Virus record (IMG/VR): IMGVR_UViG_3300010883_000018
Length of the DNA stretch: 64,000 nt
Reading direction: 5' to 3' (one strand)
Origin: an uncultured virus (IMG/VR IMGVR_UViG_3300010883_000018)
Taxonomy: Duplodnaviria > Heunggongvirae > Uroviricota > Caudoviricetes
The notes under the pieces are model-generated. The model saw nothing but the letters and a program-made list of their open reading frames with translations, was not told where the DNA came from and did no database searches. This document shows, piece after piece, positions 1 to 64,000 of this stretch. The position numbers and the translations under genes were made by a program. Each line of letters begins with the position of its first letter. The first letter of the stretch is position 1.

Positions 1-103
1 AGTTAGCTCAAGTGCAGTACCGGTGCAAAGCTCAAGTGCAGTACCGGTGCAAAGCTCAAGTGCAGTACCGGTAGTTAGCTCAAGTGCAGTACCGGTAGTT
101 AGC
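1..103 (+). repeat. 24-bp coding tandem repeat (about 4.3 copies) encoding SSSAVPV[Q/V]
   Basis: Unit agctcaagtgcagtaccggt(gcaa/agtt) repeats in frame from the window edge. Confidence 0.95.
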
Positions 104-730
104 GATAGTTTATCGATCTCTAACATCAGTTCGTTTATTAGCAGCATATCGCTCAACCCGTCAGGTTCGAGTTGCTGCGCTTACCCGCTACCGTTGACGA
201 TTCCGTTCCGGGCTTTCATCACCGGACCGTGTACGGGTGGTATTCCGACAGCGGTTGCGGACTGTGGCGTATTGATATGGGACGCTAGTCAACAGGCTTG
301 GTGTGGCAGTTGCTCGTCAGCCTGTATCGGCGGGCCTGGTACGTATGATGTTGATATCTGCATTTATTGCGGAAAAGATAGCGGCGGGTCGGTACCTGAA
401 TATCGCATGGTTGTTAATCAGTGCGGTGGCGGGGATCAGGAGGGCGGCCCCGTTGACGCCACATTTGTCTGTACACCGGATTGTTTCACCGCTGACTGGA
501 CCTTCAAAATGCCGAGGCGTGGCGGCCCGGGAGAACCACCAGATGTTGAATGCGCGTGTTGTGAATGGCCGCATTTACTAGATATTCAGATCGGTTTGGG
601 TTGTTCGTCTAGTAGTGCGATCCCCAGTGCTGGCGTTGATCTACCCAGCATGAGTGCTGGCGTTGATCTACCCAGCATGAGTGCTAGCGATGAAAACCTC
701 AGTATCAGTTTACCCACTACCCCCGCATAA
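2..730 (+). CDS. 5'-truncated Ser-rich/Cys-rich putative virion fibre or surface protein
   Basis: Frame is open from the window edge; Ser-rich repeats flank a Cys-rich domain; lies next to collagen-like genes. Confidence 0.6.
   Translation, partial: VSSSAVPVQSSSAVPVQSSSAVPVVSSSAVPVVSDSLSISNISSFISSISLNPSGSSCCAYPLPLTIPFRAFITGPCTGGIPTAVADCGVLIWDASQQAWCGSCSSACIGGPGTYDVDICIYCGKDSGGSVPEYRMVVNQCGGGDQEGGPVDATFVCTPDCFTADWTFKMPRRGGPGEPPDVECACCEWPHLLDIQIGLGCSSSSAIPSAGVDLPSMSAGVDLPSMSASDENLSISLPTTPA
626..685 (+). repeat. 27-bp coding tandem repeat (SAGVDLPSM x2)
   Basis: agtgctggcgttgatctacccagcatg occurs twice in tandem. Confidence 0.95.
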
Positions 731-765
731 CAGTCGCGAACGTAGACCTTCCTGGACTTGCCACA

Positions 766-1233
766 ATGGCTCCAATCTTTGACATTACAAAATGCCCGGT
801 TCCGTCATTGGGCCCTATTTCGCTGCTGCCATTTATCAGCGACTGTTCGATTCCGGATGCGCCGTTAGGTATTTTTGAGTGTCCGGATATCGATCTGAAC
901 TTTCCGATAGAGCCGAAACCGGGCGGGGATGGCCCTCCAGGACTGCAAGGTCCGTCAGGTTCTGCCGGCATAGACGGACCACCAGGTGCTGCCGGGGCGA
1001 CAGGTCCGCCGGGCGCCGCCGGTATTTGTGAAGAACCACCATGTTGCTGGTATGTATGGTGTACTCCGGGTGTTTGGGTATTAACGCACGCGGGACCGCT
1101 TGCCGATTGCGAGCTTCTGGGGGAACCCCCTATTTCAGGTTCCTACTATGGTCAGGTTGAAATCATCTGTCCGTGTGAAGAAGTTTCAAGCAGTCTTTCG
1201 CTTTCGCTTTCGTCCAGTGCCAGAGGGGCGTAA
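766..1233 (+). CDS. Collagen-like, Cys-rich putative fibre protein
   Basis: Gly-X-Y run (GPPGLQGPSGSAGIDGPPGAAGATGPPG); N-terminus MAPIFDI.KCPV shared with the next gene. Confidence 0.8.
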   Translation: MAPIFDITKCPVPSLGPISLLPFISDCSIPDAPLGIFECPDIDLNFPIEPKPGGDGPPGLQGPSGSAGIDGPPGAAGATGPPGAAGICEEPPCCWYVWCTPGVWVLTHAGPLADCELLGEPPISGSYYGQVEIICPCEEVSSSLSLSLSSSARGA

Positions 1234-1236
1234 CGC

Positions 1237-2166
1237 ATGGCACCTATCTTTGACATTGCGAAGTGTCCCGTAATACCGCTGGATCCTATTGACCTTAATC
1301 CGTTCATTAGCGACTGCTCTATCCCTGGAGCACCTACTGGTATTTTTGAGTGTCCCGATCCTGCCGTGCCGTTACCGTTACCTGCGGTACCCGCTTCGGG
1401 TTCAGCGGGGCCGCCCGGCGCGCCTGGTAGCGATGGACCGGATGGCGGGCCTGGTATCGGTGGCGCTACTGGTCCCGCCGGCCCGCCTGGCGCTAACGCG
1501 GCACTCGACTTTATCTGTTGCTGGTACACGTGGTGCGCTCCCGGTCAGTGGGAGCAGGTTGTAGGCACGGGTACATGTGACGGTGACACACTTGAACCGC
1601 CAGTGAACGGTGACTATTTTGGTCAGACTAAGCTTGTTTGTCCTTGCCTATCCTTATCATCAGAGTCACTGTCGTCATCGTGTTGCCCGCCTTGCGCGAC
1701 GCTAAACCTAGCAATCGATACCGTGACCACATGTCCCCACGACGCCTTGATAAATGGTGATTTTGGTCGTGTGTTGCAGTTTATAGGCCCGGCAGGTGGT
1801 TACGAGCGATGTTGGCGGGCCATACTGTGTTATGTTTGTAACGAACGCGGGTATTGGGAGTACATCGATAGTTCGTGTTCTCAGAGCAGTTACCCGGACG
1901 GCTTAGGCCAGGTTTACTGCCCGCAAACACTGCATGAAATTATTTTCTGTTGCGATTTTAATGGCACTCCGAATCCTCCAGGGCAGCCAAGTGACCGCGG
2001 TGTCGTAGGGCGTTTGTTTGTTGATGGCGTAGAGCAGGCTACCGCGGATCTATTTGTATGTGATGGTGCTGGCGGTGGCATACAAGCACACTTCCTTGGG
2101 CGAAACTTAGGTGACGGCTGCGGTATTACTGGCGACTTTATTATAGCGGGGCCCTGTATTGACTAA
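1237..2166 (+). CDS. Collagen-like, Cys-rich putative fibre protein (paralogue of 766-1233)
   Basis: Gly-X-Y run; shared MAPIFDIxKCPV..PFISDCSIP.AP.GIFECPD and CCWY.WC.PG.W blocks. Confidence 0.8.
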   Translation: MAPIFDIAKCPVIPLDPIDLNPFISDCSIPGAPTGIFECPDPAVPLPLPAVPASGSAGPPGAPGSDGPDGGPGIGGATGPAGPPGANAALDFICCWYTWCAPGQWEQVVGTGTCDGDTLEPPVNGDYFGQTKLVCPCLSLSSESLSSSCCPPCATLNLAIDTVTTCPHDALINGDFGRVLQFIGPAGGYERCWRAILCYVCNERGYWEYIDSSCSQSSYPDGLGQVYCPQTLHEIIFCCDFNGTPNPPGQPSDRGVVGRLFVDGVEQATADLFVCDGAGGGIQAHFLGRNLGDGCGITGDFIIAGPCID

Positions 2167-2219
2167 CCTGGACTAGATCACCGCAGCTAGTTAACACCCA
2201 AGAATAGGAACGGATTCTT

Positions 2220-3284
2220 GTGGGAAAACCCATTCTACTAAGCCACCGCCGCGCGCCTGGTGACATCATCTGCATGACAGCATGCGTCCGGGATTTGGCA
2301 CTTACCTATCCCGGTGTTTACGACATCAACGTCTGGACATCTTGCCCGAGCCTGTGGAAAGAGAACCCGCACATCAAGGAAGTCTGGAACAAGCCCAAAC
2401 CAGGTATCCCACGATACGATCTAACTTACGGGCATCACATCAACCAAGCTAACCAACTACCACTGCACTTCCTGACGGCTTTCCATCGCAACCTGAATGA
2501 GCAGCTCAAGCTAGAGGTTCCGGTACTCTATCCCAAAGGGGATCTACACCTCAGCGAATGGCACAAGCAGAATCGGCCGATCGCAGAACGCTACTGGTAC
2601 TGGCTCGCTGGCGGCAAGAACGATTTCACCACGAAGATCTGGAGTAGTACGCGACACCAGCAAGCCATTAATCTTCTGCGGCAATTTGGGCTGCGGATCG
2701 TACAGGGTGGTGCCAACCATCAAGGGCATTGGCATCCGACCATGGACGGCGTGTTGAACATGGTCAATAAGACAAACTTGCGGGACATGATGTGGTTGAT
2801 CTACCACTCAGAGGGTGTGGTGTGCACCATTACGGCAGCCATGCACATGGCAGCTGCTTTTGATCGTCCGTGCGTGGTTATTGCCGGTGGTCGTGAGCAT
2901 TGGTGGTGGGAAGCCTATGTCAACGTGAACATGGAGAACTTCGGACCCCAGGCTTCCGGTAAGGTGGTTGTACCGCACCGCTATTTGCACACCCAGGGTC
3001 TACTGGACTGCTGCCGTGACCGCGGTTGTTGGCGGAACAAGGTTGTCGCTACCCAACAGGATTCGAACAAATCATACTGTAAGTACCCGGAAGGCGACGG
3101 CTACGGGCAGACAATTCCAAAATGTCTCAAAATGATCACAGTAAATCACGTTATGGAGGCAGTTATGTGGTACTATACCGCGGGTATATTACCGGATCCA
3201 CAACGCCCCTATACGGCAACTGATCATTATGCCCGACTTAGTACAGAAGCAATGTTCCAAGTGCCATCAAAATTTACCGATTGA
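2220..3284 (+). CDS. Glycosyltransferase family 9 (ADP-heptose heptosyltransferase-like)
   Basis: RRAPGDII N-terminal motif, K.W motif, LNMVNKTNLRDMMWLIYHSEGVVC..TAAMHMAAAFDRPCVVI typical of GT9/RfaF. Confidence 0.85.
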   Translation: MGKPILLSHRRAPGDIICMTACVRDLALTYPGVYDINVWTSCPSLWKENPHIKEVWNKPKPGIPRYDLTYGHHINQANQLPLHFLTAFHRNLNEQLKLEVPVLYPKGDLHLSEWHKQNRPIAERYWYWLAGGKNDFTTKIWSSTRHQQAINLLRQFGLRIVQGGANHQGHWHPTMDGVLNMVNKTNLRDMMWLIYHSEGVVCTITAAMHMAAAFDRPCVVIAGGREHWWWEAYVNVNMENFGPQASGKVVVPHRYLHTQGLLDCCRDRGCWRNKVVATQQDSNKSYCKYPEGDGYGQTIPKCLKMITVNHVMEAVMWYYTAGILPDPQRPYTATDHYARLSTEAMFQVPSKFTD

Positions 3285-3861
3285 ACAATTCCACAAAGAT
3301 TCCCGTCGCAAGGACGGTGTGTTCATTTGGTGTAAACGTTGCAGTAGTACAGCTAAATGGAAACGGTGCACCAAATGTAAAAAAGAAAAGAATTCACACG
3401 GATTTAGTGCTGGGCAGTTGCGGTGTAAAGAGTGTCAATTTGCAGCAGGTGTTTGGTTCTGTTGTAGTTGTAAGAAAATCAAACCGTTGGAGAAATTCGG
3501 CAAAAGTACGATTAGAACACGAGGATTCAATATTCGATGCAAAGCCTGCTGCCGCGACGACCAACAAAAAAATAGGCACGCGATTTCTGAGTACAAGCGG
3601 GAACGGAACTTTGGTATGTCTCGCGGAACATACGCCAGCATGTTTGCATCACAGGGTGGCGTTTGTGCAATATGTAAACAACCATCAAGCCAGGTTAGAC
3701 AGGGTAAACTCGTTGCATTACATGTCGACCATGACCACGCTACAAGCCAAGTACGGGGCTTACTGTGTGTTGACTGCAATCTTGGTATCGGCAGGCTGAA
3801 AAATAATCCTGAATTGATGGAACAGGCGGCAGAATATGTCAGACGACACTTATCGCAGTAA
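3229..3861 (+). CDS. Endonuclease VII-type (His-Me finger) homing endonuclease with Zn-finger repeats
   Basis: Repeated CxxC units, then QGGVCAIC...LHVDHDHATSQVRGLLCVDCNLGIG. Confidence 0.9.
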   Translation: MPDLVQKQCSKCHQNLPIEQFHKDSRRKDGVFIWCKRCSSTAKWKRCTKCKKEKNSHGFSAGQLRCKECQFAAGVWFCCSCKKIKPLEKFGKSTIRTRGFNIRCKACCRDDQQKNRHAISEYKRERNFGMSRGTYASMFASQGGVCAICKQPSSQVRQGKLVALHVDHDHATSQVRGLLCVDCNLGIGRLKNNPELMEQAAEYVRRHLSQ

Positions 3862-5005
3862 CGCGTTTAATTGTCCGCATTGTCAAAAAACATTGGCGCC
3901 TATAGGGATGCCGCCAGACTACGATGGCACCTTACCCCCCGTCGGGGATCCCCCCGAGATCAACATGCCCGAGCCTGACGCGGCGGCACCAGCAACACAG
4001 TCGGTTGCACCCCCGCCGACGACTGCTCGATTTATAGATCTCTTTGCAACCGTGGAGCAATTACAGCAGCCACCCGCGGCTAAAGTACCACTGACCACAC
4101 CCGCGGACTTCCCGCCACCGCAAGTCACGCAACCGTTATCTACTCCGCCCGCGAGCACGATACTTACGGCGCCGCCCACGCTGATCCAGGCGATGGAGCA
4201 GAAACCCAAACCAGTACCCAGGCAGGCCCGCACGCCCGACCCCATGGATGATCCAGTTATCGGCGGACGGTTCACAGTCTGCGTGTGCCTGTACGGCAAC
4301 TATCACGAGATGCATACCAGTTGCTTGAACTCCATCCTGAGTACGATACCAGCTAGTCGTCGTCAAATTCGTGTGGCTTGCAACGAGGTCTGTAACGCCA
4401 CGCTCAATTACCTGAGTCGGCTGCAGTCTGAACAAGCGATCTACAAGGTCATGATCAGTCCCACGAACTTGAAGAAGTACCCGGCCATGCGGCGGATGTT
4501 CTGGGATGACGAGCCGATCACTGACAACTGGATCGTGTGGTTTGATGATGACTCAATTGCCAATCGCGATCCTGCCTGGTCCGGCAAACTAGCCCAGGCC
4601 ATCATCGCAGCCTACGACAATGGCTGTCGGTTCTTCGGCGCAGCCCACATCTGGAGTTTCAACGCGTCACAGCGTGAGTGGATCAAAAGCCGTGCTTGGT
4701 ACAAGGGTCGCCCGTTCCAGCTTAAGAATGGTACTGAGGCACCCAACGGGGAGAAGGTGATCTTTCCTGTCGGCGGTTTTTGGGCTATGGAGACGAAAGC
4801 TATGCGAGAGGCTGGGATCCCCGATGAGCAGATCGGTAATAACGGCGGGGACTACATGATTGCCGAGCAGCTGTGGCAGGCGGGTTACAAGATGAAGAAC
4901 TGGAATGGGCAAAAGCAGTTCATCCATACCTCCTCGGTCAAACGTCGTGGCCTATCCGAGAAACACACGGGCGCGTCTGGCTGGGTACCTGGGGGCAATA
5001 CGTAA
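3836..5005 (+). CDS. Pro-rich linker plus GT-A fold (GT2-like) glycosyltransferase domain
   Basis: FTVCVCLYG...CLNSIL, WIVWFDDD (DxD-like), GGFWAM; true start uncertain. Confidence 0.65.
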   Translation: MSDDTYRSNAFNCPHCQKTLAPIGMPPDYDGTLPPVGDPPEINMPEPDAAAPATQSVAPPPTTARFIDLFATVEQLQQPPAAKVPLTTPADFPPPQVTQPLSTPPASTILTAPPTLIQAMEQKPKPVPRQARTPDPMDDPVIGGRFTVCVCLYGNYHEMHTSCLNSILSTIPASRRQIRVACNEVCNATLNYLSRLQSEQAIYKVMISPTNLKKYPAMRRMFWDDEPITDNWIVWFDDDSIANRDPAWSGKLAQAIIAAYDNGCRFFGAAHIWSFNASQREWIKSRAWYKGRPFQLKNGTEAPNGEKVIFPVGGFWAMETKAMREAGIPDEQIGNNGGDYMIAEQLWQAGYKMKNWNGQKQFIHTSSVKRRGLSEKHTGASGWVPGGNT

Positions 5006-5343
5006 TGCAGATGACGCGGCAGGTTATTATCGACATGATTGGTGATGCGGGGTTCTATCAAACCTGCCCGTATTTTTTGCACATGCGGGATTTAGGCCTT
5101 CGCTGTTACAATGAATACATGCAGGAAATGACCAGTGCGTGCGAGGGATGTACTCAGGGTAAAGTACTGGCACCGGCCATAGGTGCATTTGTAGCCCAAC
5201 TGATGTTGCTACGAGTCGAGCAGCCTGCGGCCCTGGAACAGATCAAAGATTACATTGGTACACGACGCCCCAAACGACCCCAGTCACTTACGATGTTTCA
5301 CCGCAGCAGTAAGACTAACAGGATAGAACAGTTCAAGTTCTAA
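5005..5343 (+). CDS. Hypothetical protein
   Basis: ATG overlaps the upstream stop; weak similarity to 5881-6204 (I..M..D..F.Q..P). Confidence 0.6.
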   Translation: MQMTRQVIIDMIGDAGFYQTCPYFLHMRDLGLRCYNEYMQEMTSACEGCTQGKVLAPAIGAFVAQLMLLRVEQPAALEQIKDYIGTRRPKRPQSLTMFHRSSKTNRIEQFKF

Positions 5344-5353
5344 GGGAGCAGGG

Positions 5354-5884
5354 ATGTCTAGTGGAAGTAGTGAGAGTGCCAGCCTCAGTAGCAGCTCCAG
5401 CTCTGTCTCCAGTGAAGGTACGCCAGTCTCGTCTAGTAGTGCGGGTGCTGCCGTTGTGACCTGCGGGCCCAATGACCGCCGCATTGAGTTGGTTCCGTAC
5501 TTTCATAAAGACTGGGTCATCAACAAGCATCACGGCTTCCGCATACGCGTCGAGGCGAGAAATGCCTGCAACATCGACGCAGAGGTTTTCCGACACTACC
5601 GCTATCCGCCAGACCAACTGACGGGCGCTACTGAAGATCATTTCACTGGCGTGTGTTCCTGGCCAGACATGGCGGAGCTGCCCATCACAGAGCCGCGGGA
5701 TACAGACTGCCCGAAGGCTTTTCGGCTCTCCTACTTTGACATCGTGGTGGATACAGAAGCTCTGGCGAGTGAGACGTGGCTGTTGGTGAAAGCTGAAGTG
5801 GACGAGCTGGTCGCAACCATCAACTCCGGTCAAGTGTTAGTAGCAGCTGACACGCATTGGGCCGGCGGAGCGCCACCGCTATGA
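5354..5884 (+). CDS. Hypothetical protein with Ser-rich N-terminus
   Basis: GGGAG RBS; tight operon spacing. Confidence 0.7.
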   Translation: MSSGSSESASLSSSSSSVSSEGTPVSSSSAGAAVVTCGPNDRRIELVPYFHKDWVINKHHGFRIRVEARNACNIDAEVFRHYRYPPDQLTGATEDHFTGVCSWPDMAELPITEPRDTDCPKAFRLSYFDIVVDTEALASETWLLVKAEVDELVATINSGQVLVAADTHWAGGAPPL

Positions 5885-6204
5885 CCCGACCGCGAGTAGA
5901 GGTATCCAATGGTGTGATCAACCAGATGGTGAACGATCCTAAGTTCACCCAGGTATTTCCTTTCCTCACCTCGTTTGTCACACAAGTCACGCGTACTAGT
6001 CGGGTAGGCGGCTGCCGTTGTCGCAAGAAGGCAATCAAAGCCGTGACTACGACCAGCCAGCAAATTAACTACAACGGCATCCGCATGCAGATCGTGACCA
6101 TGCCGAACGCCAAAAAAATCAAACTCAAACAGCTCCTCGCGGCCAAACAATTGCGAGTGACCTATAAGAATCCGCAGGGCAAGATCCGCGCGATTCTCTT
6201 CTAA
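5881..6204 (+). CDS. Hypothetical basic protein
   Basis: ATGA overlap with the upstream gene. Confidence 0.7.
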   Translation: MTRPRVEVSNGVINQMVNDPKFTQVFPFLTSFVTQVTRTSRVGGCRCRKKAIKAVTTTSQQINYNGIRMQIVTMPNAKKIKLKQLLAAKQLRVTYKNPQGKIRAILF

Positions 6205-6318
6205 ACTGGGCCCACAAATGCGGCACTTTAACTTGAAGCTCCTTTAGGGGTCGAAGCTTCCTGGAGGAAAGGCGCACCCAGTTACAGACCCCACTCACAT
6301 AGCGTTAGGAGATATGCT

Positions 6319-6513
6319 ATGCATGCTGGTTTTTCTGAGGAACGGCTGCTACACAGCAGCAGCGAGCCCACACAAGCTGAGCTCGACAAGGAAGTCGCCC
6401 GCTTGACGGGCGAGACCCGCAGCACGATCTCAAGCATGGGATTTTCCCCTGCTTGGGGCTCCTTCGACATGAAGTCGGGGGAAGACGATTATCAGCCAAA
6501 CCGCCCCCGGTAG
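6319..6513 (+). CDS. Small hypothetical protein
   Basis: AGGAG RBS upstream. Confidence 0.45.
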   Translation: MHAGFSEERLLHSSSEPTQAELDKEVARLTGETRSTISSMGFSPAWGSFDMKSGEDDYQPNRPR

Positions 6514-6765
6514 GTTTGGCTAAAGTCGACACAGAAACGCGGCACATTAATATGAACATGTGTTAGCGTTGCACACGGGCTCGGGTTTGACTCATACTCA
6601 TTCCCGGGCCCTACTTATGGAGGCCGGATGGTTCGCTTTGTGCGCCATTGCTGGCCATGCCTAGAGCGTCGTAGCTCAGGCCTCCACTTGGGGTTTCCTG
6701 TAAGGGGTAACCCATAGACGTGTAATGCGTCGGATCCTTGTTGTCGAAAGGTGACAAGGATTCTT

Positions 6766-6882
6766 TAGCCGGCGGGCTATAAACGTATTCGCGTACTGGC
6801 CACGTGTAGTGGCCAACTGAGCCCGGTGTTGCAGCACCGGTCTCTTTTATTTCTGCAACTCGCTGCAACATGGAGATTTGTT
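6766..6882 (+). promoter_or_regulatory. Repeated multi-hairpin leader, copy 1
   Basis: tagcc-GGCG-ggcta hairpin; ggccac/gtggcc hairpin; gagcccggtg-TTGCAG-caccggtctc plus T-tract; ctgcaac x2; GGAG RBS. Confidence 0.9.
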
Positions 6883-7326
6883 ATGACTACGTTTTTGGGA
6901 GCTATGAGTCGCATGGGTGCGTGGTTTTTGTATGTCGTCACGCTGCCGCTGTGCGGCATGCTGTGGGTAGCTCGCGAGGTCGGTGACCGCTACCTGGTCA
7001 CCGTCTACAACGCACAGCTGCGGTTCGCCGCGGCGTCGCAGGGAGACGAGCACCCACGGCAGTGGGACCAGATGTCCTCTGGAAGCAGTCAGCCAGATTA
7101 CAGCCTCAAGGTCGCCGTGACCTTGAAGCAGCCAGTGGAGGGCACGCGTGCCCTCCGCGACGAGGTGCTCCAACAGTCGCGCCTGTTGGAGGTCCTCGTA
7201 AGGGATCTCCGTGACGACGCGTCGGTGGCCCGGCGACTCGCCGAGGACGTCGAAGAGGCAGACGAGGCAGCCGCGGCGGAAGAGGCAGACGAGGCAGAGG
7301 AGCGGCGGGCGCAGGCGAGCTTCTAG
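6883..7326 (+). CDS. Hypothetical membrane-anchored protein with acidic tail
   Basis: ATG follows the leader RBS; hydrophobic N-terminal segment. Confidence 0.7.
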   Translation: MTTFLGAMSRMGAWFLYVVTLPLCGMLWVAREVGDRYLVTVYNAQLRFAAASQGDEHPRQWDQMSSGSSQPDYSLKVAVTLKQPVEGTRALRDEVLQQSRLLEVLVRDLRDDASVARRLAEDVEEADEAAAAEEADEAEERRAQASF

Positions 7327-7331
7327 GCTGC

Positions 7332-7451
7332 CGTCCGACGGGACGTTAAACACGCATTCGCGAAACGGCCACATGTAGTGGCCACTGAGACCCGGTGTTG
7401 CAGCACCGGGTCTCTTTTATTTCTGCAACAACCTGCAACGAGGAGATTGAG
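7332..7451 (+). promoter_or_regulatory. Repeated multi-hairpin leader, copy 2
   Basis: cgtcc-GACG-ggacg; gagacccggtg-TTGCAG-caccgggtctc-TTTT; ctgcaac x2; GAGGAG. Confidence 0.9.
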
Positions 7452-8153
7452 ATGATCGAGATTAAACATTGGGTTGACGACTCAGAGTCGCCGACGCTCC
7501 AAAGATTTGACGCGATATCAGGTGACCGGAACGTCGGTTACCTCACATCGCACCCTGCTACGGATGGCGGGATATGGCTGAAAGGCCTCAAGGTCGCAGC
7601 GGACTGTAGGCGGCAGGGTATTGCCAGGAGGTTGCTGGAGTATGCTCTGGCTTACTACAACGGCCAGGAGCTGTCGTTGCGTGCGAAGCCCTATGCTGGG
7701 GGTGTCGCGACGTGCGACGATCTGCAGAAGTTCTATGGCGAGTACGGATTCGTTCCGTACGACGATGAAGGCCGCATGACTCGCCCTGCTTCCCCTAGTC
7801 GGGAAGCAACCAGAAACCGCGTCGAGGTGCTACTGCATCTCGGCGATGGCTTCCTCGTCGAACGACTGGCCGACCCGCGTTGGCCAGACTCAATCGGCAA
7901 AACTCGCTGTCCCGGCGGGAAGATTGAAGAGGGGGAATCTCCGCTAACCGCGCTAGTGCGGGAGCTGGGTGAAGAGTACGACCTGGACGTCGTCCCGGCG
8001 ATGTTCGCGTTTGTTAGCCGCGTGGATGGTCCGCGTGGCTACCTCACCCGCTACGCAGCTGCAGCTCCGCCAACGTGGGTGGGGTTGCCGTGCGTCGAGG
8101 GCGGGGGTGAGGTGCTAGTTCAGACCAGGGCGCAACCGGCACCCTGGTTTTAG
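7452..8153 (+). CDS. GNAT acetyltransferase-NUDIX hydrolase fusion
   Basis: V...RRQGIARRLL acetyl-CoA motif; Nudix box GGKIEEGESPLTALVRELGEEY. Confidence 0.85.
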   Translation: MIEIKHWVDDSESPTLQRFDAISGDRNVGYLTSHPATDGGIWLKGLKVAADCRRQGIARRLLEYALAYYNGQELSLRAKPYAGGVATCDDLQKFYGEYGFVPYDDEGRMTRPASPSREATRNRVEVLLHLGDGFLVERLADPRWPDSIGKTRCPGGKIEEGESPLTALVRELGEEYDLDVVPAMFAFVSRVDGPRGYLTRYAAAAPPTWVGLPCVEGGGEVLVQTRAQPAPWF

Positions 8154-8162
8154 GTTTAGGAG

Positions 8163-8567
8163 GTGGTCATGGATACTCCGGAAGTTATTTTCGGCAAGGT
8201 ACAGCACCGCCTTCCAGCGGGTGCCTGCCTTGCGTCTGGCGGTTTGCTGGACGCTCGCGGGGTATCGGACGTTGACGTTATTGTCATCGACCCTGCCCGT
8301 GATGAAAAATTCACGATCCACGGTTACGACCGCGTGATCAATGTAAAGATCTCATCCGACCCCGCTGCTTTACGGTCTGTAAGGCATCGGGAGTTGGAGT
8401 TGCGGCTAGAGCTGGAGTACCCAGCAATAGCTGCGAGAGCCCGCGAAGCTAAAGCTAGTGGGCTCAGTACCGAAGCCGCTTGGGCAAGTGTGCTGGTCCT
8501 TAAAGGATGTCCTTACGAAGCCATGTTGGATGCTGATGCTGTATTAGAGACAGCAGCGTCAGCGTAG
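8163..8567 (+). CDS. Possible pol-beta-like nucleotidyltransferase-fold protein
   Basis: SGG......SDVDV resembles the GS..DxD motif. Confidence 0.4.
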   Translation: MVMDTPEVIFGKVQHRLPAGACLASGGLLDARGVSDVDVIVIDPARDEKFTIHGYDRVINVKISSDPAALRSVRHRELELRLELEYPAIAARAREAKASGLSTEAAWASVLVLKGCPYEAMLDADAVLETAASA

Positions 8568-8672
8568 TTCCGTCTCCAAAGGAGGTGCATTATTCGCATC
8601 GACGACAAGGCCATTACCGGCCAAACCCGCGAACGCGTTAACGCCGCGTTCTCGGAAGCATTCAACTGGTCC

Positions 8673-8930
8673 ATGCCTGTCGACCGCGACAGCATGGTCC
8701 ACGATTGGATGATCGGCGGCGACTGCGTGGAGTTGCTGATTGGCGGAGAGCTATGGTTGGTGAGCGACACCGACCATTGTGTATTTGATGCAGTGCTCGA
8801 TACGAGTATCCACACTGCAATCGGCCACGATGGTGGTCAGTGGATCTGCAATCACGAGCTATTTGAGCTCGTGATGGAGTTGTCCCCCAAGGAGTCCTGC
8901 CGAGAGGCCGAACTCCGAATGGGCTGTTAG
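8673..8930 (+). CDS. Hypothetical protein (start may lie further upstream, after the AAGGAGG near 8580)
   Basis: ORF in the island; strong RBS upstream. Confidence 0.5.
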   Translation: MPVDRDSMVHDWMIGGDCVELLIGGELWLVSDTDHCVFDAVLDTSIHTAIGHDGGQWICNHELFELVMELSPKESCREAELRMGC

Positions 8931-8935
8931 CCCAC

Positions 8936-8959
8936 CGTCCGACGGGACATTAAACACGC
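8936..8959 (+). promoter_or_regulatory. Partial leader copy (first hairpin plus TAAACACGC only)
   Basis: cgtccgacgggacattaaacacgc is nearly identical to the start of copy 2. Confidence 0.8.
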
Positions 8960-9182
8960 AATTGTTTGTATGTGAGGGCAACGACATAGATCGTTGCGGA
9001 GCCAGTCCCAAGGAACTTCGGTTCCCATGTGAACCTGGCTATTGGTGGCGACCCTATGGGCGTGTCTTCGGGCACAAGACCACCGAGCAGCGGAGGATAT
9101 AGAGAAACTCCTCCAAAGTCCAACACGCGAATTTCCTCTGCGGGGGAGGCGTGCTCTGGGAAGACGAGCAAGCTGCTTAGTG
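8960..9182 (+). ncRNA. Candidate structured ncRNA (about 220 nt)
   Basis: No convincing ORF; two UUCG-capped hairpins (ggaac-TTCG-gttcc, gtgtc-TTCG-ggcac) and nested stems gcaacga/tcgttgc, agccag/ctggct, ggag/ctcc, cacgc/gcgtg, agcagc/gctgct. Confidence 0.55.
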
Positions 9183-9186
9183 CTGC

Positions 9187-9308
9187 CGTCCGGCGGGACG
9201 TAAAACACGCTTTTCGCGTACTGGTCGCATGTAGTGGCCAACTGAGACCGGTGTTGCAGCACCGGTCTCTTTTATTTCTGCAACTCGCTGCAACGAAGGA
9301 GTTTTGAG
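9187..9308 (+). promoter_or_regulatory. Repeated multi-hairpin leader, copy 3
   Basis: cgtcc-GGCG-ggacg; gagaccggtg-TTGCAG-caccggtctc-TTTT; ctgcaac x2; AAGGAG. Confidence 0.9.
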
Positions 9309-10166
9309 ATGACTAAATTAATCGTGACGCACCCTGGGTCAGCGCACCGGGACGAGTTCATGGCGGCCAGCCTCTTGCTGGCCGCTGGATACGCCGACGC
9401 AGTAGTGCGTCGGGACTACACGGCGGAGGACCTCGGCGACACCGACATCCTGGTCCTCGACCAGGGTGGTCAGCTCTCTGCGGAGGCGAGCAACTATGAC
9501 CACCACCAGCGGCCCCGTGATGCTGCGCCGGCGTGCAGCGTGACGGCAATTCTGCCGTTGCTAAACGTACAACCTCAGACGGCACGGGCCATCTGGGGTT
9601 GGTTGGAGTTCAGTGAGCGGCTGGATTCGCAAGGGCCGTTCGCGACGGCCCAGCATTACGGCATGGAGCCGGATGCGTTGTTCGCTACGGTATCTCCCGT
9701 CGAAACCACCATTCTGCGGTGGTTCGAGGAAGTGGAGGTAGTGCCAGCAGCATTACTCAGCTTGATGACGAGGATGGGCCGTGAGAAGTTGAACTACCTC
9801 AACGAGGTAGTCAACCGGACGGTCATGCTGAAGGGGTGCGTCCTCTTCAGTGAGGTGAGCAATGTCGAGGTAGCGGACGTCCGCTGCATCGGCAGGGATA
9901 ATCAGCCACTGCTTGGCCTGGAGCTGTTTCTCCGGGACGAACCAACGGTCGCAGCGGTCACGATCACCGAAGACGATCGCGGCGACGGCTTGTCGCTGTT
10001 CCGTCGTAATGACGACCAAAGGGTGGATTTCTCGCGACTGGAAGGCCGCGAGGGCGTCGTGTTCGCCCACAAGGGCGGGTTCGTCGCAAAGATTGAGGCA
10101 GGGGTCGATCCCCTGCCAATGATCGAGGCTGCCCTTGTGGCAATCCCGGTCGCAAGGGAACCTTAG
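9309..10166 (+). CDS. MYG1-like (DHH superfamily) exonuclease/hydrolase
   Basis: IVTHPGSAHRDE, VLDQGG, YDHHQ and VFAHKGGFVA motifs. Confidence 0.85.
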   Translation: MTKLIVTHPGSAHRDEFMAASLLLAAGYADAVVRRDYTAEDLGDTDILVLDQGGQLSAEASNYDHHQRPRDAAPACSVTAILPLLNVQPQTARAIWGWLEFSERLDSQGPFATAQHYGMEPDALFATVSPVETTILRWFEEVEVVPAALLSLMTRMGREKLNYLNEVVNRTVMLKGCVLFSEVSNVEVADVRCIGRDNQPLLGLELFLRDEPTVAAVTITEDDRGDGLSLFRRNDDQRVDFSRLEGREGVVFAHKGGFVAKIEAGVDPLPMIEAALVAIPVAREP

Positions 10167-10171
10167 TTGAC

Positions 10172-10325
10172 TGCCCGGCGGGGCATCATAATACGCCAAT
10201 GCAGTTGAGGTTCAATCCCTCAACTGTGTTCTCGCGAATCGGCTGGCATATGTCAGTCGCGAAAGCACCGGTGTTGCAGCACCGGTGCTTTTGTATTTCT
10301 GCAACCCTGCAACATGGAGTTAGTC
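10172..10325 (+). promoter_or_regulatory. Repeated multi-hairpin leader, copy 4 (with extra T-loop-like hairpin)
   Basis: tgccc-GGCG-gggca; cagttgagg-TTCAATC-cctcaactg; aaagcaccggtg-TTGCAG-caccggtgcttt. Confidence 0.9.
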
Positions 10326-10697
10326 ATGACTACTTTTAACCCACGTACGTTCACGGTCGCCAAATCTAAAACGCTTGGGTTTGGAGAAAATATGTTTTGG
10401 GGCGGAGGCCACACCCGGCAGACCCTTCCAACCTGTAATGGTTGGAAGGCCAGCATAGTAAATAGTGAAGGCCAATGCGTACTCGTCGGGCAGCGGGGCG
10501 TTCGCGGCTGTGCTACTGTCGTGGCGTTGGGCCCAGGGGAGTTGGACGTCGCGGTCTACTACGAGTGTCCAGAGGAGATCGCGGCAGCCCTGAAGGAGCG
10601 GGGGCGAGCAGGACATGATGCCTACTACTTCCAAATCCCGGACGTGTCGGGATGCGGACTTAGAGTTATCAACCTGATCGAAAATAATGTCAGGTAA
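10326..10697 (+). CDS. Hypothetical protein
   Basis: ATG after the leader RBS. Confidence 0.7.
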   Translation: MTTFNPRTFTVAKSKTLGFGENMFWGGGHTRQTLPTCNGWKASIVNSEGQCVLVGQRGVRGCATVVALGPGELDVAVYYECPEEIAAALKERGRAGHDAYYFQIPDVSGCGLRVINLIENNVR

Positions 10698-10702
10698 ATC
10701 GC

Positions 10703-10856
10703 ATGCCCGGCGGGGCATCATAATACGCCAATGCAGTTGAGGTTCAATCCCTCAACTGTGTTCTCGCGAATCGGCTGACATATGTCAGTCGGGGAGACCG
10801 GTGTTGCAGCACCGGTCTCTTTTTATTTCTGCAACTCGCTGCAACGGAGAAGAACG
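10703..10856 (+). promoter_or_regulatory. Repeated multi-hairpin leader, copy 5
   Basis: 5' half nearly identical to copy 4; core gagaccggtg-TTGCAG-caccggtctc. Confidence 0.9.
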
Positions 10857-11165
10857 ATGACTACTAGCGAGACGGACGATATGGGGGCAAAGCTCCTCGC
10901 GATGCCCCTTGAGAAGCTGGAGGCGTGCGTGCGGCATTGGGGGGACGCGGACGACGGCATCTGGGCGGGACTGCCCGCAAGCAACCCAATCGCGATCGCG
11001 GCTAAGGCCGCGATCTTCGGTAAGGTTGTCGAAGGCAAGTGGGAGCTTAGCCCCTTGCAGCCGCCAGCGGACCAGATCGACTGGCTGCAGACGTTGGCTC
11101 AGTTCCGACACTTCGACGCCGGGGAGTACCCGGTAAGGTTCGTTGAGTACGCGGGGCTGAAGTGA
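10857..11165 (+). CDS. Hypothetical protein
   Basis: ATG after the leader RBS. Confidence 0.7.
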   Translation: MTTSETDDMGAKLLAMPLEKLEACVRHWGDADDGIWAGLPASNPIAIAAKAAIFGKVVEGKWELSPLQPPADQIDWLQTLAQFRHFDAGEYPVRFVEYAGLK

Positions 11166-11171
11166 GCTCTG

Positions 11172-11330
11172 GCCCTGGCGAGGGCGGTATAAATACGCCA
11201 ATGCAGTTGAGGTTCAATCCCTCAACTGTGTTCTTTCGCGTATTGGCCACCGTGCGGTGGCCGACTGAGCCCGGTGTTGCAGCACCGGTCTCTTTTATTT
11301 CTGCAACAATCTGCAACATGGAGATTTGAG
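11172..11330 (+). promoter_or_regulatory. Repeated multi-hairpin leader, copy 6
   Basis: gccct-GGCG-agggc; T-loop-like hairpin; core palindrome plus T-tract; ctgcaac x2. Confidence 0.9.
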
Positions 11331-11795
11331 ATGAAAACTACACAAAACGTGCTGGTGGTGGTCTTTTGCAGTTTGTTGTTCGTGGCCGGCTACGTAGCCG
11401 GCGTGACGCGGACAAAGGGGGTGTACCTCCCGCGGCGGGACGCCGCTTACGACGTCGGACACGACGATGGGTACCTTGCAGCCTGCAACGACCGCAAGGA
11501 GGCGGAGCGCCGAACCAAAATTGAGGCATTTGATGATGGCCTCCAGTTTGGCTGGAAACGCGCCAAGCTGGCCCAGGCCCGCTGGGACGAGGAAGACGCA
11601 GAAGCACGCGAGCAGGAAGTCCCGCTCGCTGGCGATGCGGCCGACGAGCCCACGGATGGGCAGGAGATGGATGCGGAGGCGGCCGCCGCCATCTATCGCC
11701 GTGCGATAGATAACTACCCGCTGCCAAGCGGGCAGGCTATGGAGGACCAACGGGCACGCTCGCTGGTCCGTGCGGCTTCAGCAGCCGCGAAATAA
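11331..11795 (+). CDS. Hypothetical protein with N-terminal transmembrane or signal segment
   Basis: ATG after the leader RBS; VLVVVFCSLLFVAGYVAG. Confidence 0.7.
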   Translation: MKTTQNVLVVVFCSLLFVAGYVAGVTRTKGVYLPRRDAAYDVGHDDGYLAACNDRKEAERRTKIEAFDDGLQFGWKRAKLAQARWDEEDAEAREQEVPLAGDAADEPTDGQEMDAEAAAAIYRRAIDNYPLPSGQAMEDQRARSLVRAASAAAK

Positions 11796-11802
11796 CCCTT
11801 TC

Positions 11803-11888
11803 ACCCGCTGTGGCGAGAAGCCAGACAAAGGACCTTCGTAGGTCGGTCTCCCGTAGCCGTAACAGGCGTAGGGGCAGCGGGTTTTTTT
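11803..11888 (+). terminator. Multi-branched stem ending in a T-tract (terminator or small RNA)
   Basis: acccgctg/cagcgggt closing stem followed by TTTTTT, enclosing three internal hairpins. Confidence 0.6.
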
Positions 11889-11910
11889 CTCACTTAGGCA
11901 AGGAAGCCAC

Positions 11911-12156
11911 ATGTCGCGCAAGGTTAGCGAAACTACGGATACGTCAGCGATGACTGGCCCGGCCCCGGAAGGGGCTGGGTTCAGTCAGAAGTGGGCCGCG
12001 AAAGCGGTCCGCATGGAACACTGGGAATCGTCCTTTGACGATCACAGTGACGACTGGAGTGAGTTCCGGCTTTTCGATACAGCCGGTAACCTGTTCTCGG
12101 TAAAACGAGTGCAGGCTCATAAGTATCGCAGCGGTCTCATGAGGGCGCAATCATGA
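11911..12156 (+). CDS. Hypothetical protein
   Basis: AAGGA RBS; overlaps the next start. Confidence 0.55.
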   Translation: MSRKVSETTDTSAMTGPAPEGAGFSQKWAAKAVRMEHWESSFDDHSDDWSEFRLFDTAGNLFSVKRVQAHKYRSGLMRAQS

Positions 12157-12803
12157 AGTACGAACGTACGATCGGCTTCTCGGTCATTGTCGGCACTGTG
12201 CTAAGTGCCATCTTTTTGCCTATGACTGTGAGGGCTACAGCCTTCACAGTCGTAGGCGTCGGGTTGATGGCGGTGTGGGCTTTCCGCACCGCCGACGCAG
12301 GTACCACCGTTGGCTTCAACGGTGGTACCTGGAAGTACCGGGGCCACCTCGTGGGTAGCCCCTTCGACACGACGGCGACAAATCGTTTTTTAGTGCAATT
12401 GTCACAGATTGTGGCAAAGTCGCTAGAGGGCGGTTCGTATCCGGATGGCTCCGCGATTGTGTCTCCTGTCGCGGAGCAGTCGGAAGAGGAGGAGCGTAGT
12501 CAGGAATCACCCGCCACAGGTGATCCCGTAACGACGACGCCCGAGCTGGCGGCCGCTGTGCCGCTAGCAAAAGAGCCAGCGGCCACTGTGCCGCTAGCAA
12601 AAGAGCCGGCGGCTACTGTGCCGCTAGCAAAAGCTCCTAAGCGGGACGCAGCACCTGAGCCTTGTGCTTATGGGTGTGGAAATCCTTCTAGTCGGCTGTG
12701 CGAGACTAGCGATGGTGCAGAAGTGAACATGTGCGAAGCATGTTACACTGTTGTAACCGACGTGTCGGCTGCCGTCGCGCAGGAGCTTCAATTAACCCCT
12801 TAG
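12153..12803 (+). CDS. Hypothetical membrane protein with AATVPLAKEP repeats and a C-terminal Cys cluster
   Basis: Two hydrophobic helices; 30-bp repeat x3 at about 12549-12634. Confidence 0.7.
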   Translation: MKYERTIGFSVIVGTVLSAIFLPMTVRATAFTVVGVGLMAVWAFRTADAGTTVGFNGGTWKYRGHLVGSPFDTTATNRFLVQLSQIVAKSLEGGSYPDGSAIVSPVAEQSEEEERSQESPATGDPVTTTPELAAAVPLAKEPAATVPLAKEPAATVPLAKAPKRDAAPEPCAYGCGNPSSRLCETSDGAEVNMCEACYTVVTDVSAAVAQELQLTP

Positions 12804-12813
12804 GGGGTCGCGT

Positions 12814-12884
12814 AGGGGATCGGTATACGATCTTACCTTTGGAAACTGCCTTTTTCATTGGTTTGATTCGTATACCGATCCCCT
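12814..12884. repeat. Perfect 17-bp inverted repeat with 37-nt spacer
   Basis: aggggatcggtatacga (12814-12830) / tcgtataccgatcccct (12868-12884). Confidence 0.9.
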
Positions 12885-12953
12885 TTATTCTTCCTATTAG
12901 CACTAAGATCTTCTCCTTTCCTTAGCTATCAGCAATACACAAAGGAACAACGT

Positions 12954-13253
12954 ATGCTTCAAGTCAACATGGAAAAATCCGGCGAACTCGGCGGCGGTAT
13001 CGGTGAGACCAAATTTTTAGTGGTTATCGATTCGCCCGATCGCGAAGAGGTGGAAGGTGCGGAAGCGCGTCGCTTGGCATTGGACACCGCCAGTCGCAAC
13101 GGTTTTGGTAACGCGGGACTGACCGATAACCCACTTATCGGTGCTGTCGATTCCGAAACCGGCGAGATGGTCAACATCACGGATCCCACCAAGATGGCCG
13201 AGTTGCGCGTGAGCGGGTACCGCGCAGAGTTCACACTCGCCCGGCGGCTGTAA
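12954..13253 (+). CDS. Hypothetical protein
   Basis: AAGGA RBS; TAATG coupling to the next gene. Confidence 0.7.
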   Translation: MLQVNMEKSGELGGGIGETKFLVVIDSPDREEVEGAEARRLALDTASRNGFGNAGLTDNPLIGAVDSETGEMVNITDPTKMAELRVSGYRAEFTLARRL

Positions 13254-13747
13254 TGCGTACGCTTGAAAAGGTGATGCACGATTTCCCGGGCGTGGGTGAC
13301 TTACCTACGATCAACGTGCGTTACAGTCTGGCTGTGCGCGCTAGTGCGGGCGCCCACTCACCTGCCGCGTTGAATTACGACACAGAGATCTCGATTGCGA
13401 CGCAAACATTACTTTACGTCACGCATAAATTGATAGCAGACCGCTACAAGGATGGGCAGATCAACTGGCTCTGTATGACGTTCGGTGAGTGGTTATTGAA
13501 TGTCGAACCCAATGCTGAGATCCCGCGTATTTTAGTCATTGCGGACGACAAGTACGTCTCGCCTAGCGGCGGGGTGCCGAACCGGGAGGCACCATCCAGG
13601 TACTGGGATTTGCACACAGGGCAGCTGGCCCAATTGCCTTTGTCCGTTGTTAAAGGCGTGACTTATAATATCACGGAGATGGCGACGCGGTTGGATCGCC
13701 AGCGGAAATACGAGGAGCAACGGAATGTTGGTTCAAGCGACGACTGA
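13253..13747 (+). CDS. Hypothetical protein (3' end duplicated downstream)
   Basis: Translationally coupled ORF; its 3' region is repeated at 14221-14293. Confidence 0.7.
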   Translation: MRTLEKVMHDFPGVGDLPTINVRYSLAVRASAGAHSPAALNYDTEISIATQTLLYVTHKLIADRYKDGQINWLCMTFGEWLLNVEPNAEIPRILVIADDKYVSPSGGVPNREAPSRYWDLHTGQLAQLPLSVVKGVTYNITEMATRLDRQRKYEEQRNVGSSDD

Positions 13748-13750
13748 CGC

Positions 13751-13823
13751 CGCGAAATCACATGTAGTGATCGACTGAAACCCAGTGCTGCAGCACTGGG
13801 ACTTTTTATCGGGAGGCTTGAGG
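13751..13823 (+). promoter_or_regulatory. Diverged leader copy 7
   Basis: atcac-ATGTA-gtgat; cccagtg-CTGCAG-cactggg-acTTTTT; GGAGG. Confidence 0.8.
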
Positions 13824-14213
13824 ATGAGATTAGTTGATCGACATACACTGATGGAGTTACCCGCGGGTACGGTGTACGTAGAGTACATGCCGAAAATCTT
13901 GAAGTCGCTAATGATCAAAGGAGATACATGTCGAGATGAAAACGACAGGGCGATTGACTGGTTCGAAAGCGACTTAGGTCCGAGAGTAGGTCACGGAGAG
14001 GAGTTTTTGTTAGACAGCTGCATTTGCCGTGAAGGTTGCTTCGACAGCGGGAACCGGTACCTGGTTCTTGAATTGCATGATGTTAACGTCATGATTGCCA
14101 AACTCCAGGGTGCCTATCCGATTGGCATGACTGATCCTCGGGATGTCAGTCTGCCAATTGTGGATTCAGGCGACGATGACGTGTATTTAGCAGATACGAA
14201 AGATATCAGGTAA
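13824..14213 (+). CDS. Hypothetical protein (cargo of the insert)
   Basis: ATG after GGAGG; lies between the 73-bp direct repeats. Confidence 0.7.
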   Translation: MRLVDRHTLMELPAGTVYVEYMPKILKSLMIKGDTCRDENDRAIDWFESDLGPRVGHGEEFLLDSCICREGCFDSGNRYLVLELHDVNVMIAKLQGAYPIGMTDPRDVSLPIVDSGDDDVYLADTKDIR

Positions 14214-14290
14214 GCGTGGCGGCGTGACTTATAATATCACGGAGATGGCGACGCGGTTGGATCGCCAGCGGAAATACGAGGAGCAACGGA

Positions 14291-15010
14291 ATGCGACTGC
14301 AGGTCAAGGAACAGGCAGCGAAACTGGGTGACCCCAGCAGCCTAGCGACCACACTACTGATAATCGCAGCCGATGGGTTAGACGGTGAATTCCTAACATG
14401 GGATCCCGAGACAATCCGCCGCGAGCTGCAGGACACATTCCAGACCGAGCTACCGCCAGCCAATTTCAATAAACTGATGGCGGCTGTGCAATTGATTACA
14501 ACGGACGGCTTCTACCAGGATTTGCCGGACTTCATTGCGATCTGTAATACTCTCTACAACGGTACATTTAACCCGACCACATTCGATCCTGCCGATGCAG
14601 GCGAAATCGCGTGGGGTATTACAGAGTCGTTACTCATTTGGCCGCCGGACCCTAAAGAAGAGAACCCGTTCACTGACGAGATACTGGCGTACATCGGTAA
14701 GGCCATACGTGATGAAGGCATCATGATACCGCCGGATGTTCTCCGGTTAGGGCTACCTGGTGGCCAGGATATGTGGAGCCAGGTGCAAGGTACGTTCTCT
14801 GACGACCCAGCCATGTTTGGCGCTATCTATGAAGTGGAAAAATCGAAGACCGCTGAGATCAACCAAATGGTTAAGGCGAGGCTACGTGCCTTACTGGAAC
14901 AGTTAGATGGCCTGCAGTTGGCTGATGGTGATGCGAGATCACTAGCTGTCGATATGTTGCAAGCACTGCAGCAGAAGGCAAAAGCCAGCGACAAACTACG
15001 GCCTACGTGA
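14291..15010 (+). CDS. Hypothetical phage protein
   Basis: 239-aa ORF with GAGGAG RBS. Confidence 0.75.
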   Translation: MRLQVKEQAAKLGDPSSLATTLLIIAADGLDGEFLTWDPETIRRELQDTFQTELPPANFNKLMAAVQLITTDGFYQDLPDFIAICNTLYNGTFNPTTFDPADAGEIAWGITESLLIWPPDPKEENPFTDEILAYIGKAIRDEGIMIPPDVLRLGLPGGQDMWSQVQGTFSDDPAMFGAIYEVEKSKTAEINQMVKARLRALLEQLDGLQLADGDARSLAVDMLQALQQKAKASDKLRPT

Positions 15011-15052
15011 ACGTCAGCGTGGGCTCCGTAGTCTAATAGACAGGAGAACACT

Positions 15053-16039
15053 ATGACTACATCGGATGCACCACAACCTAGCGGGCGAATGCCGCGACCT
15101 GACGCCGTGACCAACCAGGATGCCCGTCGCGATGACGCAGAAAATCCGCAATACGCGCGAACTATAAGGGTTAGGCTTCCTGTTCCCGTCACCTGGTGCC
15201 GCCAGGTTGATTCGGTACATCCTTCGGCGAACAACGTCCAAGGCTATGTCGGTAGGTACGTGGGCAATGCAGGTACCCAATCACCGGTGCAGCTTCGTGT
15301 AGGCGCTGTCTGTGTGTTATGCACTGCTGACGGGCATAGGTTGCTGGTTTATGTTTTGCTGCCCGACGGCCTCTGGTATCGTACTCAACGTCCGGCACTG
15401 CAGTGGGAAACTGGATGGGCTCGACTGCTACGGGATCACGTACGGGATTGGGTTTCGCTATCACGCGACCAGCGTATCATACGTGCCTGCAGCGAGATGA
15501 CTGACGAACTAACTGCAGCAAGGCTTGAAGTGCCTGATGACATCGATAAGCAACAGGTACTCGACAATGCCATGGTCCATGTTGAATCAATCGTCCAGGG
15601 GGTTGTAGGCGATGTGACGGAGCTGACCGCAGACCTGGTCATGCGTTCCTTTGATGCGTGGGCGAGTAGCGTAAGTACGCAATCCCACCAAACGCGGGGA
15701 GACGTCATCAATGCACTCACTGATGCGCTAGAGCGGGAAAATGGATTAATAGAACCAGAAGAAATTACAATCAGGTCGCTCGATCGCTTAATAGACATAC
15801 TGGATTCCGAAGGTCTATTGGAGCCGGGCGTAGAAATGGCGACCACCAATCCGATACGAAATGCGAGACGTGCGGTAGTCAAAGTGACTCAAGCACTTGA
15901 CCGCGCCGAGAGGACATACGTCAACCAGTTGGCCGCTATAGATAGGGCGGCCATCACGGAAGACACTGCAGCACCCGCGATACCAGCGAATGGGATGCAA
16001 CGACTAGCGAGAAACATACGGCTAAACAGGAGAAGCTAA
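15053..16039 (+). CDS. Hypothetical protein
   Basis: AGGAG RBS; coupled to the AAA gene. Confidence 0.75.
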   Translation: MTTSDAPQPSGRMPRPDAVTNQDARRDDAENPQYARTIRVRLPVPVTWCRQVDSVHPSANNVQGYVGRYVGNAGTQSPVQLRVGAVCVLCTADGHRLLVYVLLPDGLWYRTQRPALQWETGWARLLRDHVRDWVSLSRDQRIIRACSEMTDELTAARLEVPDDIDKQQVLDNAMVHVESIVQGVVGDVTELTADLVMRSFDAWASSVSTQSHQTRGDVINALTDALERENGLIEPEEITIRSLDRLIDILDSEGLLEPGVEMATTNPIRNARRAVVKVTQALDRAERTYVNQLAAIDRAAITEDTAAPAIPANGMQRLARNIRLNRRS

Positions 16040-17820
16040 TGACTTCAGGTGGTAAATTTAGACAACAGTTCTGCGACAAAATTGATTCCGGCAGCAATGT
16101 CATTTGGATCTATGCGGCAGGTGATGAAGGCCGCTGCGAGCGAATGCTCAAGCAAATCTGTGAAGGAGAATACGACCGCGAGAATACGCTAATCGTCCCG
16201 GGTATCGGATTGAAACTGCGGACCTTCGACGTCGTCAACGGCGCCGACTGGAATCCGGAACTCAAGGATCCCCTGGCAGCGATGCAGGCAGTCACCACAG
16301 ATTATTTCCCAGGTACGACTAAAGAGTCGTCGATCAAAGAAGTAGCAGTCCTCATACGGGACTTGCACCTACTACTCAATGCGCAAGCGAACTTCGGCCT
16401 GCGTCGTTGCCTGGCTGAACTGTGCAAGCAAAACGGTTTCTGTAATCACAAGTTCACACGACCGTTGATCATCATTGCGGATACACCCACCCCGTACGCG
16501 GACATCAAAGACTACTGCGATGTACTGGATTTCGAGCTGCCCACCTTCGAGGAGATGCGGCAAGACGTGGTGGAATGGGTGCAGGACTCCATTCGGCGGA
16601 CCAACAAAGAAGAGGGAGTTACAGGCGCCAAAGCGCGGGCTGCAGAGTGCAGCGAGGATCTTAAAGATCGATTAACCTCTTCCTTGCTGGGCATGGGCAG
16701 CGAAGAAGCCCAACGCGTGCTATCGTCTGCAGCAACTGTAACCGGCGGAATGACTGAGGACATCCTGCCAATGATTGCGGAAGAGACTGCCAAGGTTATC
16801 CGTAAGATTGAGGGGCTGACCTTTATCCCCCAAACTACGATCCGCGACGAAACGACAATTGCCGGCTTCGAGGTACTCCGGGAATTCATACACACACGCG
16901 CTCGATCCTTTTCACGACATGCGCAGCAAGAGGGTGTACCGCGACCGCGGGGTATCGTGCTGGTCGGACCTCCTGGTACGGGTAAGTCGATGGTCGCCAA
17001 AACCATCAGCAAGATCCTGGGGTTGGACCTGATCATGCTCGACATCGGTTCGATGTACGACAGCCTGGTGGGTTCGTCTGAAAAGCGGATCCGCAGCGCG
17101 TTGCAAATGGTGTCGGCTAAAAAGAACTGCGTACTGATGGTCGATGAGATCGACAAGGCACTTAGCGGTGCCCACCAGAGTGCAGGTTCGGACAGCGGCG
17201 TCAGTAGCCGGTTGTTAAGTTACTTCCTCAACTGGCTGTCTGAACGGGACATGACGGCCCAAAATGACAATCGCACCTTTGTGGTTGTCACCATGAACCG
17301 TACTACGGGTGTACCTCCCGAGATGCTGCGAGCCGGTCGTTTTGACCGTGTCTTCAGCACCGACCTTCCCGACGATGACGAGCGGGCATCACACATCAAT
17401 ATTCAACTCGAGCGGAATGGTGTGGACCCAGCAACCTACGGCAACTCGCTGAAGTCGCTGATCACACCAACAATGAATTTCTCCGGGGCTGAGTTGGAAG
17501 AGGTGATCATTGCCGCGAGGCATCGCAGTTACGCTGCGGCCATGCAACACTGGGAAGAAGCCGGTGGTAGTCAGGGCACCGAGCCCAGCGGTAAGTCACT
17601 GTGGCCTACTATCGATGACTTGGTGGCGGCCGCACACGAAATCGTGCCGTTGGCCAAGCTGGATTCAGAAGCTGTGGATGAGATCCGCAAGTTCTGCAAG
17701 GAACGCACTACACCGGTAACGGGTCAGCACGTACACGGCGGGCGTCAAACCCGGGCAGCCCGTAAAATCAGAACCCGGGCGGACGCCCCGGCTGCCGCGG
17801 ACGATTTCGCCGGCAACTAA
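16039..17820 (+). CDS. AAA+ ATPase, Ycf46-like
   Basis: Walker A GPPGTGKS, Walker B LMVDEIDK, PPEMLRAGRFD, FSGAELE. Confidence 0.92.
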   Translation: MTSGGKFRQQFCDKIDSGSNVIWIYAAGDEGRCERMLKQICEGEYDRENTLIVPGIGLKLRTFDVVNGADWNPELKDPLAAMQAVTTDYFPGTTKESSIKEVAVLIRDLHLLLNAQANFGLRRCLAELCKQNGFCNHKFTRPLIIIADTPTPYADIKDYCDVLDFELPTFEEMRQDVVEWVQDSIRRTNKEEGVTGAKARAAECSEDLKDRLTSSLLGMGSEEAQRVLSSAATVTGGMTEDILPMIAEETAKVIRKIEGLTFIPQTTIRDETTIAGFEVLREFIHTRARSFSRHAQQEGVPRPRGIVLVGPPGTGKSMVAKTISKILGLDLIMLDIGSMYDSLVGSSEKRIRSALQMVSAKKNCVLMVDEIDKALSGAHQSAGSDSGVSSRLLSYFLNWLSERDMTAQNDNRTFVVVTMNRTTGVPPEMLRAGRFDRVFSTDLPDDDERASHINIQLERNGVDPATYGNSLKSLITPTMNFSGAELEEVIIAARHRSYAAAMQHWEEAGGSQGTEPSGKSLWPTIDDLVAAAHEIVPLAKLDSEAVDEIRKFCKERTTPVTGQHVHGGRQTRAARKIRTRADAPAAADDFAGN

Positions 17821-17866
17821 AACTGTTTGATATACTTGGACACTGTTCAGCAAAGAAGGAGACCGC

Positions 17867-18307
17867 ATGTCGCATACGGTAAAACGTCAATCTCAACTAG
17901 TTGATCGCGCGATTATCGAGAAGGCTGTATCTCGCATCGACGGCGCGAAAGTACTCGGTGTGGGTACCGTCAAGATGTACTCCAGCAGTGCCACGGGGTT
18001 GCGGGTGCAGCTGCCGGGTTGGAAGTATCCGTTGGTCATCGAGGAGGCGACTGGCGAGTTGAAGTTCGACACCTACAAAGGCCAATGGGGTGACGAGAAG
18101 TACCTGCAAGATCTACAGCAGGGCTACCCGATCGAATTGGCCAAGAGCATTCACGAGCCCCAGGGCCACAAGATCACGGAGCTGCCGTTGGAAAATGGCG
18201 ACATCAGGGTCACCATCAAGGTCGGCGGCGGTTATGCCGTCGACGGCGGAGATAGCCCAGGACCGTCGGCTGGCGGTTACGGCGTGGCTGGTCCTGGTGG
18301 AGAGTAA
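17867..18307 (+). CDS. DUF1257 (Ycf35-like) protein
   Basis: MSH start; LPGWKYPLVI...GELKFDTYKGQWGD; typical position after the AAA gene. Confidence 0.75.
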   Translation: MSHTVKRQSQLVDRAIIEKAVSRIDGAKVLGVGTVKMYSSSATGLRVQLPGWKYPLVIEEATGELKFDTYKGQWGDEKYLQDLQQGYPIELAKSIHEPQGHKITELPLENGDIRVTIKVGGGYAVDGGDSPGPSAGGYGVAGPGGE

Positions 18308-18440
18308 AGGCCCGCGGACCGCGGCGGGATGGGGGATGCCTGCAGTCTGCTTATTCGCTTATCCGGCCCCCCGGATTGCGATGTAGCGGACTGCGGGTTG
18401 CGGGTAGTTTTCAAAAAACACATCACATTAAAGGTGATCA

Positions 18441-18647
18441 ATGATTGGTGAAACGACAATTGAAATGATCGTGGGTCGTGACGGGGCCACGGAAATCAGC
18501 GTCAACGGTAGCAAGGGCAAAGCCTGTGTTGCCTTGACCAAAGAGTTGGAAGCGGGACTCGGCGCCGAGCTCGGTGATCGATCCCTCAAACCCGAGTTTT
18601 ACGTGTCGGGTGAAGGTTCGCATGTCGAGCAGCAGCAGGGCGAATAA
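18441..18647 (+). CDS. DUF2997-like small protein
   Basis: IEMIVGRDG.TEISVNG.KG.AC..LT..LE..LG......KPEFY. Confidence 0.8.
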   Translation: MIGETTIEMIVGRDGATEISVNGSKGKACVALTKELEAGLGAELGDRSLKPEFYVSGEGSHVEQQQGE

Positions 18648-18681
18648 GTAGCCAACCTGCTCGATCCATATTGACGATAAC

Positions 18682-18713
18682 GGCCTCGCCAGGCTTTCCT
18701 GGCGGGGCCTTTT
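18682..18713 (+). terminator. Intrinsic terminator
   Basis: ggcctcgccagg-cttt-cctggcggggcc followed by TTTT. Confidence 0.75.
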
Positions 18714-18743
18714 GTATGGATATCCATACGAGTTGGGAGCTAG

Positions 18744-19175
18744 ATGCCTGATAAAGACGAAATTGAACTGATCATCGACCCCGGTGGCAACATCCGGCAC
18801 CTCGTGGACGTCCCTGAAGAGGCCGTAGCGGGCCTAGGTGAGGCCGTGGAGGTTTGGAGGAATTCCCATGTCGAACCGGGTAGTGAGTTGCGTAACGCCG
18901 CACTGACGTGGCTAGACGTGACATATGCGGGTGAATCCGAGTGGGATGCCTATAACGGACCGCAGTCCCGGTTCACGCAGTCTAGCTTGGACTGTAAGTC
19001 CGCCGAACTAAAGTCGCAGTATCTCACTAAATGGTGGGCAGATATGCTTCCAGTAGGTGGCCCCGTACTGGGACCGTATACGCATCGTAAAGCTGCGCTA
19101 GAAGCCGAGATTACCTGGCTTCGGGCCAACAATCTACCGCTACCTTTGACCAAACGTGTCACACCTTCAGAGTAA
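18744..19175 (+). CDS. Hypothetical protein of the AAA/DUF1257 cluster
   Basis: SHVEP...WWADM.PVGGPVLGP...R..AL.AE..WL. Confidence 0.7.
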   Translation: MPDKDEIELIIDPGGNIRHLVDVPEEAVAGLGEAVEVWRNSHVEPGSELRNAALTWLDVTYAGESEWDAYNGPQSRFTQSSLDCKSAELKSQYLTKWWADMLPVGGPVLGPYTHRKAALEAEITWLRANNLPLPLTKRVTPSE

Positions 19176-19184
19176 GAAGAGATC

Positions 19185-20351
19185 ATGACGGAAGCAGACC
19201 AAGTACACGCCGACGAGTCGCTGCTGGAAACAATCTCGCAGCACGTATTCCTTGTCGATTTGTTTATCGGCTGGCCCAAGATGCGGCACCAGATCGCGGA
19301 TGCCGTGGTGGAAGTCCGCAATGCGGAGACCGGCCAACTAAGTCAAGAGGTCGACAAGGATCTCCGTACGCAACCACAGTGGACATTGATGCCCCCTAGT
19401 TGGGGTAGTCAATTCAGTCGGGTGGAGGGTAAGGCCCGCCGCTGCCTGAGTGACATGTCGCTGGGTGCTCGCAATATGACCATGTTGCCCATCCGCCGGG
19501 CGCCGGACGTCTTCGCGGCGCTGCGTACTCATCGTGAGGAGTTCTTTATGCTGCGGAATGACTTCATCCAGCAGTACCCAGCTATCAGGGACGAACTGCG
19601 GGCTCACCTGCGGGATCGACTCGATTATGAGACGGCCGATCGGGTCATTGACCAGATACCGTCTGTGGACGACATCCGCGGTAAGTTCGCTATGACCTGG
19701 GCCATCGTGCCTGTGGGTGGTAGCGGGATGGCTCGCGACAAAGTGGACCAGTTGCAGGAAGCCAAGGCTGCCCTGTATGAGATACGAGCCCACCTGTGCG
19801 ACGTCGTACCACGAGGTCATCGCCACAATGATGCGATTGATACCTGTCAGGCAGCAATCGACAACATATCCGATGTCTTGGATGCAGCTCGCGATATGCC
19901 ACGCCAGGTCGACGAAGGTGCAGCGGTTGAGCTGGTCGGGGAGGCCCGGCGGCAGATGTCGCAGTTTGCCGCAGAGTTCGTGGAGAAGATGGCCGCGGGA
20001 CCCCGCGAGCGACTGCAGAAAGCTACGTCCAATCTGATGGAAGCCATCCGGGATAACCGGGTCATCAAGCACGGCACGCTCAAGCAAGTCACGGATGCCA
20101 TCGAGATGATCCGCTCCTTCGCGTTCATCCAGGACGACGAGATCATGGGCAAACTGGCAGAGATGGAGCAGCATCTCGGCACCGTGACGCCCCAGTCACT
20201 CAATTCTGATTCGGTCATCGCTCAGCAACTTGCTGCAGCCGTGGCCCCTGTCGAGGAACTTGCCCGCGACGTGCAGGCAGTGGCCCGTAATACCCGTAAC
20301 TTCCGTCAGGTCAACATAGGAGGTAGGCGACGCGATAGTCAGCCTGCGTGA
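19185..20351 (+). CDS. DUF3150-like protein
   Basis: Helical 388-aa ORF; gene context and overall composition. Confidence 0.5.
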   Translation: MTEADQVHADESLLETISQHVFLVDLFIGWPKMRHQIADAVVEVRNAETGQLSQEVDKDLRTQPQWTLMPPSWGSQFSRVEGKARRCLSDMSLGARNMTMLPIRRAPDVFAALRTHREEFFMLRNDFIQQYPAIRDELRAHLRDRLDYETADRVIDQIPSVDDIRGKFAMTWAIVPVGGSGMARDKVDQLQEAKAALYEIRAHLCDVVPRGHRHNDAIDTCQAAIDNISDVLDAARDMPRQVDEGAAVELVGEARRQMSQFAAEFVEKMAAGPRERLQKATSNLMEAIRDNRVIKHGTLKQVTDAIEMIRSFAFIQDDEIMGKLAEMEQHLGTVTPQSLNSDSVIAQQLAAAVAPVEELARDVQAVARNTRNFRQVNIGGRRRDSQPA

Positions 20352-20445
20352 GGACATGCGTAGCGTACGTATGCGAACCTGACCTACTAGAGCCTGGCTC
20401 TTGTTGTGGCGACGGTGCCGGGTTCGCTTGTGTGATGAGGGAGAC

Positions 20446-21144
20446 ATGTTAGCAAAAGGTAACACGAAACTGGGTTGGAGACTGTGGAGCTTTTCAATCC
20501 CGGCGATCGAAACTTGTCCTGGTAGCACTTGGATCTGCAGAGAGCTGTGCTATGCCTGTCGTAGTCACTTTTTGTACGACAGCGTGCAGGATACTTACGA
20601 ACGGAATTACGTGGACAGTCTCAGCGATGATTTCGTTGAGCGAATGGTTGCAGAACTGAAGAAAAATAAACCCGAGATCGTGCGGCTGCACGTTAGCGGT
20701 GATTTCTACGATGCCAGCTACATCCAGAAGTGGACGGAGTTGTGTCGTCAGTTCAGCAGTACTATCTTCTTTGCCTATACGCGGTCTTGGCGGGTACCTG
20801 AACTGCGACCGGCTTTAGGGCAATTCAATCGCTTACCCAACACCCATCTGTGGTGGTCTGTCGATGGCGATACCGATGCAATGAATGGACGTCCGCCAAT
20901 ATGGAAGAACGTTCGAGTAGCCTACATGCAGGTGGCTGCCGACGAGACGATACCGCATTACGTGGATCTTGTCTTCCGCGACGGCGAGCGTAAACCACGC
21001 AAATACAGTAACGGGCGGCTAATCTGCCCAGCGGAGAATGGTGTGAAAACCCATAGTAAGATCACATGCAGCGCGTGCGGGATCTGCTTTAACAGTCGAC
21101 CCACACCGCGCAAGGTAATGGAGGAGGCGTTTATTGTCTCATGA
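20446..21144 (+). CDS. Phage Gp88-like (radical-SAM-like fold) protein
   Basis: KGNTKLG..FSIPA..TCPG....C...CYA; VRLHVSGDFYD; AYTRSW. Confidence 0.8.
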   Translation: MLAKGNTKLGWRLWSFSIPAIETCPGSTWICRELCYACRSHFLYDSVQDTYERNYVDSLSDDFVERMVAELKKNKPEIVRLHVSGDFYDASYIQKWTELCRQFSSTIFFAYTRSWRVPELRPALGQFNRLPNTHLWWSVDGDTDAMNGRPPIWKNVRVAYMQVAADETIPHYVDLVFRDGERKPRKYSNGRLICPAENGVKTHSKITCSACGICFNSRPTPRKVMEEAFIVS

Positions 21145-21764
21145 CAGATTTAATCATCGCCTGCATAGACAAAAAAGAATACGTGGCTTCAACCGTGTTG
21201 TTTTCGCAGCATAGCCTGCGGGATCACATGCTGCACCAGCGAAGCTTGTTCTCGCTGTTGGGGATATTGACGTACGCTAATGACGTTGTCGATACAAACT
21301 TAGCGACGTGCCCCAACAGCGTTGAGGGCCGGTGGGCGTTGCAGAAGGTACTCACGTTAGGTGGTACTCACAGTACTGACTTCTACGTTTACGTGACCCA
21401 GCATTTCACTGAAATCAGTCAACGCGTGCTGTGTAGCGAGACCGCGCGAGCGGCACTCTCGCTTCGCGATTTACCTACAGACTTCCGGCGTTTCGTGTGG
21501 CAGTACATGAATCCGCAAGTGAGTGATTACCGTCAGCTGGATGTGTCATCACTGGTACGGATATGCGACGAGGCTAAAGTTTGCTCGCCTGAATTCTGGA
21601 CACTACTGCGACCCTGGCTGTTACGCCGTGATTTAGCGGATGACGCGCGGCGGTACTTAGGCGGAAGGCCTGGACGTATTGCATCGGAGCTCGCGAAGAA
21701 GCAACGTACACGTCAGCATCGTGGAATTCGAATAAGGGATAAAAATGAATCTGATGAGGTGTGA
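21141..21764 (+). CDS. Hypothetical protein
   Basis: ATGA overlap with the upstream gene. Confidence 0.65.
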   Translation: MTDLIIACIDKKEYVASTVLFSQHSLRDHMLHQRSLFSLLGILTYANDVVDTNLATCPNSVEGRWALQKVLTLGGTHSTDFYVYVTQHFTEISQRVLCSETARAALSLRDLPTDFRRFVWQYMNPQVSDYRQLDVSSLVRICDEAKVCSPEFWTLLRPWLLRRDLADDARRYLGGRPGRIASELAKKQRTRQHRGIRIRDKNESDEV

Positions 21765-21979
21765 TAAGGGCTCACGGTGTGAAAACTGTGAGCACGTGAC
21801 GGTAACGGGTGGGATGATAATAGCTCTCCAAGCAGCCCGGCACTCCAACACGGACGATGTCCGTGCGTGGAACCAATGCCTGGCTGATTATCCCTGCTTA
21901 AACTGGGACGCTGAACAACTCGCCTTGCACAACGAAATACTGCAGGACACGTCTGAAGCTGTGCGACCGCGGATCGAGA

Positions 21980-23194
21980 CTACTCCCGAATGTTCGCCCA
22001 CAACCCACCAGCACGACCGGGTTGATGGGCAGAAGCCATCTTAGCCAGATCAGTATCCGGAATACGCTTACCCGCTGCCGACTTGGTAGCAAACGGCTGT
22101 ACGCCGAATTCCGTCACTACTGCATCGAATAGCTCAGCATCGCTTAGCGGTAGCGTGGGCGCGATCGTCGCGAGCTTCTCCACGTCCAACCATGCGTTGG
22201 CAGTGGAGACCTCGCTGGCGAAGTCATTCCCTAGGGCATCACCCAGGGCATTTACAGGTACGTGTTGCAGATCGGCTTTTTTGTAGTAGTTGCCGGTCAG
22301 CGTACCCACCAACTCCTGCGACTGCTCGGCTGCGACTTTTTCAGTCACTGCGAACAACACATCTTCTGGTCGCTGCAGCGTTTTATCGTAATGCCGCTTC
22401 AAGTGATGTGCGTGATCCAGTTGATCGAGCGTTTCCGCCAGTTTGACCAACATGCTGTAGTGGTGCACCTCGGCAGGATTCTTTTCGATGGCAGATGCCA
22501 ACTTATCGAACTCCTGCACTAGTGGCAAAGACTTCGAGCCCAGCCAGGATAGGCGACTGCGGATTAACGCGGCAGCATCCTTACCTGCGCACGCACCCAG
22601 ACCAGCCATTTTTTCCAGCCGATACCGGTGCTCGCTGATGTCGGCGCCGTACTCAGCAGACTTCTCCAGGATCTTGTCTGCGATACGTTGGCGGTCGCTG
22701 TAGCGGAAGTCATCGCGATAGTTTGCGATGTACTCAGCAGCCTGTTTGACTTCGTTGGCACTTCGCATTGGATAACGCCGCTCTTTTTGTCCAGCGTCAA
22801 AATCCATTACGATGGCAAATACGGAATCAGGTAATTCCGTTTCGTCTACTGTATTGGCCACAGCAGTTTTTGTAGCCAACGCTTCAATGTGAGGGAGAAT
22901 GCCGTGAAATGAAGCACTTTGCTTGATGCGACTTTCAATGCGTTTGGCCAGGGCTGGAGTGAATTCCGCGTGCTTCTGATAGAAGAAGCCAGCAGACGTC
23001 CAGATTGCGGCCGGTGTGTGGCAAGGGAATTGCCGACGTGTAATGTCAGCAAACATGTGAGGTTCGAGCGTTTCGCCGCCTCTCAACTCTTCAACACTCG
23101 CATTTTTTACGAAGGCCGGAAGTCCGAAGGCAGTATCGAGCTGGTGTAAACCCTGTAGATTGCGATCTTGCACTTGATCCATAACTGTACTCAT
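21980..23194 (-). CDS. Hypothetical protein rich in K-x-A motifs (possible virion or head-internal protein)
   Basis: AAGGA RBS on the minus strand; about 12 KxA motifs. Confidence 0.7.
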   Translation of the reverse strand: MSTVMDQVQDRNLQGLHQLDTAFGLPAFVKNASVEELRGGETLEPHMFADITRRQFPCHTPAAIWTSAGFFYQKHAEFTPALAKRIESRIKQSASFHGILPHIEALATKTAVANTVDETELPDSVFAIVMDFDAGQKERRYPMRSANEVKQAAEYIANYRDDFRYSDRQRIADKILEKSAEYGADISEHRYRLEKMAGLGACAGKDAAALIRSRLSWLGSKSLPLVQEFDKLASAIEKNPAEVHHYSMLVKLAETLDQLDHAHHLKRHYDKTLQRPEDVLFAVTEKVAAEQSQELVGTLTGNYYKKADLQHVPVNALGDALGNDFASEVSTANAWLDVEKLATIAPTLPLSDAELFDAVVTEFGVQPFATKSAAGKRIPDTDLAKMASAHQPGRAGGLWANIRE

Positions 23195-23219
23195 TGGATT
23201 CCTTTCCGATAAATCGACT

Positions 23220-26033
23220 ATGGACATACCCATTGGGCTCCACAAATTGTTGCCGCCGCATAAACTGTTGCCGATTCTTGGCGTTCAAGTACCAGCCTCG
23301 GTCACACCGTTTGTGACTGACTGCCCTATCTGCAACCATTACGAGCTGCACGTCTACCAGAATACCATATCGGCTGGAACCTGGCATTACTGTGCAAACT
23401 GCGGCTCCTATGGTGACATGATACGGCTAGCACGTAATACGTGGAAGCTGAATCTGGTAGACGCTTTACATCGACTCGGCAAGCTGGATATCGGTATGCC
23501 GCTGGAGGCAGCGACACCGGAATACGCCGCAAACTACCGTATCAATTACGTGACCCCGCAAACTCGCTTCCGAGAGCTGCTGGCGGAATCCGTACAGCAC
23601 ATGGCTGGTAATCCAGACTCCGTGCAGCATTTACTACGTAAAATCGGGATCCAAACGGAAGTTGCGGGCCAACTGTGGCTCAAGCGAATGGGGCAGTTCT
23701 TCGGTGCGATGGAGCATAAGGACGTGTCGCTGCAGCTGCAGCCGTATCGTTCGGTGCCCTACACACCCAGTAGAGTCAAAAGCGGTTTTGCCAAAAGTTA
23801 CGGCAATCGCGCGCTCTTTAGGGGTAAGGCATGGCGAGACGTACTGGTCTTGCCGTTCTACAGCATGCCGCAGTTCATTAGTTCTTTCCTCTTCCTGGGG
23901 CGAGACGGCAAACCTGAAGATCGACGTTTTGCACCTGCTAAACGCGATCGCGTACAAGAAATCCCACACATAGCTGCGGTCGCCAAGGATAAGCTGGAAC
24001 ACCACATCGAAAGTGGCCTCTGCATGTACTCCGTGCTGTTTTCCAAAACAGTAGAGACCTTTGGCGATACCGTTTTTGTATTCAACGATCCGTGGTTCGC
24101 TCTCAAAACCCAATCACGGCACATGCGGGACAATTCATTGCCGCTACCCGTGGTAGGAGCCCACAACGGGAGCCACAGGAGTCAACGGACTAACAACCTA
24201 TACCGCGTAGCTGCCCTCGATGTTTGGAAGACCTGCCCACCCCGGGATTACGTATTCTGGAGCAAAGAGCAGACTGCTCACGTTTTCAACATGGCATCTC
24301 GCATTGACGGCCGAGTGTGTATTGGCGACCTGGAATACGCCACGAACCTCCGCATGCCTCAACGATTACTGCAGTCCATCAAGGCCGGCGCCCAACACTG
24401 GATGGTGGTACTGGAGCAGCTGTTAAACGAACTGCCTACAAGCGAAGCCCAACTACTCGCTGGTGAGTTAGACATTCCGTTGCAGATCTGGAACGAGTTC
24501 ATGGACACCGCCAATCGACGTACGCGGGAGTTACTGCAGTCCAGTAAAACTCGTGTAGTTGTGCAGCAGCGGGCTACCGCTAGCGGCGGCGTGGTATGCG
24601 AGACACCTCAAGGATGGTACGCGGAAAAGGGCGAGCGACTGATCTGCAACGCCCGGTTACGTATCCAGCAGGTGCTGTATCAGAAGCACGACAAGGAGAT
24701 GTACTACAAGGGTGAGATTCTATTTCGCGATCACAAGTTACCTTTCACGGAACACTCGGGTGCTGTGGAATACAATACGTTCGTCTGGATGCGGAAGCAG
24801 CTTGCCGAGGCGGGCATGGGTGTCATGAACTTCTCCAAGAGTTGGTCAACGAACGCCGTGGAACTTGCCATGCAGTTCAATCCACCGGAGTTGATCCATG
24901 GAGCCGGCGCGTTTGGCTGGGACCCCCGCGTGGCTCGTTTCGTGCTGCCCAAGTTCCAAGTGGAGATAGGCGGCAAGGTCATCGAGGAGGCAAGTCCCGT
25001 ACTTGGGGATTTATCGCCCGGGATTACGCTGGAACCGCCTAGCGTCTTGGCTCCGCGACTCGCAGGCCTTACCGAAGATACCAGCATCAGTCAGATTTTC
25101 TGGGCTACCGTGGCTAGCGTAGCTGCCAACGTTATAGCGCCAGCCATCAACGAACCGGTAGCCGGCATTGGTTTAGTAGGTATGGGTGCCGCGGTTATTG
25201 GCCGGTTGGCCGCCAGGTCTGCAGGCTGTCAGGAATACCCGCTGAAACTTGGTAGTTCTGTGGTGGACATTGCCGATCGCTTACGGTTCGTCACCTCTCA
25301 GCATTCTTGGCCACTTGTCTTGGTGATCCCGCAGGGTGCTCACCGCAACCGCCTGGCGACCTGGCTTAACAGCACAGAAGACAAGAACGTGATCATGGAT
25401 GTAAACACGACCACGGCTACAGCGCTGGCAGTCCAATCCAACTGGCGGTTTATTATTTCCAACGAGCCGTTAACCTCTGCTAATGCCGCGGTGCTCGACG
25501 GACCTGCCGTACTGCCTAACTGGTTGCAGGATATCTGCGAACGTAAGTTGGAGTTGCGATCGAACCGGAGCGCCTTGGTACACCAGATCCTTGACGACAT
25601 GGCAATATGGGCCGGCAAGCGGGATGGCGATGCAGATGTCATCCGCAGTGCCGTAGAGGTATTGGACGACCTCGAACACGACGGCATGGCTCAGGCAGAG
25701 CGGTTTGCTGGCCTGTTGTACGGCTTCGTAGAAAGTGGGGACCTCATTGTCGGGCGAGAGGGCTACAATACAAGCAAGGCTCCCACACTGTGGCACCTAC
25801 CCGAACACGAGCCGCCTGCTATTTTTGCCGCCCGTAATGTAATCCAACGCCTGTTGACCGGACATAAAATACCGTTACCAGATCCAGCACACACAACGCA
25901 GATTTTAACAGAGGCGGGCTGCCTTATTGCCGCAGCCTACAATGGCGTAAGCGGTTGGCTGATAGAGGAGGAATGGTGGAATCACCAGCTAGCAAGATGT
26001 CGAGCGCGACAACACCGGTTACGTATCGTATAG
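23220..26033 (+). CDS. Large protein with N-terminal primase-type Zn ribbon (primase-like or origin-binding)
   Basis: CPIC...WHYCANCG..GDMIRL; VLVLPFY...FLGR resembles the DnaG core, but no clear Toprim acidic motifs. Confidence 0.55.
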   Translation: MDIPIGLHKLLPPHKLLPILGVQVPASVTPFVTDCPICNHYELHVYQNTISAGTWHYCANCGSYGDMIRLARNTWKLNLVDALHRLGKLDIGMPLEAATPEYAANYRINYVTPQTRFRELLAESVQHMAGNPDSVQHLLRKIGIQTEVAGQLWLKRMGQFFGAMEHKDVSLQLQPYRSVPYTPSRVKSGFAKSYGNRALFRGKAWRDVLVLPFYSMPQFISSFLFLGRDGKPEDRRFAPAKRDRVQEIPHIAAVAKDKLEHHIESGLCMYSVLFSKTVETFGDTVFVFNDPWFALKTQSRHMRDNSLPLPVVGAHNGSHRSQRTNNLYRVAALDVWKTCPPRDYVFWSKEQTAHVFNMASRIDGRVCIGDLEYATNLRMPQRLLQSIKAGAQHWMVVLEQLLNELPTSEAQLLAGELDIPLQIWNEFMDTANRRTRELLQSSKTRVVVQQRATASGGVVCETPQGWYAEKGERLICNARLRIQQVLYQKHDKEMYYKGEILFRDHKLPFTEHSGAVEYNTFVWMRKQLAEAGMGVMNFSKSWSTNAVELAMQFNPPELIHGAGAFGWDPRVARFVLPKFQVEIGGKVIEEASPVLGDLSPGITLEPPSVLAPRLAGLTEDTSISQIFWATVASVAANVIAPAINEPVAGIGLVGMGAAVIGRLAARSAGCQEYPLKLGSSVVDIADRLRFVTSQHSWPLVLVIPQGAHRNRLATWLNSTEDKNVIMDVNTTTATALAVQSNWRFIISNEPLTSANAAVLDGPAVLPNWLQDICERKLELRSNRSALVHQILDDMAIWAGKRDGDADVIRSAVEVLDDLEHDGMAQAERFAGLLYGFVESGDLIVGREGYNTSKAPTLWHLPEHEPPAIFAARNVIQRLLTGHKIPLPDPAHTTQILTEAGCLIAAAYNGVSGWLIEEEWWNHQLARCRARQHRLRIV

Positions 26034-26045
26034 CGGGGAGTCATT

Positions 26046-26324
26046 ATGCGACCTACAAAGATGTTAAATCTATGCCGCGAAGCTAACGAGATATTAGAAG
26101 AGGTCGAAGCCTCATTGAAATACGTCCCTGAGTCAGCTGCTTTTGTCTACAACAGTATCAGGGACGTCAAAGAATTAGCGTTGATTGCCAGGTATGAAAC
26201 GGCAGGGCGCATGACACAGGAACAGCAGCAACACATCAACCAGCTGATTGAAAAATTGCATTGCTTGCAAAGCGACACCCGTATTGAATACGACGAAGAC
26301 GACGAAGACGACGAAGACTGCTAA
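26046..26324 (+). CDS. Hypothetical protein with acidic tail
   Basis: GGGGAG RBS. Confidence 0.6.
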   Translation: MRPTKMLNLCREANEILEEVEASLKYVPESAAFVYNSIRDVKELALIARYETAGRMTQEQQQHINQLIEKLHCLQSDTRIEYDEDDEDDEDC

Positions 26325-28216
26325 GACTGCGTCGTATTATGCCATTGCGGATCTGCAGGTGCAGCCGCTTGAACCTGCGCGGGCGTTAAGGCTACCTCGG
26401 CCATCTTCGCTAAGTTAGGCCAGTTCCGGTTGCGGTGCCACAGCGCCACGCAGGCTAAGTTGACAGCCTGGGCGAAGTCATCCGTAAAGCCTTCAGCGCG
26501 ACCTATCTTGTAGATCTCACCAGCTGCCTGTGTTTGCACCTTCTCTTCGGTAAGTGCCAGGAAGTCCCGGATCAGTCCGCGGTCTTCGTCGGAAATGTAA
26601 TCCGACTTGAAGAAGTGAATCTGTTTGAGTTTGATGCTGGCACAGGTCAGCAACAACGATCGCGATTTATCCACGCGGTAATGATCTCGAGGATGCTGCT
26701 CAGAGGGCGATACGTGAAAGCAAGGAGCTTGCGTAGCGGATCGTACCATCTGACACGGCATGACAATCGTCTTAGGCACGCCTGCCTGAATCATGAATGT
26801 CTCACGTAAAGCACCGGCACCCGTGTAATCATGGGCTACTATGTGCGGCTGAAACATCTTGAAGTACCGGACACAATCACTAGCCTCGCGAATGTGATCG
26901 TGGGGAGTCAGCAGTCGCTTGCCCCAGATCACATCAATGGCGCCGTTCATGTGCAACCCTAGCAGGCACAGCGTGGTGAAACTCACACCGGCCTTGCCGC
27001 CGCCGCCCCAGTCAATGCCCATTACCCGCATACGATAACCACCGATATGTCGCCGCGCTTCTTCGTCGGTATTAGGCCAGAGGGTCGAGACACGGGTCAG
27101 CTCGGTCAACGTGACCAGTTTGGAGCTCGTGTCGTAAGACTCACCCAGTACCTCATTGAAAAACACGTTGGCGGGCGTATTACCCTTGCCTTGCTGCTTG
27201 GCTAACAGGACAGCCCATTTTTCGGGGTCCGCGTAATGCAGCGGCATGATCAGCTGCGGCACGTGATAGCCAGCGTGACTCCAGCGACGTTTCTCGTAGC
27301 GATGCACCCAGCGTCCGAATTGTGGTGAAATAGGTTTCCCGCATTTGTGACAGATGGTAGCAGGAAATTTTTCACTGATGTCCGAGTGCCATGGTCCGAT
27401 CATATCCAGCAGGTGATGGTCGGAGGACGGAATGTTCCAGGTGTGTGTGCCGTTGGTCGTGCAGTGGAAACACGGTACGAACCACTCGGCCTGGCTGGAT
27501 TCTTCCCATAACCCCTGCAGCGTGTTATCCAGCGTCTTGGGCGTGCCCGTGAACTTCCGGATGGCCCATTTCGAATAGGACATGGTCTCCGCGATGATCG
27601 GCAAGTGCTCACGGTTCATATCCTGGATCTCGTCGATATCGACCTCGTCGGCGGAGATACCACGAATACGATCGGCGTCCAGGAAGGCGAAGGAAAACAG
27701 CATCTGCGAGCCGTTCTTAAACGACTTGTGCAGTACGCTATTGACCGTAGTACTATCGACCCACAGCCGCTTGACTGGGCTGGTGTTGATGAACGGCTGC
27801 ACGAACATGGAACTGAAGCGCCGGATCTGCTCAAACAGTGGATCCACGTACAGTGTGGTGTAGGGTGCCAGGTGTTCCTTGTTGGGAATGGAGACCGAGC
27901 GGGTAATACCGTGGGCAGCTTGGCTCGTCGTTTTGCTCACTTGACGGCCCGTTTTGAAGGTCGTGGTTATCGACATCTTGAACCGGAACAAATCCTCAAA
28001 CGGGGCGTGGTTCGTCAGTTTGTAGGGTCTACCCTTGAGGTTCAGCAATAGTGGTAACGCAGGGGCAAGTGTCTGCAGGCAACCGCTTTGGACAAGTTTC
28101 ACAAAACGCGCAACCCGCTCACCGGGTGATAGGTCTGTACCGTCATCCCGCTTTTCCGCTAACAACCGATTTACCAAATGCATGGCATCTGGTTCATCGT
28201 AAATCGAATTTGACAT
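26321..28216 (-). CDS. terL: Terminase large subunit (GpA-like)
   Basis: Walker A-like KTGRQVSKTT, IDEIQD, TGTPKT, Zn finger, FFNEVLGE, nuclease MGIDWGGG and C-terminal DD. Confidence 0.88.
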   Translation of the reverse strand: MSNSIYDEPDAMHLVNRLLAEKRDDGTDLSPGERVARFVKLVQSGCLQTLAPALPLLLNLKGRPYKLTNHAPFEDLFRFKMSITTTFKTGRQVSKTTSQAAHGITRSVSIPNKEHLAPYTTLYVDPLFEQIRRFSSMFVQPFINTSPVKRLWVDSTTVNSVLHKSFKNGSQMLFSFAFLDADRIRGISADEVDIDEIQDMNREHLPIIAETMSYSKWAIRKFTGTPKTLDNTLQGLWEESSQAEWFVPCFHCTTNGTHTWNIPSSDHHLLDMIGPWHSDISEKFPATICHKCGKPISPQFGRWVHRYEKRRWSHAGYHVPQLIMPLHYADPEKWAVLLAKQQGKGNTPANVFFNEVLGESYDTSSKLVTLTELTRVSTLWPNTDEEARRHIGGYRMRVMGIDWGGGGKAGVSFTTLCLLGLHMNGAIDVIWGKRLLTPHDHIREASDCVRYFKMFQPHIVAHDYTGAGALRETFMIQAGVPKTIVMPCQMVRSATQAPCFHVSPSEQHPRDHYRVDKSRSLLLTCASIKLKQIHFFKSDYISDEDRGLIRDFLALTEEKVQTQAAGEIYKIGRAEGFTDDFAQAVNLACVALWHRNRNWPNLAKMAEVALTPAQVQAAAPADPQWHNTTQS

Positions 28217-28775
28217 GGAGTCCCTTGTGCCCGATAAGTCTGTTTCCACCGACAAAGAAAAGCTAGAATACCTAGGTGAGTTAACGCGAGATTTTCTAGG
28301 AGCGCCGCGGTGGTTCTGGGTGCTGCTCTTGATCTTATACGTTATTTACGCGTTTATCTTTAAGGACGGCTAACGTGGAGTAGTTCCAATGAGCATGTCG
28401 GCACGGTTATTTCTCGAACGTCACGGACTGCGACAAACATATCGTAGTCCACTCCCGACAGTGTCCCCAAACGATTCGCCAATCCACAGCGTGCCGGTTT
28501 TACAACCGCCGCTACCGGTGCCGCATGCGTTGTTTGAGGACCTTCCATTGTCTGGAGGTGCGTTGACCGAGGAACCCTGGCCCCACGCAGAGAACTGCGA
28601 TACGTAATGTTTGATGCTTTCTTAAAGACAGCAGCGGCTTTTTTGCTGTTAGGTGTTGCCGCTTCTTGGATTTTCGGAAATCTGTTTATGTTATTGGTAT
28701 GCATAGCCGCAATTTGGGCAGTGTACCATGTAGCACTAGGCTTTTCCGATCACTCCTAAGTAGCGAGCCAACACC

Positions 28776-29186
28776 ATGACATGGCTGGATTTTGTAGCAC
28801 TCATCGCGGCCACCGGAGTGCCGGTAAATGCCTGGTTGTACGAAGACAGCATCATCGCCGGCTGGCGGGAATGGTTTATTGCCTGGGGTGATTACGCGAT
28901 CCCGGCAGATGCCGCGGATTTCTCACCCACGCTATGGCAACGGAGCCGGGCACGAATTGCCCAACTACTGAGCTGTCGATTTTGTATGTCACACTGGGTA
29001 CCAGTCATGCTGATTGTGGCCTTTTTCATCCCTAGTCTGTGGATGCCGTCGCCTTGGAGTACCGTGATTAAGTTCCCTGTGTACTCCTTGGCGGCTACCC
29101 GCTTTTCACTAATTCTTGGCTACGCAGCCAACAAGCTTCGGCATCGTGACAGCGATCCCGAGGCAGATACGGACAACAAAGAGTGA
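28776..29186 (+). CDS. DUF1360-like membrane protein
   Basis: LLSCRFCMSHW between hydrophobic helices. Confidence 0.6.
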   Translation: MTWLDFVALIAATGVPVNAWLYEDSIIAGWREWFIAWGDYAIPADAADFSPTLWQRSRARIAQLLSCRFCMSHWVPVMLIVAFFIPSLWMPSPWSTVIKFPVYSLAATRFSLILGYAANKLRHRDSDPEADTDNKE

Positions 29187-29608
29187 ACGAACCCAACCCA
29201 CCCGAACTAGCGAACCCGATGGAACAACAGGACTACGTCCCTAACCCACCGGAACCGCCGCGACTACCATTTTACGAACAAGTCCAGATGACTTTTCAAT
29301 CCATGGTGGAAGCACTATGTCGCGACGTGCCGGAATTCCGCGGCGCCGCTATCGCTCTTGTCTGGGACCTCAACCTACCCGCTACGGATCTCATGCACGG
29401 CATGATCCTGGGCAAGGACGTTGAACAACCGCAGTTTATTCTGCGGGCGTCAGAACAGACCAACAAGTTGATGCGAAATCTGGTTGCCAGTTTTATGCAG
29501 CAACTACAAGTAGGAAACGAGGCTGCAAAAGAATTGGATGCGGAAATCGCACTGAAAAGAAAAGAACTAAATGCCCTCCAAGAGAAAATCCAACAAGCGA
29601 GTACCTGA
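29183..29608 (+). CDS. Hypothetical coiled-coil protein
   Basis: Overlapping operon ORF. Confidence 0.65.
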   Translation: MNEPNPPELANPMEQQDYVPNPPEPPRLPFYEQVQMTFQSMVEALCRDVPEFRGAAIALVWDLNLPATDLMHGMILGKDVEQPQFILRASEQTNKLMRNLVASFMQQLQVGNEAAKELDAEIALKRKELNALQEKIQQAST

Positions 29609-30194
29609 TAAGGAGCTGGCGACCATTCAGGAACTTACGGCCCACCTTAAAATCCAACAGTGGGACGCCCTCATCATCGGCGACGGGTCCGGCAGTCGCT
29701 GGGACAGCGGCATGGGCTGGGGCAGTGTACTGATCGACAATTACTCTGCTGCCCGCAAACTGTTTTACGGCGCTGCCAATATTGGCACAGTCACGCTAGC
29801 CGAACTGATGCCGTACATCTACGCCATGTCCTGGTACGCCGGGCCTAAAGGCATGGGCCACGTATGTCGCAAGCACAAGGCTCAACAGGGTCTTAATGTG
29901 CAGGTGCATATCGTCACAGATAGTCGAGTAATCGCTACTTGCGGCGCTAGGCCTGAATCTCGCAAGGCTTACCGAGAACTGTGGGCCATGCTGGACTGCT
30001 ACCGGGCCAATGGTTTTGATCTGACATTTCATCACGTCTCTCGAGATGTAGTGAATATGAATGTGCTTATGGACGCGATCAGCCGGCAATCGCGGCTGTC
30101 GCTCGCGGGCGTGTATGAACGCGCCATCCAAGAACTGCAAGGAAAATATCCCGGCTTACCAGACGAGGCCTCGATCTATGACTTCTCGACCTGA
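29571..30194 (+). CDS. Ribonuclease H-like protein
   Basis: IIGDGS..G.GWG, AELM, HIVTDS, N...D. Confidence 0.85.
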   Translation: MPSKRKSNKRVPDKELATIQELTAHLKIQQWDALIIGDGSGSRWDSGMGWGSVLIDNYSAARKLFYGAANIGTVTLAELMPYIYAMSWYAGPKGMGHVCRKHKAQQGLNVQVHIVTDSRVIATCGARPESRKAYRELWAMLDCYRANGFDLTFHHVSRDVVNMNVLMDAISRQSRLSLAGVYERAIQELQGKYPGLPDEASIYDFST

Positions 30195-30621
30195 AACTAA
30201 GAGGGTGCACTGGGAATTCTATCCCCCGGAAACACCTGTCACACTCGTACGCTTCTTCGAAGAAGAACTGGTGGTGATGGAAAATCCCACAGCTGTCCGT
30301 GATCGCATTCGCGTCCACTACGGTGACCGGATTACTGGCGCCCGTTGGAATATCCCACCTGACGTGGGTTACGTAGCTTTAGCCATCGGTGAGGAAGGTA
30401 ATCCAATCCGCTTTATGCTGCTGCACAACTCCCGCAGCACGCAGGGCCCGGGAGTCATGATGGAGCGAATCATCAAGTTGGAATACACCTCGAACGAGGT
30501 TCAAGACGAGCCGATCTATCGGCATCCCAACTTTCATAAGCCGGTAGAAGACGCTGTAGCTGTAGCGTCTATGCAGTTTGCGGATTCCATGCGGCAGTTC
30601 CGTAAGGTCCGCGTGCGATGA
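30178..30621 (+). CDS. Hypothetical protein
   Basis: Operon ORF coupled to the next gene. Confidence 0.65.
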   Translation: MTSRPETKRVHWEFYPPETPVTLVRFFEEELVVMENPTAVRDRIRVHYGDRITGARWNIPPDVGYVALAIGEEGNPIRFMLLHNSRSTQGPGVMMERIIKLEYTSNEVQDEPIYRHPNFHKPVEDAVAVASMQFADSMRQFRKVRVR

Positions 30622-31136
30622 CACTAAAAATTGACTGTCGTTTTTACACACTGTATACGCCATTAGGCGTAATCACTGCATTGGAAAACTTCCACACGTT
30701 GGACGGCTGGCAGAACTATATGAACCCTGGCAGGCGACTAACGATTTTGACTGGTGAAACGCTTACAGGTGCGGCTTGGGACGAGTACCAAGGTTATCTC
30801 CATAAATCGCTAATCCCGACTGATGAGAAGATCTGGCGACTGCGATATAGCCGGAATACGTATACGGACGTATTTCTCTATCCGACAGCGACTGCTCGCA
30901 TCCTGCGAATTGATTACGCAAATAGCCGATACCGAGAGGATACTCCTCTTTACGTCTGCGCCAATTTTGACGCCATGCGCGCTGCGATAGCGAGGCGAGG
31001 CGAGGCATACGCGCTCCAAACTACGGAGTTCGATACTGGGCAAACCTACGCGCCAACCAATAATCTAGAACCAAGACAAATCCCCCCACACACCAGAAGG
31101 TACAGGAAAATCAATGTCCACTCTACAGATTCATGA
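30618..31136 (+). CDS. Hypothetical protein
   Basis: ATGA overlap. Confidence 0.65.
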   Translation: MTLKIDCRFYTLYTPLGVITALENFHTLDGWQNYMNPGRRLTILTGETLTGAAWDEYQGYLHKSLIPTDEKIWRLRYSRNTYTDVFLYPTATARILRIDYANSRYREDTPLYVCANFDAMRAAIARRGEAYALQTTEFDTGQTYAPTNNLEPRQIPPHTRRYRKINVHSTDS

Positions 31137-31725
31137 GATATCCGTCATCAGCGATGACGGCAAGTTTCAACTAGGCGCTAAGGTCAAAGCCAAATCCCGC
31201 GTGGAAGCCGCCGCCAAACTGCGCAAAGCAATGGAGGCGGAGTATCAAAACGGGCTCGTCGGTGAGGGCCCGTTAAGTCCGGACATCACGGAGTTCACCG
31301 TATCAGTGGATCCAATAGCCGTCACTGCCAACAGTGTCATTCGCCTGCACGACATTCCCGAGGACGGTTCCGCGATGGCGCCATGCGTCGAGACACACGA
31401 TCCCGATCGCGCGGCGCCTACGGTCATTGTCATCGGTTGCCCGCCGCGGAAAGCGGAGTGGCTGATGCAGCATACGGATAACGAGGCTGACTGGATTTTC
31501 CTCAGCAGTGCTGGCGATCCACCGGACTCCTTGCCGCCTAACGATTTTGTAGTGGAGATCCACTACCACACAGAGACGGCTGAGGAGATACAAGACTTCT
31601 ACACGGAGTGCGGGCGACCTTCCGACAGGAATATCATTGTCTGGAGCCGCAAGATCAGTGTTTCGCTGGCGCGCAAGATTTCCGCACGCATCACCCACCA
31701 TCATCGAGAACACGACCGATCATGA
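31114..31725 (+). CDS. Hypothetical protein
   Basis: AGGA RBS; ATGA overlap with the next gene. Confidence 0.65.
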   Translation: MSTLQIHEISVISDDGKFQLGAKVKAKSRVEAAAKLRKAMEAEYQNGLVGEGPLSPDITEFTVSVDPIAVTANSVIRLHDIPEDGSAMAPCVETHDPDRAAPTVIVIGCPPRKAEWLMQHTDNEADWIFLSSAGDPPDSLPPNDFVVEIHYHTETAEEIQDFYTECGRPSDRNIIVWSRKISVSLARKISARITHHHREHDRS

Positions 31726-33461
31726 GCAAAACGAAAACGCGGAAATTTCGTCAGGATCCCAACCTGCTCAAGCAGGTCATCATGTCGCAGGCCGGCACGC
31801 TTTGGAAGGCTGTGCTGGAGGGCGTCATGAACGCGGTGGATGCCGGTGCCAGTCGCTTGGAGATTATGGCATCGCAAACAGATATTCATCTGGTGGACAA
31901 CGGGCGAGGTTTCCGCACCAACGAGGAAATCGAGGAGTATTTCGAAGTCTTCGGCAAACCACATACGGCTGATGAGGGTAAGACGTATGGCCGATTTCGG
32001 ATGGGCCGCGGTCAGTTATTTGCCTACGGGCACAACCACTGGCGGAGCGGTAAGTTCTCCATGGACGTGAATGTACACGCGACCAAATTCTGGGATGAGT
32101 ACGGGCAATTGCAGTACGATCTGCAGGATACCCTAGAGAATGTCGACGGGTGCAGGATCAATGTGCACCTGAGTCGACCGTTGGATCGGGGCGATTTGGC
32201 ACAGTTTGAGGAAGACCTCAAGCTCAACGCCAAGTTCGTACCCATCGAGGTCTTCCTCAATGGTACGCGTATCGATCACTCCAGCAGCTCCATCAAATGG
32301 GACGCAGAGCTGGAAGAGGCTGACATCAAGTACCGGCAACGCAGTGAACTGGTGGTCTACAACCAGGGCGTTCGCGTGACAAGCTACGCCAATCATCACT
32401 ACGGCGTTGGCGGTGATGTGGTTAGTAAGGTGCCGTTAAAGGTGAACTTCGCCCGCAACGAGATTATGAGTGACTGCCCTGTCTGGCAAAAACTGCAGCG
32501 ACTAATTCGCCGTAAGGGCGCAGAAGGTCGCGAGGTTCGGGAGCAGACGCGTGGAATGACCGAGGATGATCGTAAAGCCACCGCTCTGCAATTGTTACGC
32601 GGGGAGCTGCCCTCAAACGAAAGCTATATAGCTAAAGTGTTTACGGACATCGCCTGGCAACACAAATCCTTAAACAGCATCTTGCAGAAAGGTTACGGCG
32701 GCCGGATTACTGTAGGTCCAAAAATGTACGATGAGTTAGCTAAACGGATACACGCCGAAAAATTAGCTTTCGTACTATCGCCGCAAACCTTGCAGCGGTT
32801 TGGCGTGGATACTGTGGAGGAGCTGGTAGCGATATGTACATGGACTGTTCGCAACTCCCGCCATACTTACGACTGGAAAGAGCAGCCCCTGCAAGCGGCT
32901 ATCGTTTTGGATTACGACGAACTGGCTGCCGGCTTCAGTCAAGAATTCACGTTGGTCGATAAGAAGAAGTGGACCGTGCGTGAGTCTGCCGTCATGGATG
33001 CACTCAATCACAGTGCGCAGTGGCTGCAGTGGGGTGCACCAGAAGAATTACAAGCTCGCCGCGATCGTGTGATCACGCTGGGCTGCTCGGAAGTAACTAA
33101 ACATTGGACCGATGGGAAGACCTATGTAGCACTAGACCGCAAAATGATTTCGGGAGGAGCTCTGGACTTAGACACGTTTTTCCGATGGTGTTGTATGGTC
33201 GTCCACGAGTTGTGTCACGTTACACCAAGTAACTGCGAACACGAACACGACGTGGATTTCTTCCACTACTATCACAATTGGACAATGGGATCTCGCTTTG
33301 GCATTTTTGTGCAAACCGTTTTCATGCGACTGCCAACGTCCTACCAAAAAGAGAATAAGCGAATGAGTCGCCTGGGTCTAAAACGTTTAGATCGGGCGGA
33401 GCGTGTCGCTGCGGAAAACCAAAAAATAAATAAAGAGACAACCGAAGAAACTCAAGAGTGA
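31722..33461 (+). CDS. GHKL (Hsp90/MORC-like) ATPase with C-terminal HExxH zincin-like motif
   Basis: EGVMNAVDA, DNGRG, GRFRMG, and HELCH...H near the C-terminus. Confidence 0.85.
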   Translation: MSKTKTRKFRQDPNLLKQVIMSQAGTLWKAVLEGVMNAVDAGASRLEIMASQTDIHLVDNGRGFRTNEEIEEYFEVFGKPHTADEGKTYGRFRMGRGQLFAYGHNHWRSGKFSMDVNVHATKFWDEYGQLQYDLQDTLENVDGCRINVHLSRPLDRGDLAQFEEDLKLNAKFVPIEVFLNGTRIDHSSSSIKWDAELEEADIKYRQRSELVVYNQGVRVTSYANHHYGVGGDVVSKVPLKVNFARNEIMSDCPVWQKLQRLIRRKGAEGREVREQTRGMTEDDRKATALQLLRGELPSNESYIAKVFTDIAWQHKSLNSILQKGYGGRITVGPKMYDELAKRIHAEKLAFVLSPQTLQRFGVDTVEELVAICTWTVRNSRHTYDWKEQPLQAAIVLDYDELAAGFSQEFTLVDKKKWTVRESAVMDALNHSAQWLQWGAPEELQARRDRVITLGCSEVTKHWTDGKTYVALDRKMISGGALDLDTFFRWCCMVVHELCHVTPSNCEHEHDVDFFHYYHNWTMGSRFGIFVQTVFMRLPTSYQKENKRMSRLGLKRLDRAERVAAENQKINKETTEETQE

Positions 33462-33471
33462 GAAAAAGATT

Positions 33472-34458
33472 ATGTCAACAGTAACAGCCAAAACAAGCAC
33501 AGGCATCGTTGGCGCGCATCCGGTCATCATTAAATCGGCTTTGTACGGAACAAAGTACCGCGACTGGACACTGGGCGGACGCCTGGAAGTGACGATTCAG
33601 TTCCTGAATCCGTTGTTGGGCTCGCAGCCCGACCACGACATCAAGCAAAAGCAGAACGAGTTGGAGGAGAACCGCGCCTTGAAGGCCGGTCACGTCGACA
33701 ACTACACCGAGGAGGAGGGCCGTGCGTTGGCCGCCGCCGAGCTGATCAGTCTGGGTTCGATCGGAAAGGGGACCACGGGGTTCAACCAGGACGCAGATGG
33801 AAATGCGATCCTGTTGGAATACATACCACGAGGGTTCCTGAAGGCGGCATTCGACGCGATGGGTCAGGCCGGTATGGGAAGCTGGGGATTCCGCACCCAC
33901 TGCATGGAGCACGTGTTTGTGCATCCGGTGGATTGGGACACGGTGGACGGGACGCACCATGCAGCCGTCATGCGGCGTCGCGGTATCCCGTTGTTCCGCG
34001 TAGCCGGCATGCGAGAGAACGCGGACTGCTCCCCAGCGGGCGTCAGTGAACTCTCGGAGATCAAGGATACGGGCGTCAACTTGGCGAAGATGCACCTCGA
34101 GTCGTTCGATGTGGCGGCGTTGGCCAGCGATAACGACTTGTTGGTTCGGCCGGTCATGGGCGAGACTAAGGGCGTCAAGCACGTGGCGATCTCGGCCAGT
34201 CAGATGATTGAAGCGGGCGCTGTGTGTGCGTTCGAGGTTGTGGTCACGCCTAACGGCTTCGGGATCAACTTGGAAACGATCGTGCAAGCATTGGCCTACG
34301 GCGAGCATAAGGGCTTGGGTCAGTGGCGAACCGCGGGCTACGGTGCGTTCCAGGTCGTCGGTCTCCGAGTGGTTCAGGACAACCTGAGCAAGTACAACAC
34401 TCGCGACAAGAAGGCGAAAGCAGCCGCCGATAAGGCGAAAGGTACGAACGGCAAGTAA
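33472..34458 (+). CDS. Stand-alone Cas7/Csf2-like RAMP protein
   Basis: RLEVTIQFLNPLLGSQP first RRM strand; ILLEYIPRGFLKAA; IEAGAVCAFEV; Gly-rich loop LAYGEHKGLGQWRTAGYGAFQV. Confidence 0.8.
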   Translation: MSTVTAKTSTGIVGAHPVIIKSALYGTKYRDWTLGGRLEVTIQFLNPLLGSQPDHDIKQKQNELEENRALKAGHVDNYTEEEGRALAAAELISLGSIGKGTTGFNQDADGNAILLEYIPRGFLKAAFDAMGQAGMGSWGFRTHCMEHVFVHPVDWDTVDGTHHAAVMRRRGIPLFRVAGMRENADCSPAGVSELSEIKDTGVNLAKMHLESFDVAALASDNDLLVRPVMGETKGVKHVAISASQMIEAGAVCAFEVVVTPNGFGINLETIVQALAYGEHKGLGQWRTAGYGAFQVVGLRVVQDNLSKYNTRDKKAKAAADKAKGTNGK

Positions 34459-34477
34459 GCCGGGTCGTTAGCGAAAC

Positions 34478-34516
34478 AAAGTGGGGTGCGGAAGGATCCG
34501 CGCCTCACTTTTTTTT
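34478..34516 (+). terminator. Intrinsic terminator after the RAMP gene
   Basis: aaagtggggtgcgga/tccgcgcctcacttt stem followed by a T-run. Confidence 0.8.
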
Positions 34517-34530
34517 GTGGGTGCACATAA

Positions 34531-34842
34531 ATGTACAAGTACATCGTTGAATACCATGACATGCCCTTCGCACACTCCCAACCGAGAATACTCATAGTGG
34601 AGGCCAAGTCACGTGTGGCGGCTTTTGTCGTGGCGTTTGTCGCTTTAACTGAACGCGGATTTTGTATCGATATCGACATGCCAGGTGTTGACTATCATGC
34701 GTACTTCTTACCTGCAGAAGTAAACGAACTAGAGCAGCAATATGTGATACCGCCTCGACGGTATGGTCAAACGCGTATTACTAACGTGGAAGTTTTTCAC
34801 ACCGGCATGAAAGAATTGCCCGGGAAGGTACTGCACGGCTAA
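34531..34842 (+). CDS. Hypothetical protein
   Basis: ORF in + strand gene run. Confidence 0.55.
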   Translation: MYKYIVEYHDMPFAHSQPRILIVEAKSRVAAFVVAFVALTERGFCIDIDMPGVDYHAYFLPAEVNELEQQYVIPPRRYGQTRITNVEVFHTGMKELPGKVLHG

Positions 34843-34861
34843 CCCTTAGGGAGACACGTTA

Positions 34862-35242
34862 ATGCGCAAATGGACTAAACCAGACACTGCAAGCATGTCG
34901 CTACGCGAAGTCTTAGAGTATCGCCGGCTGCGGACGCTGTTTACCCAGCAGTATGCTGAAAACTTGCTTGCTTTCAACCGAGTCACGGACTTGAAGGCAA
35001 GTTGTGATTGTTGCGGGGATCACCCAACTAAGTACTGGTCCGATACGGAATATAGGAATGTCGATGTGCCACTGGATCTCCTGCGGTGGGCCAGCTACTC
35101 GCTGTGCCGGGACTGTTTCCAGGCCTATTGGTGTAACACACCACAGGCAAACTTAAATACGGGCTGCGGTACCCCGCACAGCGCTATACCCGGCAGCCAG
35201 CAGAAGTACGAAGGTGGCAATTTCCACGGTGGAGAATGGTAA
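34862..35242 (+). CDS. Hypothetical Zn-finger protein
   Basis: CDCC...CRDC; GGGAG RBS. Confidence 0.6.
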   Translation: MRKWTKPDTASMSLREVLEYRRLRTLFTQQYAENLLAFNRVTDLKASCDCCGDHPTKYWSDTEYRNVDVPLDLLRWASYSLCRDCFQAYWCNTPQANLNTGCGTPHSAIPGSQQKYEGGNFHGGEW

Positions 35243-35296
35243 ATAGGGGGTGTTCGACATCTGAAAATTAAACGGTGTGACAAGCCAAAACACCGT

Positions 35297-35710
35297 TTAG
35301 TTTTCTACCTTTTCGCCTAACTTCTCGTTCACGCATTTCGCAAACCTACGCGATGCGATTAGCATCTGCTGCCGCAAGTCGTCAACATGATCGAGCATCG
35401 ACAGCCGTTGCTCCGCAGTTGCTGCCCACATGGGCGTAGCCTCCTCGCAAACTTCCTCGTGGTGGCGTTTGAAGGTAACTTGCCACTCCTGGCCATAGCC
35501 TTTCTGGGCATAAACTTTAGCCCAGGCAATATAGTGCTGGAACGGACTACCATACAAATCGTCTGGCGTAATGTCCAGGTAAGCGCTAACTGGGCAATTC
35601 AACTCGCGTAGCTCTTCATTAACGGACTGCCACTTTTCATTCAGAGCAGTGAAAGCATCCTCGAGTAGCGTTTGTGTCTCTGCAACAGAGACGGGGGATT
35701 TGGTGGCCAT
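35297..35710 (-). CDS. Hypothetical protein flanked by 14-bp inverted repeats
   Basis: AAAGGAGG RBS on the minus strand; IRs at 35273-35286 and 35749-35762. Confidence 0.75.
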   Translation of the reverse strand: MATKSPVSVAETQTLLEDAFTALNEKWQSVNEELRELNCPVSAYLDITPDDLYGSPFQHYIAWAKVYAQKGYGQEWQVTFKRHHEEVCEEATPMWAATAEQRLSMLDHVDDLRQQMLIASRRFAKCVNEKLGEKVEN

Positions 35711-35807
35711 ATCAAGGCCCTCCTTTCCTAGTCACGGAAAATAAAAACGGCTTGTCACACCGCGCCCGTCACTCTAGTTCAGGAGATATACAATTTCAAT
35801 AGAACAA

Positions 35808-36143
35808 TTGCAGGAACAGCTCAAACTTTGGATGAAGCGTAAGGATCTCTGGGGTGGGGCCAAATTCTGTGAGCAGCACACCTGGGAAGTGAACTTCGCA
35901 GAGCACGTCGGTCGCGGTGCTGCTATTACCTTGGCGATTGATGCATCGCCTATGTACGGATTGCTTAACCATCCAGATGCGTGGGACGGTACGACGCGGG
36001 AGGCGGTTGAGCAGTTTGACGATCTCGTTGAGCGTTGCGGCTTCTACTACGAGTTCGGGTACGCCTGGTCCCTGCATTTCTACCGACTAGAGCCCAAGCT
36101 CGAGATAGTTAGTCACGTCGGAGCCACTGTAACGAAAGCTTAG
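35808..36143 (+). CDS. Hypothetical protein directly upstream of pentamer array 1
   Basis: AGGAG upstream; start uncertain. Confidence 0.6.
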   Translation: MQEQLKLWMKRKDLWGGAKFCEQHTWEVNFAEHVGRGAAITLAIDASPMYGLLNHPDAWDGTTREAVEQFDDLVERCGFYYEFGYAWSLHFYRLEPKLEIVSHVGATVTKA

Positions 36144-36697
36144 TAATGTGGTGGTGATGTCATGTCGCGTATTGTTGCGTGGCGGTTGGGTGTGGTTTTG
36201 CTGAGTGTTGTTGAGGTCTTGTACTGTCTGGTGACGTCTAGTTACGGTGCTGCTGTGTTTAGTTAAGTCTCGTAGCGGTGCTGTGTTGTTCTGTGAAGTA
36301 TTGTGTCGGTACGGTTTTGTGCCGTAGGGTGCCGTACCGTGCTGGTGGGGTTATGTGTTGTGCGGTCCTGTGCTGTGGTGGTCACGCCCTGTTTTGTCGA
36401 GTGCTGTGGTGGTCAAGTATCGTGAGGTGTTATGGGGTATAGTGCCGGCGGTGTAATGTGCTCTGGTGTACTGCTCTGTTGCGTAATGGTGCTGCTGTGT
36501 TTAGTTAAGTTTCGTAGCGGTGATGTGATGTCACGTTGAGTGAAGTGCCGTGTTGGTACGGTGGAGTGCCGTACGGTTAAGTACCGTTTTGGTAATGTCT
36601 TGGTCGTGACGTATTGTGCTGCCTTGTGGTGGTCCCGTGGAGTAGCGTGATGCCTGGTCGAGGTTGCGCGCTGTTTAGTCGTGTTCTGTGGGGTAAC
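36143..36697 (+). repeat. GT-NNN pentamer array 1 (about 16 units of 6-8 pentamers, each unit opened by an extra G)
   Basis: Parses as G-GTgat-GTcat-GTcgc-GTatt-GTtgc-GTggc / G-GTtgg-GTgtg-GTttt-GCtga-GTgtt-GTtga and so on. Confidence 0.9.
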
Positions 36698-36800
36698 TTA
36701 TTGCCTCAAAAATCGTCGTCGTGGGGGATGGAAAATCGGATCACAGCGATCGGTTGACAAAAGGGTCGCTGGCTAGTATGCTCATCCCATGAGCATAGTA

Positions 36801-36876
36801 AAAGGCTAAAGTGACCATCTGTTTTTGTAAGTCGTTAGTGTGACTTGACTTAAGTACCATGGTCACTTTAGCCTTT
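36801..36876. repeat. Perfect 18-bp inverted repeat with 40-nt spacer between the two arrays
   Basis: aaaggctaaagtgaccat / atggtcactttagccttt. Confidence 0.9.
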
Positions 36877-37068
36877 AACTTTACTTTACAGTAAAGTGCC
36901 AAGGGAGTGCCCGCGCCTCCTGTCGGGCGGGGCACCTTCTCATTGTTGTACCAACAAACAAAACAGGATTACCCTCCGACCCACCATGTTGTGGCGCGCG
37001 GTAGCCTAGTGAGGTGCAACCCTCTTTTTGACGACCCCCACGTGTATGGATATCCATACGACCGATTC

Positions 37069-38160
37069 GTGATGGTTTAGTAATGTCTCGTGCTGGTACG
37101 GTTGCGTGGCGTAGCGTCCCGTAGCGTCTCGTGTTGGTCGCGTGTTGTCTGGTCGCATGCCGTTTTGTGACGTGGCGGTCGGGTGGCGTTTTGTCGTGTG
37201 TGGTGCCGGTGGTGTCATGTTCTGTCCAGTATCGTTGGGTTTGGTAGCGTGACGTCTAGGTGGCGCGAGGTGATGTTGTGTTCCGTAGTGTGGCGGTAGC
37301 GTGCTGAGCTGTGCGGTAGGGTTGCGGTCCAGTTTGGTTCCGTACTGCCCTGTTTCGTTTCGGTCGCGTCTCGTAGCGTTTAGTGTTGTCTCGTGTTGGT
37401 GTAGTGGAGTTCGGTTGCGTCTTGTTGCGTTGCGGTCAGGTTCTGTGAGGTGCTGTTGTGTTTCGTGGGGGTAAGGTCCTGTTTTGGTCTTGTGGCTCGC
37501 GGTGGGGTTCCGTAACGTCCCGGTGCCGTCTCGGTATCGTGCTGTCGCGTGCTGTTGTGTCATGGTGTTGTGGCGTGCCGGTCCTGTTTTAGTGCCGCAT
37601 TGTCGTGTGATGTGCTGGTAAGGTGCCGTCCTGTGTTGTGCCGTTCCGGCGACGTGCTGGCTTGTTCTGTCCCGTAGCGTACCGGTGGGGTGGCGTCCCG
37701 TTCTGTTTTGTAAGGTGACGTGTCGGTGCGGTGTGGTCTTGTTCTGTGACGTTCCGTGTCGGTCAAGTAATGTTCAGTTGAGTTGTGTCCCGGTGGCGTG
37801 ACGTCCCGTTCCGTAGTGGTCTTGTAGCGCACTGTTGGGTCTAGTCAGGTGGCGGTCAGGTGCTGTTCCGCAGTGTTTCGTTTCGTGGGGGTAAGGTGTC
37901 GTAATGCGGCGTATCGTGTCGTACCGGTGTTGTGGAGTGTGGTTCCGTATGGTTTCGTGACGGTTTTGCGGCGTAGCGTCCGGTAGCGTCTCGGTACTGT
38001 GGTGTGGTGTTTTGCGGCGGTGAGGTGGCGTAGTGTGACGTGCCGCAGCGTCTGGGTGTCGTAGTGTTCTGGTGACGTCCTGGTACTGTCCGGTGGCGTA
38101 TTGCACTGTTTAGGTCATGTTGTGTTCGGTGTTGTTTTGTTCTGTTTAGGTTTCGTGTTT
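37069..38160 (+). repeat. GT-NNN pentamer array 2 (roughly 30 units), ending in a T-run
   Basis: Example unit G-GTacg-GTtgc-GTggc-GTagc-GTccc-GTagc-GTctc-GTgtt; same grammar as array 1. Confidence 0.9.
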
Positions 38161-38217
38161 TTTACAGGTCGGTCAGGAGGGCCATGAGTTCAAATCCATT
38201 TTTCACTTTAGAGAGGT

Positions 38218-38598
38218 ATGCTTATGACGGCTAAGAGTCAATTCAGGTTGGAGTACCGCGGCAAGCCAACGCGATCCGCATTGGTGCTCGAGTACGCTAA
38301 AAAGCATCCGCTGGCCTTACCGACGGAGATTGCCAAAGAGCTTCGCAAGCGGCAGGTTTCCGTTGGCTTCGCAGCCAAGGTGCTCAAGCATTTCAATATC
38401 AAGCCTACGACCAAGAAGCCGGCGACTCCCAAACCGCGAGCTAAGCGGGCGCCGGTGGTGACGCAAGTCACGCAGTTGGCGGATATCAATCAGCTGCAAG
38501 CAGCCCGGGCGTTCATCGACAATCACTGTGATGGTGATACCGATGCAGCAGTTGCGTCTGTGATGCTGTTGTCGCAGTTGCGAACAGTGGCAAAATAG
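38218..38598 (+). CDS. Small basic putative DNA-binding protein
   Basis: GAGG RBS; HTH-like N-terminus and Lys/Pro-rich linker. Confidence 0.6.
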   Translation: MLMTAKSQFRLEYRGKPTRSALVLEYAKKHPLALPTEIAKELRKRQVSVGFAAKVLKHFNIKPTTKKPATPKPRAKRAPVVTQVTQLADINQLQAARAFIDNHCDGDTDAAVASVMLLSQLRTVAK

Positions 38599-38672
38599 CG
38601 GAATCCAGACGCTAGGCTGTTGTCCCGTGGTCTAGGGCAGACTGGGTAACGGGACCCTTTCAATTTCACTAT

Positions 38673-39173
38673 TTGGAGAGCATTATGTGGACAGCTAAAA
38701 TTTACAATCCTTCGTTTGTGCACGCACCGCTGCATTGTCTTGTTTGTGGCAAGCCGATCATTGAGCCGGACGCCGATGACAGCACCAACGGCAGGATATG
38801 CGACAGCGCGCAGTGGTGTGAGCACGTGGTGGCTTACGTGTGCGATCGGCAGGTCTCAGACGACTACGACTTCAACGCTGCGACTGCGGCCGGTCGCAAT
38901 TTTCAGCAACTGTACGAGAAGTTGTTGAATCAGCAACTTGATGCAGACGAGTTCAATTTGGAGCACGCGATCCGCGATATCCAGGATGCGGATGTGCTCG
39001 ACCGTACTGACGATTCCATGTTGTTGCGGTTGTCCGTGACGTACACCTTGCAAACCTGCACTTCTTTTGATGTCACGGATCAAATCATTTTGCGGTGGCC
39101 TCGCTTTCAAGGGTCGCCCGTAACTGCGTCGGTGGAGGAGTCCAGCAATGCGGATTGTTCGTCAGGTACTTGA
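38673..39173 (+). CDS. Hypothetical protein (CxxC...CEH)
   Basis: ORF; probable start at the MWTAK codon after GGAG. Confidence 0.6.
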   Translation: MESIMWTAKIYNPSFVHAPLHCLVCGKPIIEPDADDSTNGRICDSAQWCEHVVAYVCDRQVSDDYDFNAATAAGRNFQQLYEKLLNQQLDADEFNLEHAIRDIQDADVLDRTDDSMLLRLSVTYTLQTCTSFDVTDQIILRWPRFQGSPVTASVEESSNADCSSGT

Positions 39174-39746
39174 TGCCGCTGATTTCGAGCACCTCGTCCG
39201 CGGCGGTACGCTGCAGATTGATGTGCGGAATCTGCGGGCTGCTGCCGTGGAGCTTTGTCTGGGTTTGTCGGAGATCCAAGACATTATCAACGCCGCCAAT
39301 GATGCGACCGTTTCGCGGCGCGGAGTGGTAATGCTGCTGGAATAAGCCGATACGGACGCCGTACGGCTCGCTGTCGCTCGTTGCAGGTTTAATGTGACTC
39401 CAGAACGCCCCAGAAGCGGTGGATCGCTTACAGAGCCATTTCACAGCCTCTGGGGGTAGCCTACAAGGACCTAGAAATGATTCGACCACCCCCACCCCGA
39501 TTGTGATGACACATCAACCAAGGCGGCGGCCAGTCAGGTCGCGACGACCGGTAAGGAATCCAGCGAAGGTCTTGTTCCTGCTCGTTATCTGGATTCTCCC
39601 GCCGTCGCTGTTTGTCGCCGCCATATCATCACCCGAAGTTATGCGGCGAATTGCCTGCCTGATATGCGGGCCCGAACACGTGATTAAGCACGACACAAGG
39701 AGCACCCGCTGACCGGGCCTCGCTTCACTCAACGCAAGGAACGAAA

Positions 39747-40088
39747 ATGCACATATGGCTCGACAGATACGACGGCGAGATCGTCATACTCGGAGATTAC
39801 GCGCAGGCAAGTCTGGGCAGGAAGGCACGATACAACGCTTGGTCGTCAGGCCACATCGACGGAATCAGCGAAATGTTTGGGCAAGACGCCTACGAGGCTG
39901 TAAGGGACAGCCAAGGCGAACCGATCGAATTGACGGTCGCCGTACTAAAGGTTGCGGGCGATGACGTGTGCGGCTGTAAACGGGCAATGGACACGGCCGA
40001 GAGAACAATGCACGATGCCGCCGACTGTTCCGCGGTTGAAAAGGCTATGGATGAGCTAGTTACTTGGCTCGAAGGTATTGGAGTGTAA
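39747..40088 (+). CDS. Hypothetical protein
   Basis: AAGGA RBS. Confidence 0.6.
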   Translation: MHIWLDRYDGEIVILGDYAQASLGRKARYNAWSSGHIDGISEMFGQDAYEAVRDSQGEPIELTVAVLKVAGDDVCGCKRAMDTAERTMHDAADCSAVEKAMDELVTWLEGIGV

Positions 40089-40112
40089 CGGGACAAGAAA
40101 GGGAGACGCGAG

Positions 40113-40808
40113 ATGAGAATTATATTGATACTAACGACGGCCTTGGTGCTTGGGTGTTCTGCTTCGGAGGAGCCTGTTTCAGGGGTGCCGCCAGAGCTTA
40201 AACCAGCACCACGCCAACTGGCCGACTGGGAGTTAAAACTAAAAGCACGCAATGAGGCGAGGATCCTAGCCAACGAGACGGCTGAAACGTGGGAAGAAAA
40301 ACATGCTCGCCTTGAAATGGAGCAGAAAAAGGAGGCTGAGAGGATCGCACATGCGAGCCGCAGTGAAGCGCAGAAGCGAGCCGATGCCGAGGAGCAGAGA
40401 ATGGCTGAAGTAGCCAAGAGTACGAGAAAGGCAAAGGAGGCTGAGATTGCTTCCGAAGCGGCTGCCGAATCTAAACGCGGGGCGGCAGCAAGGCGGGATA
40501 AACGCATTGCTGACGAGACCGCAGCAGCTAAACGAAACGCGGCATTGGCTGTCGGTTACACGATCACGGACGTCAAGGGCACCATCAACCAGTACGGCTG
40601 GATGGTCATCACCGGAAAGCTTACCGCATTGAAGCGGGCTCGGTTCGTCAGTATCACGTACGGCGTCTACAACGGAGACAATGAGAAGATCGGGACCGGC
40701 CTTGCCGCCATTTCAGGCCTTAATGCGGGCGAAGTGTTTTCGTTCGAAGCGACCTGCACTGAAGACAATGCTCTCCTGTACAAACTGGACGAAGTGCGAG
40801 GGTTCTAG
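40113..40808 (+). CDS. Lipoprotein with coiled coil and C-terminal FxLYD-like Ig domain
   Basis: Lipobox LVLGC; ITGKL...VSITYGVYNGDNEKIG...L.AGE..SF. Confidence 0.7.
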   Translation: MRIILILTTALVLGCSASEEPVSGVPPELKPAPRQLADWELKLKARNEARILANETAETWEEKHARLEMEQKKEAERIAHASRSEAQKRADAEEQRMAEVAKSTRKAKEAEIASEAAAESKRGAAARRDKRIADETAAAKRNAALAVGYTITDVKGTINQYGWMVITGKLTALKRARFVSITYGVYNGDNEKIGTGLAAISGLNAGEVFSFEATCTEDNALLYKLDEVRGF

Positions 40809-40866
40809 GCGGTGAACTTTTCGGACCCGCCTAACACTACAAAAACGCAACAAATAGGAGATTTTA

Positions 40867-41229
40867 ATGACTTTACGTGCCTGTGCGCGATGTAGCGCCG
40901 GCGAGCCCGGCGGCTACGATGACAATCACGACGCGGCTCGCGAGGCCATGTGCACTGAATTCTCGCTGACATCGAATGTCTTCGCGTGGCTCTGTCACGA
41001 TTGCCGGCAGGACTGGGCGTTGCGGACTTTCGATGAGGAGACCTTCTCAACATACCGTGAGCTGGAATTCACCCTGGATTGTTTCAAGTGGGGCAATGCG
41101 GGGGTTGCCGACCAGGTTACCGCGACGTTGGGTACGCCCGCGACGCTCGGGGATACCTACCTCGCTATTGTGCAGGCGAGGCAAGAGATCCACGACTACG
41201 CGTTACTTTGGTTGCAGCGGGACGCTTAA
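40867..41229 (+). CDS. Hypothetical Zn-binding protein
   Basis: AGGAG RBS; CARC...CHDC. Confidence 0.6.
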   Translation: MTLRACARCSAGEPGGYDDNHDAAREAMCTEFSLTSNVFAWLCHDCRQDWALRTFDEETFSTYRELEFTLDCFKWGNAGVADQVTATLGTPATLGDTYLAIVQARQEIHDYALLWLQRDA

Positions 41230-41270
41230 TAAATCCCGCACGGACAGTTCGACAATCACAAACGCACTTT

Positions 41271-41308
41271 GAGCCCCGTTGCAGTTTCGACTGTAGCGGG
41301 GCTTTTTC
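41271..41308 (+). terminator. Intrinsic terminator
   Basis: gagccccgttgcagt-TTCG-actgtagcggggctt followed by TTT. Confidence 0.8.
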
Positions 41309-41330
41309 GTGCACATTTGGAGGTGGAGAC

Positions 41331-42170
41331 TTGTCAACTACTAGTACTATCAGCTGGGACAAGCCAGCAAAGAACAACACTCGCGTGGAGCTCCTGAATA
41401 CGGGGCAGCGGAGTGTGAAGACAGCATTGGACTTGCCGGGCCAGCAGATGCTGTCCGTCACCACAGCCTTACAATTGGGCGTGGTCAATCTACGGACTCG
41501 CAACATCTGGGTCGAAGAAGTCAGCAGTGTTGCTGATGAGATCGAGAAGCGAGCAACGCTAGTGGCGAAGCGGGTCAAAGGCGCTGACTGGGTAGCACGA
41601 CCCTACTTGCACCGTGGACCATTGGAGTTGTTGGATTTGAGGCCCCTGCTGGGTGCAAGTCCACTTGATTTCGCGTTCATCGATCTGTGCGCTGGGCTGA
41701 ATCCCTGGCGTCTGCGGTGGATGCGGCAGCAGCTGGTGCCGGCATTGCGAGGTGGTTCGTCAGTAGCAATCACCGTCCTTAAGAATCGTTCGTCGTTTAT
41801 GGCGAAGATGCGCAAGGAGGTGTTGCACGACCAGGACAAGCTGCTGGGCGACTCAATGCGCAAACTGGACAAGGTTACGAATAAGCCCAGTGTGCACGCC
41901 GGAGCTATCTTCAGCATGGTGCGGCTGGCATTGGCACCACTCCCCGTGATGGTGCGGGTAGCAGTTAATTATTCCCACGCCGGTATCGGGGGTAGTTGTT
42001 TTGTAGGTTTACAGCTCGCCATTCAGGACGGCCAGCAAACTTTTGATCCGCGACTTGAGTCCCGTTTTCAGCGGGTAATCGATCCGGGTGTGTCATACCT
42101 ACAAACCATCTTTGAGCGGGCCCAGAATAATGTTGATCGAGATCGCGGAAAAAGACTTAGCGGCGATTAG
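41331..42170 (+). CDS. Possible SAM-dependent methyltransferase-fold protein
   Basis: TTG start after GGAGG; ALDLPG and LDFAFIDLCAG motifs. Confidence 0.45.
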   Translation: MSTTSTISWDKPAKNNTRVELLNTGQRSVKTALDLPGQQMLSVTTALQLGVVNLRTRNIWVEEVSSVADEIEKRATLVAKRVKGADWVARPYLHRGPLELLDLRPLLGASPLDFAFIDLCAGLNPWRLRWMRQQLVPALRGGSSVAITVLKNRSSFMAKMRKEVLHDQDKLLGDSMRKLDKVTNKPSVHAGAIFSMVRLALAPLPVMVRVAVNYSHAGIGGSCFVGLQLAIQDGQQTFDPRLESRFQRVIDPGVSYLQTIFERAQNNVDRDRGKRLSGD

Positions 42171-42578
42171 TAATGCGCTGCGAACTTGGCGAGATTTTCC
42201 TGACTGTCAACCGCGGTATCGTGGCGCCACAGTTGCTGTGGCACGCTTGCTGCAGCACCTGGAGGAGACTATGCAGTACCTGGAGGCGCTCGATAGGGAG
42301 TTGCCAATAAGCGATACCGCGGTCGCGGCCGCGGCAGTTTTAGACGAGGAGGCTAGCGAGTACAGCTTGCGAGGTCAGTTCCTCATGATGGCGGCGGGCA
42401 GTTTGAAACTTCCCGAGCATGCGCATGCAAGAATGATGGCGATAGCTGCAGGGTTCTCCACGTCGTTAGTTCACGGCGTGGGAATGCCGCGGCAGGTTTT
42501 ATGTCGTGATTCTGTCGCGGGTGTTATTCTCACGGCGTTGAAAGCTGCGTATAAAGAGGGCCAAGGTCATAAAATCTG

Positions 42579-43433
42579 ATGAGCGATATCAAGTTCGAGA
42601 TAACGCAGCGATCTCGTACTAGTGCAGCAGAGGTAATCCGGAGGTCGACGCTACACCCGTTGTGCGGGAAGCTGGAGAAAGACGCCCATTTCATTGCGGC
42701 GTCTCAGCAATTGATAGGTCGACGTCGGCTACGGTTGGTGCAATTACGAGAAGCTGGTTTGAGCTGCTTGCAAGATCAGCGCTACCAGTTCGCGCGCAAC
42801 TGCCCTCCGGCAGCTGTCAGCGTGGAACAACACTGGGCGCGTAAGTGTACGCTGCGCTTTTGCTGCTTCTGTTACGCGAGGCAGCTGGCAGCAGTATTTC
42901 GCGTGGTCGATAGCGAAGTACGCGCGGCCCGCGCACGTGAGGAGCCAGTGAAGGTTGTTCAATACTCCTTCGCAACTGGTTGCGATTCACCCTATGAGCG
43001 GATCTATCCGTGGGGTTTGGGGACGGAGCCGGATATCGGGTCGCTGTTGCGGATCCGTCACATTCCGACCCGTCGTCGACTTTGTCGTCGATTGATGTCT
43101 AAGGCTGCCGGCGGGTTTTACCGCATCAGTTGCCAGCCTAGGTTACTCGCCGAACCGACTAGTCAGGGGCAACTCGGGCATTGGGAGATCAAGCATAGCC
43201 TGATCGCATTGGTGCCTGTGGATTGGCAACCTTTCCGCGCTAAGTATGGCAAGTTCCAACTGTGCGTGGATCCCAATTCCAAATGGCTAGTGCGTACTTT
43301 AGGTGATGCCTTCGACTATCCGAGTACGTGGATGCAGCAGCATGTGCCGGCTCCACTCATTACGGAGATGCTCGATCGCCTGACTAGGATGCAATTATTT
43401 ACGCGTTTCGGTATTTTCAGGAACCAATCATGA
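42579..43433 (+). CDS. Hypothetical protein, weakly resembling rolling-circle Rep
   Basis: CTLRFCCFCYAR Zn cluster; WEIKHSLI only loosely HUH-like. Confidence 0.4.
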   Translation: MSDIKFEITQRSRTSAAEVIRRSTLHPLCGKLEKDAHFIAASQQLIGRRRLRLVQLREAGLSCLQDQRYQFARNCPPAAVSVEQHWARKCTLRFCCFCYARQLAAVFRVVDSEVRAARAREEPVKVVQYSFATGCDSPYERIYPWGLGTEPDIGSLLRIRHIPTRRRLCRRLMSKAAGGFYRISCQPRLLAEPTSQGQLGHWEIKHSLIALVPVDWQPFRAKYGKFQLCVDPNSKWLVRTLGDAFDYPSTWMQQHVPAPLITEMLDRLTRMQLFTRFGIFRNQS

Positions 43434-44014
43434 GTGATTATTTTCGTCAACTGGCGATACAGCAAAACTGGGCGACAGAGACCCAGGTTGATGTGTTGCT
43501 GGCCTACGTGCAGACACACTGTCCGGAGGGTATCCAGCAGTATTTGCTGGGACTCGTCCAGACACAAACGCAAGCGGAAGGGGCTGCGGCGTTACAGGAG
43601 GTGAGTACGTTCTTCGATAAGGCTATATTCGATCCGACGGTACGGGAGCGATGCCAGCTTGTGACGTCGATTGACAGTCAACCGCTGGCCGATGCGGGTT
43701 ACCAGGCGCGATGTTGCGTACCAGCCGACGGGCTAGCTCAGGTGCGGACGTGGTTGCAGCAACCGACACCGCTCACCGGGTTCGATCCGGAGGGCGAGCT
43801 GATTTTTGGATACCGTGTGGAATTGGCAGGCGATAATACAGCGGTATTCGCCTTGCTGAATTCGCCGCACGGCCCCTGGATAGACGCGTGGGTGCAGGCT
43901 CCTGACGGGCAAGGTCCGTCGGTGCCACCTACCTGCAGTATTGATGAACTGTTTGAGTTTGACTGGCCAGATGGTAGCAAACTAGTATTTCAGTTCGTGT
44001 CGGCTGCCGATTAG
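43430..44014 (+). CDS. Hypothetical protein
   Basis: ATGA overlap. Confidence 0.65.
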   Translation: MSDYFRQLAIQQNWATETQVDVLLAYVQTHCPEGIQQYLLGLVQTQTQAEGAAALQEVSTFFDKAIFDPTVRERCQLVTSIDSQPLADAGYQARCCVPADGLAQVRTWLQQPTPLTGFDPEGELIFGYRVELAGDNTAVFALLNSPHGPWIDAWVQAPDGQGPSVPPTCSIDELFEFDWPDGSKLVFQFVSAAD

Positions 44015-44044
44015 GTACAACAAAACCGCAGTAGAGATATTCAC

Positions 44045-45496
44045 ATGGATCCCCTGGTATTGGTGGTTGGTGACGTAATGCTGGATCGTTACGTGCACTG
44101 CAATGTTACCCGTGTTGATCAGACGTCCTCGGCTCCGGTGGGGCGTCAATTACGGGTGCAAGACCTACCAGGGGGTGCTGGCAACGTGGCTGTGAATTTG
44201 GCCTCGTTGGGTTGCCACACTGTGTTGTTTAGTGCAGTTGGCCCTCCACATTGTGATAAGTCAATCGCTATCACGCGTACGCTCAATCACACTAACCTAC
44301 AGAGTGCACTTGTCCATGCAGCGAGCTTTACGACTACCGTCAAAACACGCCATGTCGATCAGCACTCGCGTACCTTTTCCAGAATTGACGAGGAAGGTAG
44401 TGGTGCTGTTTCAGTTTCACGGTCTGTGATGTCGGCACTGCGGCAGAGTATTGGGTTTCTGACACAAGCGAACGTGGGCGTCATTGTGGTGTCGGATTAC
44501 GGCAAAGGTGTGGTTTCCAACGAGTTAATGGCGATGTTACTTGCTTTGCGATCGCAATGGGGTTCGCGGATCATTGTGGATCCCGTGCCCCAGCATTTTC
44601 GCTGGTATCAGGACGCTGACGTGGTGATGCCTAACGCCGCGGAGGCTAGGCAGGCTGTCGGCGACGCGGCCGATGTATCTGTTGCCCGGGCGAGTGAGTT
44701 GTTACTCAATCGCTATCACCTGCGTGAGTTGGCTGTGACCTGTGGGCCAGAGGGCATCGTGCGAACGTGGAGACATGCTAGCGGAATTGGCCAAGAACGA
44801 TTTGCGGCTGCGAGGGTACGCACAGCTGAGACAACCGGGGCAGGTGATACAGCGATTGCTGGCTTGGCGGCTGGTTTTGCTCGAGGCTTGGATGAGGCCG
44901 ACGCCTACCGATTGTCTGTGACGGCCTCGCAGCTGGCCGTGCAGCGGCCTGGTACCAGCGTGGTACCTAAACATGAAGTCTTCCAAGCGATGTGCGCGAC
45001 CCCCCAGGACAAGGTCATTAGCGCGGATGCCGCAACGGATTTGGCGAAGTCGGTACGCGATGCCGGTGGTCGCGTAGCAGTTACCAACGGTGTATTTGAC
45101 CTGTTACATCTAGGGCATCACCGGCTGCTCGATTGGGCAGCCGAGCAATCCAACTTTCTTCTAGTCTTGATAAATTCTGACGCGTCGGTGCGTAGGCTCA
45201 AAGGGCCTGGTCGTCCTGTCATGAATCAAGCTATACGGGCTGAGTTATTGGCTCGAAACGAACATGTGGATGCAGTTGTCATTTTCGAGGAGGATACGCC
45301 TACGGAAGCTATTAGCGTGATTGATCCTTCAATTCTAATAAAAGGTCCCGAGTATCACGACGAGGAGGTGCCCGGGGCGAGTATTGTGCAAGAACGAGGA
45401 GGCACAGTTATGTTCTTACCGAGGGAGAGCGAAGTTAAATTAGTCAGGACGTCAATCATTGTCGACCGTATTCGAAACGGTGAGCATGAGCCGTAA
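44045..45496 (+). CDS. hldE: Bifunctional heptose-7-phosphate kinase / heptose-1-phosphate adenylyltransferase
   Basis: VGDVMLDRY, GGAGNVAVNL, SDYGKG, TGAGDT (PfkB) plus TNGVFDLLHLGH and NSDASVRRLKGPGRP. Confidence 0.93.
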   Translation: MDPLVLVVGDVMLDRYVHCNVTRVDQTSSAPVGRQLRVQDLPGGAGNVAVNLASLGCHTVLFSAVGPPHCDKSIAITRTLNHTNLQSALVHAASFTTTVKTRHVDQHSRTFSRIDEEGSGAVSVSRSVMSALRQSIGFLTQANVGVIVVSDYGKGVVSNELMAMLLALRSQWGSRIIVDPVPQHFRWYQDADVVMPNAAEARQAVGDAADVSVARASELLLNRYHLRELAVTCGPEGIVRTWRHASGIGQERFAAARVRTAETTGAGDTAIAGLAAGFARGLDEADAYRLSVTASQLAVQRPGTSVVPKHEVFQAMCATPQDKVISADAATDLAKSVRDAGGRVAVTNGVFDLLHLGHHRLLDWAAEQSNFLLVLINSDASVRRLKGPGRPVMNQAIRAELLARNEHVDAVVIFEEDTPTEAISVIDPSILIKGPEYHDEEVPGASIVQERGGTVMFLPRESEVKLVRTSIIVDRIRNGEHEP

Positions 45497-45744
45497 AAAG
45501 AACCAGCGACTGGATATGGCGAATGGTTGCTTGCAGTTGATTCGCGAGGACTTGGCGTTTATTCAAGTCAGCATATCCGTTACAGACCACGGACGGCATT
45601 GGAGGTTCTTTTTTCAACGGCAATGGCTAGTCAGCTATTGGCCGGCGACTGCAAAATTGCGAACCGTTTATAGCGATGAAACCGTCACAGATGTCACACC
45701 ACAGCGTGTTCGCGACATCGTGGTAGCAACCTATGAGAGGTTTA

Positions 45745-45954
45745 TTAAGGAGATACGACGGGGTCTGCAGGGGTAGGTGTTTCGCCGGCGGCATCTGCTG
45801 CAGTGCGGGCCGTTAACTCCCCCCGTAGGATGAGTACTTCTTTGGGCGCGTCGATTCCGATACGTACGGTATCGTTTGATAATCGCAGAATGGTAATTAC
45901 CACATCTGGACCTATGCAGATACGTTCTTCCTGCTTCCTGGACAGTACAAGCAT
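45745..45954 (-). CDS. csrA: Carbon storage regulator CsrA homologue
   Basis: MLVLSRKQEERICIGPDVVITILRLSNDTVRIGIDAPKEVLILRGEL. Confidence 0.93.
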   Translation of the reverse strand: MLVLSRKQEERICIGPDVVITILRLSNDTVRIGIDAPKEVLILRGELTARTAADAAGETPTPADPVVSP

Positions 45955-46034
45955 AGTGACTTTCCTTGTCTTAGTGGCTAGTTTTTGGAGTGTAAGGGAT
46001 CTGCCCGTCGCGGGCAACAGTAGCAGGAGTAACG

Positions 46035-46457
46035 ATGGGTTATATGCACTTTACACAGATGTACGAGGATGCGCTTGATTTGGATTGTTGGGCATTAGCT
46101 GAAGCACTTCAATTGTATGCGGGGTCTCGACTTGCAGCATCACGTCCAGGGGCGCTCGCATACGACCCGTGGAGTGGCTGCAGTTTTGATGACATTATGC
46201 GGGATGCCCGTAAACTTGTAGTGCTCTATCAAGATAATTACGTGATGGAGTTAAAGGAGTTGGTAGCTCGCGGGGCAATTCAGCCGCGCATGCCCGCATT
46301 TATTGCTTACAGCACTGACGGGGCACAACCGCTTGCGGCGGCGATAGCGGGGACCATTGCCCAGCCTATGCAAGTCGTACAGGATCCCGATGTGATTGAC
46401 TGCGACGATCCGCAACTAACTGTTGTAGAATTTTACCGGCTTTTGTTAGCCAATTAA
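46035..46457 (+). CDS. Hypothetical protein
   Basis: AGGAG RBS. Confidence 0.6.
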   Translation: MGYMHFTQMYEDALDLDCWALAEALQLYAGSRLAASRPGALAYDPWSGCSFDDIMRDARKLVVLYQDNYVMELKELVARGAIQPRMPAFIAYSTDGAQPLAAAIAGTIAQPMQVVQDPDVIDCDDPQLTVVEFYRLLLAN

Positions 46458-46468
46458 CCAAGGATCGT

Positions 46469-47659
46469 ATGGATATCCATACGAATTTTATGAGCACACC
46501 AATAGCGCTAATTACTGCGGACTGGCACATTCGCCGCCGCGACGCCGCGTGGGTGCGGCACCCTAACCTCAACGGTGACGTGGCTTATGGTCTGGAGCAA
46601 CTGCTCCAGATTGCTGATCAATACAGCGTGCAGGCCATACTCGCCGCCGGGGACATTTTTGACGAGAAGCCACAGCGATCTGATTCGCTACTACTAATCC
46701 GACAGTTTCTGGACCGTTGCGAGCAACGGCACCTTAGTCTTTGGTATGTCCAGGGCCAGCACGAGGATTCCACCCCACCTGTGATGTCGGCGGTGCATAG
46801 TTGGCCCTTGCATATGCACCAGCAATCGAAGCTCCTAGGTGAGCTCTTAATCCACGGGTTGGATTACCAACACCCCGCAAACGTTGAGGCTGCGCTGCAG
46901 GCAGTCCCGCAGTGCGATATTCTGCTGACTCACCAGGTTTGGCAGGACTTCATGGGTGTGCAATTTGGCGATGTTGACAGTAGCTGCGTACCTGACCATG
47001 TGAAGATGATTGTCACTGGCGATTTACATCAAACGTTGATCCACCGCCACGACCCTGCCGACCGGGCGATCGTTTCGCCGGGGTCACTCTGCATGCAGAG
47101 TTTGGGCGAGCCGGCTAACAAGTTCGTTTATATCTTGCACGATGATCTCAGTGTGCACACCCTTGCGTTGCGATCGCGAGCCTGCTTTGAGCATCGTATT
47201 GATACCGCGGATGAGCTGGAGGAGTTATTGGCGGTTTGGGCCACCCTCGAGATCCGCGAAGATCAGGCTGGCGTACCAGACGCTATCAAAAAGAACATCT
47301 TGCGGATTCGGGCCAACGTTACGATTCCTCAGGTCATGTCGCGGTTGAATGCACTTTCTGCCGATGTGCATTTGTTTGTAACCCCGTTACGGCAGGAGCG
47401 ACCAGAAGTGACTGTGGACGAAGAACGTCGTATTACAGCCGTAACTACAGGCGGGCTGGAAGGTTGCCTGACTGCGTTTTACGGTGATGCCGCAGCGCAC
47501 CAGGATGCGATGCGATTGCTTCGCGCTCCAGATGCGCGCGAAACGATTCAGCAAATTATTAAGGAGCGCATTGATGGCGTTGACGATGACGGAGAAGGAA
47601 CACTTCAAGATCCACTTGCAGCAGCTGGCTCAGCGGCGGATCCAGCAGGAGCGAGCTAG
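46469..47659 (+). CDS. Mre11/SbcD-like metallophosphoesterase nuclease
   Basis: ADWH, AGDIFD, GQHE, THQ, GDLH, PGS. Confidence 0.9.
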   Translation: MDIHTNFMSTPIALITADWHIRRRDAAWVRHPNLNGDVAYGLEQLLQIADQYSVQAILAAGDIFDEKPQRSDSLLLIRQFLDRCEQRHLSLWYVQGQHEDSTPPVMSAVHSWPLHMHQQSKLLGELLIHGLDYQHPANVEAALQAVPQCDILLTHQVWQDFMGVQFGDVDSSCVPDHVKMIVTGDLHQTLIHRHDPADRAIVSPGSLCMQSLGEPANKFVYILHDDLSVHTLALRSRACFEHRIDTADELEELLAVWATLEIREDQAGVPDAIKKNILRIRANVTIPQVMSRLNALSADVHLFVTPLRQERPEVTVDEERRITAVTTGGLEGCLTAFYGDAAAHQDAMRLLRAPDARETIQQIIKERIDGVDDDGEGTLQDPLAAAGSAADPAGAS

Positions 47660-48152
47660 TGATCCGACCTACATGGTGCAGTTGCATGCCCAGGCTGTGT
47701 CGCAGATCAAGGATGAATTGGGCATTACAGATCTGCTGACGGAACTTCGTGAACTCCAGGTCCGGCACCAGCATGATGGTACTTTGATCGATGATAAGGA
47801 GCGACAGATTGTGGCGAGGGTTGCGGGGCACGCGGCGGGCGATGTAAGTGTGTCGTGCTACCAGCACTCTGACTTGAATGAGTTCGACAGTTATCCCAGG
47901 GAGCTGGCCGAGCAGGTAAAAGCAATGCGGGATGTGCGTCTGGCGTCGCTTAGAGCAAATCATCCGATTGGCATAGCGGAGCGGCTGGTGGAGCAGTTCG
48001 TTGAAGCTATGGAGGTGAAGATCACGCTGGCCTGCAACCACAAAGCAATGCAGGCGGTATGGGACGAAATTACGGAGCGATTCCCACAAATAACTAATAC
48101 CAGCACTGAACGCCTACACAGGAGGGTCCTCACAGATCGTGAACCTAGTTAA
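47574..48152 (+). CDS. Hypothetical helical protein
   Basis: AAGGAG RBS. Confidence 0.6.
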   Translation: MALTMTEKEHFKIHLQQLAQRRIQQERASDPTYMVQLHAQAVSQIKDELGITDLLTELRELQVRHQHDGTLIDDKERQIVARVAGHAAGDVSVSCYQHSDLNEFDSYPRELAEQVKAMRDVRLASLRANHPIGIAERLVEQFVEAMEVKITLACNHKAMQAVWDEITERFPQITNTSTERLHRRVLTDREPS

Positions 48153-48358
48153 GCGGAGGCTGGTGGAATGCGTTTGGTTAAATTACTGATTTGCCGTTTG
48201 CGGGGGCATCGCTGGTGCGGCGGTCCCCTGAAGAAACTGCCACCCAATGAGATGGTGTTTACGCGGTGCACGCGGTGCGGCAAAACCATATGGCGGCGAG
48301 GAGGGCAAAACGACGAACAGGACAATGTCTACGTTGTGGACGAGTAACATAGGGAGGA

Positions 48359-50500
48359 TTGATGAGGATTAATCAGGTACGGCTGGTGAACTTTTGCCAG
48401 CATCGCGACACGACGGTGGCGTTTAGCCCCAATCTCAATTTGATTAGTGGTCCCAACGGCAGCGGTAAATCGAATCTGCTACGGGGCATGCAAATGGCAC
48501 TCACTGGCGATGCCGGTGGTGTAGGTACTAAGCAAGAGGACATCGCGCAACTGGCGGATCCCGCCGAACCATCTTTCGTAGAAATATTGATGGAGCATGA
48601 TGGCAATCGTTACGAGATCACGCGTTCGTTACGCCCCGTGAGTAATCGACTGTTGATTAACGGCGAGCGGTTCGGCCGCACCGTTACCGAGATCGAACAG
48701 GAACTACTCACGAGGTTATGTACCACTAAACAGCAGATTGCTGATTATGTGTTCGTGCGACAGCGCGGTATCGATTCCTGGCTCGACAAACGTCCAGCGG
48801 ATCGTTCCAAGGAACTCAGTGAACTGTTTGGCATTAGCCAGATGGAGAAAATTTGGACTGCACTCGGCACAGCCTCGAGTCAATTGGAGGTGCCCGAGAT
48901 ACCTAGTGACGAGAGCGACATGCTCTCGCAGTTGGAAGCGAAGCAAGTAAGACTGAGTCAGGTCGTACTGGCACTTGAGTTGTACAGGGAGGTGCCGGAG
49001 GACATCACCGATTACCTGTTGGCTCGGAGTGAGCTCAGGCAGCAGGCTGAGGCCAGATTGCAGGTGGTGGCCCAGTTGGAGATATTTCATCACAACCAGG
49101 CTGTCAATCAGCAATCCCTGGCAACTGCTGCACGGGTGCTCGCGGAAGCTACGACGGACCACGAGTTGATCTGTACTGCGGCGGAAGCTACTCGAGAAAC
49201 TGCGGCAGCGGCGCAAGCCGGTATGGATCAATGGCGAGAGTGGAATGTCATGCAGGCTTCGCGGGAAGCGTTGCAAGAGGCAGAGGGTTCGCTACCGCCA
49301 ACGCCTACTCCGCCCGATAAACCTGATACCTACGTGTGTGATGCGGATTGGTCTGCCTTCGAGGCGTCGCGTGATCTATGGCAATCTTCATTACTTAGTC
49401 TGGAACATGAGTGGGAATCCATCAAGGATGCGCAGCAAGGCGACGAGTGTCCCACGTGTGGGCAAGCGGGCTATGATCCCGAACCGCGTAAGGTTGAAGT
49501 CCGGCAGCGGCGGGAAGAGATTGCTGCGGAGCTGAAACCGATGCTGTTGATTACGTCTGCACGGCGGGAGTACGAACGTGAGTTTAAGCTGTACACACAA
49601 TTGTTGCAGGAGCAGGAGTACCGCATTGCGGAGCTACAACGTTTACGGAGCGCGGTGCAACAAGTGGCAGAGCCGTCGCAAACAGAAGCTGAACTGACGG
49701 TAATCATTCAAGAGTTGAATGCGCTTTGGACTGACGTTACCAAGGCGGAGAAGCGGCAAGCGGTGGCTAATGCCTCGCATGTAGCAGCAGCTGCCGTTGC
49801 GGCTAGTGATGATCAGCTTGTGGCGACGGCCGAGCAGCAGTTGGCTGACCTACCAGTGGTCACACAGCATGATGTAGATACGGCAAATGCTGAGGCCGTG
49901 ACGATGCGTCAACGGCATGCTGAGGCATCGGTGCTACAGGAAGAAGCCGGAGTCTTGCGAAATTCCGTGTCGGTGTCCACGCAGTACCTCGCGAAATGTA
50001 CGGAGATCCGGACGCGGCGTGATCGCGTGTTGGATTCCCGAGATCACCTGGATGCGTTGCGACAAATCTTCCACCGGGACGAGTTGCCGCGTATTGTTAC
50101 CTACACTTACCTCGAGCAAATGGGTCAGGACATCAACGAGACGTTGACCTTGTTCGAGGCTCCTTTTCAAGTGGAACCCGATGAAGCGTTGGGGTTCACT
50201 GCGACCTTCCTTGATGGTCGCCGTGTTTCCGATCGTCGCCTTTCTGTGGGGGAGCGGATTGTGCTTGCCCTGGCGTTTCGGATAGCAGTAAACTCGACGT
50301 TTGCTGGTTCTTTGGGGATGTTGCTACTGGACGAACCCACAGCGGGTCTGGATGACCACAACCTCGGGTGCCTCCCACACGCGTTGGCGAGACTGCGTAA
50401 TATTTCTGAAAGCCGCGGCCTGCAGGTGATGTTTGTCACGCATGAGCCGCGTATCTCTGACCTTTTCGATCGTGTGATTAATGTCTCTGACGTTGCTTGA
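48359..50500 (+). CDS. Rad50/SbcC-like SMC ATPase
   Basis: GPNGSGKS, zinc hook CPTCG, LSVGER, LLDEPT, THE. Confidence 0.92.
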   Translation: MMRINQVRLVNFCQHRDTTVAFSPNLNLISGPNGSGKSNLLRGMQMALTGDAGGVGTKQEDIAQLADPAEPSFVEILMEHDGNRYEITRSLRPVSNRLLINGERFGRTVTEIEQELLTRLCTTKQQIADYVFVRQRGIDSWLDKRPADRSKELSELFGISQMEKIWTALGTASSQLEVPEIPSDESDMLSQLEAKQVRLSQVVLALELYREVPEDITDYLLARSELRQQAEARLQVVAQLEIFHHNQAVNQQSLATAARVLAEATTDHELICTAAEATRETAAAAQAGMDQWREWNVMQASREALQEAEGSLPPTPTPPDKPDTYVCDADWSAFEASRDLWQSSLLSLEHEWESIKDAQQGDECPTCGQAGYDPEPRKVEVRQRREEIAAELKPMLLITSARREYEREFKLYTQLLQEQEYRIAELQRLRSAVQQVAEPSQTEAELTVIIQELNALWTDVTKAEKRQAVANASHVAAAAVAASDDQLVATAEQQLADLPVVTQHDVDTANAEAVTMRQRHAEASVLQEEAGVLRNSVSVSTQYLAKCTEIRTRRDRVLDSRDHLDALRQIFHRDELPRIVTYTYLEQMGQDINETLTLFEAPFQVEPDEALGFTATFLDGRRVSDRRLSVGERIVLALAFRIAVNSTFAGSLGMLLLDEPTAGLDDHNLGCLPHALARLRNISESRGLQVMFVTHEPRISDLFDRVINVSDVA

Positions 50501-51506
50501 TAGCATAACAACCAAATTACACGTATCACAGAATGTGGTTTGGGTGATTGATGGCGATAAGTCGCCGGTCTGCACTGAGTTGGGGCCGGCGGACTTTGCT
50601 ACACGAATGGCGCAGCAGCCGTACGAATCCAATCCGCCGGTTATGCGGCTGGTTGGCCGCGCTGCCAATGCCGAGTTGATTGTTTTGCTTTACAACATGA
50701 AACTGCGCGGGCGGATTAGGGGTTTGCAGCTGGCGACGCCGTTGGTATGTCACACGCATATTGAACGGCAACGGCCAGAAGCTGTGCTGTATCACATGCG
50801 AAGATTCCAGCGGGCGCCCAGTCTTGGTGGTTTCCACGAAGTAACGGATAGGGACTACGTGTCCTATGCGATGGCTGCTGAATTAGTACGCACTTCCGGG
50901 CAAATGACAGACCGCGTGCGTCGGTTTTTGTATGCACACCCCGCGTGGCGGTTGCTGTCATTTATCCCGCATTTGAATGAAGAGTGTTGTGCCAGGTTGC
51001 TGGCTAAGTTGCTGGATCCGCGATGGCATGTGGATATTTGCCACCCGGATCGTACTGCGAAAATGGAGTCTTTCCTCGGACTGAACCCTAAAACACAGGA
51101 CGGGGTCACGCTGGCTAGGAAAGGTTGGCGATGGCATGATCGTTGCCAGCTCGTGTTAAACTGCTGGAAGGACATCAAACAGTCGCCGGTAGTGCTAGCA
51201 CGTTTTCACGCAGCCGGCGGAGCTCGCCCAGATCCTGAACAGGATACAATGGGGTATCGCCCCGCAGATTTTGTTTGGCGCGTGTGGGGCAGCCGTCTGG
51301 TAGGTCCGCTGGTTACCCACCCTAATCCCGTGATGGCTGATTTACGGGCTTCCCAGAAGTTTATTCAATTCCTGCGGCTTACCTGGTTGAGTGCGATTTA
51401 CGCAGAATCGCCATGGGAAGCCAATTTACCTATGTTCCGGTCACAGGACTTCTTCCGCTATGTGGTAGAAGCAAAGGCTTACGACCACCACATATTGTCG
51501 AATTGA
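50481..51506 (+). CDS. IS110/IS116 transposase C-terminal (Nop-like) domain protein, diverged
   Basis: LSFIPHL...CARLLAKLLDPRW...KMESFLGLNP matches the Transposase_20-type pattern; no clear DEDD RuvC motif. Confidence 0.5.
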   Translation: MSLTLLDSITTKLHVSQNVVWVIDGDKSPVCTELGPADFATRMAQQPYESNPPVMRLVGRAANAELIVLLYNMKLRGRIRGLQLATPLVCHTHIERQRPEAVLYHMRRFQRAPSLGGFHEVTDRDYVSYAMAAELVRTSGQMTDRVRRFLYAHPAWRLLSFIPHLNEECCARLLAKLLDPRWHVDICHPDRTAKMESFLGLNPKTQDGVTLARKGWRWHDRCQLVLNCWKDIKQSPVVLARFHAAGGARPDPEQDTMGYRPADFVWRVWGSRLVGPLVTHPNPVMADLRASQKFIQFLRLTWLSAIYAESPWEANLPMFRSQDFFRYVVEAKAYDHHILSN

Positions 51507-51563
51507 CATGCACGAAATCGCCAGTTAGGATTGCCCCTCACCGGCTAGGATAAAGGATTGTCC

Positions 51564-52055
51564 ATGATCGAGGTCCAAGCTAGACTCCGTTTCAACAATC
51601 ACTGTTTGGGTGACTGTCGCACGAAAAAAACTGATCGGATGTTGCGAGATCCTGAACAGCGGGTAATTTTCAAACCCGTGTGGTGGCAATCGTTGATGCG
51701 TTATGCGGCCAAGGTGCTAAACCGGCACCATGACGCAGTTAAGGGCATCGATTGGGATCCGGTCATTGATGGCGACACACGTCTTTTCCGTCGATACTAT
51801 CGGCCACGGCAGTACATGCTCCACGAGGCTTTCTACCCTGGCGATGTTATCGGTGTGAATGTTGTGTTACCTGATCGACTAACAATTGCGGATTTTACTC
51901 AACTGTTAGATGTTGCCGGTCGTTATAAGGGGATCAGCCCCTACGGGTCGGATCAGAAGTATGGCACATTCGAAGTTATGGATGTAAAACGCCGCGTTAG
52001 AGTGACTCCATCAGAACGTGTTACAGCGTCGGCGTCACAGCAACCAGTACGGTAG
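51564..52055 (+). CDS. Second, compact Cas7/Csf2-like RAMP protein
   Basis: IEVQARLRFNNHCLG; RDPEQRVIF; HEAFYPGDVI; LLDVAGRYKGISPYG...YGTFEV Gly-loop. Confidence 0.6.
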   Translation: MIEVQARLRFNNHCLGDCRTKKTDRMLRDPEQRVIFKPVWWQSLMRYAAKVLNRHHDAVKGIDWDPVIDGDTRLFRRYYRPRQYMLHEAFYPGDVIGVNVVLPDRLTIADFTQLLDVAGRYKGISPYGSDQKYGTFEVMDVKRRVRVTPSERVTASASQQPVR

Positions 52056-52059
52056 ATAT

Positions 52060-52087
52060 AAAAAAAGGCCCGTTGGTCAGACGGGCC
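52060..52087 (-). terminator. Terminator-like hairpin oriented for a minus-strand transcript
   Basis: A7 followed by ggcccgt/acgggcc. Confidence 0.55.
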
Positions 52088-52203
52088 GAGCGATTCCAGC
52101 CAGGGTTGGTGCAGCGGCTTGGTAATCACAGCATTTGAGCTGATGATACATGCAGCTGCGCACTCGGTCAACACCTGGCCTACACGGTTTGGTGAGGTTT
52201 TTG

Positions 52204-53748
52204 ATGCAGCAGCAAGCAGTTATCCGTAAGGGTGGTCCCTTCATTGAGCTCTCGGCGGATGGTGAGAACGCACTCCCAGTCGAGATTCTGGAGCAGCTCG
52301 AAGAGCCACTCATCTATACGCATATCCATTACAAATTTGGTGGAGCTGCGTATAACCCCAACACGGGGAAGCACGAAGCGCGACAGGCGGAGCTTCGGCG
52401 ACTATTCCAATACGACGATCTCGGCAGGTTTGTCTGCCAGCGTGGTTATCTCTCACGCTTGCAGTCATTACTGGAAGCTAACGACTACGAAGTTACTGTT
52501 CACGATAAGGACCCGCCACGCGATCGCCCGAATTGCTTTACGCAGAACTGGGATCGCGTGGTGGCTGACTTTGAATTCAGGCCGCAACAAGATAGTTGCT
52601 TAGTACAGATCGCCAGTCACGAATGTGGCGTAATTGATGCGGTACCGGCCTTTGGCAAGATGTGGATCATTTGGATGATCTGCTCGCTCTACCCCAAAGC
52701 CAAAATAGACATTGTGACCAAGCGTAAGGACGTGGTCGCTTCCATCAGGGCACTTGGTACACGCTTTGTGGCTAATGTGGGTCAGGTAGGTGGCGGCAGT
52801 AAGCGACCGGAACGCGTTACCGTGTTTACGGCGGCTAGTCTACATCACAGTGATTTTGATGCTGACATCGTGTTGGCGGATGAAGTCCACGAGTTGATGA
52901 CTGACAACTTTGCCGCGCAATTGAGCAGGTATCACCAGTCTCGTATGTTTGGCTTTACGGCCTCTAAAGAGACACGTTTGGATAATGCCCACCATCGTAT
53001 GGAGGGGATCTTTGGACCTACGATTTTCAAGATGACGCATCAGCGCGCCGTGCAGCTCGAGCTAGTGGTGCCGATGGTGGTGCAGTGGCTTCAGCCCAAC
53101 TGCACCTTCAACCCGGCGGCCGGTGTGCAGAGTACCGTGGCCCGTAAACGTCACGCTATTTGGCGTCACACGAAGCGAAATGAATCGATCGCTGCAGCGG
53201 CTAACACGTTTCTCGAGTCGGGGCTGCAGACGTTGATTCTGGTTGATACGGTCGAGCATATGCTCAACCTTCGCAAGTATATGCCTGGGTTTGAGTTGTG
53301 TTATTCGGAAGGTGCCTTCGGTAGCGATGAGGGCCACCAACGGAAAGTGCGATATGAGCGAGAGGGTTTGCTTAAACCCGATGATCATGAGATGACAGCG
53401 GAACGTCGGGATTACCTGCGGCGGGCCTTTGAGCGTCGTGAGGTCTTGGGTGTGATTGCTACTGGTGTGTGGGCTGTGGGCGTGAGCTTCAACTCCCTGC
53501 AAGTGTTGGTGCGGGCCGGTGGCGGTACCAGCGAGACCGATAGCATTCAGATACCTGGCAGAGTGGGTCGCATTGACCCCGATACCGGTAAACCTTGCGG
53601 GTTGTTGATTGACGTGATGGACGAGTTTGACAGCGGCTGCTTAGCGAATTCGCGTAAACGGCGACAAGCTTACGCTAAACAGGGTTGGGTACAGTACAAC
53701 CCCGACGGCACACTCTGGGCAACAAGGGGGAAGCATGCCACTGTATGA
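52204..53748 (+). CDS. Superfamily 2 DNA helicase (UvsW-like)
   Basis: PAFGK, DEVH, TAS, QIPGRVGR. Confidence 0.88.
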   Translation: MQQQAVIRKGGPFIELSADGENALPVEILEQLEEPLIYTHIHYKFGGAAYNPNTGKHEARQAELRRLFQYDDLGRFVCQRGYLSRLQSLLEANDYEVTVHDKDPPRDRPNCFTQNWDRVVADFEFRPQQDSCLVQIASHECGVIDAVPAFGKMWIIWMICSLYPKAKIDIVTKRKDVVASIRALGTRFVANVGQVGGGSKRPERVTVFTAASLHHSDFDADIVLADEVHELMTDNFAAQLSRYHQSRMFGFTASKETRLDNAHHRMEGIFGPTIFKMTHQRAVQLELVVPMVVQWLQPNCTFNPAAGVQSTVARKRHAIWRHTKRNESIAAAANTFLESGLQTLILVDTVEHMLNLRKYMPGFELCYSEGAFGSDEGHQRKVRYEREGLLKPDDHEMTAERRDYLRRAFERREVLGVIATGVWAVGVSFNSLQVLVRAGGGTSETDSIQIPGRVGRIDPDTGKPCGLLIDVMDEFDSGCLANSRKRRQAYAKQGWVQYNPDGTLWATRGKHATV

Positions 53749-54451
53749 CCGCCAACCCCGCCGCGTAGCCGTGGGCGATAGGCGATATTCCGTATCGCCT
53801 GCTTGCCGGGAGAAGGATCCCGTTACAGTGCTGGCGGAGCAGGTACGCGAGGCGTACTTCCGTGAATATCGTGACTGGGTGTTGCGTGTACGTAGTACTG
53901 AGTCGCATCGCGGGCTCTCGCCTGAACCCCGATGGGACGGCGGTTTGCATACTGACGGTAAGAATTACAGGCCGGTCTGGGTGCAAATTGCAGATGCCCT
54001 TATTAAGGCCCAATGCCATTCAGCCGACTTATATATCGGCGCGCAGTTCGTTGGGCGGTCTATTCCGCAGCCTAATCAGTTACTGACAGCTGCAGCGTGG
54101 ACTCGCTACATCGAGAATACGCACGCGTTGGAGTCACAGATCCGGTACCGCTATACCGGTGACGCGGATCGTTTTACGTTTGCTGTTTTGGAAACCGGGT
54201 ACCTTTACCCGCAAAAGCAGGTACGTGATGTGTGGCTTCACGTGTTACGGAATTGGAATTACGACCTCTCGCCACTGTTCTGCGCGATCGTGGCGGAGGC
54301 CAATAATTTTCCAGATGTAGTGGAGATGTTTCGTGAACTAGCTATCGACCAGTACAAGAAATTACCAGTTGCTTACGACACTTACTGGGGCAGCTGTGTG
54401 CCTGAGTGGGTACGCGCAACGACTCAAGGAGTGGAGTCTACGCATGACTGA
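53735..54451 (+). CDS. Hypothetical replication-module protein
   Basis: Overlaps the flanking helicase genes. Confidence 0.7.
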   Translation: MPLYDRQPRRVAVGDRRYSVSPACREKDPVTVLAEQVREAYFREYRDWVLRVRSTESHRGLSPEPRWDGGLHTDGKNYRPVWVQIADALIKAQCHSADLYIGAQFVGRSIPQPNQLLTAAAWTRYIENTHALESQIRYRYTGDADRFTFAVLETGYLYPQKQVRDVWLHVLRNWNYDLSPLFCAIVAEANNFPDVVEMFRELAIDQYKKLPVAYDTYWGSCVPEWVRATTQGVESTHD

Positions 54452-56057
54452 TGAGATTAGGGACAGGTCTATCAATCTTGACCAGATCACGCTGGAGTGG
54501 TTGTTGGTGCACATGGTCCGGTGTGATCGTGTGTTCCAGGTAGCTAAGGACGCGGTACCGCCTGACGTTTGGCAATACCAACTAGGACTACGGACTATCT
54601 GGGAGGAAGTGCTCCACGAGTACGAGTCAGTGCGACTCTTACCTGACTACTATCGACTGTGGCAACTGGTGATGAGCCGGTTCTCGGCAACAAGTGAACT
54701 ACCCGCGACGATTGTGGAGGACGCCGCGAACTTGTTGCAGTGGATGTTCAATACAGAGGTCAACAACGCTGATACTTTCAGGCCTGTGGCTGCTATCGAT
54801 GTGATGCAGCAGTTTCTTATTCAGCGGCAGGTGGATACACCGCTACGTACGGCGCTTGGCGCCATGCCTAACGACCAAGTTGGCCAGCTACCTGTGGTGT
54901 TACACCGAGCTGCTGAGGATGTCGCTAGGATCCAGTCCCTGGGCGTTGCGGATCCGCGCAGTGTGATCCCAGCTAGTTGGGATGCCTCGGCGCGCCCTGT
55001 GATTCCTTGTGGCGTCGATATGATCGACCATCGAATGAATGGCGGGTCTGAGGCTGGCGAGACGCACGTACTATTGGGCCCGACTGGTGTGGGTAAGACC
55101 ACGCTCGCTACTGACATTGTGGTCTCTGCCGGAAAGCGGTTCCATGCCGAGGCTGTTCAGGGTGGCGCGTTGAAGGCGGCAATTTATATCTCGTATGAAG
55201 ATATTTTCGAATCGATGTCTAAACGCGTTATTGCAAACGCCGCCAGCATCAAGCGATCGAATCTGGACGCGATGACGAGTTACCACGATTTGTCACGTAC
55301 AGGTCACGTGCATGCCTACGAACGCCGACTACCGGGCGGTAACGATGTGAATCCACCCGGGGAATACGAACGATTGATGGCAGCCAAGCAGTGGACCGAT
55401 ACGCACGTGCAAGGTTTGGACTTCTCTGGTTGTCATACCCCCGGGGCTCCGATACGTGGTTTTGGTGGCCTCAACGAGGTTCGTTATGCGGTGGACGCCC
55501 TTGCGGACCATACACAAGTCAGACCTGGTTTAATCATGCTCGATTATGCCGGGCTGTGCGTGAATCGGTCATTACAACGCAGTAGTGGTGACGTCGCACG
55601 TCTGCAATTTATGGCGTTACGGGACTTCGTTGCGAGATGTACCGATACGCTGACAGCCAAGTTCCAATGCCCCATTTGGGTGTTACATCAGATCAAGGGT
55701 GCCAAGGTAGGCGGATCACCGACTGCAGAGTTGGATCATTCGGACGCCGAGGGTTGCTCGTCTTTTGCTGCCAATGCGTGGTTCGCTTTTGTTTTGTCAA
55801 ATAAGGACAAGAAGACAAATACCTGCCTTCTGCGTTGTACCAAGTCGCGGCGAGCCGAGAGCCAAGCTGATGCGATCTGCTACATCAATGGCGATTTTTG
55901 CAAGCTGGATGACGCTAGTCATCGTTTCAAGATAGACAAGGTAACTAGAAGAATTGTCCCCAACGGAGACGCTAGTCAGTTAAGCGACAACGTACCAGGA
56001 GTACAACCGAGTCCGGCGATGAGTATGCCTTCCGTGGACCAAGATATGGGGTTTTAA
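54444..56057 (+). CDS. DnaB-like replicative helicase
   Basis: GPTGVGKTT, YISYED, IMLDY, LHQ, KSRR. Confidence 0.85.
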   Translation: MTDEIRDRSINLDQITLEWLLVHMVRCDRVFQVAKDAVPPDVWQYQLGLRTIWEEVLHEYESVRLLPDYYRLWQLVMSRFSATSELPATIVEDAANLLQWMFNTEVNNADTFRPVAAIDVMQQFLIQRQVDTPLRTALGAMPNDQVGQLPVVLHRAAEDVARIQSLGVADPRSVIPASWDASARPVIPCGVDMIDHRMNGGSEAGETHVLLGPTGVGKTTLATDIVVSAGKRFHAEAVQGGALKAAIYISYEDIFESMSKRVIANAASIKRSNLDAMTSYHDLSRTGHVHAYERRLPGGNDVNPPGEYERLMAAKQWTDTHVQGLDFSGCHTPGAPIRGFGGLNEVRYAVDALADHTQVRPGLIMLDYAGLCVNRSLQRSSGDVARLQFMALRDFVARCTDTLTAKFQCPIWVLHQIKGAKVGGSPTAELDHSDAEGCSSFAANAWFAFVLSNKDKKTNTCLLRCTKSRRAESQADAICYINGDFCKLDDASHRFKIDKVTRRIVPNGDASQLSDNVPGVQPSPAMSMPSVDQDMGF

Positions 56058-56058
56058 G

Positions 56059-57120
56059 ATGAGCGATTTCGAACCACTCAATACTTTTTTGCACATACGG
56101 TTACAGCAGCTGTTCGGTAAAGTACTGACGGCTAATTCGGGCATAGCAGCCCAGTGTGATACGAGCGGACCGCGACCGAAACTAGTGAAGAATCGCGGAG
56201 AGATGTATCGCGTGCGCTGTCCCTTCTGTCAGGACACGCGACTGCGGTTACACATCCATCATCGCTGGGGCACTGGCTTCCCTGAGTTGGGTGTCGACGA
56301 TCGGTTTTGGTTTGCTTGGCGGTGTTGGAACGAGGAGTGTCAGGACGACCCTGCCAATCGGAAATGGCTGAAGGATAGGGTCTACCAGGATTTGGGTCGC
56401 GCTAGGCGATCCAACATTACGGTGCGACCGGGTAACGTCGAGCCTAAAGAACTATTGCGGCGGGATTTTCCCGGGATCAGTTATCCGCTTGCTGCGTTGT
56501 CTGATCAGCACCCCAGTCGGGCGTATCTGCGAGATCGCGGCTGGAATGCACAGCACCTTTGCGAGTTGTACAACTTGCATTTCTGCGAGCACGCTGATGG
56601 CGAACTGCGGTTAGCGACTAACCGTATTGTCGTGCCTGTCTACCAGCACGGTGAGATGGTCGGCTGGCAAGCACGGTACGTTGGCGACATCGATTTTAAG
56701 GCAACACGGATACCGAAGTATTTCACTTGCCCAGGCATGTACACTTCGGCGTGCCTTTACGGTTACGACCAAGCGACGACGTCTCCGGTGGCCTTCCTCT
56801 GCGAGGGTGTGACGGACGTGTGGGCAGTCGGCCCCGGTGCTATGGCGTTATTCGGCAAGCGGTCGCTGTTGGATCCTAAGCAGGCCATGCTGCTAGCACA
56901 CCACTGGAAGTATCTAGTGATACTGCTGGATCCGGATGCTGCGGTGGAAGCCGAGGCACTTTGTCTCAGTCTGCGGGCAGCGATTCCGCACATCATTAAA
57001 GTTCAATTACCAAAGGGAACGGATCCTGCGGCGATCAATACGGACGTACTGTGGGATCTCATTTATGGATCTGCAGCGGCTCAGGGCATTGATCTCGCGG
57101 ACGTATGCGAAGCAGTATGA
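56059..57120 (+). CDS. DnaG-like DNA primase
   Basis: CPFC Zn ribbon, RIVVPV...VGWQAR, PKY, EGVTD, LDPDA. Confidence 0.88.
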   Translation: MSDFEPLNTFLHIRLQQLFGKVLTANSGIAAQCDTSGPRPKLVKNRGEMYRVRCPFCQDTRLRLHIHHRWGTGFPELGVDDRFWFAWRCWNEECQDDPANRKWLKDRVYQDLGRARRSNITVRPGNVEPKELLRRDFPGISYPLAALSDQHPSRAYLRDRGWNAQHLCELYNLHFCEHADGELRLATNRIVVPVYQHGEMVGWQARYVGDIDFKATRIPKYFTCPGMYTSACLYGYDQATTSPVAFLCEGVTDVWAVGPGAMALFGKRSLLDPKQAMLLAHHWKYLVILLDPDAAVEAEALCLSLRAAIPHIIKVQLPKGTDPAAINTDVLWDLIYGSAAAQGIDLADVCEAV

Positions 57121-60100
57121 GCATCACAACTTTAGACACTGACGAGCTGCGGGCGGTTTTCGAACGCAATATGGAGATGCCGGCGGCTAGGCAATTTCAG
57201 ATGTTCCCATTTGCCTCTGCCGGTATGCCAGAGGCGGGTGCGGACTTTTCCGATCACGCTAAGTATCTTGTCGGTACTCGCGAGACGGCGGAGGAACAGG
57301 CAGAAGCCGTTAGGTGGGAACTAAACAAACTGTATTTGCGAGCGCTATATGATCCGAGCACGTTTCAGATACCGGTTGCCGTTAAGGGCCGGCAGGAACA
57401 GGCTCGGATCATCCCAGGTCATTACTGGGGTCGCCAAGCCTGCGGGCCGGCACCCTGTGAGGATACTGGTAAGCCTCGCGTGATGGTTGTGGGTAAGATG
57501 CCCAGTCACGAGGACCTCCGCGAGAGTCGCAACTTTATTGGCCCGAGTGGTCAGCAGTTGGGCCGTACGTTGGAGCATATCAATCCCGCAGGTTATTCCG
57601 AGCTGCGTGACTGGTACATCTGTAATCTCGTACGTTGGATCCAACTGGACCCGCAGGGCGGTGCGTTACCTCAGCGGTGGATTAAAGATTGTCTGCCGTT
57701 GCTGCACCAAGAGTTGCGTATTGTACGACCGGAGTTCATTCTTTGTCTTGGCGCCGAAGCCACTAAGGCTGTCTGCGGTAAGGCATGTAGTGTGTCCAAT
57801 ATGGTCGGGCGTTATGTAGAGGTGGAGTTCCCATGTAATGCACCTGATGAGCCGCCGGCTACGCATACGGCCAAAGTCATGGCTGCAGTTCACCCCGCCG
57901 CGGTATTACGTACGACGGATCACTACCCGCAATTTGAAGCTACGCTACGGAATTTTCTGGAGCTGGTGAATGGCAATGATTTCAGCACACCCAGTAGTGC
58001 GCTTGAGATCAAGTATGTCTACAAGGTGCGAGATTTGGCTGCGATTGTGGATGAGGTAATTGCGCAGCCTGGGTTGAAGAAGATTGCAGTGGATGCTGAG
58101 TGGCATGGCAATCATCCCGGTGAACCTGGGTCGTATTTACGGTCAGTGCAATTCAGTTACGCAGATGACTCGGCGGTGGTTGTCGTGCTCACCCATCAGG
58201 GTGGCGCGCCAGCCTTTATGCCTAGTGAGGCGTCGGCTATGCGGGAGCTGTCGCGACTGTTAGATCGCGATGATGTGCAGATTATTGGTCACTTCTTCGC
58301 GGCCGATCTACCTTGGTTGGAGCACCATGGTGTGCGGATTGCGCATCGTTTTGTGGTACCAGCGGATCTGGAGTTGGTGCGGACGGGCGAGTATGCCGGC
58401 GGGTTTGATACGTCGCTGGCTGCCCATGCACACAATGAGACGAGTGAATTCAAATTAGAGGTACTGGGCGTTCGTCACTGCGGTTCCGATCGCTGGGACG
58501 TGGAATTACAGACGTGGCTTAAAGCGTTTTGTCATGAGAATTCTTTGAAGCTAGAGGAGGTGGATGGTTACGGTGAGTGTCCTGCCGAAGTGCTACTACC
58601 TTACGGTGGCAAGGATGCAGCATATACACGCAAACTTCGGGACGTGTACGCAGCAGGCAGTGACAGCACACGGCCTGGCTTGTTGCACTGTGATCGTGTT
58701 GGCAATGATTGCTGGCTGCCGTTTCAGGTCTCCATGATGGCGTTTCCCGCTTTCCTCGAGATGCATATGACGGGCGTGAAAGTTGATCGCGAACGCATCG
58801 ATTTTATGACCGACACTTTTCAAGCGGCGCGGGAGCGGGTGTTGGGTCAATTGCAAGCTGCAATTCGTTGGCCGACATTTAACCCCCGTAGCACGCAGCA
58901 GTGCGTGGAGTTCCTGTTTGGCGAGGCGTACAGCACAAAACGGGATGAGAACGGTAATCGCGTCTCTGTACGACCGGAGGGCGCCATGACGTTGGATCTC
59001 ACTCCGGTGAAAACTACGGGCGCTCGGGGCAAAGCCTGGGCCCGCGTACAGGCTGATGGGGATAGTGATAAGTTCAACCCCAGTACCGATAAGGAAGTCT
59101 GCGGTATTCTGGGGCTAACCAATGATTTGGCGTTACGGCTACGTGACGTACGTTTGATCGATCAAACCCTCAAATCAGTCTTTCGTGCGCCATTACGTGA
59201 CGGCGGCGCGCTGGTTATCAGTGAGGGTCATCGTGTCTACAAGGGTGGCATCGCATCGTTCATCGGACATGACGATCGGATCCATAGCTTCTTCTCGCAG
59301 CATAAGGAAACGGGGCGGGCAAGCTCTAAACGCCCACCGCTCCAGAATCTGTCCAAGCGACGCGAGATGGATTACAAGCGGATTTTGGCGGATGCCTACC
59401 GCTATAAAATTCGCTCCTTCATGACGAGTAATACGGATCCCGCGTACGGCGAGCCTACCGTACTGGTTGAGGCTGATTACAAGGGTGCCGAGTTGTTTGG
59501 TACAGCCACGCAGTCTCGTGACGAAGCGATGATTGATCATTGCCTGCGGGCAAACCTGCCGGAGGATCATCCGAATTTTTACGACATCCATTCCAATGTG
59601 GCCGTCAATGCTTTTCGTCTGGATTGTGAACCAACCAAATCCGGGCTCGCAAGCATCGACAAAGCAGATTTGCGGGTGGGTGCCAAGAACGTGATCTTCG
59701 GCGGATCGTATGGACGGTCGGCCGAAGCGATCGCACGCCAAGGCCAAGAGGAAGGCGTGCCTATGACTGAGCAGGATGCGGCCTCTATCCTGCAAGCGAT
59801 TTTCGATATGTACCCTGGAATTCCTCAACTGCAAGAGGCGTTGCGTATGCGGGCTAAGAGCCCTTCCTGGGTCTGCAATTGTTTTGGCCGATATCGTCGC
59901 GTGATTCCTACGGGAGATCGTGGCGGCATGGGTGAGTTAGAGCGGCAGTTCCTCAATTACCCGTTCCAATCGATGGTGGCTGATGCTGTCAGCATTGCGC
60001 TGTATTACCTGCACAACCATCCCGACAGGGAGCGATTGGGTTATCGGATCGTACTGCAAGTACACGATGCCGTGATCCTTGAGGTACCGACCCGTAGCTT

Positions 60101-60368
60101 GGATGACGTATGCCGTGTTGTGCTGCCTGAGTGCATGGAACAACGCGTCAAATTTAGGGCGTGCGATCTAGATGGTAGCGCTTACCCTGACAGTCCGGAA
60201 TACAACTTCTCTATTGATAGCGAGGTGATGCTGCGGTGGGGTGAGCATATCCCGTGGTCAATCTGTGATGAATTAGGCATCAACCGCGAATACGGTTTTG
60301 CGGATGCATCGCCAGAACCGACACCAGATCCAGTCACTGTAGCCAATACCTTCGGTGACCGAGGATAA
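57117..60368 (+). CDS. Family A DNA polymerase with N-terminal uracil-DNA glycosylase (family 4-like) domain
   Basis: VMVVGKMP...FIGPSG...LCLGAEA...HPAAVLR; exonuclease VDAEW; TGR.SS..P.LQN; ADYKGAE; AKNVIFGGSYG; QVHD. Confidence 0.92.
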   Translation: MSITTLDTDELRAVFERNMEMPAARQFQMFPFASAGMPEAGADFSDHAKYLVGTRETAEEQAEAVRWELNKLYLRALYDPSTFQIPVAVKGRQEQARIIPGHYWGRQACGPAPCEDTGKPRVMVVGKMPSHEDLRESRNFIGPSGQQLGRTLEHINPAGYSELRDWYICNLVRWIQLDPQGGALPQRWIKDCLPLLHQELRIVRPEFILCLGAEATKAVCGKACSVSNMVGRYVEVEFPCNAPDEPPATHTAKVMAAVHPAAVLRTTDHYPQFEATLRNFLELVNGNDFSTPSSALEIKYVYKVRDLAAIVDEVIAQPGLKKIAVDAEWHGNHPGEPGSYLRSVQFSYADDSAVVVVLTHQGGAPAFMPSEASAMRELSRLLDRDDVQIIGHFFAADLPWLEHHGVRIAHRFVVPADLELVRTGEYAGGFDTSLAAHAHNETSEFKLEVLGVRHCGSDRWDVELQTWLKAFCHENSLKLEEVDGYGECPAEVLLPYGGKDAAYTRKLRDVYAAGSDSTRPGLLHCDRVGNDCWLPFQVSMMAFPAFLEMHMTGVKVDRERIDFMTDTFQAARERVLGQLQAAIRWPTFNPRSTQQCVEFLFGEAYSTKRDENGNRVSVRPEGAMTLDLTPVKTTGARGKAWARVQADGDSDKFNPSTDKEVCGILGLTNDLALRLRDVRLIDQTLKSVFRAPLRDGGALVISEGHRVYKGGIASFIGHDDRIHSFFSQHKETGRASSKRPPLQNLSKRREMDYKRILADAYRYKIRSFMTSNTDPAYGEPTVLVEADYKGAELFGTATQSRDEAMIDHCLRANLPEDHPNFYDIHSNVAVNAFRLDCEPTKSGLASIDKADLRVGAKNVIFGGSYGRSAEAIARQGQEEGVPMTEQDAASILQAIFDMYPGIPQLQEALRMRAKSPSWVCNCFGRYRRVIPTGDRGGMGELERQFLNYPFQSMVADAVSIALYYLHNHPDRERLGYRIVLQVHDAVILEVPTRSLDDVCRVVLPECMEQRVKFRACDLDGSAYPDSPEYNFSIDSEVMLRWGEHIPWSICDELGINREYGFADASPEPTPDPVTVANTFGDRG

Positions 60369-60431
60369 GCACTTTTTACTGTCCGTGTTACTTTTTACTG
60401 TTTGCGTTACTTTTTACTTTTGGAGACAGGT

Positions 60432-61967
60432 ATGCCACGAACGAACGAGCCAGTTACTCGTCGTTATCGATTCAAGGACGACGGGGGCAGCTCCCGTACT
60501 GGGTTGCAGGGCGTTTACGTCCTCAAGGACAACTCCGGTTGTCAGATCTACAAGCCGACGTGGAATCACACCAGGACGGTGTTCCGGCTGTTCCCGGGTC
60601 GGAATCCTGAGGATTTGACCCAACTAGATCCTTGCCGAATGAGCGAGGAACCGCGGGATTACGGCGATTGGATTCGGCGCTACGATGCGGTGACTGGGCT
60701 GGGGTATCCTGGCATCACCTACCTGATGCGGGATCCGCGAGAGCCTGGCGTGGACATTCAACAGAACCCCGCTTGGTTGCTCTTCCGCGCCATCGACGGG
60801 GCTATGAAGAAGGGTACGGGACAAGCGAGTTGGACCCCGTTGATGCATGGCCAGGCAGGCCGCGGTGCGGCTATCAGTCGCCCGACGGATATCTACTTAG
60901 CGCAAGGTGTGCTGATGGAGCACAAGTCACAGCCGAAATCTCCGCCGATGGGTTTGGATCCCGAAGGGAGTACGATTGTGATGATGACGAGTCAGTCGGC
61001 CGGCGAGGCGTTGATGGACTCGCTAGACGAGAAGAACTCGGATGGTACTTGGAAGTGGGCAGACATTACCCACATAGACGGCGGTGCCTTCATTGACCTG
61101 CATCAGGAAGGTACACCGGACTTTACCGGGCAAGGGCAGCAACAACAGCAGCAAGCCGGGCCTATGTTAGGAGTCGGTGCTGCGACTGTGGGCAATGCCG
61201 GACGCGGCCGCGGCGGCGGGTCGGGCTTCAGCCGATATGAATGTACGTTACGGACGGACTATCACCAGACGCCGGCTGTTTTGACAGCGGCAGCGGAAAT
61301 TGTGTACGCCAAGATAAAGCCGTTTGATGAGATCATTCGGGTACCAACCATCGAAGAGCAAGTCCGTTACATTTGCAATGCGGGACTGCCAGCATCCGCT
61401 GTGGTTTACGCACTGCAGGACATGTATGGCGAGTTCATTCCGGAGACCGTATACGAGCAGGCTCGCGCGGAAACTACGCGTGGACAGGTTGCCGTAACTG
61501 CTGCACCAGCACAAGGTGCGGTTGTCCCAGCACCCCCCGGTCCGACACTAGCGCCAGGCGTACCCGCAACGGGTCAAATGCTTGGGGTGCCCACTGGAAC
61601 ACCGACACCACCATTACAAACACCACCGCCACCAAGTGCGGCACTCGGACAGCCCGCACCACCAGTACCGACGCAACAGGCGCCGATGCTTGGCGCGCCG
61701 CCCGTAGTAGCACCGGCGGCAGCACCCCTGGCAGCACCTCAGGTGCCGATGCTTGGGGCGTCACCTGTACCACCTATGGCGACCCCGCAGCAATCTGCAG
61801 CGGTAGTGCCACAAGCTACAGCGCCCACGGTACTGCAACCTGCGGCTCCACAGGGGCAACCAGAAGCGCCGCCATTTGATCCCCAGCCAACACACGCAGA
61901 TCCAGCGACGGCGCAGGCTACTGCGGACGCGTTGGCCCAAGCAAGGGAGCGTGCACGCCAAGTTTAG
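60432..61967 (+). CDS. Putative ssDNA-binding or recombination protein with Pro/Ala/Gln-rich tail
   Basis: Lies between the polymerase and the recombinase; function inferred from context only. Confidence 0.45.
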   Translation: MPRTNEPVTRRYRFKDDGGSSRTGLQGVYVLKDNSGCQIYKPTWNHTRTVFRLFPGRNPEDLTQLDPCRMSEEPRDYGDWIRRYDAVTGLGYPGITYLMRDPREPGVDIQQNPAWLLFRAIDGAMKKGTGQASWTPLMHGQAGRGAAISRPTDIYLAQGVLMEHKSQPKSPPMGLDPEGSTIVMMTSQSAGEALMDSLDEKNSDGTWKWADITHIDGGAFIDLHQEGTPDFTGQGQQQQQQAGPMLGVGAATVGNAGRGRGGGSGFSRYECTLRTDYHQTPAVLTAAAEIVYAKIKPFDEIIRVPTIEEQVRYICNAGLPASAVVYALQDMYGEFIPETVYEQARAETTRGQVAVTAAPAQGAVVPAPPGPTLAPGVPATGQMLGVPTGTPTPPLQTPPPPSAALGQPAPPVPTQQAPMLGAPPVVAPAAAPLAAPQVPMLGASPVPPMATPQQSAAVVPQATAPTVLQPAAPQGQPEAPPFDPQPTHADPATAQATADALAQARERARQV

Positions 61968-62041
61968 GCCACATGGTTAATTGTCACGGGCTGTCCCGTG
62001 AGGGGCAGCCGTGGCAATTGGCTTGTTTTTTGGAGAGATTG

Positions 62042-63394
62042 ATGGCTAAAAAAGCGACGAGAGCTAAGAAGACAATTGTTACGCGATCCGTGGATAGTGT
62101 GGCTAATCCAGGTGCTCGCAGTGTTGCGAGGGATAGCGTATTGGGTGCGTCAATTTCCGACGTGGAAGGTAAGAGCGCAAAAGCAGGGCTTTTGGTTGGG
62201 GGTCAGAGTGCTATTCACGTGCTTCCTGTGCCGGCATTAGCTGTGCGATATTTATTACAGAATGAAGGATGGCCGCTATCCCGCGTCTATCAGTTTGTAG
62301 GCGCTGAGGGTTCGTACAAATCCACGACGTTGGCGGAAGTGATGCGTTGGCATTGGGATGCGAATGGGTTTGGCGTACTTAACGAGGCCGAGACGAAACC
62401 AACGCCAGATCTACGTAATTCGATCGTCAACTGGGAACCCAACGCAATTCGTGTGGAAGATTGCCACGCGCTCGAGGATTGGCAGTGGAAGGCAGTAAGT
62501 TATGTCAACTCGATTAAGAAGCAGTGCGATAAAGTAGGCGGCCCCGGGCGTACGATTCCCGTGTGTATCGGGGTGGATTCGTTACTGGGTAAGGCCAGTC
62601 GTCACACCTTGGCCGCGATGGATAAGAAGGGGCACGCCGATCGGCACTACGCCCTCGAGGCAAATCTCATTAAGGACTTCATGCAGTGGTTTCCACAGAA
62701 GCTGTATGAATGGCCTTTCACCTTCATCGGTATCAATCATCTCAAGATGGGTACCAACGATATCGGAATGCCAGTGCGGAATATTCCCGGCGGTATGGCG
62801 ATCAAGTTCCAGGAGACGGTCCAAATAGAGATCGGGCTGCAGCGTCAGGAGACTCAGGCAGACTGTAAGATCTCGCACCTGGTGATGCAGACTTACAAGA
62901 ACAGTTACGGGCCGAAGAACACTCGGATTCATGTCAAGCTTACGCATTGGTATCAGAACGATGCTGCGGAGGGTGCAGAACCTATTTTCCGGCTGCACAG
63001 CCGTTACGAATGGTGGGAGGCTTCGATACTCTTCCTCTTCAAAGGGTTGGGTATGCGAAAGACTGAGTCAGATCGATTGATGCCCAAGATTAAGGACATC
63101 ATCGACCTGCATGAGAAGTCGGCCGGTAACCAGGGACTGAGGTACTGGTCTAACCGGTTGGGGGTGACCTCTGCGGATCCGGTGACCGCACACGAACTCG
63201 GCATGTTGCTCGAGACCAATGTTGAGGTACTGGGTGAACTGTACACCGTCTTAGGCATCAATCGGCGACCGTTTTTCCAGCCGACCGTCGACTACCTCCA
63301 GCAACTGGAAGAGTACACCCACGTCATTCGACAGGCAGATGCTGCGAGTGAGGCCGTGCAACGTGCGGCGGCGTTATCCGGAGGTGATGCATGA
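62042..63394 (+). CDS. RecA/UvsX-like recombinase
   Basis: GAEGSYKST, VDSL, INH, PGG.AIKF, YKNS. Confidence 0.85.
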   Translation: MAKKATRAKKTIVTRSVDSVANPGARSVARDSVLGASISDVEGKSAKAGLLVGGQSAIHVLPVPALAVRYLLQNEGWPLSRVYQFVGAEGSYKSTTLAEVMRWHWDANGFGVLNEAETKPTPDLRNSIVNWEPNAIRVEDCHALEDWQWKAVSYVNSIKKQCDKVGGPGRTIPVCIGVDSLLGKASRHTLAAMDKKGHADRHYALEANLIKDFMQWFPQKLYEWPFTFIGINHLKMGTNDIGMPVRNIPGGMAIKFQETVQIEIGLQRQETQADCKISHLVMQTYKNSYGPKNTRIHVKLTHWYQNDAAEGAEPIFRLHSRYEWWEASILFLFKGLGMRKTESDRLMPKIKDIIDLHEKSAGNQGLRYWSNRLGVTSADPVTAHELGMLLETNVEVLGELYTVLGINRRPFFQPTVDYLQQLEEYTHVIRQADAASEAVQRAAALSGGDA

Positions 63395-63858
63395 CTCGGT
63401 CATGGTTGCCCGATTGGGAAGAAGTAAATCGTGAGCGCGAGTCGCAGTTCAATCAACGCGTGGCACTGGAAATCGTCAAATTGACGGATGTACCCACGCC
63501 GCAGTCAGAAGTGGAGTGCCCACTACTGTATCCATTTTGCCAGGATATCGGCCTGCCAGTGTTACTGGAGTGCCACAAGCTCAAAGACATGGATCATCTG
63601 TCAGAGGAGCTGAAGAAGCATAAGACGAAGACGCCCGTGTACGAGGCTTGGCGGAAACTCCGCGAGGATGTGGCCGTAGATAGTCCTGTAGGTGTGGTCT
63701 TCGATTGGCCATACATGGGACGCTTCTGGGTTTTTCACGACCTGGGGCAGTTCCCCGAGGCTGGCGATGGGTCTTTTTACAGAGTCAAAGGCAAGCTATT
63801 CATCCTACAGTCATTGGCCGATTTGCTGGCCGGGCTTGGATCTTGTGAGGGGTGGTAA
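63391..63858 (+). CDS. Hypothetical protein
   Basis: GGAGG RBS; ATGA overlap. Confidence 0.65.
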   Translation: MTRSWLPDWEEVNRERESQFNQRVALEIVKLTDVPTPQSEVECPLLYPFCQDIGLPVLLECHKLKDMDHLSEELKKHKTKTPVYEAWRKLREDVAVDSPVGVVFDWPYMGRFWVFHDLGQFPEAGDGSFYRVKGKLFILQSLADLLAGLGSCEGW

Positions 63859-64000
63859 TGTCGCAGGCTACGCGGATAAAGCAGCCGCTATTGGTTGCGG
63901 AGACGGTTAGAAAGGACTTCACCGCCAACGATGTCGATGCGTTCATGCAGTACGTGGAGCGACTCGATGACGCCACGATCAATGCGACGCTTAATAGCCC

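Follow-up and report, generated by a model that had tools for sequence, protein, structure and literature searches.

The window analysed here is a 64,000-nt stretch of DNA from an uncultured virus (IMG/VR record IMGVR_UViG_3300010883_000018). It encodes a terminase, a primase, a DnaB-like helicase and PolA, and the contigs related to it through the terminase are viral and 92-195 kb long; the vipr gene and the two arrays described below are carried by a phage. On the plus strand lie a gene for a GHKL-type ATPase, the gene vipr and two long arrays of five-base units (Table 1). The ATPase gene ends 10 nt before vipr, which is located approximately 1.7 kb upstream of array 1 and 2.6 kb upstream of array 2 on the same strand. 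The approximately 1.7 kb between vipr and the arrays contain four small ORFs without a known family and a terminator-like hairpin. The window has no tRNA or tmRNA genes, and neither Tandem Repeats Finder nor a repeat search found a CRISPR repeat-spacer array in it. Further, a scan of 40 ORFs detected no Cas family, and the window showed no gene for Cas5, Cas6 or a large subunit.

Table 1 Features of the vipr locus and its arrays in the window
Feature	Position	Strand	Description
GHKL-type ATPase gene (HATPase_c_3)	31608..33461	+	Pfam PF13589, E 1.5e-7
vipr	33472..34458	+	328-aa Cas7-like RAMP protein, G-loop GLGQWR (Q284 W285 R286)
Terminator-like hairpin and T-run	34478..34511	+	15-pair stem, 8 GC pairs, T-rich tail; consensus match only
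Array 1	36143..36698	+	~96 GY+NNN units with extra-G punctuation
Spacer between arrays	36700..37068	+	Strongly structured; promoter-like site and inverted repeat
Sigma-70-like promoter match	36754-36782	+	10/12 consensus positions
Inverted repeat, 27-nt arms	36792-36818 and 36859-36885		Within inter-array spacer
Array 2	37069..38157	+	~207 GY+NNN units, ~41 blocks delimited by extra G
T6 run	38158..38163	+	End of array 2
Minus-strand ORFs over array 2	37006-37563, 37560-37832, 37774-38106	-	Open frames

Neighbourhood of the arrays

Metagenomic contig pieces matched the stretch from 35700 to 38400 with 0 differences and 0 gaps; there were 23 of them, from four runs of marine or seawater origin belonging to four studies, and none covered the stretch in full. 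Searching positions 34500-39500 against 50,697 phage records by blastn gave no match. The RNA of the inter-array spacer is predicted to fold at -150.7 kcal/mol, compared with -109.0 ± 6.1 for shuffled sequences (z = -6.84; 0 of 100 shuffles folded as well), and the first 300 nt of array 2 fold slightly better than shuffles (z = -2.13). Structured RNA follows array 1 in the form of this spacer, and nothing comparable follows array 2. The first-pass annotation took array 2 to be transcribed separately. A sigma-70-like match and the structured spacer do separate the two arrays, and promoter-like matches in the region were not in excess (4, against 2.9 expected from shuffles), so that a transcript of its own for array 2 is at most a possibility. 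The T-run that the first-pass annotation placed at the end of array 2 is there, six bases long; it may mark the end of transcription, and a consensus scan listed no hairpin terminator at it. Around the arrays, Rfam returned a single chance miRNA match (E 0.35) at E≤1, with no hammerhead or other ribozyme between blocks, and nothing reached gathering scores across the window.

Judging from its position, the GHKL ATPase gene may be an accessory (vap-like) gene. Its relatives were not found by tblastn in any of 206 loci, a survey of the 42 ORFs adjoining vipr at 16 related loci did not show the HATPase domain, and a search of viral_contigs gave no close relative. A role as conserved partner of vipr is not supported, the pairing not being kept in relatives.

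Unit grammar and composition of the arrays

Array 2 is built of head-to-tail units, each consisting of a G and a pyrimidine followed by three variable bases. With both G-T and G-C accepted as anchors, it was parsed into 207 steps, comprising 166 of 5 nt, 37 of 6 nt, three of 10 nt and one of 4 nt, and the anchor was GT at 195 and GC at 12 of 207 positions. When only GT was accepted, the parse gave 146 steps of 5 nt, 34 of 6 nt and 13 of 10 nt, the 10-nt steps being the sites where GC or AT replaces GT. The invariance of the G is built into the parse; the pyrimidine was T in 192 of 203 units and C in the other 11. Runs of eight GTs at exact 5-nt spacing occurred five times in the 64-kb window, all between 37096 and 37721, and never in 100 shuffles. 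Over the arrays, each 300 nt contained 55-64 GT dinucleotides against 2-9 AC, and A accounted for 6-11% of bases. Spectral power reached its maximum (20.7) at a period of 5.17 nt, in keeping with a mean unit length of approximately 5.17-5.19 nt.

The triplets between the anchors are highly diverse. The number of distinct triplets is 51 in array 2 and 45 in array 1, with 37 common to both, and the two arrays together employ 59 of the 64 possible. As had been remarked earlier, the third variable base is seldom A in array 2 (14 of 203 units; 15 of 85 in array 1), and the junction GTTTCGTGGGGGTAAGGT recurs at 37460 and 37880. Both arrays begin at TTAGTAATGT. The first-pass annotation also described one grammar of GT-NNN units with extra-G punctuation for both arrays, and this holds: where a unit has a sixth base, that base is G in 33 of 34 units of array 2 and in all 16 of array 1.

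The extra G divides the arrays into blocks of preferred length. In array 2, blocks of 36 nt (12 occurrences) and 31 nt (6) were the common ones, and in array 1 those of 31 nt (7) and 36 nt (4). Blocks of six or seven units made up 29 of the 58 counted, a count from which the final ~95 nt of array 1 are missing, the unit parse having ended before them; shuffling the unit order gave 6.9 ± 2.5 such blocks (maximum 16), and none of 5,000 shuffles reached 29. A further 15 of the 58 were short, with two or three units. Altogether, the two arrays comprise approximately 300 units in approximately 60 blocks. No conserved sequence, 3' tail or pseudoknot was found after the blocks or after either array. 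We infer that the extra G splits the arrays into blocks of the form G-(YNNNG)6-7, i.e., 31 or 36 nt, each of which would be one short guide. The extra G would then give each neighbouring guide a terminal G of its own rather than a shared one.

A Vipr-family RAMP protein encoded upstream

The AF2 model of the vipr product (pLDDT 73.5, pTM 0.72) resembles the Cas7-like subunits of class 1 CRISPR systems. Foldseek returned 96 PDB matches at E≤0.001, headed by type VII Cas7 (8yhe_J, E 1.2e-7) and Csm3 (6xn3_F); among the matches listed, all were Cas7 or Csm chains. The family to which the protein belongs includes 1918 representatives at E≤1e-3, and the Pfam RAMPs model matched 3 of 67 members. The family profile (A2) matched the Vipr of Escherichia phage SUSP1 (36pp_D) weakly, over the C-terminal 54 residues only (E 0.008), in an alignment that sets QWR against D177-W178-R179. 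On the other hand, A2 was linked to the profile of the D-type family (A4) with an hhalign probability of 97.2%, and A4 matched 36pp_D at E 4.5e-13. According to this two-step profile chain (A2 to A4 to 36pp_D) and the predicted fold, the window's protein is assigned to the Vipr-family RAMPs. A single-protein search of viral_contigs found no close relatives of it; the locus search for relatives used alignment A1, A2 being too diverse.

Arrays beside vipr relatives

Similar arrays occur next to related genes. One locus (L028, on the same contig as L129) encodes a 217-aa Vipr homologue (BLASTP E 5e-16) that is followed at once by 74-81 GT+NNN units; of the 14 extra bases there, 13 are G. Of 80 loci fetched by the family G-loop motif, three had long GT arrays, all directly downstream and on the gene's strand, and most of the remaining ones carried GC+NNN arrays at that place. 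In 45 Q-type loci, one of them that of the window, the share of six-base steps was 15-34%, versus 0-9% in 15 D-type loci, and the slot before G-Y held G with a median frequency of 0.43 versus 0.74; the Q-type loci were fetched with a pattern containing GQWR, many come from one metagenome and are non-independent, and 43 of 104 sources were dropped from the comparison for lack of a G-loop match, for having <12 steps or as duplicates. Six-base "commas" characterise the Q-type branch as a whole.

Blocks of 26, 31 and 36 nt were also found in the arrays of relatives. In one of them (L144), GCAAAG accounted for 11 of 19 six-base units, and the third-base bias varied among related arrays. Furthermore, a phage related by its terminase (63% identity) has the canonical form of the system introduced below, so both forms occur in related phages.

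Probable identity of the arrays as a VIPR guide bank

VIPR, a CRISPR-related system for RNA-guided DNA silencing, was first described in 2026 preprints (10.64898/2026.04.26.720920, 10.64898/2026.04.26.720927). As presented in the portions of these preprints available to us, it combines one Vipr with vrRNAs made of pentanucleotide repeats, is classified into seven types, and includes arrays with the alternative repeats NNNGG, YNNNG and NNNNG as well as staggered arrays (10.64898/2026.04.26.720920). The Vipr protein they describe is a minimal RAMP that has one RRM, a G-loop and a thumb, and in SUSP1 one protomer binds each repeat, G1 being read by H17 and D177, G2 by R138 and W178, and Y3 by R179 (10.64898/2026.04.26.720927).

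Arrays 1 and 2 together very probably make up the vrRNA (guide-RNA) array of a VIPR system that the phage encodes. They are pentanucleotide tandem repeats with fixed and hypervariable positions on the strand of vipr. The "guide bank" proposed from the letters alone was therefore right in kind, given the VIPR repeat grammar, the position downstream of a Vipr-family RAMP gene on the same strand, and the relatives with an array right after the gene. Among the alternative repeats, the one present at this locus is YNNNG, with units of the form T-n1-n2-n3-G. G1 of the canonical GGY motif is variable here, the base before G-Y being G in 94 of 304 steps (six-base units included), and the G-loop residue that reads G1 in SUSP1, D177, is Gln (Q284). 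The canonical GGY/NN repeat with an Asp-read G1 is thus absent, which is compatible with membership, YNNNG being an admitted alternative repeat. Also absent are vrRNAs of 9-16 repeats with the invariable structured 3' tail of type II.

None of the 14 runs listed for the stretch is an RNA run. Transcription, strand and processing of the arrays are predicted from the SUSP1 system. By this analogy, the plus strand of the arrays would be transcribed, and each five-base unit would be bound by one protomer of the Vipr RAMP protein. The protomers would grip the fixed G and the pyrimidine and display the variable bases, and the resulting filament could pair discontinuously with the dsDNA of a competing phage or another mobile element, leading to silencing.

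Comparison with described systems

The closest likeness is to VIPR with YNNNG repeats and staggered arrays, as far as the available text describes them: a lone phage Vipr RAMP gene, pentanucleotides in which only a G and a pyrimidine are fixed, and long arrays of abutting guides without individual tails. In staggered VIPR, adjacent vrRNAs share one nucleotide, according to the legend of fig. S18 (10.64898/2026.04.26.720920), whereas an extra G separates the blocks in the window, so that no nucleotide need be shared. The window also differs in its size, with its many blocks at 1.7 kb from vipr, and in the GHKL ATPase gene upstream, the word "ATPase" being absent from the main text of 10.64898/2026.04.26.720920.

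With the type II VIPR of SUSP1 the locus shares a RAMP protein with a W-R pair in the G-loop (W285 R286 corresponding to W178 R179), five-base units on the gene's strand and carriage by a phage. SUSP1, in the accessible parts of the preprints, has GGY/NN repeats, with 9-16 units per vrRNA, each approximately 100 nt, and a conserved 3' pseudoknot tail (10.64898/2026.04.26.720920, 10.64898/2026.04.26.720927), in contrast to the GY/NNN units, the blocks of six or seven and Q284 in place of D177 observed here, where no tail was found.

The predicted fold is shared with class 1 CRISPR Cas7 (type VII) and Csm3 (III-A), with Foldseek E values of 1e-7 to 1e-5 and a Foldseek probability of 1.00. Like VIPR, class 1 CRISPR uses one RAMP subunit per fixed-length RNA segment with bases flipped regularly, as the available text puts it (10.64898/2026.04.26.720927). 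The period is 5 nt with two or three presented bases here and 6 nt with five paired bases there, and the window lacks a repeat-spacer array of ~25-40-nt repeats, Cas5, Cas6 and a large subunit.

VIPR has been published together with its alternative repeats and its staggered arrays, and the window does not change the kind. This marine phage contributes a comparatively large array to a newly described, CRISPR-related mode of DNA recognition by a discontinuous RNA code, in its less studied GY+NNN form. The near-unconstrained third base, the Gln at the G1-reading site of the G-loop and the branch-wide six-base commas make the code of this branch testable.

Two or three informative bases

From the third-position bias, the first-pass annotation had proposed a code in which target information resides in just two of the three variable bases. 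Per-position information content shows the bias to be weak: the entropies of the first, second and third variable base are 1.96, 1.95 and 1.75 bits. In favour of a two-base code, the third base corresponds to G1 of GGY in SUSP1, a slot that the protein grips and that does not pair in the structure as described in the available text (10.64898/2026.04.26.720927), and a later preprint writes motifs of this sort as NN joined to a degenerate trinucleotide. However, besides being weak, the bias is not the same across related arrays, and blocks of six or seven units would offer only 12-14 informative bases under that code.

We tentatively consider another possibility, which we hold to be rather unlikely as a whole, namely that each block is an independent mini-guide of six or seven units in which all three variable bases are read (18-21 informative bases) and the G and Y alone are flipped out, the extra G serving as the processing point. 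If three bases were read, the Q-type unit would be split 3+2, between the 2+3 of canonical VIPR and the 5+1 of class 1 CRISPR; if the extra G were the processing point, two transcripts would yield approximately 60 guides, none of them having to share a nucleotide with its neighbour.

Gapped targets were sought in the window and in 206-216 loci (~1.5 Mb) with the decoding rules n1n2+x, x+n2n3, n1n2n3, n1n2n3+x, n1n2n3+xx, n1n2+xx and n1n2, using 8-unit windows under six rules and, under five, 31 clean blocks with a length of 6-8 units. Under every rule, the best matches equalled those of shuffled controls. Seven runs of GGYNN units from a related phage (L214) were likewise compared with the window, and their best matches equalled those of shuffled controls.

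Alternative explanations

A TRAP-like RNA-binding ring, DNA helical phasing, primase or Chi clusters, and a DGR or retron template had been entertained and were dropped after the RAMP gene was recognised. The array might work as DNA or RNA without Vipr, for instance as a tract that binds protein in phase with the helix, as clustered primase-like or Chi-like sites, or as a decoy or sponge. Two units of the observed mean length (~10.4 bp) equal one turn of B-DNA, and the tract shows a strong GT bias and strand asymmetry; GT-richness is also a trait of primase and Chi sites. We regard this as highly improbable, since it leaves unexplained both the same grammar beside a RAMP gene in unrelated phages and the tracking of array features with the G-loop residue, and the published VIPR system explains the pentamer rhythm directly.

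Just as improbable, in our estimation, is a defunct VIPR array, a decaying relic parted from its gene. The arrays do lie beyond the terminator-like hairpin at 1.7 kb from vipr, short blocks are present (15 of 58), 13-15 anchors are broken, and no target emerged from ~1.5 Mb. Against decay, the vipr ORF is intact and retains the invariant and near-invariant residues of the family (in an alignment numbered on the window's sequence), the anchors are overwhelmingly GT and the punctuation is highly regular, and the sequence is identical in contigs from four runs of four studies.

That the minus strand codes for genuine T/R/H-rich repeat proteins, the 5-nt rhythm being a side effect, is the least credible reading, with hardly any chance of being correct: three open frames (185, 90 and 110 aa) do tile array 2, but T makes up 7.8% of that strand, so that a stop is expected once per ~50 codons, all three minus frames are alike open (3, 6 and 6 stops in ~363 codons each), power at the 3-nt period is 0.4 compared with 13.3 for the vipr gene, every six-base unit shifts the frame, no ORF of the three matched Pfam at E≤0.1, and the richness in T, R and H is the direct outcome of NNNAC read in three phases. 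These ORFs are a by-product of base composition, their lengths being those that the T-poor composition predicts. Coding minus-strand ORFs, which had been named at the outset as the finding that would speak against a guide bank, were thus not borne out by periodicity, Pfam or length.

Two further ways of reading the arrays were rejected. Taken as in-frame codons, the triplets do not avoid stops (7 of 231 in sense, 9 of 231 in antisense). After removal of the GY pairs, ribosome-binding-site-like text was not convincing either, with 11 SD-like 4-mers in sense against 6.3 ± 2.5 (54 of 1,000 shuffles reached this) and 17 in antisense against 15.9 expected. In the same GY-deleted text, ATG occurred 11 times in antisense against 7.2 expected, a count reached by 14 of 1,000 shuffles, uncorrected for four tests.

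Grammar and block structure of the two arrays

Two GT-rich, A-poor tracts were found on the plus strand (sequence read over 35700-37080 and 36800-38500), with GT 55-64, AC only 2-9 and A 6-11% in sliding 300-nt windows. They hold two arrays of units composed of G-Y and three variable bases (n1, n2, n3), so that each variable triplet is flanked 5' by GY and 3' by G. Parsing of array 2 from 37069 to ~38157 as a chain of GT anchors gave 146 steps of 5 nt, 34 of 6 and 13 of 10, the 10-nt steps being those at which the anchor had changed to GC or AT. When both G-T and G-C anchors were admitted, there were 166 steps of 5, 37 of 6, 3 of 10 and 1 of 4, with 195 GT and 12 GC anchors. The sixth base of the 6-nt units was G in 33/34 cases in array 2 and 16/16 in array 1. 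The chain parse thus confirmed the first-pass annotation, which had read a GT-NNN grammar with an extra G in both arrays. Its other readings held as well: an 18-nt junction sequence is present at both 37460 and 37880, A is rare as the third variable base (14/203 units of array 2), and the array ends in a T6. Eight GTs at exact 5-nt spacing occurred five times in the window, all within array 2, and not once in 100 shuffles. Tandem Repeats Finder did not report the arrays because their units differ.

The array DNA is genuine; 23 contig pieces from 4 marine/seawater metagenome runs (4 studies) match 35700-38400 with 0 differences, none covering the whole stretch, and no RNA run was among the runs found to contain it. 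The opening ten bases, TTAGTAATGT, are identical in the two arrays; the array of a related locus (L136) likewise has GTAAT as its first unit, and that of another (L063) starts TAATGT. This opening may represent a common leader or start signal.

The 6-nt units were not scattered, and direct-repeat spacings of 31 and 36 nt predominated. Blocks were defined by a cut after each 6-nt unit, and their lengths (see table) therefore correspond to G-(YNNNG)6 or G-(YNNNG)7. Six or seven units were present in 29 of 58 blocks, a set without the final ~95 nt of array 1, which the parse did not reach; shuffles of unit order gave 6.9 +/- 2.5 (maximum 16), and 29 was reached in 0/5000. Owing to the extra G, adjacent blocks need not share a terminal G, and each block may represent one short guide, separated from its neighbours at that base. 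Block sizes of 26, 31 and 36 nt are common to related arrays. In the GC+NNN array of L144, GCAAAG accounts for 11/19 six-base units and nearly every block ends so; this near-fixed last unit thus resembles a handle more than guide sequence. The last block units of the window, unlike those of L144, are variable.

Coordinates of features in the window and in related loci
Feature	Coordinates	Strand	Remarks
Array 1	36143-36698	+	block lengths 31 nt x7, 36 nt x4
Array 2	37069-38157	+	block lengths 31 nt x6, 36 nt x12
Array openings	36140-36149, 37076-37085	+	TTAGTAATGT
Inter-array spacer	36700-37075		~370 nt
Sigma-70-like site	36754-36782		10/12 match
T6	38158-38163	+	end of array 2
T-arm-like element	38190-38203		GAGTTCAAATCC
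GHKL ATPase gene	31608-33461	+	HATPase_c_3
vipr	33472-34458	+	328-aa product
Cys-rich ORF, window	34862-35242
Cys-rich ORF, L028	2359-2790	-
DNA polymerase, family A	57105-60368
L144 array	6624-7200		GC+NNN
L214 vipr and vrRNAs	3100-5153	- (of locus)	200-aa Vipr; same contig as L217
L055 mini-arrays	2990-4720		overlaps L056
L035 tracts	3000-3700
L050 tracts	3000-3600
L043 arrays	3100-3600		overlaps L044

Reading frames and RNA elements

A coding function of the arrays was ruled out by the lack of 3-nt periodicity (spectral power 0.4-0.6 vs 13.3 for the neighbouring gene, with a sharp peak at 5.17 nt), by composition, which explains the minus-strand frames, and by the absence of Pfam matches for three minus-strand ORFs at E<=0.1. 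The plus frames contain 14-16 stops each. The three minus frames together have 15 stops in ~1090 codons (expected one per ~50 codons) and are open because T makes up only 7.8% of that strand, while their richness in Thr, Arg and His results from NNNAC being read in three phases. Stops were not avoided in the triplet frame of the array units, nor was ribosome-binding-site-like text in excess in the variable bases.

The inter-array spacer is a chain of hairpins that includes a stem with 27-nt arms. Its fold reached -150.7 kcal/mol (z -6.84), 0/100 shuffles folded as well, and it matched no Rfam family; an array 1 cap, a terminator and a processing element are candidate roles. A sigma-70-like site lies inside it, promoter-like matches in the region being at chance level. 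No ribozyme or other Rfam family was detected in the window or around the arrays. Just 3' of array 2 is GAGTTCAAATCC, which resembles a tRNA T-arm and loop; ARAGORN called no tRNA in the window.

The effector gene and its relatives

When viral contigs were searched for GT at a 5-nt rhythm alone, 126 loci were recovered. The locus L028 has an array of the window's grammar (74 units, extra base G) directly 3' of a gene whose 217-aa product is homologous to the window Vipr (BLASTP E 5e-16). Pentamer arrays also lie immediately 3' of genes ending in a similar glycine-rich motif in L058 and L063.

The window Vipr had no match of its own in Pfam or PHROG. A profile search recovered 1918 cluster representatives at E<=1e-3, 511 of them at E<=1e-30, and 3/67 aligned family members touched Pfam RAMPs. 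Its AlphaFold model (pLDDT 73.5, pTM 0.72) gave 96 Foldseek matches at E<=0.001, including type VII Cas7 (8yhe_J, E 1.2e-7, target-normalised TM 0.52) and Csm3 of type III-A. The family profile (A2) matched PDB chains of Cas7 and Csm4 and, weakly, SUSP1 Vipr (36pp_D, E 0.008), and this weak match aligned the family G-l-G-Q-W-R with SUSP1 G-V-G-D-W-R. To bridge the window family to the solved SUSP1 protein, a second profile (A4) was built from D-type proteins (G-loop GDFR) of 12 loci including L214. It matched SUSP1 Vipr at E 4.5e-13 (residues 51-188 of 202), and A2 matched A4 with 97.2% probability (E 2.9e-11, 135 columns).

The GHKL ATPase gene, whose stop is 10 nt 5' of vipr, had no tblastn match in 206 loci and no close relative in viral contigs, and its domain was found in 0/42 neighbouring ORFs of 16 related loci; judged by these comparisons, it is apparently not a conserved neighbour of vipr. 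Small Cys-rich (zinc-ribbon-like) ORFs adjoin the arrays of the window and L028, with no mutual similarity (tblastn, E<=1e-3). At its N-terminus, the family A DNA polymerase encoded in the window has a domain of the uracil-DNA glycosylase superfamily (PF03167, E 1.8e-18).

Placement among VIPR systems

According to the available text of one preprint (10.64898/2026.04.26.720920), VIPR comprises a phage-encoded minimal RAMP (Vipr) and vrRNAs of 9-16 YNNGG repeats; in the canonical form the GGY bases are constant and base pairing with DNA is left to NN, every third target base being skipped. The same text describes seven types, the alternative repeats NNNGG, YNNNG and NNNNG, staggered arrays in which vrRNAs overlap, and others in which hammerhead ribozymes are interspersed. 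Structures, in the accessible part of a companion preprint, have one protomer per repeat and six subunits per turn without DNA but five with it; in SUSP1, H17 and D177 read G1, R138 and W178 read G2, and a pocket with R179 reads Y3 (10.64898/2026.04.26.720927). A further preprint, in the portion available, reports 21 clusters with non-canonical pentamers, some motifs being degenerate at one trinucleotide position (10.64898/2026.10.21.760802), and the available portion of another makes no mention of alternative repeats, staggered arrays or processing (10.64898/2026.10.15.759431). As far as these texts go, the VIPR system, alternative repeats and staggered arrays are already known.

In the frame of the first preprint (10.64898/2026.04.26.720920), the window unit is T-n1-n2-n3-G, that is YNNNG. 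The canonical first-G slot is variable here. Array 2 is a genuine VIPR guide array, well formed and of the G-punctuated GY+NNN type. Besides the block structure, our analysis established the grammar, the RAMP fold, the family links and a conserved gene-array association, which bear out in kind the guide bank proposed earlier. L214 belongs to a phage with a terminase 63% identical to the window's. Its Vipr (G-loop GLGDFR) is followed by several canonical GGYNN vrRNAs; the hairpin tail that terminates each vrRNA is conserved (GGTATTGCCCAGTAG...CTGCTGGGATTT). Given canonical units there and GY+NNN units in the window, two VIPR formats occur in related phages.

We then compared loci by the residue before W-R or F-R in the G-loop (Q284 in the window Vipr, D177 in SUSP1). 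Among 104 sources (the window, L127-L206, L217-L237, L058 and L063), 61 with a G-loop match and >=12 steps were kept as non-duplicates. The 15 D-type loci had G before G-Y at a median of 0.74 (0.52-1.00) and 0-9% 6-nt steps; the 45 Q-type loci, window included, had 0.43 (0.28-0.65) and 15-34%; the single S-type locus had 0.14 and none. With the caveats that Q-type loci were retrieved by a pattern containing GQWR, that many came from one metagenome and that the parser was crude, replacement of Asp by Gln at the G1-reading position accompanies loss of the fixed first G together with regular six-base "commas", and the punctuated format is a feature of the Q-type branch rather than of this phage alone.

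Decoding of the variable bases

By analogy with SUSP1, the plus strand of the arrays would be transcribed, one Vipr protomer would bind each unit, and the variable bases would be presented to dsDNA of a rival element, leading to silencing. The first-pass annotation had suggested that only two of the three variable bases carry target information, and we lean slightly towards such a two-base code. By homology, n3 occupies the slot of the sequestered G1 as far as the available structural account goes (10.64898/2026.04.26.720927), and such motifs are described as a degenerate trinucleotide plus NN in the accessible part of 10.64898/2026.10.21.760802. However, n3 is nearly as variable as its neighbours (per-position entropy in array 2 of 1.75 bits vs 1.95-1.96 for n1 and n2), its bias is not common to related arrays (pyrimidine ~77% in the window, 56% in L129, 45% in L136 and 34% in L144), and blocks of 6-7 units would hold just 12-14 informative bases. 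A three-base code seems to us rather unlikely. Target searches over ~1.5 Mb (the window and fetched loci) gave nothing beyond shuffled controls.

Other pentamer arrays

Further formats were seen in the fetched loci. L055 has ~10 mini-arrays of GGTNN units, each ending in GGTAGGGTAGGG and a T-run. AT-rich spacers containing TTTGCAATCATTTATA-like text lie between them, and a ParB-like gene is among them; 5' of the first is a short ORF whose N-terminus (AIVTIRGISPLLMG) is Vipr-like. The short TGTNN or GTNNT pentamer tracts of L035 and L050 form almost the same set in both loci, and a hairpin-like element (GGCTTATGCCGC..., GCAACTCATGCTGCC...) comes after each tract. They may represent vrRNAs with ribozymes or hairpins between them; the flank examined showed no vipr gene. 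L043 contains four GTCNN arrays with an identical ~34-nt spacer between them (GGAAAAACAGCCTCCTTGTCTGAGTGATAAACAC); the fixed part of their units is three bases long and differs from GGY.
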